A stretch of 64,000 nucleotides of DNA, taken from contig OZ286475.1 of NCBI GenBank assembly GCA_965644265.1, forward strand, positions 11,098,001 to 11,162,000, in the 5' to 3' direction. Positions 1-64,000 of this stretch are shown here, one piece after another (positions within the stretch are counted from its first letter, which is position 1; each line of letters starts with the position of its first letter). The position numbers and the translations under genes are program-made. The DNA comes from Glycera tridactyla (Eukaryota). The notes below the pieces were generated by a model that saw nothing but the letters and a program-made list of their open reading frames with translations, made no database searches and had not been told where the DNA came from.

Positions 1-307
1 CGGCTCAACTGCCTGTAAAATGATTCATGATCCATTCAATCTTTGATGGCATTTCACGAATTTGAAATCCACACACACAAAAGTATACTGATGGATCACC
101 CATGATCTGCCCTTTTCAACAAGACTACTTTCAGATCCCTGTCTCATTTTGAATGAAAGTCTGCTCATTTGTTCACCCTTGTTATACATTGTGACTCCTG
201 TATGTTTCATATAAGAGTTTCATGATGGGATAAATGCCATCAACATATAGACTGAATTCCACTCTGATAAATTATAAGCCTTCAATTAGCATGATGAATC
301 GTGGTAT

Positions 308-467
308 ATAAGCAAGAAATCATGGGATATGGTCCTGACGAATTATACACCACTCGTTGCGTTCTGACTGAATAATCCACTCGGCCTCCGGCCTCGTGAA
401 TTATTCAGCCAAAACGCAACTCCTGGTGTATAACTCTTCAGGACCATACCCCATGATGTCTTGCTAT
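308..467. mobile_element. Foldback (palindromic) MITE-like element
   Basis: The arms AGCAAGAAATCATGGGATATGGTCCTGACGAATTATACACC... and ...GGTGTATAACTCTTCAGGACCATACCCCATGATGTCTTGCT are imperfect reverse complements around a central CACTCGGCCTCCGGCCTCGTG. A related core (AAGGCCGAGTG) occurs near 44255. Confidence 0.6.
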
Positions 468-1380
468 GATCCCAAGGCTCCGCTCAGTCACGTATCAAAG
501 AAAAGCAACACCATACACCCTGGGAGCACTTCATTTCAATAATGGGGATTTCAGAATTCAGGGAGTGAAATATTTGAATGAGGCACCAACATCGGTGCAC
601 TTTCGCAGCCGTCTTAATAGTGTCAAGATGCTTCTTTGAAAAATGAAGAGGCCCAGCGAACACATCTTGGGTTTGCTTTCTGCTCTACTAATATATTCAT
701 CCACCACTAGCAATGATAAAGCATGATAACAACCTCTGATTAATGAATCAATTCATTCATGTATTCATTGATATATTTTTTCATTCATTCAATCAATCGG
801 TCAACCTCACTAGATGTATATCTTTCACTTCTCACGTCTTTATATGATTTTATGGATGATTTGTCGATGTGTGGCATCGAATATCGCGTTTGCATAAGCA
901 CATAGTACGACCTTTCGGGATCCATAACATATTGCCGACTAGATGATCTTCATGAACAAGAAATGACACTGTGGTGAGATAATTTGCATTTATTTTATTG
1001 TAAGGTATTCATTGGCATTACCATTAGTTCAAAATCGAGAACAGACACAACGGCCAAAACAGTGTGGTTCAACATTTGTTTTTGTGGCAATCAATGGCGA
1101 TTTCTGTCACATCACCAATATAACTAGGACCATCATTGGTTGTATCATTCTTGTCATCTGCATATTTTGTAGGGTTGCAGGGGCTCTTCTTAGCATCACA
1201 ACGGTTGCACCTGGTTCTCATAATGTCAATAGTTCAGAATCGTATATGGAAACAATTAAATCAGGGAAACTTTTCGGTCCATAGTTTGTGGTCGTCATGA
1301 TCAGGGTCGGTTCTAGTCCCATCACTAGTCACACTTGAACTGGAACCATCATTGGTTGTAGCACTGTCAAAATCTGCTAA

Positions 1381-3345
1381 TCATGGTAAAGCTCTTCTGA
1401 GTATCACAACAGTAGCGTCTGGTTCTTTCTGGCATCCATCTTCAAACTGCTGATGAAGGAAACACATGTAGTGTCCATGGGTTGTTGGTACGAGAGATAT
1501 CCATAGGCACGTGAGGGACATTGTGCACCTGATAGCACATTCTGTTTTACTTCTGACATTCAGACATGGTCGCATCTCACGTATCCACAATCTTCTACAA
1601 TTCTTAAGTTTATACAGTTTTCTACAGTTTTCTACAGTTTTCTACAGTTTTCTACATATATCGATACGAAGCATGTAATACGACACCACGGTGTCTCTTG
1701 TTACTTTTGCTTAAAAAAGGTTTTTACAATTTTAGAGTTTTACAATTCACCTGAGCTGAGGAAGTACATACCAGGTCCCTGCTTGATGTGCTCAGAGTGA
1801 TCACTTGAGATGTGAAGCTTTGAGCACGTAGATAGTCTACAAAATAAAAATGACATTCTTCTGAACTGAATCCGCCGACAACAAGCAATATTCATGATCA
1901 TGATTATATAGAACACAAACGACTAATGTAGCCACGACGATGTTAAATGTTAAATGTACCCACTTGCTTCTGTCAATCACCAATTTTTGTCCTGTGACGG
2001 GCGTCAATTGGGCACTTCTTGAGTTGATCTGGTTGTCACGCCATGGCTTGATTGGATGTCTGACCGCCTCTGGCTGGGGAGGCTGAGGCTCAGGACAAGG
2101 GTGGTGATAATGCTGATGAAATATACTCCAACATCCAAACTGATGACCTTCACCTTCATAGCCATATCCTATGGATTCCCTAATAAGTGGCCAATGAACG
2201 TTTTCCAAGGCTAACCACTGAATGTTCGCAGGATTCGTTCTAGTCACCAACCACCCATACCTTATCAACACCAACACCATCGCTGCTGAAACACTGCTAT
2301 CCTCTCCACCCTATATAATCACCTAATCAATCAGCACCATTACTCCTTCCCACGCCGACTTCCACAACACCATCACCATCAACACCAGCACCAGAAATAC
2401 CAGTGACGACATACCACACATGAAAAGATTCATGGTGTTCTCCATTTGCGGACCAACCCAGGTGACATGCAATTTCTTCTCCTCCGCAACATAATAGCCG
2501 GGTTGATGCATGTGATCATCAGAGATGGATTGGGCGATATAGAGGCTTCTTCCTAAGTTGTCATAGCCACCTACAACAGAGCACCCCCAGCATATGGTGG
2601 AGAATCTGATCAATTTGCCATCTCTGAGCTCATTCCACCAAAACATCATCAGTGACCATCCATTGATCGAAAAAAATGATCAAGGAGCTATCATGATTGT
2701 CTCTCATCAGTGTGCTTTGGATCTAACTCTACATCTACATGCTTTTTAGGAGGATGAGCTCTCAAATATTGATTCTTTTATTCAAAATATTGACATTATT
2801 GGTTGATCCCAGTTGAAAGTTCACCTGGACTACAAACTGTGCCGATTTGATTACTGTTTCCCAACGAAAGCAGTTGCCATATGTCTGATACTACTATTGG
2901 TAGAAGCAACTGGTCCCACAATATGTGTTCATTCAAATGAGAGAGTTTCCTCTTCAAGAGCAAATGAATTATGAGAAGAGTTTTGATAATCAATAGGCAG
3001 TTCGTAGGTTTTATGCATTCTATCACAACTCAGATTGGATGTGATATGATGGCGAAAACATGAGAAATATACCTGATGATTGGAATTGACAGGGTCTAAC
3101 AGGTAGAGTGTGGAACTGAAAACAAGACATAATAGATTCCATCACAAAGAAAAAATTGTCAAATCTGGGGTAAAATATTTCGGAATATGCCATCGATTTC
3201 AGAATCAACTGACCTTCAACGGCAGTGCTTGGCAATTCATTTTGTGCTAGGTCGAAATACTCCCATTGACACTCTCTCTCCATGATGGATGGTGAGTATT
3301 TGAGCATCATCTTCGTAGCTTGCAGTAGTTTGGTAGATGAATTGA
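1381..3345 (-). pseudogene. DM9-DM9-PAN/Apple paralogue A, pseudogene
   Basis: Exon 2 remnant ~3345-3214 ends PSTAVE G|GTCAGT and has a +4 nt (CT)n expansion frameshift at ~3272-3280; its 5' half is degenerate with stops. Exon 3 (2570-2415) is intact: GGYDNLGRSLYIAQSISDDHMHQPGYYVAEEKK...MNLFMC. Exon 4 (1836-1381, Apple, stop TGA) is interrupted by a 187-bp insertion. A possible ATG-less signal-exon relic lies at 4368-4311 (ends GTTGCTT|GTAAG). Confidence 0.8.
1564..1750. other. 187-bp insertion splitting the Apple exon of paralogue A
   Basis: Paralogues read ...SAQ-LNVRSK... contiguously, whereas here CAG and CTG-AAT are separated by 1564-1750. The insert contains (TTTTCTACAG)n repeats. Confidence 0.8.
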
Positions 3346-6300
3346 TAGAAATAAGATCCAGTAATATTCACAGGACATCAATTATTGACTGTCGCCTACA
3401 GTATGCTAAATGACAAGTTTCAAGTTGACATTCATATCGAGATATCAAAGATTGGAACCCATGGGGGTGTAATCGTAAGTTCCGATAGTTGAATGAGAAC
3501 CAGCAATATTTTACAAGACTGAATATCTCTAAGTTGATCCAATTTGTTGTCTCAGTATTGTTCAGAAGGAGATGTTTCTGTAAAAGTGTGTCATAACACG
3601 CAACAAACGAAAGACATAAGATATACAGTGCTCACAGTGGAATATGTGCTAAGTTGTCAAGTTCCAATAGGACTATAGAAGAGTGAATAAGTCAACTTTC
3701 GGATCCAAGCAAAGTGCAGTGAGGTGAAATCAAATTCGGATCCAAATTTTAACAAGACGAAGTCCGTGTTGAATGAGACTGCTATACAATTGACACAGTC
3801 CTCTTCCAAAACTAGACGGAAGGCATATAAGATGTTTCGCCATTGATCTGCTCGTCAACATCAAGATGGCTGAACGTGGTTGCGAAGCACTAAGTTATCA
3901 TGTCCTGTTCGGTCCTAACCCGGAATGTCCATCAGAAGAAGGGAAGTCCTGATTTCTATCGCTGCGAGGGTACCCTTCAAGACATCATTACAGCGAATTG
4001 ATAGATGTACAATCCATAAGGAAACCAAGATGCTGTCACCACAGAGACATCAATTTTTTGTTCAAATGTTTATTTGCTATCTTTCTCTTTTTCTTTTCTT
4101 CCAACTTGTCATGTGAAAATATTGTAGTGAGAAGGTGGATGCCATATTCGGTACCTACCAAAGATATTGAGTATCGTACATACCAACTCCCTCAATTTAT
4201 CAAGTACCTGCTTGCCCCTAGAAACAAAAACCAAAATACATTTTGTCCAAAATAAAATTTATGATTCGTGTAATTACTAGCAATACTGATATAATCTGAA
4301 ATCTTCTTACAAGCAACACTCAGCAAGCATGGAAGAATGGATTCAATTGAAGCTGGCTTGGAGAAGCAATGGCCGGAATCAGCTATCAAAGGTCATAGGT
4401 CAATTATATTGATCAATCAGAGAGACGTCTTTGCCATTCTACCCTACAACATTTCCCAGAGTGGCCTTGCAATTCCCATGTCTGCCAAAATTAGAAATTC
4501 CTTTTCTCGATTTTCAATGTGATTTTCAATGAAAATCCTTCTCAAATTTGCAAATATGAATTGAAAATGATTCAATGCAGGAAGCATGAATGATTCTTCT
4601 CTGATTAGTGAAGTACTATCGGTGAAAACAATGGAGCAGAGGAGATGGAATAATACCTGATGCTCATATGATATGAGCTCGAAAAAGACCTCACGATAAC
4701 CTCAACATGTCTACACAATAGCCCACCCATCTTCAGCCATCGAATCTAATTGCTCAAAATAGTACCGCGGTATTTCATATGATATTGTGATCCTTTGATC
4801 GTCATGCTCCCCTGTCGACCCGAGGCTTATCCTCCTAATAAGTAGTCTGGATTATCATCCGCATATAGACCTTTGGCTAATACCCCTGGATCTTCACTTC
4901 ATTGTATCCAGGCACAAATAATGATCATCACTGTGCACCTAGAAAAGTGTAATGACCGCATATGGGCCTGATATGGGAACATAGGTCTATCGTTTACTTG
5001 TCAACCCCTTGTTAATTCACATATTTCCACAGATTGTGAAAATGTTTAGTTGTTTACAGCACGAAGTATGTGTTTTTTATCCCGTTTATCCATGCATATC
5101 TCTGTACCTGGCCATCCTTTCCGATGTATCTTTCAGAAGCAGTCACTGCATGGTTTTGGTGAACGTTCGAAAAAACACATACTCATTCCACTCCTGCTGA
5201 TACAATCAAGCTTGCCAGCATGATGGACGTTTTTCGTCGACGATGTTTTGTTTGTTCTTGGCGAAACATGTGTCTGTAGTCATGACAGAAGTCATACACC
5301 TCCTTATCCATACACATCTCTGTACTTGACAACCCCTCACGGAAAACACTATCTAAAATGCCATCAGGTATTTCCCACATGCTTGTGGAAAAACATTTAC
5401 ATGTTTAATCTGTCCAGTACCGATCAGAGCATCCGATCTGCTGAGCGCTGCTGCTAGCTATCCCATTGGTTACAGGTCCAATGTTGTCATGGTGCACCAA
5501 TTAGCTCGTTATGTTTTTTCGAATGCATTCGAGGGGTATGGTTCAACTGGTTTTGTGGTCACTTTTTGAAGCACCACATCTGACCTAAGACCATTGTTTA
5601 CCGATGCGAGTGGTGTGCTTCCCAGCATCTCTTATCACAGTAACCCAACCAACGACTAGCTGCAGCCACAGCCCTTTCCACAATTAGGACAAATGTGGAA
5701 ACACTATCAATACATCATGTGATACCCTACGTGTCATCTGCTTTCTGTAATTGGTAGATACCTTCAGTATCCGTCATGCAAGGATAATTTGGAGACCCTG
5801 AGTAGGACAACAAGCAATTAATCTTTAGTGAAGGAAGGAGCTAAGGACCTGTAGCAGATCCAAAATCATGAACCCACTGAGAGAGGATGGTTGGTTGTTT
5901 GATTCTGGTTTAACGTCACGTCAGCACCAGCTGGGCTATATCGTGATGCCCTTGCAATGGGTACGGGTGGGATGTTCCAAGACTCCCCCTTCTGAGCCCC
6001 AAACGGAAGGTAAAAATAAGTGAATTCACAGACACTCAAGGTGTCATTTCTGGTGGCGGAATTCATAGTGGCGGGGTAATCCGTTTATCTCTAGTATGAG
6101 GATAAATCTTGAATGCACTGATGATGACTTCCCAAAACTTTTAAGCGATCAATGGGGCTGCCAGTCGAAGCTTATCTGGCTCTATTATATATGGTTGATG
6201 AGGAGTTTGACTGGTGTGGGCACACCTCCGAATGGGAATTATTCTTGCATGAGGCTTTTTTGAATGTGGTTGTCAAGGTGATGATGATGTGGATGCAGAG

Positions 6301-6369
6301 CTCCAGTAAGCGAGTCGTATATTGTAGTCCTCCACACCGTCAAGACTGCCTGTCAACACAACTCGCAAC

Positions 6370-6427
6370 ATGAAGTGCTGGACTGTCACGCAAATCCTAA
6401 TCGGTGTGCTCCTGGCCTATGTTTCTT
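6370..6427 (+). CDS. Paralogue B exon 1, signal peptide MKCWTVTQILIGVLLAYVS
   Basis: ATG at 6370, hydrophobic 19-mer, T|GTAAGT donor. The 58-nt length matches first exons of C and D. Confidence 0.75.
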
Positions 6428-9400
6428 GTAAGTTGCTTTTCACCCTACACCAAAACTGAGTTGCCTGATACTCACTTTTTGCAATGTAATAGAATTGCAA
6501 CACAGAAATCATCCATGCTCAGAAGCATTTCATAGAATAATCAAAGTGAATCTCCGGACAAAAATCTAGTTGTGAATGGGTCATACTGGTTCAATGAGAT
6601 GAGGTTGTGATGTAGTCTCATCGAAGTCGAATTGATTTCATGGAGTTTCAACGAAACCTATGGTTTGTCTCATCATAAGACCTCTCAAGTTTCCTTCACA
6701 TTGATCACATCACTCTTTGGATCTCTTGCAGATGCAGTGCAGCTTGGTTGGTCCCCAGTGCCAGAAGCTCCGATTGATGCCAATGCTCTCCCTGATGGCT
6801 CACTGGCAATTCCTTGCCAACAACAGGGAAGTTCCATCACTGCTTACATTGTGCGCTTTCCCTATGATAGAGGCCTTTATATCTCCAAAGCATGCACTTG
6901 CTGGAATAAACACTTTTTTGTTCAGAATAAAACACAGATAGGACAGTACTCAGGTGATGCTGAATTACTCACCGTTCATGATGGAGAGTGCCAATGGACC
7001 CCTTTTGACCCAACGCAGGATGAGTTGCCCACCACTGCCATTGAAGGTCGGTTATTTCTGTAGCTCATTGCCAATTTTTCTTTTCCGCCTCATGATTTTG
7101 TGGTTTCTGCTACACTTTTTCCCGAAAGCCTGTCAGAATGAGAAGCACCTCTTTGCTGAAATCATTTTCCTCAAACAGGGGAACAATAACTTGAGTCCTT
7201 GATGAAGACTTCACCTCGTGCTATATGAAGTGGGGATGGGCATTGAAGGAAGACCAGATGAAATATATTTATTTCAATATCAGATTGATCAATTGAAGAA
7301 AGTCTCAGTGTATAGTTCGCATTTGGCATTTACTGCATGTAGCAAGTCAATATTACATCAAAACATCAGAACCACTTGATGACAGAGGCCTTTTGATGAT
7401 GGCCAATTTTGCATATGACCATGGGTGGTTTCCATAGACAGGTTCGACTGTATTTTGGAACTCAAGCTATTGCTCGTTTACAGGTATGTGGGTCTGAATG
7501 TGCCCGAATATTGGATTGGCAAATCTCTTATATTTCCGATAGATCCTTGCCAGACTCGAAGACTTGGACTGGAATGAGATCACTCAAATGCATATTGGAG
7601 AGTACAATGCATCCTCACTCGTCAAGGAATCAGCATGAAATCGACATATACTGCTCACAGAGATGGCATGTACAAAGTACCTCCCTCATGACCACCCTGA
7701 GATGCGCACAGAGTGATGCGCCGACGTTCATATCGATCAGATCCAAATTAGTGAACCTAGGGGAAGGGACATATCCGCCATGTTAGTACTTGACAGAGGA
7801 CAAACTGTGCTTCTTAATAGGACTGTAGCTCTGCGATCCTATTCGCAATCCCTGTTCATGTGCATGGTGTTGTAGGTGGCTATGACAACTTAGGAAGAAG
7901 TCTGTATCTGGCCCAATCTGTAAACGGTGGTCATTACTATCATCAACCGGGCTACTATGTTGTGGAGGAGAAAAAGATGTTTGTTCATTGGTTTGGTGTG
8001 CAAATAGAGGACGACATGAATCTCCTGCTNNNNNNNNNNNNNNNNNNNNNNNNNNNNNNNNNNNNNNNNNNNNNNNNNNNNNNNNNNNNNNNNNNNNNNN
8101 NNNNNNNNNNNNNNNNNNNNNNNNNNNNNNNNNNNNNNNNNNNNNNNNNNNNNNNNNNNNNNNNNNNNNNNNNNNNNNNNNNNNNNNNNNNNNNNNNNNN
8201 NNNNNNNNNNNNNNNNNNNNNNNNNNNNNNNNNNNNNNNNNNNNNNNNNNNNNNNNNNNNNNNNNNNNNNNNNNNNNNNNNNNNNNNNNNNNNNNNNNNN
8301 NNNNNNNNNTAANNNNNNNNNNNNNNNNNNNNNNNNNNNNNNNNNNNNNNNNNNNNNNNNNNNNNNNNNNNNNNNNNNNNNNNNNNNNNNNNNNNNNNNN
8401 NNNNNNNNNNNNNNNNNNNNNNNNNNNNNNNNNNNNNNNNNNNNNNNNNNNNNNNNNNNNNNNNNNNNNNNNNNNNNNNNNNNNNNNNNNNNNNNNNNNN
8501 NNNNNNNNNNNNNNNNNNNNNNNNNNNNNNNNNNNNNNNNTAACCACCAGCATCGTCATCATTGTAGTCAGTCAGCCTGCCAGACAGCCAGATTAACCAA
8601 CGAAATATTTGACCAAGTGAATGACCGACCAATAGAGCTAGACCTGTAGGCCTTAGTGAGGATGCCTGGTAAAAATATCAAACATAATTCAATCTCTTTC
8701 TGCCACTTTTTCAAAATGATTGGTTCCCGATTGCCACCGCTAGGTGACACTATGCGCACATCACCAGTCGCCTCGTGAATGTGGAGAAAATAATTTGCCA
8801 ATTTTTGACAAAAAAAAATTAATGCTGTATATATGAATTGTTGAGGTTGATGTGCGATTAGCCTCATCATCTTTGACCTCACTGCCTTCATGTTTCACTC
8901 CTACTCTCATTCGAATTCGCTGAGGGGAAGGGACCTGTCGTGAGACTTCACTGGACTTTGACTTCATCCATACTTGATGGATATTTGATAATTGTGCATG
9001 GATCTAACACAATTTGCTGCTGAGGATTTCATTCATACAACCATTTCCGCAGTGGGTGCAATATTTCGATGTTATTTCGATACGAAAGGCGATGAGCTAT
9101 TGTTATCTTTCGTGGGAACAACTTCTTAGCTGCCTGGCTTGCAAGTAAGCATGCTCAAAGTGCTATCAAAGGTTCCCCAGAAAGTGAATTGCCAACTTGT
9201 GGCCTCTTGATGCTCTTAATCAGATCTTTGCTGACATGACAAGTGTGGAATCTCTGGATTTGTAATGAAATAGTGGAGACACTGATATGAATTCTTAAAT
9301 ATCTGACAATATTTCACCTATACAAATAAAGCCGTGGAAGTGACATTTCAAAGAAAAAATCGTCGCTGTAGAGAGGGAGCATCATTCATCTCACGAGCTG

Positions 9401-10410
9401 CTCACTGTGTCGAAATGGCCAGGGGTGGGGGGTGAATCTTACTCTCTGAACCTGACCAGTACACATGTGAATGTCACTCATAAATCAATGAATCATACAA
9501 TCAAATTGTCAAATGGCTCCCAAGATCGAAATGCTTCAATGTATACCCATAACATGCAATGAAACATTAGCTTGAAATGAACAAAAAAGGTGGAGAGTAT
9601 TCATATCATTAGCAGTATCAAACCCAATGGACAGCCAACATCGATCATGAGCTGGAAAAAAAGCCCTGGAATAAGACGCCGTTTTTGAGAAAGGTTGACC
9701 CATGAAAAGCTATCCAAGTGATCTATATGAAACAGACAGGCCTTTTCAACAACCGTGTCAGATAACATGGGAGTCAGAGCAGTTTATTACCATCGATATT
9801 CTCCCCTAAAATACTGTTGAAATTTCCCCAAACTGCAGTCCTGAGCGGGGAGGTTGGAGAAGGGCTGCCTGCATGGCACCCATCCTCAAAAACAGTAGGA
9901 CACACACAATTACCAATTGACCCATGGACGGACAAACAAACAGAAGACAGGGACATAAGCAAACAGACTGAAACGTGTCCAAGGAATTGGTCTTTGACTA
10001 CAAGAAGCCCAAACAGTTTTAATCATCATTACCATGCGGGTATTCCCATCAAGACCATCCTCTTTTTCATCAATACTGCATGGTGGTAGCTGGTGGTTGC
10101 ATTCTGGTTCAGTGGCATCTTTTTTCTTCTTGCAGACTATACCCGGGCTCACCTCTTCACACCTCTGACACAAGTGATGACTCTGAGCACATCAGGCAGT
10201 GATCCAGTATGCACTGCCTCGAATCAGCTGAATGTCAGAAGCAAGGCAGAATGTGCTCTCAGGTGCATGGTGTTCCTCCCATGCCGATGGATCTCTCTTG
10301 TGCCGACAACCCATGGGCACTACTTGTGTTTCCTTCATCAGCAGTTTCAAGATAGCTGCCAGAAAGAACCAGGTGCATCTGCAGTGATGCTCAGGAAAGC
10401 TCTCCCATAA
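6370..10410 (+). CDS. Secreted DM9-DM9-PAN/Apple protein, paralogue B (4 exons, ~268 aa; end of exon 3 falls in an N gap)
   Basis: Exons 6370-6427, 6732-7046, 7876-~8034 and 10136-10410. All visible junctions are GT-AG, phase 1, and join in frame. Confidence 0.8.
6732..7046 (+). CDS. Paralogue B exon 2, DM9 repeat 1 plus start of repeat 2
   Basis: TTGCAG| AVQLGWSPVPEAPIDANALPDG...YIVR...GLYISK...AELLTVHDGECQWTPFDPTQDELPTTAIE G|GT. Length 315 nt, symmetric phase 1. Confidence 0.85.
7876..8029 (+). CDS. Paralogue B exon 3, DM9 repeat 2 (3' end in gap)
   Basis: TTGTAG|GGYDNLGRSLYLAQSVNGGHYYHQPGYYVVEEKKMFVHWFGVQIEDDMNLL, matching the DM9 pattern A.eGG.D..g..LY......PG. Confidence 0.85.
8030..8540. 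other. Assembly gap or masked sequence
   Basis: N run; hides the exon 3 donor of paralogue B. Confidence 0.95.
9380..9900 (+). repeat. Interspersed repeat in intron 3 of B, with a second copy at ~49060-49600
   Basis: Shared text such as CAAGATCGAA(A/T)TGCTTCAATGTATACCCATAA...GAGAGTATTCATATCA...AAACTGCAGTCC in direct orientation. Boundaries are approximate. Confidence 0.65.
10136..10410 (+). CDS. Paralogue B exon 4, PAN/Apple-like domain
   Basis: TTGCAG|DYTRAHLFTPLTQV...VCTAS...ECALRCMVFLPCRWISL...YLCFLHQQFQDSCQKEPG...ALP*. Six Cys including the C-x3-C-x5-C-x14-C-x-L core. Confidence 0.8.
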
Positions 10411-11544
10411 TGAACGGATAACTATGATGATGCAACCAATGACGAGCCCTGTCCTAGTTGGACTGGTGATGTAACTAGGATTGACCATGATTATCACTGC
10501 CACAAACGGTGAACCACAAGAGTCGTGATATTAGGGAAATGCAGAGGACAGGATCGATACGATCAATGATGGTCCTGGGGGGGGGGGACTGGTGATATGA
10601 ATAGTAGTGGCCTTGAAGGCCAAAAGCATGACTCATGAACCAGACTGTTTTGATGATTTGTTTGTATCGTGTTCAATTTCGAGTCAATGCTGATTGATAC
10701 CTTTTGATGAAGCAAATGAAAATCCTATCAATGGAGTGTTGTTCTGATTTTTGAAGATCACCTGGTCAGTAGTTCAAATTGCATATATCGACATCTAAGT
10801 CAAATCAACCAATTTTCTATCTGAATATTAAATTCGACTCCTCCGAATCTGTAAGTTTCTAAAGACCATTAAACTTTTAACTTCATTGAACTCAATTCGA
10901 AAGCCTTCACATGACAATAGTGTCTCCAGAAACTACGTAGAATCTGAGTGAAATATTTTTTTTTGAGCTTCAAAAAAATTCCAAGAGGAATTATTGCTCA
11001 TAGCTCACACCAAGAAAGTCTAGATACAATGTTTATCATCTGATGCCCAGTCTAGCATATTGGGAAGCTGCTGCGTCCGGCCCGCGTCGGTGACCTGATT
11101 TACGTCGTGGGAGTTTAGCGCTACACGAATCCGCCCCCTGATTTGTCGCTTCGATCACATGACTATTCGGAATTTCAAAGTTTTAGGGCTTTCAACAGTA
11201 TTTAAATGGCATTTTCTTCTTGTTTATGTCCAGAATCGGATGATAAATTCAGAATGCGTCTCGTGCCATGTACGTGGAATACATGAACGCCTCGTAGCGA
11301 TCCCCGGGGATCGTTACTCGGGGTTCACTGTCTCCATGTACACGCCACTCGATGCATTCTTTATAACTATCTTAGATGGAGCTGCTAGAACTGGCGACCG
11401 AACAAGCCTCACTGCATCTGGAAGGGAATCGGCATGATTGTGAAAACATTTTCACCAAAATTACTTCTTCAATGATCCACTCCAATCACCCAAGAAATGC
11501 ATCTAAATGTGAAAGATTTGTATGACGCAACTTTTGTAATGCTT

Positions 11545-11790
11545 GTGGAAGCTACTCACAAGAAACATCAGCCAGATGTGCAGTAGATAGAATGCTTGAC
11601 AAGTTACATGCAAATCATTCCTGGGATGCTACAGAAAGTGGGAGCTACTTACAAGAAACATCAGCCAGAAGTGCAATGAATGGAATGCTTGACAAGTTAC
11701 ATGTAAATCATTCCTGGGATGCTACAGAAGGTGGAAGCTACTTACAAGAAACATCAGCTATAAGTGCAATAGATAGAATTCTTCAGAAAG
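11545..11790 (+). repeat. 93-bp tandem repeat (~2.5 copies)
   Basis: GAATGCTTGACAAGTTACATG(C/T)AAATCATTCCTGGGATGCTACAGAA... recurs with a 93-bp period (11592 and 11685). Confidence 0.85.
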
Positions 11791-14564
11791 TCGAGCACTT
11801 CATGTGAAGTGTTGTGTTGAGAAGCAGTTGTTCCGATGATGTGAAGCGCTTCTTGCTTGTTTGACTCCTATTCATCCCAATCAGAGGACTGAAGTCTCTC
11901 ATCATCATCACCATCATCATCACCTTGACAACTGAAGCAACAAAAAGAATAAGCTAGACTAAGTGAGGACACCCCCAGGCTCTCTCCAACCATATGATAT
12001 GTAAGTAGATAAGCTATGACTTGCAGCCAAATCAATTATCACTTAAGTCTCTCATCATAATCACCATCATCATCACCTTGTTTGTTTTGTTCTTAACAGT
12101 TTTATTCCGTCATAATACATTTAAACACATGAGTAGAACAGTGTTCATCTTCCGGATGACGAAAACATTGCAACAATATAAACTATTATACAATGATGTG
12201 TCAGCGATAACTATCGTTGAAGACCGCCTGAGCAATACAGATGACCCAGATTCAACAAATGTTCGTATAGTTAGCCTGCAAATGACTAGTGTGACTAGGA
12301 TCGATTCTCTTCTTTGTAGTAGTACTACACTTCTATTCCCCAGAATACAGCATAGTACAGCAATGTACAGCAGCTGTGGGGGAAGGCCAGGAAGACTTCA
12401 GGACTAACTTCACGAAGTCCAACCACTTGCAGAGTCCTCAGATGAATCCTGAAGCTTCCCTCTTCCACCACAGCTTTATATATATCATGAGTGTCAACCA
12501 CACACAGGGCACATCATACACACCACATGCGTAGTACATGTCCAAACCGGTTCTCAATCATGCCTCATGGTCACGACTCAAGGTCACGACTGTGAGCTAT
12601 GACTCACACCACTCCGTCATACAAAAGAATGTTGAGTACGAGTAGACATGGATAGAGCGCAGCGCAGTGAGTAAACAAAGTAGGTATAGATCTGTTCCAG
12701 GTTCAATGCCAAAAACTGCTTGAATACCCTCACTTCTCAGAAACACTCACTGTCGTTATGTAGAACGACATGACTAACCATAGGATACCATATCCAGACT
12801 CTTCAGATATCGTCATATTTCATGAATCCGTATTTTACCATTGAGAGATGAGAGGGTGTGGGGTGATCATGTACAATGAATATAAGGAGGGATGGATGAT
12901 GTGGGGATAAATAAAAAGACCCAATAATCGAGTTACAATAATCACGGGGTCAATCACAATTCACTGGCTGACATCAATTATGGTTACTACCTACAGTTTG
13001 TGAGATAAGGCTCCAATACAACATCAGATATGATCACCTAGGACATAATACAGCTTATGTTTCCCACAATAAATGCTTGATCTAATTTTGAAGAACTTGA
13101 CTCAAAACGTGGATACCTGCAGACCAAAGGATTCACTAGGTCCACTAGGTCCATGCGATTCATGAGATCTGTTTCATCTTTTGGCTCCATGTGTACTGCC
13201 TAGCTCTCAATCTCGAAAAACAAACAAAAACAAAAAACAATGCTGACAGTAATGGAACAGTACAGAGTAGAAAGAACAGATCAGATGAGATGCCTACAGA
13301 TGTAGTTGCTGATGCAGATGCAAAGCAGATGTAGATGCAGTTTGTTGAACAGCGGCAAGGGACGAGTACATGAAGATACTAAGCACAAAACTCCAGATCA
13401 GAAGCACAAGCACACATCAAGCACACATGTACAAAACACCGGAAGTGAAGGAGCACAAAAAGGAAAGAAAGTACAAAAAGTACAAAAGTACAAAAAAACG
13501 AAATACAGAAGCGCAAAGGCAATGGACACATGCGACACTAATCATGATCATATTGCTCGAACATAATGCATAGTACAGGCTTCGACATTAGCATGAATGT
13601 ATATACAATAGTTAGGTACAATCATAGTCCCAGACCTAGTCATACACATTGCACTGAGAAGTTCGAGAGTTTTGGTAGTTACTTTTATTGAGCTGCAGCA
13701 CTGCGAAAGCAAGAAGCAAAAGCAAACCTTGACAACTGGATCAACAGATGAGCCTAGGTGAAACACCTATCATGCTTAATTCAATCATATGATATGCCGG
13801 CAGATGATTCCATGACTGGCAGTCCAATCAATTATTACAGAGCTGAACTGCGGTGTGCCCTGCTTGCTATGATTGCTAGAACCAGCTGTTAGGTCAGCTT
13901 TGCAACTACATATTTTGAGAACTGATAGAGATACGGACATCAATATGGACTGTTGCTGGATGTACGCTGAAAGACAAGTTTCATTTTGAATTCAGATTGT
14001 TATATCGAAGATTGAAGACCGTAGGGGGTTGGATTCCATCTCACTTTTCATTTTTCACCAAAGAGTGAGTCCGTCCCTGAAAGTCACAGCGTTGTACTTG
14101 AGGTCCCAATCTGCAACTTCCCGGTCCTAGATTTCAGCTCTTTGAGATTGTATATAAGATTTGACTTCGGAATATGTGGGCACTTTGTATCGATGCCCTA
14201 AGGGGTGTGCGTCATGGACCCTGTAAGGTTGGTCCTGAGTCTCATTGCTCGAGTTAGTACCATCGTGTTTTATGTTATTTTTCTGATTGGTCGAGTAGGA
14301 ATCATGCTTCAGGGGTCAAACCTGTATTCCGACTAAGTGCCCCAACCAGCTGATGTTGGGGATTTCTATGTTGTGGAGAAAGGACAATTTTTTCGTATTC
14401 ATAGCAAATATCCCTGTCATTTGCTTCAACTGGTATGAATGAGTGAAGATGGAATTTGAAGCTTCAGCATATTGCATCTGTTGTCATGTAATTCGACAAC
14501 TAGAGATGACCAAAAAATCAATCAATTGACCAATCAATCAATTAATCAGGTCAACTCACGAATC

Positions 14565-14755
14565 ATTCGATCGTTCAATCTTCAGGAACTGACCTCGTCC
14601 CCGGAATCTCTTGCTCGTCAGGCTATTGAGGTGATATCAGCTCCGATCAATCAATCAATCAGTTCAGCTCACAAATCATTTGATCATTCAATCTATAGGA
14701 ACTGACCTTCTCTCCGGAATCTCCTCGTCAGGCTATTAAGGTGATATCAGCTCCC
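14565..14755. repeat. Local direct duplication (~110-bp period)
   Basis: Two copies of ...TTCAATCT..AGGAACTGACC...CCGGAATCTC...CTCGTCAGGCTATT(G/A)AGGTGATATCAGCTCC. Confidence 0.75.
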
Positions 14756-15437
14756 CCTATTTTGAATTTTATTTGACAGAAGTGGATGATGGTTATCAAT
14801 GCAAAATTCATATGATTGATCACTGCGTAGAAGAATTACCTGGCACGCTATAATCATATATGATAGTATGATTCATCATGATCAGACTTCAGATTGCCGA
14901 ACATCTCAACAATCCATGACTGTGATTTTTATATACATCGGATGTATACTGAGAACATTGCCAATAGGTTTCAAAATGTTGTTTGGCTCCAAAAAAATGG
15001 CAATAGAGGTGCCACCGCTGTAGATGATGATGACATAGATGATAAGGATGGTGAGGCAGGAGATAACATTTGTACCAGCAGCAGTGCATGTTAATAATGT
15101 ATCCTTCAGGCACAGCAGCAAGATGCTGATGAAACTGATAACACTAGTTCATGGTCAATAATTGATTGGTATGGGTTTGTGTTCTGAGGCTCGTTGCTGA
15201 CTTGTCATTCATGTGGTCTGCAGGGAGTCCTGAAAGTATGTATTAGGGGTTACGTTCAGCTGATGGAATTGCAGGTATCACTCGAATTATGGACACAAAC
15301 TCATACAAGGAATGATCAGCGACATCATTAGTTTCTGATACTATGCCATCAGCTGTTCGAAGTCCACCTAAATTTCGCTGCCATGGCAACCAAGATTAAT
15401 GTATGATCAAGGCAGAGCAATCATAGGTTTAGGAGTT

Positions 15438-16773
15438 GTCAGATCATCTGTTTGATGGTGTTCATCACTGACCTACTAGCATAGTTCACAGTTAGGTAAA
15501 ATCATTTGATCAATGGTGTTCATCACTGCCATACTAGTACAGTTCTCAGTCAGGTCAAATCATTTGATCAATGGTGTTCATCACTGACATACTAGCAAAC
15601 TTCTCAGTTCGGTCAAATTATTTGACTAATGGTGTTCATCACTGGCATACTAGCACACTTCTCAGTTAGGTCGAATCATTTGATCAATGGTGTTCATCAC
15701 TGGCATACTAACACAGTTCTCAGTTAGGTCAAATCATTTGATTAATGGTGTTCATCACTGACATACTAGCACACCTCTCAGTTAGGTCAATTCATTTGAT
15801 CAATGGTGTTCATCACTGGCATACTAACACAGTTCTCAGTTAGGTCAAACCATTGATCAATGGTGTTTATCACTGACATACTAGCACACCTCTCAGTTAG
15901 GTCAATTCATTTGATCAATGGTGTTCATCACTGGCATACTAACACAGTTCTCAGTTAGGTCAAATCATTTGATCAATGGTGTTCATCACTGGCATACTAA
16001 CACAGTTCTCAGTTAAGTCGAATTATTTGATTAATGGTGTTCATCACTGGCATACTAGCACAGTTCTCAGTTAGGTCAAATCATTTGATTAATGGTGTTC
16101 ATCACTGACATACTAGCACACCTCTCAGTTAGGTCAATCCATTTGATCAATGGTGTTCATCACTGGCATACTAACACAGTTCTCAGTTAGGTCAAATCAT
16201 TTGATCAATGGTGTTCATCACTGACATACTAGCACACCTCTCAGTTAGGTCGAATTATTTGATCAATGGTGTTCATCACTGGCATACTAACACAGTTCTC
16301 AGTTAGGTCAAATCATTTGATCGATGGTGTTCATCACTGGCATACTAACACAGTTCTCAGTTAGGGCGAATTATTTGATTAATGGTGTTCATCACTGGCA
16401 TACTAGCACAGTTCTCAGTTAGGTCAAATCATTTGATCAATGATGTTCATCACTGACATACTAGCACACCTCTCAGTTAGGTCAATTCATTTGATCAATG
16501 GTGTTCATCACTGGCATACTAACACAGTTCTCAGTTAGGTCAAATCATTTGATCAATGGTGTTCATCACTGGCATACTAACACAGTTCTCAGTTAGGTCG
16601 AATTATTTGATTAATGGTGTTCATCACTGGCATACTAGCACAGTTCCCATTTAAGTCGAATTATTTGATTAATGGTGTTTATCACTGGCATATTAGCACA
16701 CTTCTCAGTTCGGTCAAATCATTTGATTAATGGTGTTCATCACTGGCATACCAGCACACTTCTCAGTTAGGTC
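15438..16773. repeat. 58-bp minisatellite, ~23 copies
   Basis: Unit GTCAAATCATTTGATCAATGGTGTTCATCACTGGCATACTAACACAGTTCTCAGTTAG, head-to-tail with no spacers. Confidence 0.95.
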
Positions 16774-18089
16774 TCTGATTTCGATATGATTACGGTTTTT
16801 AGGGACGTTTTGGCAAGAATTCATTTTTTTTTACATACAAATTATCCATCATTCGAAGATATCAACCAACTGAAATCACCTCAATGTGTTATTATGTTGC
16901 CCTAAAGTGGGGGCATATCAGCAAGCTTCTTACAAACAAATACATGACATACTGATATAAGAGAGATTCCTCTACATGGAGGACGTTTTTTCCGCACAGT
17001 GTTTAGATTAGTAATGGCAAAATGGGTGTTCATGTTCATGCTCCCAGTATCACTCCCCTTATTAATACAAATCTTCCACCTCAATCATCCGGCATGAGTA
17101 AACTTTCAGCAATACCATCAGGCTATTTTTGCATGCTTCTGGAGAAACTGTTCATGGACACATGCATATTTTAGTCGAGCTGAAATGATGAAAGTTTATT
17201 GCATTCTATGACCATTGTTTGTCCACAGCAAAACATGTGTTCTTGGTCTTGATGCCAGTTTTTATGATACTCTTGTCCCTACAGATCGAATGTGGCCAAT
17301 CTGTGAATATGTTTGAGTTTATACTTCCGATATGAGTTGTATTTGGATGGTAGAATTCGTAAGTTTTTCAACCCTCGGTTCTTTTGGGAATTTTTGCTGC
17401 ATTGGATTTTATCAACATCATTATCATTATTGATATCATCATTATTATTATTATTAATGTTATTATTATTTTCAATATTATTATCATCATTATTATCATT
17501 TTTCCCCTCAGACTTGAATGTTGAGGGCCTCCAGGAATTTTTATAGATTTCTAGCAGGAAGAAGAAAAAAATACAGCTGCCTATTGTCACATAGGAGCAA
17601 TCTTTCGATCTGGAAAATTTTGGTCATTGTGACCAGATTTTAATTCTAATCTTGTGGTGCATTTCTGGATGTGAACTGCTCAATATTACAACATTTCTAC
17701 TTTATTCTCAACCGTTTAAAAGGGATATCATCGATATCCGATGAGTGGACTAGCATCTTAAGGAAAGGGAAACCTATGCTAAAAATGACATTTGTTTCGG
17801 TGTTCTCTCGTGACGTCATAAACACTGGTGATGTCACAGAATCTTGGCGCTTTGAGAGGATTATTATACTATCCAACCTAATCTGCCATTGTTGGGGAGG
17901 GTCTATGGACCCATGAGAACTAAGAACATGTGTCAGCCATCATGGGCCCTGAGAGTATGTGGGAGTATAACACAGTCCATAGTCTCCTGTGATGTCGCGG
18001 AACCCGTGCTGTCTATGACGTCACCCATCACAACGACAGAAGGACAAGACCTTCAGATCTCTGTCGAATTCTTCAAGTATACAGGCATT

Positions 18090-18312
18090 ATTATCATTTT
18101 TACTGTAACCATTATTATATTAATTGTCATCATTATTATCATCATCATTATCATCAATATTATCATTATCATCATCATCATGATAATTATAATTATCATT
18201 ATCATCTCCATTATCATTTCTTGGCATACTGATGATGATGATCTCTTTTTTATTCATCAATATTCCAAAAATATCATCAATAGTATCATTATCATCATTA
18301 TTATTATAATCT
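18090..18312. repeat. (ATC/ATT)n low-complexity tract (similar tracts at 17410-17500, 25530-25570, 36205-36300, 44995-45145, 58980-59047)
   Basis: Degenerate trinucleotide repeats that produce spurious poly-Ile and poly-Asp ORFs. Confidence 0.85.
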
Positions 18313-18649
18313 AAAGAATCAGAAGCCCTGTTCACCTACTGCCCCGCCCCTTCTTCCTTTTTACAGAGAAGGACAGGTGAAATTACCAATATGAGAAAAC
18401 GATAGATACAATTGAAATTAGAACAATTGATGGAGGGATCTTTCAAAACTTTTTCGTCTGCATACAGTCAGTGGGAGTATGACAGGTGCGCTCATTTGTA
18501 ATGCTGATCGTCCATTCTGACAAGAGGCATATCATTGCCGTTGTCAAGATGACATTGATGATTATCATGTCATGTGCTTCAGACAAGCAGTTAGTAAGCT
18601 GAAATGGGACACATCACTGGCACAACTGACTGTCAACACAATCCCTAAA

Positions 18650-18707
18650 ATGAGGTGGTTGTCCATCTCACAAGTTCTACTTGCTGGGCTTCTGGTCGAT
18701 GTTTCCT
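18650..18707 (+). CDS. Paralogue C exon 1, signal peptide MRWLSISQVLLAGLLVDVS
   Basis: ATG at 18650, T|GTAAGT donor, 58 nt; homologous to B exon 1. Confidence 0.75.
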
Positions 18708-21700
18708 GTAAGTTACTTTCAACTTCTGTCAAATTTCAGGACATATTTTCTGATACTTGTTCGCCAGACCCTGCTCTGAAGGTCCACCAGACTCATCATC
18801 ACAGAGAAATCAGTTTTTCAATGTTTTCCAGCTATATTCCATTGAGTTCCCGATTTCTTTTTGTTCTGTAAAAATATTGTAAGGTAGCATTTCTTGCTGA
18901 AGGCGATGTCATCGGACTCCACTGATCAAATAGCAGAAATGGGGTTCTATCGTACTTGACAACTCCTTCAATTTGGTTACTGCTTGCATTGAGCAACCAA
19001 GTTCGTGATATATTTGTCCGAAGGACAACTTCTGATTCGAGGGATCACCAGCGATACTGGTGCCATCTTGAATTTACTGACTTGAAACCATACCGCAAGC
19101 ATGCAGGAATCGAAAGTAATCATAGCTGGCATTGAAAGAGCAATAGCTAGGAGTCCCCTAGCTTCCATCGCCAGACCCTCCAAAAGGTCCAAAGTCAACT
19201 ATGAATTGGCAGAAATTAGCATTTGCTTCATGCCAGCTGGACATAACAGCAACGTTTATTTTGCTCTTCCGATTCACAAAATTCCTATAAGCGATTTGAC
19301 GAATCCCTTGTCTGCAAAAAATTGAAAAGTTATATTCTCCTAATTTTCGACTTTTTTTTTATAGAAATCCTCCTCACATTCGTATTTGTGAATAAAACTG
19401 GTTCAATGCAAGTGATTTTCAATGCTCAGAGAAAGTCAACACTTGAAAACAATAGAGCAGAGTGAAGAAAACTGTGTTCATTTGAGAGTCATGGATGAGA
19501 CCATACTTGATTGCTGAAACATGTGAATAATGTCAGCCCTCCCACCATAAAGTTATGATAGAGATCAACTATGGCATGCCTACAGATACCTATCTGTTTC
19601 ACTGCCTGCAGGAAGAATATAGTATCTTCTTCTCCAGATGATGATTTATGGAAGTTTTGATCAGTCATATACTGCCTTCATCTGAACATCCCATTTATTC
19701 TTGGTCAGCTATTCATGAGTTATAGGTATGTCAATTTCCCCTTGTCATATCCATATGAATAGTCATACTGGTTGAATAAGACGAAGAAGGGATATAGTCT
19801 ATGAGAGTAAACTTGTTTACCGGAATCCTTCAAGAGGTCATCTATTTGCCTGATTATCAGGCTACTCCGAGTAAGTATGATGTTTCACTACATAGTTGTA
19901 GCATCACCTCTCATCACTTTGTAGATGGGGTAGAGCTTGCTTGGTCTCCAGTGCCAGCAGCTCCAATCGATGCTGATGCCATCCCAAACAGCTCACTGGC
20001 AATCTCCTTACCATCAATACACAACACTGCCTACTTCGTGAGAATTTCTTACAACAGAGGCCAGTATATCTCCAAAGCAAGCACTTTCTGGGATGTCTAC
20101 CTGTTCATTTATAATGCAACAAAAAACGTCCACTACGATGGCGATGGTGAAATCCTCACCATACCTCAGGGAGCGTGCCAATGGGGCTTTTTCGACCCGA
20201 CACAGATTGACTTGCCAAGCACTGCCGTGAAAGGTCAGTTGATTCCCAGATTAATAGCATGTATGCCGATCTTTCATAACAGTCAAACGGCTTCTTCACT
20301 CTGAAAAAGCATGGTATTGCTTCTCCAAAGGAATGTCATGGGCCAGAATGGACCATGCACTGGCTCACGTGCCGCTTCCAACATGTTTGGTACTGCTCTG
20401 TCTTGCGTAACTCATCCATTTTAAAGTATCCTGAGAAGGCCTGAGGACTGTGTTTTTCTCCTTCGAGTGCAAACAATACAGCAAGAACGATATCATATAC
20501 ACGATGTGAAGAGGGACATTACAGAGCTCGGTATCGGTAGTACATTGTGGATGAGACCAGCCAATAATACTGACCAAATGAAAACACTACTGTGGTGCCT
20601 AACTCATGGCCTGATAGGTCTTGCCATTTCGCTGTGGACTGTCCTCGAGCAGTATTGCAAATCTGATGACATCGTATTCCTGTAAAAGTCTAGTCTAATC
20701 TTATGATTCCAATCGACGAATTTTGACGAACAGTGATTTTTTGGTATGATGTTGTTGAATGCAAATTGAGCAAATTCCATCTTATGTGCTTGACCATTGT
20801 TGTTGTAGGTGGCTGGGACAACTTAGGAAGAAGTCTCTATCTCGCCAGATCGGCTGATAGTGGTGACGACCGTCATTATCCAGGGTACTATGTTGTGGAG
20901 AAGAAAACCTTCTTTCTTCAATACTATGGTATAGTGTTGAAGAACACAATGGATCTTCTTCTCTGCGGTGTGTAATGGGCAGGGTGGGGTCAACTAGTTG
21001 GTAGTGGCTGAAGTGTGTAAGTGGTGGTGATAACACTTCTGAGGCATATGTTTCGTCATCCTCATCAGCACCATCTTCATCTTCCTTGATCCCCCCCCTC
21101 CTTTTTCTCCTTGTCTCTTTCCTTCTCTCCCTCCCCCTCATTTTTCTCCGACTCTTTTCCCTACTCTCTCTCCTCTTCGTTATCATTGTCATTATGATCG
21201 CCGTCATCACTACAACCACCGTCACCGCAGACAGCAGTACCGCCATGATGCCTTGATAATAGATCTTCATTGAACAATCCCAACCACTGCCATAAAACAC
21301 ACCACTTCACCTACCACCCCCTCATATCATGACTACCATGACTACCATGACTAGCACCACCATGACAAACACGACCATCACCATAGCTACAACAAGTACA
21401 AAAATGATCACTAACTTTGCTCAAGTGCACATACTTTTCAAAAATACTTTTTGGTCATCAGTACAACCACCTCTGCCACCACAGTCATCACCACCATGAC
21501 CACCATCGCCTCCATCATCATCTACAATACAATATATGGCATGAGCTGTCCACAGTACTTCGGAAGAAAATTCATCACGATCACCACCACTGCCACCACT
21601 AGAATCACCACAACACATACAATCCCACAAGTAAAAATCTAAGACCAACATCTTAAGTATATCTACCAATACAACCACCACCTCTACCAACACCACCACT

Positions 21701-22817
21701 GACACAAGAAAGATTTCAGGTTCTGTAGGAGGGGTGATTTGCTCATTGGTTGTGCAAGTTGCATATTTATATAGGGCCAAGGTCCCCCAAGGTCCCCCAA
21801 CATCCTCTATTGTTCAGAAATGACGAGTGTCAGTCTTCCTATACTCTGCATGCCCAAGGGCCATGACCAGGGCTGCCAGAAACGACTCTCAGAACATATG
21901 CAGACAGCAGATAGTCTGTGCGAGCCGACAGCCAGAAATACGAAATGAAGGTGTATACACATATCTAACAGAATGAAACCAGCTTCTTCCCAACCCCTGA
22001 CGAAAATGAGTATGACCCTATCCAGCATTTCGAATAATAGGGGCAAGAGGATAGGGATGCTAGGGTCCCGAGCCATTTATTACACGTGATACCACACCAC
22101 CAATCAGAATAGCGCCACTCTCTGTCTGTCAGTTCATTCATTCGTCCATGTGTCTGCCTGTCTTTCCTGGTTGTCCATCTTTTTTTCTCCAGACAGGGTT
22201 GTTTCGTTGTGCATATTCGAAATGTATAGGTTTCAAGGCAATGTATTTGATCACTATTGAACGGAATGTCGTTATATGTTTTGGGATTATTCATTGCGTT
22301 CCTCAGCCATGGCACATGTGATATTTGCTAGCTTTACAGTTATTGTTCACACAAACAGTCAGAAAAAAGAAATCTATAGACTGACTCATGCCAAACAAAT
22401 GAACTGATTTGATGACTGTAAGCAGGTACTCAGTTATTTTGGTTATCTTTGGTTATTTCGGTTATCTTTGGTTTTCTTCATTATGATGATCATCACTATT
22501 GGTTGTTAATGTAGATTCAATTAATCTTTCTCTCTCTTGTAGACTATTCACGAGCTCACCTCTTCACACCTCTGACACAAGTGATGTCATTGAGCACATC
22601 AAGCAGTGACCCAGTATGCACAGTCTCTGTTCAGCTGGATGTCGAAAGCCAATTAGAATGCGCTATCTGGTGCACACGGTCCCTCCCTTACCGCTGGATC
22701 TCTCTTGTACCAACACTTCAGGGGCACTACACATGTTTCCCTCACCAGCAATTTCAAGACAGTTGTCAGAAGGTATCAGGTGCAACTATTGTATTGCTCC
22801 GGAAAGCTCTACCATGA
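18650..22817 (+). CDS. Secreted DM9-DM9-PAN/Apple protein, paralogue C (4 exons, 266 aa)
   Basis: Exons 18650-18707, 19925-20233, 20809-20967 and 22543-22817 total 801 nt and form an open frame ending in TGA. All introns are GT-AG, phase 1. Confidence 0.85.
19925..20233 (+). CDS. Paralogue C exon 2, DM9 repeat 1
   Basis: TTTGTAG| GVELAWSPVPAAPIDADAIPNSSLAI...YFVRISYNRGQYISKA...GEILTIPQGACQWGFFDPTQIDLPSTAVK G|GTCAGT. Confidence 0.85.
20809..20967 (+). CDS. Paralogue C exon 3, DM9 repeat 2
   Basis: TTGTAG|GGWDNLGRSLYLARSADSGDDRHYPGYYVVEKKTFFLQYYGIVLKNTMDLLLC G|GTGTGT, 159 nt. Confidence 0.85.
22543..22817 (+). CDS. Paralogue C exon 4, PAN/Apple-like domain (one Cys changed to Tyr)
   Basis: CTTGTAG|DYSRAHLFTPLTQVM...ECAIWCTRSLPYRWISL...YTCFPHQQFQDSCQK...KALP*, 275 nt. 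Confidence 0.8.
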
Positions 22818-23365
22818 TAAGCAGATGATCATGTCGATACAACCAATGATGGTCCCAGTCCTAGATGGACTGGTGATGTGACTGGGATTGACCCTGATTG
22901 TGACAAGTGCAAACTTTGAACAACGATGTTCACCCATGTTCCCATATACGATTGTGAACTAGTGACATAACAAGAACTTGGTGCAATTGTCATGATGCTA
23001 CGTTTAGCCCTTCAAGATGATGCAGATGACAGAACTGATACAACCCATGATTGTTCTATTGGGATTGGTGATGTGAATAGGATCGACCTTGATGGCTACA
23101 AGCATGAATGGTGGAGCCAGACTATTTTGGCGATTCGTTAGTTTCCTTTCCACTTTAAACCAACTGTGATGAGCATGAATATATATTGATATTGCAAAAA
23201 TATCGTGTCAATAAAGAAGTGCTTGTTTATGAGGATGTCTTGGTCTGTGATATGATACAGCTGTACTTACTCCATCTATGCCATGTCCACTCGGCCCTTC
23301 ATGTCACTCATAATTCCTGAATAATAGGAATCTGAACTTCGTCAGGGGCCTAACTCATCATCAGA

Positions 23366-23972
23366 GTACGAGTAAGGTCCTCACCGATCAACATGGTAGA
23401 AGTATGGGCCTTACTAATCAACGGGGTACGAGAATGGACTCACTCATCAACGGGGGTTCAATAGGGGCCTTATTTACCAATAGGGTACAAGTAGGGCCCT
23501 ACCAATCAACAGGGTACACGTAGGGGCCTTACCAATCAACAGCATACAAGAATAGGCTTACTGATCAGCAGGGTACAATTGGGGCCTTACTAATCAACAA
23601 CGTACAAGTAGGGTCCTACGTATAAACAGAGTACACGTAGGGGCCTCACTGATAAACAGGGTACAAGTAAAGGTCTCACTAATCAACAGGGTACACGTAG
23701 GGGCTTCACTAATCAACAGGGTACAAGTAAAGGTCTCACTAATCAACAGGGTACACGTAGGGGCTTCATTAATCAACATGGTACAAGTAAAGGTCTAACT
23801 GATCAACAAGGTACACGTAGGGGCTTCACTAATCAACAGGGTACAAGTAAAGGTCTCACTGATCGACAAGGTACACGTATCGGCTTCACTAATCAACAGT
23901 GTGAAAGGTTTCACTAATCAACAGGATACAAGTAGGGGCCTACTCATCAAAATTGGTACAAGTAGGGGCACC
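23366..23972. repeat. 29/30-bp minisatellite with alternating 59-bp dimer, ~20 monomers
   Basis: GGGTACACGTAGGGGCTTCACTAATCAACA alternates with GGGTACAAGTAAAGGTCTCACTAATCAACA in the core, with degenerate flanks. Confidence 0.9.
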
Positions 23973-25758
23973 TGAGGTACCCAAGTCAGCGGCCAAAGAC
24001 ATGAGATGAAAAATTGAGAAGGAAACCAAAGGAGAAGCGTAGAGATTATGTTCCTTTTACATGGTACGTACATTCATTTATCTGGTGAGGAACGGCTTTA
24101 TCTGAGGGAATTTAATGAGTTGTATAGTACTCTTTTTGAGTATGTGTTTCTTGGAAAATACCATATGTGAATATAAGGAAATGAATATCACCCCAGCTCA
24201 GCTCATGAGACATGACCATGTATGGCAATGTTTTGTGATTCTCTCCTATAAAGTCACTTCACTCGACCTCCACACCAACCTGAACCAATATGATGCACCC
24301 ATACTGCTGAACTGTGTTTCAACCCCATGGTGCAATCCACTAGCTCAACCCAGGGTAAAACTAGGTGAGATCTACTCAAAATCCACTCATATTTACTAAA
24401 GTAATCCGCACAGATATGTGCTTCTATCTGAATTTCTTTGAGACATATAACTAGATTTCTTTTCTCTGAAATTTTCAATTTCCATGAACCTCGATTCGAA
24501 ATTCAAGTATATATGACTGGTTGAAACATATTTCAGCTGCGTCATCTTTTTTCAGATATTTTTGGCTATCAAAATAGACTTCAGAATGCGCTCCTGCTCA
24601 GTGTAGTGCCTATCACAAAATCTGAGAAGGGATCTGTTTTTCTGTAAGGCTGTGAATTATCGGTGCTGTTCCTCGAAACTACCAGAACTAACAGTACTGA
24701 GAGAACCTTATTTACATTCATTTTTTTTCCTGCTTGATACAACCCACATACAATCATTATCTTCGACTGAACCTCCTATTGGTAAACTATATATTGCATG
24801 CCCTTATGATTGGAATCATTCCATTATATAGTAATGCATGTTCTGTTTCGAACATTTTGATCTGCTATGTACTGTTTTGACCCGAAGAGGGGCAGGTATG
24901 TTCTCAGGATCTCCCCTTGGAGAGTAAAAATAAACAATTCAAATTCGAATTCAATTCAAAATCAAATTCGTTAATAAAATGAGCCACACTAGCAAGTTGA
25001 CTCTCGACCAGTTAATCGATGCTGGTACACAGGTGTCATGTTAATATACAGAAATGAACGGATCGACTATTTACGTGAAATTTGACCATTTTCTACCATG
25101 AAATCAGGTGTTATTGTTGAATCCTTTGAATGAATATGATCGCTATTGTTACTTTGGAAGGATGAATCGAGAAGAATGGGTGACTCAAAAAAAAGGGGAA
25201 CTGACTAAGATTTGAGTATTTGCAACCGTGCCCTAGCATCAAATATGCATGTATTCACATGATCAATACTGGCTCCTTCCATAGTCACATAGAGCAGAAC
25301 AAGTTGAGTGGGAGCTTGTAAAGGGCAACATTGATTGAGAGTGGAGTGATTAAATGGCCGGTAATTAGAAGGTCGGATACATATGGAGTTGACCAGAGCA
25401 TAATTGCCCTTTTAAGGGAAATGCCACGTAGTCAATCGAAGACCCCATACTTGTATAGGCGTTTATTGATTTGAAATGTGAGTACAATGGAGTTAGCTAG
25501 TCTATGACGACTTTTGGATATGTCGATAGCTACGATGATGATGATGATGATGATGATGATCATGATCATGATGGTGAATACAACTATGTTGACGACCATG
25601 ATTCTAATACTAGGGTAAGGTGCCCTAAAAAGATCTGACCTGGTCCAGAAAGTGTAATCTGAGATAGAAAGGGTTATGCGGTGGGGTATTGTCAATAAGC
25701 AAGAAGCAGGCTACAATTCACATGACCAGCGGCACTGACGGCGAATACAACTCAAGAC

Positions 25759-25816
25759 ATGGCGCTGTTTGCTTTCTCTCGTCTCCTATCAATTGTGTCC
25801 CTCATGAAGTTTTCAG
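25759..25816 (+). CDS. Paralogue D exon 1, putative signal peptide
   Basis: ATG at 25759, 19 codons plus G|GTAAGT, 58 nt like B and C. An inverted homolog lies upstream of gene E. Confidence 0.65.
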
Positions 25817-28800
25817 GTAAGTTCAAAAGATTGACAGTAGAACACGTTTTCATCCATGAAATCTGTGAAAAGGCTTGGATATGATATGTGTGTAGAATAT
25901 GACAGGAAATCCGTTGAACATCACCCTGAATCATGGACCAGTATGAACAGGAACTTGAACCCGAATGAACATGAACTTGAACCAGTGTGAAACTGGATTT
26001 GAACCAATATGAACAGGATCATGGAAGATTCCAGCCAGATGGTGTGACTAAGCACCGGTTTGACCCTTCAGGTGTATTCATAGTTTGACCATGTCTCCAT
26101 CAGAAAAGGAAAAAAATTACTGAGCTGAAAGGCAGTGGATGTCTCTCGAGTGGGAATTCACAATGAATAGGAATGCATGGATCTCAATTCGAGAGTATTT
26201 CAGAATTTCGATCGTATTCTCCCAATCAGACTGTTTCTCTAATACACTTCAACCTTCAGTTCGAAAGATGGACAGCTAGAAAAACACACTAAAGTCTGTC
26301 GGACCAGCCAGGTGAGCTATCTCTTTCAGCTGCCGTCAGGGATAGCAAGTTTGATCACTCGTGAGAGGTGACCAAGAATGGTGTGGAAGTTGACCTAGCA
26401 TATGCAACATTGATGAAGGGCTCCCATTCACTAACCCCTTAAGACAGCCATTATCTAAATCTAGCAGATTTAACTCATTGGGTGATACTCGCCAATATAG
26501 GCTGCAATATACATCCCAGTGTGAGATTGAAGCCTAGATATCTCATTTTTCACCACAACAATGGATTTTATAAAGGATATGTCGCCTAACTAAGAATTGC
26601 GCCAATGCCGTCTTGTCATACCAGAAATGGATGGCATTATGCGGTATTGGCTTTGCACCAGGGCCTTGATAGAAAATATCCAGGGTGAAGACTGCATCAA
26701 TCACTTGAGGGAGATAATGCTAGCTCCACTTTGTCTCAGCTAGAAGGACTGTTCACTAACATCCATGATACCTTACTTATTGCATCATTCAATACATATG
26801 CGTATATGTGTGAATCCACAAATAAATGTATACATATACAAATATGTTCAGATATTTATACTCATAGTAAACTATATTTTGTCTCTGTGGTACGGGGAAC
26901 TGTAGTACAAGGTATTTGTGAGGGGCTCGAATGCTCTATTTTTCTGGTTCCAAGATTTGAGATGCAGTTAAAATCTAGGTCACGGAAAAGTCATCTGTCT
27001 CCCAACCTTGATGAATCTGCGTTAGACCTGCTGCAGTCTGTCTCTTTCTGTGATGGATCTGCGACAGTTTTGCCATAGTTTCCTCAAGGTTTGGAGCAAG
27101 CTTAGACCTGTAATGACGCAGAATGAGGCAGACAAAGGCAAATGGAAATGGTGTTGTTTTAGGTCCACTTTCTGCACACGAGTAGGCTTGAATCGGACCA
27201 CCTGCCAAGGAGGCAGACAAAGGCAGATTGGACACGGATTTGACATAGTCTGACAAGAAATGATGTAGAATGACGCATATAGCACAAGTATATGACACAG
27301 ACTGACACATTTTGCGTGAGGATAAGAGACAGACTGACAAGGTTCCAATACAGAAAGAGAGTGGTGGTGGTAAAGAGGGTGCTGGTTGGTTGTAGTTGTA
27401 GATGAGCGTCATCAGTCAATGTGGAATCTGCAGGTTTTCCTTCTCCAAACCCGTGGCTAGTATTTCACTCTTACACTGATCAGATTTTACAAGAAAGTCT
27501 TTCGACAATCTACCGCCGACGAACTAGGAGAGATCTGCCTGAATACGGCTCCAAACCGCTTCAGTGTGAAGGCAGCATCAGGCTCCAGAATTATCCCCCT
27601 CCCCCTATTGTCACTTCCCCCATAGTTAATTCCTTCTACGTAGTCCTCTTTTCTCTCCCTTACTTTCCCCAAAATTGTACTTTCCCAAAAATTGTACACT
27701 CTATTTGATCGATTTGTCATATACTAAAGAATGTATGACAATTATGTAGACATGAGCTCCCTTTCTCTCTCTTCTTCTTCTTCTGCATCAAATATAAAGG
27801 TTCCCCACCAAACTCAGACAAATCACATCATCCTATCCATTCAACATATAGATATTATCTCAGGGTTATCGTAATTACGAGAACCCAACAAACATTACCT
27901 GATTCATAGTATATTATTGCATTTTTGTACGTGAATATATCCATCTCAAACAGAACCAAATATACCATTGTATTTTTGTGATGAGTGAATGAATGTTTAT
28001 TTTTTGTACCACTTTTTCTTTCCGTCGCTTCGAAAACGCCTCTTTATGAGGTACATGTATATTGTACACGATATGACGAAATAAAATAAAGTACTAAACA
28101 AACAAACAAGAATTGGCATTCGGGAGAGCATGTTTGCAGCTTAACTAGTTGAATCTCACTATATCCCATTGTATCCTTCTATCGATATTCAGTCAGAAAA
28201 ATATTATCATCATTATTACAGTAGTAGGGCAATATCAATCTTGTTATCATTGCTGACTAACATTGTATTCAAGTTGACCTGATGAGGATAAATGGACAGG
28301 AAGGAGGTGATAGTAATTGTTTATGGGTCACATCACTGTTACTGACTGCATATACTTAGCAAATGACCAGTGGTGATTTCCCCCAGTAACCACTGAAAAC
28401 CAGTCTCCTGATTGGTGTCTTTACATACCATGCATGCATGAAGATATGCCAATTCAAAATGGCTTGAAAACAATTTCTTCGGTAATCCATTACTGAAACT
28501 CATCGATCTGTAAAAGACCTGGATCATCGCCGGAAGTCATTTTTTTCGATAAGATGTCTATTGAAGTAATGACTAGTGACTGTATTGCCCTCCCCCCCCC
28601 CCATTCTTCATAACTTGTGGTGGTAATGATAGTGTCTCCATCTATCAATCTGTCCATGAGTACGTCCATATTTTCATCCAAACATCTATCAATCAAGAGA
28701 TAAATAACCAAACACATTCATCCAATGCCACCTCTGTCAATTCAACCATCCACCCGCCAACAAAACCAATTATCTGTCAACCCTCCCATTCACCCATCCA

Positions 28801-30866
28801 TATGCGTAGAAGCTATCGGCATATTGTACTGGGTGAGATTCTTGATTCAATCCACAAGTCATATTGCTGTGATTATTGGCTGCCATAATATTTCGGACAA
28901 AATTTGGGTTTTGGCTGGCATGGTCAAGAGATGCTTTTTAGGGGATATATCTATTTGCCCAAATTATCATTCTACTGTAAGTCCATATGATTATCTACCA
29001 TTCACCTTCTGCATCACCCCTCAACTTACTTGCAGATGCAGTAGAGCTTGGTTGGTCCCCAGTGCCGGCAGGTCCATTCGATGAGATCCCTCTCCCTGAT
29101 GGCTCATTGGCACTTCAAAGCCAAAATGGATGCGACTCCATCACTACCTATATCCTACGCATTCACTACAACAGAGGCCTGTATATCTCCAAAGCATACA
29201 CCTCCTGGCCTAAGTATTGGTTCGTTTATAATGAAACACAAGTGGTGAGCTATGACGGTCCTGCTGAAATACTCACTGTTCATCATGGAGAGTGCCAGTG
29301 GATGCCTTTTGACCCAGCACAGAATGACCTGCCAAGCAGTGCCGTTGAAGGTGAGTCGATTTCGGAACTGAATGCATGTTCATCAATCTTTTGTCACCGG
29401 AGGAAGACACATTTCTCATTGTGATAGAGACTGGTATGGTTTTTTTTCTGCTCAACTCGCTTCATGAAACAGCATGGAATGGCCATGGTTTATTGGCTCG
29501 GTGAAATGTCAATGACGATCTACTGATAATATAAACTTTTTGGGCATATGAATTCAATGAAATTGGAGCATATTTTTTTCAAAAGCATGTAGATTATCAG
29601 AAATTAGGTTTGATGTGCTTATGAATATAGCAAAGATGTACTTTACCTACACTAGGATCAAACATGATGGCCTCTTGATCATATTCCCAATCAATCAATG
29701 GTGAAAGATGCTAATCTTGCAGAATGAGGTTAGCGATTGCAGATCGAGCAAATATCACACCATGTGCATGATTACTGTTTGTTGTAGGTGGCTATGACAA
29801 CTCAGGAAGAAGTCTCTATTTGGCCCAATCAGTAGTTGGTTGTCACAAGCATCAATCTGGCTACTATGTTGTGGAGAAAGAGCAATTGTTTGTTCCATAT
29901 GCCGGTGTGAAGATAGAGGACACCATGAATCTTCTGATATGTGGTATGTATTGGTTGAAATTGAAGGTAGTTGTGGTGATATAGATGGTGCAGCTGGTGT
30001 AGGAGTGGTGAATGGTAAGAGATAAAGGGGATAACAGTAATTTTGGTGATGTTGGCGTTGGTGAAGGTATGGGAAAGGAATAGATGGTCATCGTCAAACA
30101 CAACAAACATTAGCCATTTACGAGGGAATCTAAAGAATATGGGCGCATGAAGTATGACGATGAAGATCATGGGCTGGGATAGTTGAGTATATTTCATCAG
30201 CAACTTCATCACCCTTTTTGGCATACTTGTCCCATGTTTCAGTCTCACACAAATCTCTCGAATTGAAGCGATTTTCAGCTCTACTCAATCAATCAATGTA
30301 CGTCCTTGCCTGCTCAGCCATGTGTGAAGCATTTGAACATCCACTAAACAAGCCAAAAAAGGAGACAGTCATATCAACCTACCCAATGACAAATTGACTG
30401 AGTGCTTGACTGACAGAACAATTGACTAACCGATAGACATACTATCGGACTGACAATCTTACCTACTGACTGAAGGCCAAAAGCACAGACAGATAAACAG
30501 GGACATAGATGCTTCTCCCCCTACTCGGCCATTGACTAAAAGCATGCACAGAGATTTCACATGAGTCGTTTTGGCCACCTTCATCATGACTATCATCAAT
30601 ATCGGTTGTTGCTGGCAGATTCAGTTTGATTGATTATCATGTTTGTTCTCTTCGCAGACTACCCACGTGCTCATCACTTCACACCTCTCAACCAAGTGAT
30701 GAATCTGAGCACATCCAGCAGTGATCCAGTATGCACCGCCTCTGCTCAACTGAAAGTCAGAAGTGAGATAGAATGTGCCCTCAGGTGCACCTTGTCCCTT
30801 CCATGCAGTAGCTGCCAGAAAGAACCAGGTGCATCTGTTGTGATGCTCAGGACAGCCCTCCCATAA
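25759..30866 (+). CDS. Secreted DM9-DM9-(truncated Apple) protein, paralogue D (4 exons, 245 aa)
   Basis: Exons 25759-25816 (MALFAFSRLLSIVSLMKFS G|GTAAGT), 29036-29350, 29788-29943 and 30658-30866, in frame. The Apple exon carries a 66-nt in-frame deletion. Confidence 0.75.
29036..29350 (+). CDS. Paralogue D exon 2, DM9 repeat 1
   Basis: CTTGCAG| AVELGWSPVPAGPFDEIPLPDGS...YILRIHYNRGLYISKA...AEILTVHHGECQWMPFDPAQNDLPSSAVE G|GTGAGT. Confidence 0.85.
29788..29943 (+). CDS. Paralogue D exon 3, DM9 repeat 2
   Basis: TTGTAG|GGYDNSGRSLYLAQSVVGCHKHQSGYYVVEKEQLFVPYAGVKIEDTMNLLIC G|GTATGT. Confidence 0.85.
30658..30866 (+). CDS. Paralogue D exon 4, Apple-like domain with internal 22-codon deletion
   Basis: 209 nt versus 275 nt in B, C and E. 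Reads ...SLPC-S-SCQKEPG and lacks RWISLVPTTHGHYxCFLHQQF. Confidence 0.8.
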
Positions 30867-31311
30867 TGAGGGAATGATGACAATGCCACAAGCAATGATG
30901 GTCCTAGTCTTGGTTGGACTAGTGATTTGTCGAGGGTAGACCATGATTATTGAGACCGCAAATTATAAACCACAACTTATCAGCAATTTGCCCTTTTTCA
31001 TATACAATACTGATATGGTGATATAACAGGAACCAGGTGCAACAATTGCGATAGATAGCCTCCGAATATTGTGCAGATTACTAAAATGACAAATCCAATG
31101 ATGGGCCTAGCTGGACTTGTGATGTGACTAGAATAGCACTCGAATGCCAAGAAAAATGATAGGGAACATAACTGTTCCAGCAATCTGTTTGTTACAGTTT
31201 TGAATTTTAAACTACTGGTAATGCGGATGTATATCTAATAATGAAAAAAATGCGAGTCATGTCACCACATTGTAATTTTGGTTGATGAAAATCATCTAGT
31301 CGGCGATATAA

Positions 31312-34300
31312 TACAGAATACAGAATACAGAATTCTTTATTGTGTCAGATACATATATACAGAATATTTACTCGAGACCCGAACGGGTCGTATTACGTGC
31401 TAACACAAACGTGATAGCGATAATGCCAGATACTAATAATGCACAGAGTTGTAGTGTTACTTGGGTATCACACCACCAACAGATGGTTCCACTGATACAC
31501 GAACAAGGTATATGATAGAATCTCAGTGCTGCATAGATAAGTAAATCGATTAGAATAACCTGACATGCTGGAGGAGCATGGGCAGAACAAGTATCAGAAT
31601 GACCCTCAGATTGCAATTAAATCATAGAATCAAACCATCAATCAATCAGGCATTGATTCCATATATCCCAGTCTACAACAAATACATGTCAATAACCTAA
31701 ATAGTTACAGGATCAGGGGTAGCAGATATATCGGTCAGGTATATATTCCACAATACATCTTGAACATTTGAACAAACAAAAGGCAATTTAAAGGAGTCGA
31801 TCAATGCTAGATGAGGGCCTGAGCAATCTTTTCAGGATCTCAAGAGATGCGGAATTTCGTACTGCAATACTAGAGGCATTCCACACCTGGGCAACTCTTA
31901 CCCTAAAATTCCGGTCTGAGAAATGTAATTTGCAGCGCGGTACAATAAGATAGTTGGCACTCCCTGCCATAGAGCATGACCTGGTTCGTGCCCCGGCTGT
32001 TTGTGCCTCCATTTTAACAAAAAAGTCACTCACAGGATTACTGGTGTTGCTGTTGTATGAGGCTCGACGGACCTCTATGATTGTATTGTCTTGACGTTCG
32101 TCAACAAGGAATTTTGAATCAAGCATAGTATGGAGGTGAGTTGCCGAATAAGACAAGCCTGCATTCAATATTACCGCTAAGCACTTATTCTGTGAGACCT
32201 GTAGCTTTTCAGAGACACTCACTGTGCAGGCACCATACACGTAGTCCAGGTACAGATACAATGGATGGATAAGACTCGTGTAGAGCTCATGGGCAAGATC
32301 CTGACTGATTGAGGGACGCAGATAATACAATGCTCGTCTCCTAAAGTTCACTTTCTTAACCAGATAATCTATATGTTCACTAAATGTAAGCGACCCATCC
32401 GAAATGATCCCCAGGTATTTATACAGATCAACTTGTTCCATTTGTACTCCATCAAACATAATGTTCATAGGTAGACAGAGTCTAAGGCGCTGACTAGTGC
32501 TGAAGATCATCATTTTCGACTTCATTAAATTCAAGGACAATTTCCTAGTCTCAAACCATCTTGTCACATTGCAGAGATCCTCATTCAGAGCATTTTCAAT
32601 TTGGTGAATGGTCTTCCCACTGATGAGCGAAGCAGTATCATCTGCATAAAGAAATGGTAAACAACAAAGGCTCAACGAGTTAACATATAGAATGAATAAT
32701 AATGGGCCTTAAATAGACCCTTGTGGGACCCTGCAATATTGGCAGCAAACAAGAGACTGATTGGCCAGCCTTGGTTCCTTGCATGCGCCCTCCCAGGTAG
32801 GATGTCATCCACTCGAGGGAGGCATCATTAAAACCAATACATGATAACTCGTCAATGAGAAGCTTATGGTCCACGGTATCGAAGGCCTTCTTCAGGTCCA
32901 GGAAGAGGACCCCACACACTCTCCCCCCTCAGCTGCCTGGTAAATCTGGTCCAGGAGGCTGAGGAGACAAGTGCCAGTGGAGTACCCCTTCCTGAACCCA
33001 AATTGAGAAGGCACTAAGATACCGTGGGTGTTGACGAAATCAAATATTCAGCCATGTACCAAACGTTCTAGCAATTTACCCAAAACTGGTGGGAGACTGA
33101 TGGGTCTGAAATTACCCAGTTCATTTGTAGGTCCTCCTTTGTGTATCAGGGTTACGATGCCATTTTTCCAACCCGATTGGAAGATGGAGGCATTTACAGA
33201 CAAATTAAAAATGTGCCCTAGTACCGGGCTGATCACTGCTGCAGATGCTTTCAGAAAAAAACTCGTTATGTCATCAAGACCACTGGCAGAGGAATTACTC
33301 AAGTCAAGGATGTTTTTCAAAACTTGAATATGCGAGAAATGTCCGATATCAAACTTTTGTCCATTATCAAGATTCAGTCCTAGACTTGAAGTAAGATGGC
33401 AGGCAGTATCTGGTATGTTCTCTGCAAGAGTTTCACCTATCTTAGTTAGGTATTCGTTCATTTTCCCTGAAACTACATTATCACTATGAGTGCCATTGTC
33501 AGATGCGACAGTCGGTTGGACATGGACCTTACGAGCCATGGGCCAGAAGCGACTGATTTCCCGCCACACCTTTTTGGGGTCTTTACCTGCTTTCTTCAAA
33601 CACCCAGAGATATGATCACGTTTGAGTTTCTTTTGTAGTCTGTTCTTCAGACGCAGTGCTTCCTGTTTCAGTAATAGATTATACTGGGACATATTCTTGT
33701 TATAACGCTTTGATCTAATCTCTACATATTCAATGGCAGTCAGGTAGTCGGCGTTGACCCATGGTTGGTGGTTGGCCTCTATGGTTATGACTTTCTTTGG
33801 AGCGTGTTCATTCACAATATCAACAAATAAACATGCGAACTCATGGCTGGCAGCCTCCACATCCTGACTTTCATAAGTAACGTCCCAGTTTATGGAATTC
33901 AAGTCTTCGCAAAACACTGTACGATTAAATCTATTCGTGCTACGGGTTTCAACGGTGCGCTTTTCAGATGGAATTTTGATCCTGTGCCGTGCGGTGAATG
34001 TTAGGTGATGATCACTCAAGCCTGGGTCTAGGCATTCATGGCGAGAGTAATAATCATTCCTAGTGACCGCGATGTGATCTATACATGACGAGGACGTGGG
34101 ACTAAGCCGTGTCGGAGTGGTAATCACTTGTATGCGACCTAGATTATCGCAGAACCTGTAATATTGTTTGGTCAAATGGTTTTTGCATGCCAAAAGATCA
34201 ATATTAGCGTCTTCTGTCAAAATTGAATCTGCAGGTGATTTCAGGGCAGGGTCCTTTATAACTTCTTCTAGTGATTTATGGGCATTAGTCAGCGATCCAT

Positions 34301-34680
34301 CTGGGGGCCTGTATATCTGAAACAGATGCGTAGGGCGAGCTTTATGCAACGTAAGCGTGAAGCACAATACTTCGATGTCTTTCTTGCAAAAACAAAGAGA
34401 TTCATCCAGTGTAATATTATATTTTGTTTTATATTAACCCACAAGCCCACCTCCCCAGATTTACAATCAATGCTGTTTCTATCTTGCCTGATGAAATAAT
34501 AGCCGGGAATCATAATTTCTGTATCATCAATAGATGAGTTTAGAAAAGATTCGCTTAGGCAGAGAATGTCTAGTTGGCTAGTAAGCAGGAGACTAGACAC
34601 ATCATCAACTTTCCTGCTCAGACTGCGGATATTCAGTCCAGCTATTGAGATCCCGGGGAAGATTGCTTAGGGACATAGAA
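31312..34680 (-). mobile_element. CR1/L2-group LINE ORF2 (APE endonuclease plus RT), frameshifted, with 3' tail
   Basis: GLNIRSL...LDILCLSES (APE start ~34660), SSSCIDHI, QFGFRKGYST, FLDLKKAFDTVDH, YADDT and YKYLG, split over at least 4 frames. The 3' end is AATAAA followed by (ATTCTGT)n at ~31312-31341. Confidence 0.92.
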
Positions 34681-36061
34681 CAGTGATCTTTATCATCAAA
34701 AATGCACTTAAAAGGGAAGACATATTTGGGTCTATGTGGGTTAGACATCCTAATGATGGGGAGGTTTTCTTGTACTGCAATTCAGTGTTCATGAGAGAGG
34801 AAGTCATAGGATGTAGAAGGGGCCGTTTTCTTCCGTATTGCCCGGTTATGAGTCGTCTCAATGCCAATAGTCCATAGTGACGTGATCATGGTTTATGACC
34901 AAGAAAGACTGCAGTATAGACGCTAGATGGTGGTTATGAGTCTACTGATGAGTACTGAGTAGGACGCTTGGTGATTTGGGTGAGACAGGATTCTACTGCT
35001 GGGTGGCATATCATGATTGACTCAATGTGATGCTGGGTGTATCTTGTCTAGGCCATGGATGATGAGGCTTGCAGACCAGGGAGCAGTTGAGAAAAAGGCG
35101 GTCAAATTGACGCTAGATGGCATCTCCTGAACGAAATCATAAGATGCTAGTTGTAGCTTCTATAGGCCACGGATGAGCAGGGCGGTGGACCAGGGAGTGT
35201 GCAGGGTGTTCCATCAAGAAAAGATTTGAAGTTGTATCAGACTTGTTTTCTCAAGGCAAGTGTCGCATAGCACCTTTTGTTTACTAGTAATATGTTCAGG
35301 AATGCTTGTATTAGGTCATGTCATGATCAAGGTGGAAAAATGAAGGGAGAAGTTATCGAGTTATTTCTAGCGGGGTCCCCTGAGATGCACAGTGTAGGAG
35401 TTGTTATCATTAGAGACAGTCGATGATAATATCATACATTAAGCATATCAACAAATGTGACCGAGGGGATGAACGAATAAATCGTTGTGGAATTCTCATT
35501 CTACCTAACGAGGGGTTGCACAGGAGTGAGCGGGAATGCTTCAGTTTTTGAAGGGTCAGGAGTATAAGTTTTGAGTTTCAAGTTTTAAGCTCAATATGAT
35601 AACCATAGAATGAATGAAAGCTGAGTAGTACAATGCACGATGGAATCCCTATTCTATACACGAGGAATCGCGCGAGTTCATGGGCGCCGCCATCTTAAAT
35701 TTTCACGCGAGTACCGCATTGCCCGCTCACTTCTGGTTCAGCTCAATCCCATTGAAAATACATTGATTTCATGACTCTTTCTGGCCCTCCCACAGCTTTG
35801 ATCCTCGGCGTCCACACCTTCTGCGTTTACCTGTGAATTCACAGAACCTTGTTGTCTTCGCTTTCTCAGCTTTCCTGTGAACTTCGACAGTGTTGCCAAT
35901 GATGAGCAATGTCTCTCACGCCTTCACAGCTCACCACAACTCAGAGAGGGTCCGTCGATCTTTGAGTCATGGTTTCCACACGTCAACCCCCGAACTCTCA
36001 GTCTTGACTTTCGAATCCTACCCATGAGCTCAATCAAATACTACTACTACTACTACTGCAT

Positions 36062-36201
36062 CAAAAAGTGGTCTTTACAGGGAGGTGGGCTGCGTAGAGA
36101 GGTCATTCACTATTGAAAATACTACGACTATTGAAACTCAGGGTGGCCTTTATGGTGAGGTGGTCTTTATAGAGAGGGGATCATTGGAGGAGGTTCGAAT
36201 G
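36062..36201. mobile_element. Partial Tc1/mariner-type MITE (right end)
   Basis: Repeated GGTGGTC/CTTTA(C/T)AG motifs ending GAGGTTCGAATG|TA, resembling the elements at 51282 and 59919. Confidence 0.45.
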
Positions 36202-36932
36202 TAATAATAATAATGATAATAATAATAACAACAACAACAACAATAATGATAATAATAGGATTGTCAATGGAGAAAATAATAGTAACAATGCTGATGATAA
36301 TTTGCTTGCTGACCTTAAAGTGAAAAGATCTTTTTTTGGTTTTGTTGGGGGTTCAACATCACGTCAGCTCCATCTGGGCTATATTGTGACGCCCATCAGT
36401 GGGCATGAGTGGGATCATTCGAGACTCGTCCTTCTGGATCCCCAACCGAAGGCGAAAATTTATGAAATTCACAGACACTCACTTTACCTCCATATCAATC
36501 AATCCCTGAATTCATCAATGATATCATGAGGAGGCAATGGAAATTAATCCTGAAAAGTGCCCATCGCAGGCGGGATTCACAGCAAACAAAAGAAATAAGA
36601 ACTGCGAGCTCAAAGAACTCGTCATGCTTTGAGCCTTGGCTTCTATGCCTTCACAAATCACCCCTAAAGGGGTGCCGCTGCCGAGCCGTGGCTTTCACGC
36701 CTTCACATATCACTGGTGAAGTCAAAGAGGGACTGTCAAGCTTTGAGCCGTGGCTTCTACACCTTCAACTCTGATCTCTGAGCCATGGCTTCCACACCTT
36801 CACCTTTGAAGTCCAAGAAGCGGGCCAAGAACGTAGGGAGGGGGGGTGACGAAAGGAGGGACGATGTGAGGGATGGCGGGTTGATGGTCACATTATTATT
36901 ATTGTTGTAGGATGCGTTTTTCGTTACGTAAA

Positions 36933-37482
36933 NNNNNNNNNNNNNNNNNNNNNNNNNNNNNNNNNNNNNNNNNNNNNNNNNNNNNNNNNNNNNNNNNNNN
37001 NNNNNNNNNNNNNNNNNNNNNNNNNNNNNNNNNNNNNNNNNNNNNNNNNNNNNNNNNNNNNNNNNNNNNNNNNNNNNNNNNNNNNNNNNNNNNNNNNNNN
37101 NNNNNNNNNNNNNNNNNNNNNNNNNNNNNNNNNNNNNNNNNNNNNNNNNNNNNNNNNNNNNNNNNNNNNNNNNNNNNNNNNNNNNNNNNNNNNNNNNNNN
37201 NNNNNNNNAGCACGTCTTCAACGTAGGGAGTGGGACCAAGATTTGGAGGAAGCGTCCTTTGTGCGCTGTTTTGCGTGACGTCACAATGTTGTAGGACGCG
37301 TTTTTTGTTACGTAAANNNNNNNNNNNNNNNNNNNNNNNNNNNNNNNNNNNNNNNNNNNNNNNNNNNNNNNNNNNNNNNNNNNNNNNNNNNNNNNNNNNN
37401 NNNNNNNNNNNNNNNNNNNNNNNNNNNNNNNNNNNNNNNNNNNNNNNNNNNNNNNNNNNNNNNNNNNNNNNNNNNNNNNNNN
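36933..37482. other. Two N gaps (36933-37208, 37317-37482) within a tandem repeat
   Basis: Both gaps are preceded by TTGTAGGA(T/C)GCGTTTTT..GTTACGTAAA. Confidence 0.8.
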
Positions 37483-40076
37483 TTACCATTACACTGCGTA
37501 CGTAAGAGAGACGTCCGACCATGGGAAGGTAAAACCGTGAGTTGAAAGAAACCCGTCCTTTCTCTTTTTTTATTTTGAAAAATATTACTATTATTATTTT
37601 GTTATATTTCTAGTAATAATGATAATGATGATACTAACTCACGATCCCATCAACAATCTAATATCAACCGCCCCTCTCACAATTAATGAATCACTGGAAC
37701 ATTACTATTCAACTGCAATACGTGATCAAGTTCACAGTGTCAGGGCTTCAGGAGAGAGAAGGACAGCAACAAAAGAGAAAGGATCATGATAAATCACCAA
37801 TATAGTCATGATGGACATGGTAAAGAAAGAGTTATGTTTGTATCCGATATGCTCTTTGACTTCTCTGTGATGAGTTGATCAAAGTACCCGCCACCAGCGC
37901 GCCTAATATCGGCGCATATCGCCCGGAAGTGGTGGGGCAATGTGAGGGCGTCTGCTATTACCCATGATTCTACGCGCGCCCAGCGGCGCCCTCTAGCCAA
38001 CAAATCGTCCTCTATACATAGGACAGGTAACTATACAGTTGTTGGTTATTGGGAGAGGTAAATCAACTGTCATGCCGCAATACATGAATGTCAGGAAATT
38101 TGCATTAAAAGAATGGGTTGATGCAAGTAATGCATCTTATTCCAAATTTGTTGGGAAATGGCTCTCTAATTTACATGAACAACTTGTTCATTGGATATAC
38201 TGGTGTTGATGTTGTATAATAAATACAGAGAACCAACATATATGACTGACTTGGGGTAGGAGGTTTGAGCTTGACATATTGAGACAAAGATCAGCTGAAA
38301 GCATTACAAACAACCATACAGGCATTTTGAAACAACACAAAAAACGTGCCTGAGCGCCACCTGAATGTAGTGTGACTATTCAGGATTGCATTCATTATAA
38401 CTTTCACCCTTGCAACTCACAGGGCTCAAAGAGACGACTACATTTATCAGCAACAAGCATAGGAAACAAGGTTAGATACTTCCCTAATTATAAGTGTCCC
38501 AAAATCGGCACATATATATGATTGTCTGATCACACATCTCACATCTGAACACACATTTACCTTCTCCGCTTGTTCTAGTAACACTCATATCCAATAAAAG
38601 GTCACATTATGTACAGAAATAAAGCTAGGTACATCTACTGAAACACACACTTTCACGCACTGACACACACACACACATCCTGTCAGTTTCATACTTATGA
38701 GGCTCTCCTTTCTTGTAACATAGAGCATGATTCACTTGTCAACTATTGCTACAGAAAATTTTCTTCTGGTAAGAATCCAAATTGTAAATAGAAATTGCCA
38801 TGGTGGAACAGAAGCATACTTCACCCAGAGTTGTTTGATACAAGAACATAGATGAGGATCAGATACAAGAACATCAATAACATCAATATCAACAAGAAAA
38901 TCAAAATCAACAGGAAACATTAGGAGGAGGTAGAGAGCTAGACACTGAAACTAGAAAGAGAATAGAAAGCCAAAAAACTAAAAAATCTCAAAGCAAACGT
39001 CAGAACAAGTTTGCTATATGACGCTTCAACTCTGTCAAGCACACTGATGCATACTCTCTCGTTCGTCCCTCACACACTGGTTCCTGATTCTCATACTATT
39101 GCTCGTTCTCTCAGCCTCTTCTTGTCTCTCATCCACTCACTCATTTATCATTCCACTCACTCTCTCTCCTCTCACTTTTTCAATCTTTCATTTGCACACC
39201 TTATACGCTATTATCAATTGGTTTAGTTTCAATCTTTGACCAATTACACGCTGACATTCTGCTCTACCTCCTTCTCATAAGTTAACAATTTAATATTATT
39301 GACAGTGATCATACAGACTGAACTCCCTGTTATCTCAAATCTCTCAGGAGAAGATTTGGAGTTTCGGAGTTTCATGCTGGTAACACCAACAACAAGTGCA
39401 GAGGAGTAATCTGTGCTGATACATCATATGATATCATCATTGATGACAGTGAATTTATAAATTAATATAACATCAAACATCTATCAACAGAACATCAGAC
39501 TCGCACCATAATTCAGTGTCAATTACTGTGCCAATAATATCTATGCCATTGATTGATTCATATACTCACATATTCGCTCTTTTACTCGTACTGCCACTCT
39601 ATCACTCCCACTCGCATCTCACTTGCAGCAAAAACTAGTTCATAATAGTTTATGCTGATACGCCAAATTTTATGTTGATAGTAAATACAACAAGCATTCT
39701 AGCATCAAGACGTCAAACTCATACCTTCACTCACTCATTCTCTATTTCTCTGGCTTTTTGTCCGACACTCTCACTCTAACTCACTCTTACTCACCGTGCC
39801 TCCCCTCTATCTCATTTCCTGCCATGTATCTACTACCAATATGTCGTGATCAACACGCTGACTGGTGTTTCAGGTTTGTTGTATATGTACCATATGAGGA
39901 AACTACGAGGTACATTCGCCATGCAGTTAAGATTGTGGAGTATAGCCATCGGCTCAGGTTCATGTAGGGAAAATACATATAATCAACAGTGCGCATTCGA
40001 AGAATGATGATTTGAGCAAATAGAGTAAAGTGAGATTGAAAGAGTAATCACATGATTGCACAGGGGACACGAAGCA

Positions 40077-43000
40077 TCAATGGTACTGTTGATTCCAGGA
40101 ATTTCCTAAATACATAGGCTGGTTCCCCATCTGGTTCGCTCCATGATTCACGCTGAAGGGAGGTGAGGTGTTGAGAGACCAATTTGGCTGGGCATGTGAA
40201 GTGTATGCATTCATTTGAATAATAGGGAGTCTATTTGGATGAAAGACGGGAGCATACACATTTAGATTACCCGAGGGAGCATAATTCCGTCGATAATGGG
40301 GCATCCAGGGAAATTCCAGTTTTGTCGTAGGTGGTTATATTGGTTGTTGTAATTCCCACTATAGGTAGACTGGTTTTGAGAGGAAGGTGGGCTGATCTTT
40401 TGTGTCATCAAGGGAGGTATCTGAGGGCCAAGAGGATTCTCTCGATTCACCTCGGGAGGAGGAGCTTGTTGATCAGATGGAGCTGTGGAAGTGGGTGGCT
40501 GGTGGTCATCAGTTGGGTTACTCTGGGAGTGGTCTGGCTCCCTGGGAGGCTCATGTACACGGCCTTGGTTCATCTGAGGGGTATCTCGTGGGGGGTGATC
40601 CTGAAGAGATTGGAGAGATTCGGGAGTGACCAGCTCAGGAGGGCTACCAGAAGACTTTGTTGCCCAAATCAATCCATCGTGAGACCAGACTTTACTAAAA
40701 GCTTTCCTTTTTCTGGCCTCAGGTGCTTCATGATAAAGTGAATTGTTTTTTCCAATCAAATATTCTTTTACAAAGATGTGACTGCCACGTAGAGCAGACT
40801 TTCTCTTCAGGATCTGTCTCTTTGGATCGACATCCTTAAATTTAATAATGATGGGGCGTTTGTTTCTACCCATTCGGCCAACAAAGGAGCTTTTAATAAT
40901 GTCAGATTCATTAATGTCAAGACCTAGGCGCCAGTCCAATTCATATAACACATTGGATGTGATTGAAAAATTTGGGTTCACGTCTATGCCTTCCACTAAT
41001 AAACAGCTCAGCCTATCTGAAAGCTCAAGATTATCCACCTTGTGGTTGAGTTTTTCAATATCATTCATTGATTTAGACTGGTTTGCATCAACAATTGCAT
41101 GACAAATATCTTCAACTTCCTTTCTACTTAGACTCGCCGTCTGCTGTTTGGATGCGTTCGTGGAGGAGGTGGCAGGACTCTATGCAGTGCCCAAGTTCAA
41201 CCTATCTGAAAGTTCTGAACACTCAACTTTGTGATTAAGTTTTTCAAAGTCGTTGACAGATTTCGCTCGATTTGCATTGACAATGGTATGACAGATATCT
41301 TCCACATCTTTCTTGGTCAAACTTGACACTTGTGACATTGGTGCTGTCACAGGGGTGGTGGAAGGGCAAGAGGCAGTGTCAGCAGGAGGGGCCGATAAAG
41401 ACTCCGCGATGGGGGTGACATGTTTGGTAGCACCAAGGGAGGGAGGGACATTCCTCTCTCGAATGGCGGGTGAAAAAGTTTTCATCTCTATTCCGAGCTG
41501 AATGAGTTTCAATTCCATTTTGGCAACGTCTTTGGATACATCAGTCAATAAGTTTTTTCTCAGACGTTGTTCCACAAGATCAGTTTTTTGTCTAATCGTA
41601 ACCAACACCGCTTCATCGAAGTCCTCTTTGATGTCTTTATCAAGATCATTGATGGCTTTAGTCTGGCTGCAGAGGACTTCTCGTTTGAAATTATTCAAGG
41701 TGAAGCAAAGGTGATCATTAAATTGTGTCAATTAGTCATTCTTCATAACATTGAGAGTGGTTTCACATATTAATGGATCAGTTTGTGTGGATTCATCACT
41801 TGGTGAGGAGTGGTTATCAGAATCACCAGTTACACCATCAGCAGGAGGTGGGACAGGGGTGAAAGGCAACACACCTGGTGAATTGAGTACATCCAAAGAG
41901 TCATTGAGTTTCTCAGGGGGTTGTTGGCATGGGGGGATTGGTTGAGACAAGAGAGAATGCACAGGACTGGAGTGGCTTGCTGGTCCAGAAGTGTGTTCAG
42001 TACCAGACAGGTCTGAAAATGCAGGGTCCATGGACATAGCCTCGTGGTCAATACTTCCATTCACTTCATCAGGGGAATCCCCATGCGAGTTGCTTGCCGG
42101 GTTTGTGACCTTGTTCGGGTCATCTCGAGAGTCACATAAATCAGCTGGTTCTGCCAAAGTCACTGATGAACCGCTAATTTCAAGCACGGTAGTTAGGGTA
42201 TGCACATCATTGGACTCTGGTGATTTGCAGTCATTTTCCCCTCTTTTAGGGCTCAGATCACTAATACTAGAGGCTGGGGATGTATCGTCGATAATCCGTT
42301 TATGTTCACCTTTGGCCGGGGAGAAAGTTTCGGCATTAGACACGAGGGGAGCATGTGTGGAGGAGCAAATGGGGGTTGCGATGATTTCCATACTACTGTC
42401 TTGATCAGGGCAGGTATTGTGATGTTCCATATGTGAACCAGCCGTGGCAGTAGGTGTCACTGCGACACCGGGGATAAGAGAGGTATCATCAGTTGACACA
42501 CTAGTATCGGCAGGGGTAGTGGCAGGGTGTGCAGAATCAGCGGCGGATGCGTGTGTGTCTGTGTCTTGCGGTATAACTGCCACTTTGATTATCGGGCCTG
42601 AGTTTGTATTGATAATCAAATTATTGCTGGTACCAGACTCAGATGTTTGGGTTTGGTTAGGGGCCCTGGCGGCCTAAAAAAGGAGGGAGTCAAATTATCA
42701 CCGGAGGTCACATCCAGTTCTGATTTCTGAAGAAAGTTTATGTTTGGCTGGACATTCAGATTGCTCTGATCACTGACAGATGGTGAGGGGTTGGCACTTT
42801 TGCCAAAGTTCAAGTGGTCAATTGACACACTCAGAGATTTGCCTTTTTCAAGCGCTTCAGCATTAAGATCATCTAACTGAGGAGCCATAGTGTCATTGAA
42901 TGTAAAATTTGGCAAAGATGCATCAGATAATGATGGTGAGGGGGGCAGAGGCAAGGCATGGTTTGCAGGCAGCTCAGTTATACCCGACAGGGGTTGCACA

Positions 43001-43386
43001 GAGCAGGGTGATGATGCAGACGGCGGGTTGGGGTTGCTGTCTCCCATGTCCTCCTCGCAGGTGCCCTTGTCCGTGTACACATATACAGTTGAAGCAGGGC
43101 CGCTATTCAGCGAATGAGTCATTTTACCTGTGCTCTCCAAGCTGGGGCTGACCATGCTATTGTGTGCCACTGCACCTTCCTCTGTGCTAATCACCAGGGG
43201 CTCAGTACCATCGTTTAGCACATGTGGGGGAGTGAAAGATAGCATGGGGGGATTGCTCATGGTGAGTGTATCAAAGTTGTCTGCCTTATCACGCGAGGTA
43301 TCCATAAAGAAATCCTTGATTGACTGCTTAAAAGAGCTTTCACATGTCAATCTTCTTCTCGGAGTGTGTTTGGAGGTTTTATCCAT
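40077..43386 (-). pseudogene. Very long LINE ORF1-like reading frame (disordered N-terminus, coiled coil, RRM/CTD), interrupted
   Basis: ORFs 42616-43386, 41732-42619, 41180-41731, 40262-41068 and 40077-40304. The middle three share one frame, separated by single stops at 41732 and 41180. ORF1-type motifs: LLVEGI, RPIIIKF..KRQILKRKSALRGSHIFVKEYL, ARKRKAFSKVWSHDG. Confidence 0.75.
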
Positions 43387-44399
43387 AGTCCAGTAAACAT
43401 TTGCCTTGGGGGAGGACTTTAAACACCAGTAATAAAGCGACTATGGCACACTTCGACAACTATGTCTTCACCCAACGGTGGCCATAATCCATCTATCATT
43501 TACATTCAGCATGCTGCTTCTGTACAGTATAGCCTTACAATTGAAACCAAGAAATGATATAACATGCTCGTGAATAGACAATTTTTGAAACCATACATCA
43601 TCAGAGCATCCATATTTAAATTAGCATCTGATCAGAAAACAAACAGTATCATATAATATTTCAAGGAGTGAACTATATACATCTGGGATATTGATGCAAA
43701 TTATCGGATTAAAAATGAATACATAAATACCTGAATAAATCAGATAATTTATTGAAGGTGGTCATCATTGTCTATCATTGCTGGTGGTTACAATCTTTTG
43801 GCATTGAATAATATTTCGAAACAGTGCCTCAAAATAGATGATGAGAGTCTGTGCCTCACTCCAATATTCATGCCCCCCCCCCCTCTCCGATTTTGAAGTT
43901 CCCATTGCTGTAGTGGAGTTTTGTGGCTACTATAGACAAGTTGTATTCTTTATGTTCAGCAACATTTGACCCAGTATTTGCCTCTCCTGGATGGAACACT
44001 AAGCAGAGCCTTGAGATGGTGTGTGGACCACAACACCTCCTGAATTATGTGAAAGCAGGGTGTCTCTCCCAGCTGTTTCACATTCAGATTGTCATGAGGC
44101 CCTCTAGAGAAATACCTGCATCTACACCCACAGTCAATGCTAAGACACCAGAAGAATCTTGACATAGCTGAACTACAGCAAGACTATATGGCTGTGAGGT
44201 GAAAATGTATTTCCAAATGAGGTGTGAATTTCAAGTGATGTCATCAAGCCAAAGGCCGAGTGACATCTGGAAAAAGTCACACAGAGTTTAGTATTATATT
44301 TTCAACTCACGGTCATATAATCTTGCTTTTATCACAGGGATCAGTGGAGAAGTTGTCAAAAAGTAGTTCTGACCCAGCTGTGAAGTGAAATTCGCAATA

Positions 44400-44985
44400 C
44401 TCAACACCTGATACTTCACTGAAAATGGCACATCCATGTGATCAATGTATCATACACATGATCTATGTACCTGTACAATGGGCCAATAAAACTGTCCTGA
44501 AGGAACATTGCCATACCCGCGCTCATTGACGACAGTCAAAGCTAGCATAGAGCCCACCATCAAAAATTAACAAAATGATCAGTATGTAACTTGAAAGTTA
44601 GTGACGGATCGAGAATGACCCCAAGGTACTTGAACTCACTGACCTGGTGTACATGCTGGCCACGGCATGTGATATTCGATTCGCTACAAGATTTGAGATT
44701 TCAGTACCGAATGATCACGCTGGGTTCGTTTAGATGTGGTATAACCTCATGTCAAGTCTAGCTGCATGCTTATGTTATCAATATATAATATAGAAAAGGA
44801 GGGCCAGGATAGAACCCAAGGCGACACGATTTTCAACACTATGTGAGCCAACCTAACTTCACAAACCTTCACACATTGACCCTGGTCATACTGATTCCGA
44901 TCCAGTTACCTCTCGAATCTAATGTGTCCAAGTTGCTCTAGCGAAAGGGTGTTGCCAATGGTTTCAAAGGACTTTTTCGGGTCCA
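44400..44985 (-). mobile_element. Decayed CR1-group RT fragment (inverted copy of 52655-53270)
   Basis: Reverse-complement match to 52655-53270, including the KYLGV.LDPSLTF segment. Confidence 0.7.
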
Positions 44986-45737
44986 TGACGAAGACTTAAA
45001 AATGATAATGAGGATAGAAATTACAATAGTTATGATGATAATAATAGTAGTGATAACATTATAATGATAGTGATAATGATCATGATAGTGATAAATGGAA
45101 GTATTGGTTTTGATATTGATAATCATGATGACAATGATAATGATGATTTGAGGGGTGAAACAAATTCACAGCGGAGGTCAGTGAAATTCCCATTCGATTT
45201 GGTGTTCATCATGAATGAATATCCTACTCGCTATCTTTGTAATTGTACAAAATGAGGAAATCACATGACCTTTCAAGCCTGAAGCTTGAGAAACTCCATC
45301 CTGCATTCTCTGAGACAGAAGTTACATTTGTGTCATCATTTGCCTCTGACAATGTGGGCTAGGGCAGTGGGTATACAGGTGTATGTGTGCAGCATTCAGA
45401 TGAATGAGAGGATAATGGGTTCAACCAAGCTCACTGATCTATTCCTTTCTTTCGAATCTTCGAGGACTTTTGTGAGTACTTCTTCAGGTACAACAGACAA
45501 GACTATGCAGAAAAGATCATGGCATTTATTGCACCTGTCTATGATTCAAACATAACTAATAATAGAACTTGGAATCTGATGAAGGCTGGTGTCTCCGCAC
45601 TGACAAGCAATTCAGTCCCATTCGCAAGCACTGAGATCGATCATGATCCAGGATTCTTTGCTGAAGTCGTTAGAATTGATGCTAGTTCAGAGAAAACCCG
45701 AAAACACATTTCACACTTTGCGGATATTGCCACAAAT

Positions 45738-46045
45738 TCTATCTTCACACCGGCATATGGAACAAATGACTGCTCCTTCTCCACAACATAGTAGCCAGGT
45801 TGATGCTTGTTACAACAAACCACTGATTGGGCCAAATACAGACTTCTTCCTGGGTTGTCATAGCCACCTACAACAAACAGTATTAATGCACAGGGTGTGA
45901 TATTTGCTCGATCTGCAATCGCTAACCTCATTCTGCAAGATTAGCATCTTTCACCATTCATTGAATGGAAATATGATCAAGAGGCCATCATGTTTGATCC
46001 CAGTGTAGGTGAGGTGCATCTTTGCTATATTCAGAAGCACATCAT
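45738..46045 (-). pseudogene. Orphan fragment of DM9 exon 3 plus upstream intron
   Basis: GGYDNPGRSLYLAQSVVCCNKHQPGYYVVEKEQSFVPYAGVKIE (45867-45738), truncated before the donor. About 180 bp of intron closely matches D 29610-29787. Confidence 0.85.
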
Positions 46046-48199
46046 TTCAAATAACTACCCAAGGTGACACCCATCCGAATACTTGGATCAGGGATCAAAA
46101 TATAGCTCCCCAACATTTGTACCCCCCCCCCCCCCCAGATATGCCCCCCGAGGACCTACATCATATGAACACCAAACTGGTAGACATCCCCACACATATG
46201 ATTTTGCAGGGACTTCTCCCTTCTGATATCAGAGGGGAGTACCAAACAGCCCCCACGACCAATACTTCCCTTGTATATATATTCCTAGGGTTTACAATTC
46301 AAACAACCACTGTTTTTGTGATACATCCAACGTTTGTAGGGACTTTTTCCACTTTTCGATGCCAAGATTGTTTTCCCCAATTTTTCTCACTCCCGACCAT
46401 CCCCCCTATATACAGTCCAGGGGACCTACATTTCAAATAACCACTCTCTTTGAGCATTGCAAATACTAATGCATCACAAACATACCTGTTTTTGTGATGC
46501 ATTCAACTCTTTTGAGCAGAGGTCAGTACTCAAACTCGGAACTTTCCAACAACCTCCGGTTAGATTCAGAGGCCATCAGTGAGTCGGGTCATCCGCCCCC
46601 TCCCCCCCCCCCCCTTCACCTGAGCAGGGGTTAGTACGCATATGTGACTGAAGTTTTCATAAGCGGAGTTCAGTATGGAAAAGGGGAACTTCCTCATAGC
46701 ACAAGTGCTCAGTAACCCCCAGTCAGACTCTCCACCTCCTTCAACTCCCACGAACTCAAACCTTGCTTCTCTTCAAACATCCAACTCTGAATTGATTATA
46801 TGCCCGATTTTCATCACTAGCGATCATTCCCCCTATATATATTGTCCAAGGGACCTACATTTCTAACAACCACTCTATTTAAGCCTTGCAAATACTAATT
46901 CCTGTTTCCTGTGATGTAGAAGTCAGTATTCGCCTACGTGACATTCCCAAAGCTGGGGTCAATACACAAATGGGACTGCCGTTTCCGTGAGCGGGGGTCA
47001 GTACGCAAAAGGGGAACTTTTTCATAGCACAAGTGGTCAGTATCCATTCGGTTTCAGGGACAATCACTGAGGTAGGAGCTCCTGAGAAACACATCTTGAT
47101 GTGAATTATGTTATATCCATGTATGGTGATGGAATGTGAGTGAAGTGGTGTGGGGTGAGATGAATGTATGGTGGTGCAATGCCTTCTCGATCATAAAAAT
47201 AAGAGTAACTCTACCGTGTGGTCTTACACCTAGACGTAATTTGCAGCTTCTCAGCCTACCCCACAGCCTGATGCATGATGTACTGCTGTACCATGTCATA
47301 CTGTGAAGGTATGAAGACTATGTGAACTGGAAGACTATGTGAACTGGAACCACATTTTTGCGTTGATACTTGTTTCTGACCAATCTGGTATTGCCTACCG
47401 GAAAGAGAGACTCAATCCTGGTCACACAGTATCTCAATAAGCTGTTGATGCTGCTGTGTATATCTGGTATAAGTGATTCCTAGCCAGGGGGACTATACTG
47501 ACACATTTTTGTGAGAAATGTTACAAGCACAGATTGAAGTACACGATGGCCATCAGGAAACAAGTATGCCATTTGCTCTCAAAACAAGCATCCAAGCGGA
47601 ATCCATCAAATCTCATGAAATTCTTCTGAACTAACTTGAGTCTCACTTCGAGATTCCTGATCTTCGACCCACACTGCGTATGGCAGAGTCATCAAGTGCC
47701 CATATTGTCACACTCAATGCTTTCATGTGAAGGCAAAGAGTTGGAGTTTTGGGAGCAAGAGTCACAGAGCGGGAATTCGAGTGCAACCACCTCGACTTTG
47801 CCGCTGAACATTGAGTACCATTGCAGAACAAGCTGGTCAGATTTCACCTACTTTCTAAGAATTCGTGTCAACTGACATCAAATCAGCTCCCTGATGTCAG
47901 TTTCAGTGTAGAGTTCACTATTCAGTGAGACGAGAAGCTTTAACGGACAGTGTATCCATCCCAATGAGTGCTTTTTCACAAAGGGCAATAACTTCATGCA
48001 CGCACACACATAAACACACACACGAATACACAAAGAAGGGGTCGGGTTCAAAGTTCCGTTCGAAAAGAGGAGTCTCCAAATGTCATGGACACTGATCATA
48101 ATGAATGGCTTCAGAATAATTGCATAGGTCTCACATAACACAAAGATGAACAACAGAAGCTTGGCCATTACAGGAAAGCTTACTTATTGATATAAACAA

Positions 48200-48370
48200 A
48201 GCCAATAAATACATGTCATTTTGCAAAACATGGCCTTGACCCCAAATAATTTCCAATTCGAAAAAAACAATTATTCCAAAGTTGGTGAGACAGACATGGG
48301 GAGCAGATAGCCACCAGGTATAGCCAACATCTTCATGGGTATGTTTGAGAAAAAACATATACATACCCAC
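48200..48370 (+). mobile_element. Penelope-like RT fragment
   Basis: Translates LTPNNFQFEKNNYSKVGETDMGSR*PPGIANIFMGMFEKK, resembling the PLE N.F.F...Y.Q..G.AMGS..AP..ANIFM..FE motif. Contains a stop. Confidence 0.6.
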
Positions 48371-49699
48371 CATCTATGATGACGGAAATGAACACTCTCC
48401 ACCACAGCATCAAATTCATAGAATAGAGGTATCTTTACCATAGCGGCGAAGTGCCGGTATCAGACAGCCTGCGGTGTCCTACCCAATTACAGGAAATGGT
48501 CTTGACCCCGAAATTTTCAGTTCGGTGGCATCAATCATCTCCTGATTGACAGGACCGCCATGTGAACCAGAATGGCGGCTGAGCCCAGCCTACATCTTCA
48601 ATGGCAGGTTCGAGAAATAACCTATACATACCAACTATCTACCACCTATGCTTTATCTACGCCATATCGACGACAGTTCCTCAATATGGCAACATGGCAA
48701 AGCAGAATTCTTCAAGTTTATAACGGAAATGAACCTACTGCTCCACAACATCAAATTCATGACCATATACTTTGCAATAATGCTCCCAAATTTGTCCTCA
48801 GAGGCTGCATTGATTCAGGTGTCATTGTCCACTCGTTAGCTTCGGTTTTCCATCAACAGGCTAAAGCCAGCGCTGTCCAATTCAGATTATACCGGCATTT
48901 CTCTAAGAAAAATCGTCCAAGATCTAGATGAAATTAATTTGAGTGTAACAGTTTTAGTGACCTAGATACAGCCAGAAGACCCATTAACTAGGCATGTATG
49001 CCGAAAATAGGATGCCTGGTAACGCACATCTCCTCTGCTGGTGAGTGTGAGAGAAATGAATTTGAATGCTACATTCATCCAGTCCACCAGATGATCACTG
49101 TGTCTAAATGGCTGAGATGGGAGATCTTACTCTCAAGGCTCAATCATTAAACTTTTGCATTTCACTCATGAATCACCAAATCATGCATTCAAAGATCAAT
49201 GCCTCCAAAGATCGAATTGCTTCAATGTATACCCATAATGCACAATGAAACATCAGTTCAAAATGAAAAGAAAAAAGAAGAGAGTATTCATATCAATAGC
49301 GGTGTTAAACCTGATGGCCAGCCAAGATTGATCATGAACTGGCTAGAAATGTCTATAAGTAGGAGACATTTTCACGGAAAGATGGATGCATGAAGAACTA
49401 TCCAGGTAATTCATTCAAAGCAAACAGGCTTTCACAACAACCATACAAGATTTCATGGAAATTGGAGCAGTTTATCACTTTCAATCGGCTACCCCCCAAA
49501 AAATGTCGAAAAATGTGCCATTTTTGTCATCTAAACTGCAGTCCCAAACGAGAGTGGTGTGAAGAAGGTATCATGCCCCATGGGCCAAAAATACAAATTC
49601 TAGAGGCAATTAATTCTCACAAATATTGGTCTAATATTCTCGCGAGATTTTCGAGCCCTCCAGCGGAATCTGACGAATAGAGAGCAGCCTCTGAATGCT

Positions 49700-49960
49700 C
49701 ATCTTGTAGAAACGAATCAAAAAGAAATCATCACCAAGATTGAGACACAAAAATTCTCAAACGACCCAAAGAAACTGTGGCGTAGTATCCGAAAATTTTG
49801 GCCCAATAACAAGTCTGCCAAAAACCAAAACAATGAGTTATCCAAACTATTGCTTGAGCACATTTCTTCGATGACCATTTCACCGAAACTGGAGCACGCC
49901 TCGCAGCAAGCATCCTGTACAACTGCCCTTCTGTTTTTGAATTCAATCACATTGCAAGCA
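49700..49960 (+). mobile_element. CR1-group ORF2 linker fragment
   Basis: KFSNDPKKLWRSIRKFWP parallels KAGKDPKKVWREISRFWP in the 33.5-kb LINE. Confidence 0.6.
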
Positions 49961-51281
49961 AAGTTTATGACCTTGCAATCACTAAAATGAGCATTTCGGG
50001 CTCATAAGCCGAGGATAAGTTCAAATCTAGAATTATTGAAGAGGGTGATGATGTACTGAAGAGAATGCTACTACAATCTTTAAGAGAAGTGTGAGGGATA
50101 GATGATTCCCCGCACCCTGGAAAAAAGGTCATCCTGACTCCACCATTTAAGCGTTGCTCCCAAGATGACCTACATAATCATACCTTTGGGATGCTCTCAG
50201 ATCGCATTGTACTTGTGCAGTGCATAAAACAACCCCGCTCCTAAAGTCAGGTGAACACCTGGGAAAGCTGCAGATCTCAGGGGAGGGGACTGAGTGTAAG
50301 ATAGATGGACTGCAATGAGAGATGATGTAAATTCTCATCAGTGCTCATGACTGATACTGTATCAGGTTAGAACATCAATGTTCTGTGTCATAATGTGCAA
50401 AGTCCTGAATCATGTATGTCCTGCAACCCATGTAGAAGCATCCATTTGTCAGATTTTCCCTGTGTGCTGACACCAGTTGTGACATATGTAGAGAATCAGA
50501 TCTGTGTCACCATATCTATCTTGTGGATCCCATGCTGATATCCATGATAGGGTTCATACAGATATAGTTGTTGAATATCACCTGACCAGAATCATATTTT
50601 CTGCATCTGACTGCATAACATCTACAGAGAGAATCACTCTATCATACTTCGCCACTGGCATGAGTTCAGACATAAATGACATCTCATCAATGACTGAATG
50701 AGTGTTCTCATAACATGATAGTTGGCCATCTCTAATCTGTTGGTTGGCATCAGTAAGCAATGCTTCGTGAATGGGTATGAACTCATTCTTACCCTTAAAT
50801 GTGATAAGATGGCTATCAGGATTCATCAGAGTGGGATTGATTGATGTGAATGGATGATATACTCAATGTCAATCTAACAATTGAATTTGGCAATCATGTA
50901 TATTTGTTTCATTGCTTTTCAGTTTGATAGTTGTACAAGCATCAACCAACTTCAGGAACTTGATCTTCTCCATTCCAGCCCTTGGGTTTTTTGTTCAACA
51001 TGTTCGGTCTTTAACAAAAGACTGTGAGGCTTGCTGCCCACAATTTCACATGTTCGTAATATCCTACTAAATGTTCTCAGGCAACACCACTTCAGTCATA
51101 AGTATATTTAACTTTGGTGATGTATCAGTGAATGCATCACCATTCCAAAATGGCTGTCAGCTATGTCATACTTTTTGCACATTGAGATACAAGCTGATGA
51201 TAGATGATGATGGTGAGTGTCACATTCATTTGATTAGGCCTAGTATTTCCCAAGATAGACTTACTAAATCTGGAGGACATA

Positions 51282-51459
51282 CAGTCAAACCTGTCCTAAG
51301 CAGCCACCCTTTGGGAAGGCGACAAGTGGCTGCCTAGGGCAGGTGGCTGCTTAGAGCAGGTCAATCATAGTGGAAAAAACCTCCGTTGGGAAATTCAAAA
51401 GTGGCTGCTTAAGGCAGATGGCTGCTTAGTACAGTGGCTGCCTAGGACAGGTTAGACTG
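51282..51459. mobile_element. Tc1/mariner-type MITE, 178 bp
   Basis: TA|CAGTCAAACCTGTCCTAAGCAGCCAC ... GTGGCTGCCTAGGACAGGTTAGACTG|TA: TIRs plus TA target duplication. Confidence 0.85.
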
Positions 51460-52654
51460 TATACAATACTTGAGAAGTGTAGACTGCTTATTTGTGATTC
51501 CCCTTGGACTGGCATTACCCTTGAGGACTTTAGTAGGGACTTTCTTACCCTGAAAGCAACCCTGGTGCTCGTGAAGAGGATTATTGGTCAGCACAAAAAA
51601 ACCTGACTGCAGGTGATTCCAGGTTTCAACATTGATCACTTCCAAATCATGGACATGTGCAATGAATTAAATTATGTTTTGTGCAAAATCCAGTCTGTTA
51701 TAACTCAAAATGTGCACACACATGATTTCCAATAATGCCAAAAAAAAGGATGAATCAGGATGCTTTGTGGGATGCATTGAGTCTGGCAGTGTCATGACTG
51801 ACAAATATGTGACCATTCTTTCATGTAGGAAATTTCAGGTGACTTCTATCAAACTCTGCTGGCTGATTTTCTATGGCTGATTGTTCAATCACGATCATTA
51901 GATTTTTATGTACATCTGAGATCACTCTTCCACTATTGGCGCCTAGCTTATAACCTCTCAATCCTCACTCATGAACCAAAGACAGTTGAATTGTCATCCA
52001 TGAAATTTTCAACCATGATTTAAAGAGTACATTGAGTGTCATCTCATGAGCATCAGTGGCATGGCTGTGAAGGTTTGACATGATGAATTGTATATATCCA
52101 TGTGAGCTTGGTCAGACTTATGGCTTCATCATTTGTTCATATGCTGTGCACACTCTCTCACTTATGCCTACCGGCTACTCCCCATCCACAAATTCAGGTG
52201 CAGATAATGACACAAATGTGCCTTCAAACTGTCTATGAGAATGCAGAACATATTTTCTCCAATATGACATGTGAATAAAGATGCATGTGGGGAATTAGAT
52301 AGGTATTTTATATGTTTTCTGCCCTTCGGGATGGCTGAAAAAAAATTAGGACATGTTGCAAAGGATTTCCAATGAATCTAACCAGAGATATGTATTCCTT
52401 ACCCCCAGAAATGTGGAATTAGACACTAAAAACGCTTTGATGTCATGATTGGTTCTCAAGATATGACCAAAACCAGACGGGAATAGCAGCCATCTTGAAA
52501 ACCAAGATGGCCGCCATCGGAGTTATTTGAAAAAATGGAACCAATCCAGGTTTTGCTATTTGGAGTACTAGGATGCCAAAAAACACTGTTTGGAAGAATG
52601 TAGCCAACATTTTCACAAATGGAATTTTACAGACATAGTGGCATGGACTACTCA

Positions 52655-53270
52655 ACATGGACCTGAAAAAGTCCTTCGAAACCATGAGCAACTCTTTTTT
52701 TGCTGGAGCTACTTGGACATATTAGATTCGAATAGGAACTGGATCGGGACATATCTGTATGACCAGGGTCAATATATGAAGGTTATTGAAGCTATTTCTG
52801 ACTCACTTAGTGTTGAAAATCGTGTCGCCTAAGGTTCCATCCAGGCCCCTGTATTTTCATATGAAATGTCGAGAACATAAGCATGCAGCTAGACTACTGT
52901 ATATCATTCAGTAGGCTGATGACGCAGTTCTTTCAGCCAATGGACATGTGGTTACACCGGATCTGAACAAACCCAGCGTGATCATTCGGTACTAAAAATC
53001 TCCTCAAAACTTGTAACAAATTGAATGTCACATACAGTGGCCAGCCTATACCAGGTCAGTGAGTTCAAGTACCTGGGGGTCAATCTCGATCCCTCACTAA
53101 CTTTCAAGTCACATACTGATTACTTGATCAACGAAGTTGATTTTTGATGGTGGGCTCTATACTATCTTCGACCATCGTCGATAAGCGCGGGTATGGCAAT
53201 GTTCCTTTGTGACAGCTTTATTGGTCCATTGTACAGGTACATAGATCATGTGTATGATGCATGGATGTGC
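52655..53270 (+). mobile_element. Decayed 5'-truncated CR1-group RT fragment
   Basis: DLKKSFET, V.*GS, QVSEFKYLGVNLDPSLTFKSHTDYL and ALYYLRPS; similar to the RT at 32.2-32.9 kb. Confidence 0.75.
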
Positions 53271-54639
53271 CTTTTTCAGTGAAGTATCAGGTGTTGAGTA
53301 TTGCGAATGTTACTTCACAGCTGGGTCAGAACTACTTTCTGACAACTTCTCCACTGATTCATGTGATAAAAGCAAGACTATCTAACTGTGAGTTAAAAAT
53401 ACAATACCAAACTCTGTGTGACTTTCTCCAGATGTCACTCGGCCTTCGGCTTCTTGACATCACTTAGAATTCACACCTCTTTGGTAATGCATTTTTACCT
53501 CACAGCCATATAGTCTTGCCATAGTTCAGCTACGTCAAGAGAAAAACTTCAGAATTCTTCAGGTGTCTTAGCATTGACCGTGAGTGTGGATGCAGGTATT
53601 TTCCTAGAGGGCCTCATGACAATCTGAATGTGAAACAGCTGGGAGAGACACCCTGCTATCACACAATGCAGGAGATGTTGTGGTCCACACACGATCTCAA
53701 GGCTCTGCTTAGTGATCTATCCAGGAGAGGCAATACTGGATCAAATGTTGCTGAACATGAAGAATACAACTTGTCTATAGTAGCCACAAAACTCCACATC
53801 AGTAATGGGAACTTCAGAATTGGGGTGGGGGGATGAATATTCGAGTGAGGCAATGGCTCTGGTGCGATTGTGGAGCAGTGGTCTCCGGATGCTCCCCCAT
53901 GAAATGATGATACCCAGCAAACACACCTCTGGTTTGCCATATACCATATGAATAGTGTCATTAATCCACCCCATCTATTCGGAAGCGCTGTTTCAAAATG
54001 CCATTCAATGCAAATGATGTGCATCCACTAGCAATGATAGACAATAATGACCACCTTCAATCAATTATCTGATTTATTCAGGTATTTATGTATTCATTCA
54101 TTCATCTAATGATTTGTATCGATATTCTAGATGTATATAATTCGCTCCTTTAAATATTATATAAAACTGTTTGTTTTCTGATCATACGCTAATTTAACTA
54201 TGGATGCTCTGATGATGTATGGTTTCAAATATTGTGTTTACACAAGCATGTGACATGATGTTTCATTATTACGTATACATCAGCATAACCAGTAGTTCAA
54301 AATCGAAAATGGAAACAAATAGATTGTTGAAACGGTTCTGTTCTTCATGGTTTTTTGTGGCAATCAACGGCAATTCTAGTCACATCACCAGTCTAGCTAT
54401 GCTATTCATTGGTTTTGTCATTTTGCTAATCTGCATATATTGGGGGGCTATTCATCGCAATTGTTGCACTTGGTTCTTGTTATATCACTAGATCAATATT
54501 GTATATGGAAAAAAGGATATTGCAGATATATTGCGATTCATGATTTGCGGTCTCAATAATCAGGGTCGATCCTTGTCAATTCACCAGTTCACCCAAGAAG
54601 GGGACCATCATTGGTCGTAGCATTGTCCTCATTTCCTCA

Positions 54640-54914
54640 TTATGGAAAGGCTGTCCTGAGCATCACGGCAGATGCACCTGGTTCTTGCCGGCAGCTATCT
54701 TCAAACTGCTGATGAAGGAAACATGTGTGGCGCCCATGAGTTGTTGGCACAAGAGAGATCCATCGGCATGGAAGGGACTGGGTGCACCTGATAGCACATT
54801 CTGATTTACTTCTGACATTCAGCTGAGCAGAGGCGGTGCATACTGGATCACTGCTGGATGTGCTCAGAGTCATCACTTGTGTCAGAGGTGTGAAACGGTG
54901 AGCACGTGGGTAGT
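54640..54914 (-). CDS. Paralogue E exon 4, PAN/Apple-like domain
   Basis: DYPRAHRFTPLTQV...ECAIRCTQSLPCRWISL...HTCFLHQQFEDSCRQEPG...TAFP*; all six Cys present. Confidence 0.75.
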
Positions 54915-55699
54915 CTACAAAAAAAAACAAAGATTACAATCAATCGAACTGGATTTGTCATCAACCACCGATATTGATGATAATCAAAATGATGATGACC
55001 AAAAATACTCATGAAAAAATGACGGTGGGAAATGTTTGTGCATGATCAATGACCAAGAAAAGGGACAAGCATCTGTGTCCCCATTTGTCTGTCTGTGCTT
55101 TTGGCTTTCAGACAGTGGGTATAAGATTGTCAGTCCACTGGTATGTCTATTCGTTTGTCAATTGTTCTGTGAGTCAATTTGTCATTAGGTAGGTTGATAT
55201 GGCTGTCTCCTTTTCTGGCTGGTTGGATAGATGTTTAACTACTTCCTGAATGCCCTGGAGGGCGAGGTTGTGCATCAATCAATTGGGTAGAGCTATATCT
55301 CTTCAATTTAAAGAGATTGTGAGACTGACATTCAGACTGAATACAAGCATGCCGAAAAGAGTAATGAGGTTGCTGATGAAATATACTCAATTATCCCAGC
55401 CAATTATCTTCTTTATCATACTTCAGGCGCTCATATTCTCTAGATTCCCTCATAGATGGTTAATGGTTGTTGCTGCCTAAACTCACCACTCAAAATTGGT
55501 AGGATTCGTTTTCTGTCTTTGATTGAAATGGGATCCAGCAACCTGCACCACGACCAAGACCACCCATTTTCTACCAGCACCTTCACCACCGTCGAAATCA
55601 CTGAAATCACTGCTATCCTCTTCACCCCCTACCTCTCACCACTGCTACACCAGCTGCACCATCGATACCACCACCACTATCTTCTATACCAATACATAC

Positions 55700-55855
55700 C
55701 ACATATTAAAAGATTCATAGTGTCCTCCATCTTCACACCGCCATATGGAACAAACAATTGCTCCTTCTCCGCAACATAGTAGCCAGGCTGATGCTTGTGA
55801 CAACCAACCACTGATTGGGCCAAATAGAGACTTCTTCCTGAGTTGTCATAGCCAC
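55700..55855 (-). CDS. Paralogue E exon 3, DM9 repeat 2
   Basis: GGYDNSGRSLYLAQSVVGCHKHQPGYYVAEKEQLFVPYGGVKMEDTMNLLIC G|GTATGT, 156 nt. Confidence 0.75.
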
Positions 55856-56290
55856 CTACAACAAACAGCACCAATCTACATCGTGAGGTATTTGCTCAAT
55901 TTGTAAGCTCCAACCTCATCCTGCAAGATGAGCATCTTCCAGCATTCATTCATAGAAAATATTATCAAGAGGCTATCATGGTTGATCCTGGTGTAGGTAA
56001 GGAACATCTTTGCTATGTCTATAAGCACATCAAACCTAATTTTTGATAATCTACATGCTTTCGAGAAGGATATGCTCTTATTCCATTAAATTCATATGCT
56101 CAAATAGTTAAAATTATTAGTTGATCGTCATTGACAGTACACCAAGCCCATAAACTTTGCCCATCTCATGCTGTTTCATTAAGCAAATATGAAACTGAAA
56201 AAAGCCATACTAGGATCTATCACAATGAGAAATGTGTCCTGTGGTAAAGAGAGATTGATGAATGTACAATCAGACCCAGAATTGACTGAC

Positions 56291-56605
56291 CTTCAACGGC
56301 ACTGCTTGGGAAGTCATTCTGTGCTGGGTTGAAGGGCATCCATTGGCACTCTCCATGATGAGTGGTGAGTATTTCAGCCGGGCCACCATAGCTCATCTCT
56401 CGTGTTTCATCATAAGCGAACCAGTATCTACTCCAGCAGGGGCATGCTTTGGGGATAAACAGACCTCTGTTGTAAGGATGGCGTACGATGTAGGTTGTGA
56501 TGGAGCTGCATAAATTATCGCTTTGAACTTCCATTGAGCCATCCGGGAGAGCATTAGCATCAAGTGGAGCTGCTGGCACCGGGGACCAACCAAGCTGTAC
56601 TGCAT
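56291..56605 (-). CDS. Paralogue E exon 2, DM9 repeat 1
   Basis: AVQLGWSPVPAAPLDANALPDGS...YIVRHPYNRGLFIPKA...AEILTTHHGECQWMPFNPAQNDFPSSAVE G|GTCAGT, 315 nt. Confidence 0.75.
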
Positions 56606-59047
56606 CTGCAAGGGAGTAGATGGAGGGGGTGCAACACGTCTGTGGTAAAATATGATACTGACCTGAAGTAGCATGATGATTGGCCAAATAGATATCTGTG
56701 CGGAATCCAAATTATGAACCACCTCGAAATTTGATTGGTATTTGATGCACTAACATTCAACATACATATGTCAAAGATGGTTATCCAGGCGTGTTCATGA
56801 GGAGCGTGGATTGTACATTAGCCACTCAGACAGTTGATACCCGGGCTAGTGAATGTACTTATGATCGCCTAGTAGCACCTAGTAGACACATCTCACGACA
56901 CATAAGAGTGAGGGATTGCTCACAGGATCGACTCTCCATAGGCTGGCGGTGGTTCACCTAGGCTCACTTTTGTTCACCCAGGCTCACCAACATGAATGAC
57001 CAACGATGATATCCAGGCTAAATGAAGTCAATTTATTCCTTCCCTCTTCGACAGGTACACGAATGCAGTGGGAAGGACTGAGAAGCTGAAGTTCATCCTA
57101 TCTCGGCAGCGACGGTCCCCGTAGGCTCCCAGAAGATCTTCTCTGCTTCTCATTCCTTCCCTCACAGTTTTATACTATTCAGATAGAATGGAATGCTCCA
57201 CCTCGAGTGCCTGCCCAGCCTTCTAAGAAGCTGCAAAGGCACATAGTGTGTCCCGATTTCCCTTAGTAGCCACATTTTCCCTAGCAACCAGGGCCTTATA
57301 AGTCTTGCCCTGTTGTCAATTGTGGAACCAGGTCACTACCGTGCTCTGCACGAGCATACATAATGGCAGCCAAGATGGCTCTGCCAACATCAGGGGCAGA
57401 AAGAGCCTATGCACGCTGGCCTGGATTCATGGTTATTTTTAGGAACTAAAAATACCTGCCAGCCTATTAGCATCTGCCCGGCTTCAGCAGCAGCCTGCAT
57501 AGTGGAAAAATACCAACGCTTGCAGCAGCCTTTCTGACCTGCTTCAAACCTGTCTCCATTGTCCGGCTGAAAATGCTACCACTTCTGACAATGACTCGAA
57601 TAAAATCGCTGAGACATGTGAGCTTCATTATGATGACTTTGGCCGCACATTTCAACGAAATTTGCCACTTTTGAGTTGTAGGCAGGAATGTGGTAACTTT
57701 CCATATAGTATTTCGGTTTTGTCAACGTCGTTGAAAGAACAATTACCAGCATGCGAGGCGAGATTCGACGTCCGAATCACAACAGGAGCTGGCAAATAAT
57801 TTTTTTACTAGAGCATATGGGTTCAAATTCAGGTTCACACTGGTTTATCAGACCAGTTTAAGTTCCTGTTTATCCGAGTTCAAGTTTGTGTCCATACTGG
57901 TCCACGATTCTCGGTAATGTTCATCAGATATCATATCATATTTTACACAAATTTTATATTCAAAACATTTCGAGGATTTCATCGATGAAAACGTTATCTA
58001 CCTCCACCTTGAACGTAACTGATTTCTTCATGAAAGACGCAATAAATAGGAGTTGGGAGAAAGCAAACAGTTCTATCTTTGGAGTTGTGTTCCCAACCCT
58101 TGCCGCTGGAGATGTGAATCAATGCAGCCAGTTACTTGCTTTTTGGAAGCACCCAGTATGACCCTTTCTATCTCAGATTACGTTTTCGTGATCAGGTCAA
58201 ATTTCCCCCGATCATCAGGATCATGCTTGTCATCATATTCGTATTTGACTTCAACATCATCATCATGATCATCATCATAAACATATACATCATAAACATA
58301 TGCAAGTGGTAAACACATACACCCACAAACGAACTTACAATTCTCGCTGTGGGCCACACTTTTTACTGTTATAGTCTTTCAAGCTCTATCGTGGCGGGTA
58401 CGTTTTTCGCCCTGGCATCGCGAATTCGCATCCGATTTGAATGAAACTTGCAGACAGAGACGGTGTACATGTCCGGCGACTAAAAATGTGATCTCAGCGA
58501 AGTTTCCTTGTATATTTCACCTCAGAATGCAATATATGATGATTTCAAGCTGGTTTCGCGGCAGGTGCGGCGGTCGTACGTACGTTGTAAACATGGGGAA
58601 GACCGGGCGATAATGCCTGAACATTCGCCGAATAAGTACAATGAAATGATGGCGTACTCCTCTTCAAAAGCATACAGGGTCCCTGAAACCCAATTCGATA
58701 ATCATTGGAACACTTCTACAAACTGAAATCAGACGAGTGATGAGGACAGGAGTGCTTGGATCATACCCGCCAAATTTGGATCTGACAGACTTCAGACAAA
58801 ATGTTGCCATTAAAAAGCCTCTCTTCGGGTATGCTATACAATTTGGATGATCCCTCTACCCAGAGTGCATGATTACTCAGAACCCGGATAGCATGTTGGT
58901 CTAATCATGACTGAAGGATGCCTACCTCGAACCAGAAAAGTGCTCCAGTGGGAGAGATAATGGCAACGACGGTGTTGAGTTTAACGACAGCAGTGACGGT
59001 GACAATGATGATGATGATGATGACGGCGATAAAAGTGACTATGACAA

Positions 59048-59190
59048 NNNNNNNNNNNNNNNNNNNNNNNNNNNNNNNNNNNNNNNNNNNNNNNNNNNNN
59101 NNNNNNNNNNNNNNNNNNNNNNNNNNNNNNNNNNNNNNNNNNNNNNNNNNNNNNNNNNNNNNNNNNNNNNNNNNNNNNNNNNNNNNNNNN
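59048..59190. other. Assembly gap or masked sequence
   Basis: N run next to (GAT/GAC)n low-complexity sequence. Confidence 0.95.
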
Positions 59191-59932
59191 NACCACGGCT
59201 GTGCAAGTGCAAGTGGATTAACATGGTGATTCAACTAGGCCTTAGGCCTCGTGAAATTTCAACTCGACCCTTCCCACTTTGTTAGATATGGCATAAAACA
59301 CGGCTATGGTTTCATCCTATTTGGTGAGCTTATATGAAATGCTGAGATACGTCCTGGCGTTGATTCATCACTGTAAAAACTGTTAGTAAGCTCTTCTCAA
59401 TATATTTGAGTCATCTGAACTTGACAAGTTATGATAACTTGCACTTTCATAGTACAGATGACAAATAAGGTTTTGCAAGTTAAGTCAACTGATGTAAGAT
59501 GAGTTTATTCATGTCCTGCCGCCGAATTGAGGCCAGGTGTTTATGTTTCACTCCTGCATCTACCATGGATACATGGTGTGTGTGTATGAGAGGGAGTTGG
59601 GTACATCCTGTCTCCTTCCCCTGCTGGTCAGGCATCTAATCTGCCACTTATAATCTGCGCTACTCTGCCAAACTGCTGTAACAGACATTCATCAAGTGAC
59701 TTGTCTCAAAATCCTATTTAATCCAGCCAAGTACGTAATTATCAATCTATGCATTCTCAATTTGATGCATCAATATTGAGAGAGCTGTCTTTTCCACAAT
59801 GATTGTTTGGTTTTTGTGATATCATGTGTACCAGTTGATTTATATTCGAATTACAGCCATGACCTAGATTCAGATTTGGGCAAGTGAGTTGCATCCCATG
59901 CATTGGTTGACTCTAGTACAGTCACACCTGTC

Positions 59933-60953
59933 AGTAGTATGAATGTGTCCTCGTGAGTCGTTTTGGTGCAATATTTGCATGCAATTCTCCATAGAGAATA
60001 CCCGTGAGTCGTTTTGGTGCAGCAGCGTCAACGATGTATATGTGAGGAGTAGAGAGAGAGGAGGTGTTTTGATGCTACGCAGCAGGTGTCACTACTCCAA
60101 AAATTCCTACCAGATAATACCTATGCAGTTTTGGAGACAGATACAGATTCATTATATATAGCATTGTCCGAAAACACTCTTGAAGCATGTGTCCCTTCTT
60201 CAAAGCGAGCAGAGTTTTACCATCAACTCAGACAATGGATGCCTGTAAAAGCGTGTGATAAGCATTATGATGCCTATGTCAAGCACATGAATATAAATTC
60301 AAATCCCTCTACTTGGGAAGCAAGGAAATGTTGCTTGGAACATTATAAGTATGAATGTCGCACACCTGGAAAATGGAAGCTTGAAGCTGAAGGTCATGAA
60401 ATGATTTGTCTTAATTCAAAGACATATATTCTGCATGACGATACTTCCAATATCAACAAGATCTCAACTAAAGGACTAAGCAAAAGACTCAATAGCTTCA
60501 AGCTATCCCATTTCAAAGATGTTTTATCATCAAGAAGAAGTCATGAAGGAATAAATAGAGGGATAAAAGTATCCAAAAATAAACAGATTTTCACCTATGA
60601 ACAGAAGCGAACAGCCTTGTCATATCTATATATCAAAAGAAAAGTGCTTTCTGATGGTATATCCACAGCACCTCTAAAAATATAAACTATGTAATGAAAA
60701 AAAAAGAAAAGAAAATATGTAATGAAAAAAAAGAAAAGAAAATATCATCAATAATAATTTTTTGAGCCGTGAATTTTATTCATGGTTTTGAGGAGTGGAT
60801 AGGTGGAGAGAGAATTGATGAATGGATGCACCAAAACGACTCATATATACATCGTTGATGCTGCTGCACCAAAACGACTCACGGGTATTCTCTATGGAGA
60901 ATTGCATGCAAATATTGCACCAAAACGATTCACGAGGACACATTCATACTACT
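59933..60953. mobile_element. Non-autonomous mini-Polinton/Maverick, 1,021 bp
   Basis: 5'-AGTAGT...ACTACT-3' termini, ~114-bp TIRs (59933-60046 and 60840-60953, about 3 mismatches), perfect 6-bp TSD CCTGTC (59927-59932 and 60954-60959), internal pPolB fragment. Confidence 0.93.
60086..60685 (+). pseudogene. C-terminal ~200 aa of a Polinton-type protein-primed DNA polymerase B
   Basis: ETDTDSLYIA (motif C), RTPGKWKLE, LNSKTY, STKG and the terminal YIKRKVLSDGISTAPL*. The frame is open but lacks the N-terminal exonuclease/TPR region and an ATG at its 5' end. Confidence 0.88.
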
Positions 60954-61685
60954 CCTGTCTACAAAAAACCATCTGTGGTTACATTGAGAAATGGTCTATG
61001 AAGGCAGGCAGTCTTTGTTCAGAAGTTGCTCAATGTGAACATGATATCATGATTATAGTTCTTGGTGACCCCCCCCCCCTATAGGCAGGTGGTCTTTGTG
61101 TAGAAGTGGTCTCTCAAACAGGTCTATAACTCAATTTCATGTGAAGGTGATCAGGGTTTATGATACCATGCCTCGCATTCCAGGTTTTCAGGCCTCATAC
61201 ATTATGCAAGTGTTTATATTCCACAGAGATGTTGCTCCTAAAAAAGTCAAACTTGTATACAAAGACCATACTTGATCACATCAAAACTTGGTCTCAGAAA
61301 GGTCATTGAGGATAGGCTGTCTACTGTATTAATACCTATCTTCATTATTGGAAATGGGCATATATTTGTTTTGTTGGTATACGCTGGTTGAGCCTGAAAA
61401 GCAGTTTATTGACCCTTATCATTTCAGGTAACTATTCTTCAATTCTCAGCTCAAATAAATCAGTTTTTGTGTATTAACCCTCATCATTTCAGGTGATCAT
61501 TCCAAGCAAAGTTGGAGCCAACTATTTGGTAAAATCTGTACGGATAAGTTACCGTCACTCAATACTTTCGAGTTTGTTTGACTTGATATTCAGTGATATT
61601 GAGGGAAGTCTACTGTTTGACAAGTTGAGTCAACTCAGTATATAGAGTTGGATTGAAAGAACACATCAAGTTATGCCGAAGAGTC

Positions 61686-64000
61686 AAAGGCTTCAAAGGC
61701 TTCAAAGGCTTCGAGGCTTCAGAGGCTTCAAAAACTTTATTCTGATTGATGAATAATACACTCATCTCCCTCAAACAGATTGCACATCACAATACATAAA
61801 ATATACGTGACAGTTATACATCTTTTCACAGAATGAAGTTACAACTCAGTACGTAGTAACAGGAAAATATGTAAGGCAGAAAAACAAAGCGCAGAATGTG
61901 TGGTTGATTCACTATGGCAGATTTACATTTCACCAGGTACTTAGCAAGATTTCACCGGACATCACCAAAAATAAAATAACAAGTCGTGACATCATATCAA
62001 TATAAAACCGCGACAAATAGCCGCCTGACCGAAGGACTGCAGTAGACCATAATACTATGGTCGCCAACTATCGCATATCAAACCTAATGCCATTTACCCT
62101 GCTCTAAAAGATTGTAACACTTCCTGCTTCTTCGGTGTGAGCAGGGAGACCATTGAAGGCACGAGCTCCCCTGACTGATAGTCTGCGATCTGCCAATATG
62201 CAGGTTGACATAGGAATCTGAAAGAAGTTTCCAACTTGTCGGCGAGTGAAAGGGCCTTTTTGCTGAACTTGTCGGGTATACAGACCATTCAGGGGTGGGG
62301 GTACTAGATCGTGGATTCCTTGATAGACCACAGTGCAGAGGTGCTTGTGCCTGCGTGGACGGAGATAGTCCAACTTCAATTCCTCATGCATTTCCACTAC
62401 ACTGCGAAATCGATCAGCTTGCAGGATGATCATGCAAGCAACATTCTGAAGCCTTTGTAGGCGGAGCGAGTCATTGACAGACAATGTATCGTAAGAACAG
62501 TCACAGTAATCAATCACCGGGAGAACCAGAGAACTGTATAGCATCATTGCAATATCTTGGGAAATACAGTTCCCGGCCCTTCCGATGATTGACAATTTGT
62601 TTGTGCAATTACCAATTAAATAATTCACATGATGTGTAAGAGTCAGATGGCTGTCTAGCCAGACTCCTAGATATTTTAATCGGTCAATTCGCTCTAGTAC
62701 AGACCCATTCATTACCATGTCTATGTTATTGAAGTTGCACATTTGAGTTCGGCTACCCAGCAGCATCCACTTTGTTTTCTTGGTATTAATTGTGAGCTTA
62801 TTTGAGTAGAACCATGATTCGAATTCGAGAATTCCTAGCTGCAATTTCAGCTCGAAGTCATCGCTGTCGGCACTCGAATATGGACCATGGTAGTGAAGTC
62901 TATCAAGCACATCACCGTGGAGTGGTTTTTCCTGAAGCCTGACTGGGCCTCCGAGAGAAGGTTATGTCCTTCTAGATAGGCACAGCATTGCTGGTGTACC
63001 AGCCTTTCCAGTAGCTTCCTAAAGGTGGGTAATACCGAGATTGGTCTGTAATTTTGTTTGTCATTCTGACTACCAGACTTGTGTAGGGGCTTGACTATAG
63101 CACGTTTCCATACATCAGGGAACTTGCTTGTTTGTATGCTCATGTTTATTAGCTGGACTACGACAGTACCTAGGGCCTCCCCTCCAGCTTCAACAATCTG
63201 GGACCCAACATCATCCTCTGCACTTGCGTTTGAGCTGTTAATTTTCTTTACTGCGTGCATATAGTCAGTGATTTTTACTTCTTTAAGCTCAAAAACGGGC
63301 GGCAGGCAGACGCCTTCGAGGAGCTCTGTTCGAGAGATATCTTGATATTTTTCGGCAAGTTTTTCTCCTTTTTCAGTGAAATGTTGGTTTAGGTATTCAG
63401 CCACTTTCTCGGGCTCGGTCTCATTGTCTATTCTCACAACGCCAGATGACGGGTTGGCTTTTTTGCCCGGCCAAAAACTTCTTTGGGTTTTTGGCATGTG
63501 TTTTCAATTTTTCGCAGATATAGGTTCCCTTTAGAGTTTGTTTCAGAGAGTTGCACTGTTCAGCAAAGAGTTTAGAGTATCGTTGATGTAGTTCATTATT
63601 TGATCTTCGATGTCTCCCTGGCCAGTATTCTCTGCTGTCTACCAATGCCAGGAATTCACCGTTCACCCAGGGTGCATTCACAATTCGGCGTTTCGATGTC
63701 CGAACTGGTAGGTGTTTGTTCATTACTGCTATAAGTTTATTATGGAAATCCGATGCGATTATATCCACATTTCGAGATTCAGTATCGAGAACTATGCTTC
63801 CCATGTCATCTGCAAATTCTGGGCAATATATGTTGCGATAGGAACGATATTCTCGTCTTTCTTTTGCTTTGCTGATTTTTGCTCTCTGCCTGAAGGCAAA
63901 TACTGAACAATGATCACTCAGACCCGGATTTAGGATACCTGAGTGAGCGAATTTTGTTCCATCAGTGATTCTCGTTGGAGATTCGATGAGTTGATCCAGT
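61686..64000 (-). mobile_element. CR1/L2-group LINE (RT plus linker), frameshifted, runs off the window
   Basis: NYRPISVLPTF.KLLERLVH, QSGFRKNHST, INTKKTKWML, KYLGVWLDSHLT and IDYCD in ORFs 62104-63804. The 3' end is AATAAA plus (TTTGAAGCC)n at 61686-61742. Confidence 0.92.

Follow-up and report, generated by a model that had tools for sequence, protein, structure and literature searches.

Within the 64-kb window (the whole stretch of DNA that was analysed) we found a short element bounded by Polinton-type ends, which we refer to as the mini-Polinton. The element is 1,021 bp long (59933-60953), starts with AGTAGT and ends with ACTACT, i.e. (AGT)2//(ACT)2, and is flanked on the + strand by perfect 6-bp copies of CCTGTC at 59927-59932 (left) and 60954-60959 (right). 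The probability of identical flanking 6-mers by chance was 2.9e-4 when calculated from base frequencies and 3.9e-4 when determined empirically (1,038 of 2,650,350 position pairs). The terminal inverted repeats (TIRs) are 114 nt each, with the left arm on the + strand at 59933-60046, starting AGTAGT, and the right arm on the - strand at 60840-60953, ending ACTACT; three mismatches separate them (97% identity, BLASTN E 7.5e-51). Each arm contains two copies of a 19-nt sub-repeat, located at 59952-59970 and 60003-60021 on the left and at 60865-60883 and 60916-60934 on the right. A third right-end copy (60827-60845, - strand) straddles the TIR border at 60840 and has no complete left partner, as the identity between the arms ends at 60046, 5 nt into this sub-repeat; the mini-Polinton thus carries two copies on the left and three on the right. 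The original prediction of AGTAGT termini, a CCTGTC duplication (59927-60959), near-identical 114-bp TIRs and three right-side sub-repeats, the innermost reaching past the TIR, was in these respects borne out.

Assuming that the arms were identical at insertion, the three differences (3/114) correspond to a divergence of 1.3% per arm (95% CI 0.3-3.8%). All three (59957/60929, 60027/60859 and 60042/60844) are one and the same transition: the + strand of the right arm has T where the complement of the left arm has C, each time after A. One of the three lies at a CpG. The pattern was spotted post hoc with n=3 and could hint at single-strand cytosine deamination, a hint weakened by the fact that 15 of the 31 C's in a TIR arm are preceded by A.

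The DNA on both sides of the mini-Polinton provided a control for the target site duplication (TSD). The element inserted into an older TA-flanked MITE, which we take to be of the Tc1/pogo type, 16 bp from the MITE end. The left end of the interrupted MITE (59917-59932, + strand, including the left TSD copy) is a 16-nt terminal motif with one mismatch to its relatives at 51280-51295, 51446-51461(-) and 7437-7452(-). Allowing at most one mismatch, this motif gave four matches in the window compared to none in 100 shuffles. Because the motif had been built from two of its own four matches, the right flank was tested independently. The remainder of the MITE (60960-61135, + strand, right end approximate) aligned to MITE relatives: no shuffle out of 300 scored as high against 51296-51461, none against 36060-36200, and four did so against 61258-61330, to which it aligned in register from 60960. 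Over all four MITE-relative targets, the score of the right-flank DNA was equalled by 0, 0, 4 and 37 of 300 shuffles, whereas in the control, the mini-Polinton's own left end against the same targets, the numbers were 50, 66, 253 and 6. In the first in-register scan of MITE relatives, one of the top four outside matches (52649) looks unrelated. An intact MITE copy of 182 bp, with arms identical at 26 of 28 positions, is located at 51280-51461. Uninterrupted MITE ends in the window carry a single CCTGTC each, hence CCTGTC is a true TSD, and since the MITE is split while its relatives have one copy, the duplication was made at insertion. We regard it as established that Polinton ends were inserted into an older MITE in the integrase manner, with a 6-bp TSD, and that the interior of the Polinton was lost with both ends intact. 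The short TA-flanked MITE-like family itself is old, is represented at 51280-51461, 7437-7452(-), 36060-36200, 59917-61135 and 61243-61330, and contains internal sub-repeats of ~17 bp.

Between the TIRs of the mini-Polinton, a frame of 210 codons is open at 60053-60685. [quoted passage not shown] The translation of 60092-60685 (+ strand) is 65% identical to residues 1120-1315 of the homologue P0001, a protein of 1,315 aa. In tblastn comparisons with the 12 best homologues, the similarity begins at 60092 or slightly after and continues to the stop. Homologues of the fragment at E 0.001 or better comprised 1,315 cluster representatives, and among 409 candidates there were 42 longer homologues, nine of them with PF03175. 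The match ended at most 5 residues from the natural C-terminus in 135 of the 176 homologues covering the fragment, and in 55 of the 66 long ones. The retained part amounts to 14-15% of pPolB. Using patterns that we assume to represent motifs A and B in pPolB homologues, both motifs were located upstream of the retained part in 6/6 closest full-length homologues. A near-identical protein was not present among 15 matches of similar length, the best of which reached 57%.

The fragment alone matched no Pfam family, and a sequence search of the PDB gave no match; PF03175 was found in 3 of 65 aligned fragments. A structural model calculated from these 65 sequences had a pLDDT of 94.7, whereas an earlier model from nine sequences (pLDDT 50) was excluded from the fold search. 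Foldseek returned no PDB match for the model at E 0.001. The best solved structure was phi29 DNA polymerase 447-575, top of 48,161 chains, with Z 5.6 (modest by the tool's own caution) and an rmsd of 3.1 over 111 aligned residues; the runner-up had Z 2.8. Residues 447-575 of phi29 polymerase presumably comprise motif C and the thumb. There were nine viral matches at E 0.001 or better, of which seven are named DNA polymerases and two are labelled structural-protein fragments. We concluded from homology and fold that the frame from 60092 is the C-terminus of a protein-primed PolB, in which the DTDS motif and the thumb region are kept as predicted. It had also been proposed that failure of the ORF to hit pPolB profiles would speak against this identity. 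Pfam is silent for the fragment alone while homology and fold identify pPolB, and such a test by Pfam alone would therefore mislead.

Other carriers of pPolB (bidnavirus-like, adenovirus and phage) came up in the fold search at 13-26% identity; they were rejected as the source because of the ends of the mini-Polinton, its TSD and the matches of 51-65% found elsewhere. Since the homologues come without genomic context, the Polinton origin rests on their size, on the presence of PF03175 in 9/42 and on the mini-Polinton ends. Several homologues contain additional domains. NADAR was found in 6 of the 65 short polymerase C-terminal homologues (A3 rows 40, 45, 46, 53, 56, 63) and in the homologue P0029 too, and this co-occurrence suggests that polymerase and NADAR are fused in some of the related elements. 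Among the 66 long homologues (>=1,100 aa, among P0001-P0193), an N-terminal C2H2 zinc-finger pattern was seen in 26 and a motif similar to a VSR-type nuclease insert in 31, according to patterns which we take to be diagnostic of these features.

The left TIR is separated from the polymerase sequence by a purine-rich linker of 45 bp (60047-60091), which holds the deletion junction and gave no polymerase HSP in tblastn with 12 homologues. No significant match was detected between the linker and ten nearby targets (TIRs, interior, flanks, right subterminal region), the best local matches being equalled by 16-368 of 500 shuffles. The two best of these were a 9/10 echo of the sub-repeat, which 16 and 38 of the 500 shuffles equalled. 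The absence of a significant match over the ten targets led us to reject templated filler as well as copying from the right subterminal region; the linker is either left subterminal DNA of the parent or filler. Depending on this, the DNA that was kept comprises 114-159 bp on the left and ~860 bp on the right. A distance of 155 bp separates the polymerase stop from the right TIR, and the 3' end of the gene faces this TIR. Directly past the stop codon there is an A-rich tandem duplication of 27-28 bp (60684-60745, + strand), near which a second junction is possible. Modules of vertebrate Mavericks mostly point inward (PMC8097293). In a nematode Maverick, on the other hand, the polymerase 3' end is located at the TIR (10.1101/2022.07.12.499685), and remnants in C. 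elegans stem from that end of a Polinton at which the polymerase lies (10.1101/2024.01.15.575659). As a polymerase 3' end beside the TIR is thus known in nematode Mavericks, one deletion suffices.

In the 64-kb window, which is little sequence, BLASTN detected no further copy of the element or its TIR, and tblastn with 42 homologues detected no pPolB elsewhere in it. In GTDB genomes, an exact scan for the 24-nt terminus was empty and a protein scan gave 35 pattern matches, none of them confirmed; for an element from an animal, these outcomes carry little information. The window contains five N runs with 1,094 N in total; the nearest (59048-59191) is ~740 bp from the element, and none is inside it.

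Further features were noted in the remainder of the window. An exon-like segment of ~110 codons occurs in at least five paralogous copies (3209-3347(-), 6725-7051, 19918-20238, 29029-29358 and 56283-56612(-)), 48-71% identical to the copy at 56283-56612(-) and forming part of longer duplications that occur in either orientation; it represents a tandem host gene family without a Pfam or protein-database match. Two satellites were found, at 15455-16773 (58-bp unit, 22.8 copies) and at 23344-23969 (30-bp unit, 21 copies). Broken LINE-type endonuclease/reverse-transcriptase sequences lie at 31788-34666(-) and 62104-63503(-), with weak RVT_1 and Exo_endo_phos_2 matches; reverse transcriptase or endonuclease was found in 3 of the 10 window ORFs tested. 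The ORFs at 40262-41731(-) looked like LINE ORF1 by eye and matched no Pfam family. Furthermore, an inverted repeat pair of ~1.5 kb (43554-44987 and 52656-54259) is 81-85% identical, and CpG in the window is depleted (o/e 0.5). Taken together, the LINE-type fragments, the MITEs and the CpG depletion make an animal the most likely host.

How the mini-Polinton arose was judged by weighing four origins, and the weights given below are judgements, not computed values. The best explanation, which we consider just about probable, is a deletion on a free Polinton before integration, followed by helper-driven insertion in trans. A free, replicating Polinton would have lost its interior by a template jump in protein-primed replication or by faulty repair. 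The short molecule would keep the cis elements for replication and integration, namely the terminal AGT repeats and the TIR sub-repeats, and the polymerase and integrase of a full-length helper would copy and insert it in trans, either once or so as to give a small family. The polymerase tail would then be a passenger, undecayed so far, and the mini-Polinton would at present be inert unless a helper acts. The intact ends, the 6-bp TSD and the breakpoints near both ends argue for this origin, and breakpoints in such positions would fit selection for short replicating molecules. Movement in trans has a precedent in Pieris, where polB-less Polintons kept amplifying (10.1101/2025.02.07.637071), and another in the zebrafish family Polinton-1N1_DR (PMC9341505). 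The youth of the element, the agreement of its ends with those of vertebrate Mavericks and the polymerase 3' end known beside a nematode Maverick TIR speak in favour as well. Against a helper-driven origin stand the one copy in 64 kb and the left end without a third sub-repeat, which may be a lost cis site. Furthermore, Mavericks are mostly low-copy, with a median of 8 per vertebrate genome, are size-constrained near 17 kb and are argued to spread mainly via virions (PMC8097293), and the anole is described, in the available text of PMC3014272, as being without non-autonomous copies. Regarding the two forms that helper-driven insertion might take, a multi-copy family is put forward tentatively; a scan would be expected to meet members of such a family more often than singletons. 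A one-off defective genome inserted by a helper seems unlikely to us.

The strongest rival is a deletion in situ, in which a full-length Polinton was inserted and ~94% of its interior was lost afterwards, leaving a one-off fossil. We consider this a serious possibility, though on the whole improbable. Either end-joining or an abortive repair of the gap left by excision would account for the loss, the parent would have passed on its TSD and ends, and filler or left-subterminal DNA would make up the 45-bp linker. In cut-and-paste transposons, abortive gap repair leaves short unequal end tracts and a linker, and the short unequal tracts and linker of the mini-Polinton may, by analogy, resemble such a product. 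The single copy in the 64-kb window is in accordance with a deletion in situ, as are reports of decayed copies: among the Maverick loci of vertebrates, 96% are defective (PMC8097293), a midge commonly has its Mavericks in fragments (PMC8504770), and 10 C. elegans loci hold remnants made up of pPolB and a TIR but no integrase (10.1101/2024.01.15.575659). This origin, however, requires one ~16-kb loss soon after insertion, given arms diverged by 1.3% each, the linker is no detectable copy of nearby DNA, and Polinton excision is only a model in the literature covered, as far as the available texts go. It had been proposed earlier that a single copy with a unique junction would refute trans-mobilisation. 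That demand goes too far; deletion in situ would not follow from finding one copy, because a helper can integrate a one-off defective genome too.

An assembly artefact, in which a scaffolder or gap-filler joined Polinton ends across a collapsed interior, is very improbable. Assemblers have difficulty with long TIR-bounded repeats and the scaffold is gapped, with an N run ~740 bp away, but the element contains no N, its junction consists of 45 unique bases and not of a shared overlap, and the arms differ at three sites, so they were assembled separately.

A working protein is probably not produced from the mini-Polinton. In the polymerase frame, the earliest in-frame ATG (60239, 148 aa) is downstream of the DTDS at 60140, nine ATGs precede it within the element, and no other ORF that overlaps the element exceeds 93 aa from stop to stop. 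The dominant-negative DTDS peptide of the original prediction is not supported, given the lack of an in-frame ATG before DTDS, the nine upstream ATGs and the missing motifs A and B. In simulations at 1.3% divergence, a neutral frame remained stop-free in 71% of runs; with an assumed indel rate of one tenth of the substitution rate, it was free of both stops and frameshifts with P 0.43 at 1.3% and 0.10 at 3.5%. Since neutral decay at 1.3% per arm often leaves the frame open, the open frame does not argue for a function. None of 29 conserved columns is violated in the fragment, and the same was observed in 73 of 176 homologues. In a quick tree of 67 of the 177 rows (those of >=1,100 aa and the mini-Polinton, with no named references), the terminal branch of the fragment was 0.24, compared to 0.17-0.33 in the seven closest long homologues. 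From arm divergence, conserved columns and branch length, the mini-Polinton is young. Its single strand folds as a panhandle, the long stem of which is the 114-bp TIR pair, and gave no match in Rfam; as the stem pairs the TIRs only, hairpin siRNAs would target the ends and not the polymerase piece. That the host retained the element as an anti-Polinton device, acting through small RNAs that silence or through a palm/thumb peptide with a dominant-negative effect, is therefore highly improbable: the open frame with 29/29 columns intact, the confident fold (pLDDT 94.7) and the TIRs able to pair as a stem would favour it, but at this age the frame would be expected to be open even if unselected, intact columns are common among homologues, the only usable start lies behind nine others and past DTDS, motifs A and B belong to the upstream part that was lost, and the stem covers the TIRs only and is without an Rfam match.

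The replication and integration of Polintons are known almost only from sequence. In the multi-copy form of the helper-driven origin, the mini-Polinton would belong to a 1-kb MITE-like family, as a defective-interfering mini-genome travelling virion-free in germ cells, which we rate as possible but unlikely. If true, the minimal cis sequence of a Polinton would be ~114 bp per end, with two sub-repeats being enough, transposition would take place inside the cell in a group for which spread chiefly by particles has been argued, and a class missed by surveys would come to light. A two-ended 1-kb copy is too small for the ~17-kb size norm tied to packaging (PMC8097293). Found repeatedly with different TSDs, such copies would constitute direct genomic evidence of helper-driven movement inside the cell, would map the minimal ends in a natural setting and would mark the host as one in which Polintons were active recently. 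A lone copy that lost its interior on site would be an ordinary fossil, useful only as a probe for the parent family.

By structure, the mini-Polinton is a non-autonomous Polinton deletion derivative and not an autonomous Polinton. It has the TIRs, (AGT)2//(ACT)2 ends and 6-bp TSD of an autonomous element, but is only 1,021 bp in size and lacks the exonuclease and motifs A and B of full-length pPolB; integrase, ATPase, protease and capsid genes are absent too, since 1,021 bp leaves no room for them. Both termini and the TSD surround Polinton-derived internal DNA, as expected for a non-autonomous Polinton. Like a MITE, the element is short and bounded by TIRs and a TSD, 1,021 bp being at the long end of the MITE size norm. 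As regards coding capacity, which MITEs lack, it contains 197 open polymerase codons but no start before the catalytic motif. The end motifs of Polintons/Mavericks are (AGT)2//(ACT)2 or (AG)3//(CT)3 (PMC8097293). The PolB of Beta-adintoviruses/Polinton group 1 is described as divergent from PF03175 (PMC8502044), and the closest homologues have PF03175 weak or absent: it was found in 0/8 of P0001-P0008 and weakly in P0011 (E 7.6e-8). The N-terminus, where that class has an OTU-like domain, is not part of the mini-Polinton. The absence from P0001-P0008 may indicate class Beta/group 1, as a lead only, because the tree contains no named references.

Published surveys have applied filters requiring polymerase matches of at least 650 aa and an integrase (PMC10748475), polymerase and integrase within 20 kb (10.1101/2024.01.15.575659) or a long spacer of 9 kb or more between the TIRs (10.1101/2023.10.06.561300), and such filters leave out copies like the mini-Polinton. 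The available texts of PMC6431247, PMC11296320, PMC10294476 and PMC9341512 contain nothing on minis. Non-autonomous Polintons are already known in print. In the accessible portion of the literature, to which the founding papers and Repbase/Dfam did not belong, a complete ~1-kb Polinton is nowhere described, an absence of little weight.

Polinton-1N1_DR, in which we take N1 to denote non-autonomous, is a TIR-bounded Polinton derivative without a working polymerase. The family was named so in zebrafish (PMC9341505), and Tlr1 is sometimes viewed as a non-autonomous Polinton (PMC5499653). With vertebrate Polintons/Mavericks the mini-Polinton shares the commonest end motif, (AGT)2//(ACT)2, a TIR length within 46-1,447 bp, a perfect 6-bp TSD and pPolB-derived sequence; in contrast, it is 1.0 kb instead of 12.7-24.6 kb, its polymerase faces outward where theirs mostly face inward, and it has no integrase, ATPase, protease or capsid ORFs and just 14-15% of pPolB (PMC8097293). 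The polB-less elements of Pieris are likewise TIR-bounded Polinton derivatives without a working polymerase, but they come from insertions of at least 12 kb and contain further Polinton genes as well as TE cargo (10.1101/2025.02.07.637071). The mini-Polinton differs from them in being 1 kb and gene-less except for the polymerase tail; the Pieris elements have been shown to amplify. The remnants in C. elegans resemble it in having a polymerase-end piece beside a TIR, but are described as partial, not as two-ended minis with a TSD, and have TIRs of 744 bp (10.1101/2024.01.15.575659). By analogy, the mini-Polinton may work like a non-autonomous DNA transposon derivative. MITEs and Ds-type deletion derivatives are short, TIR- and TSD-bounded and dependent on a helper; here, unlike in those systems, the parent is a self-synthesising virus-like element and an open coding remnant has been kept.
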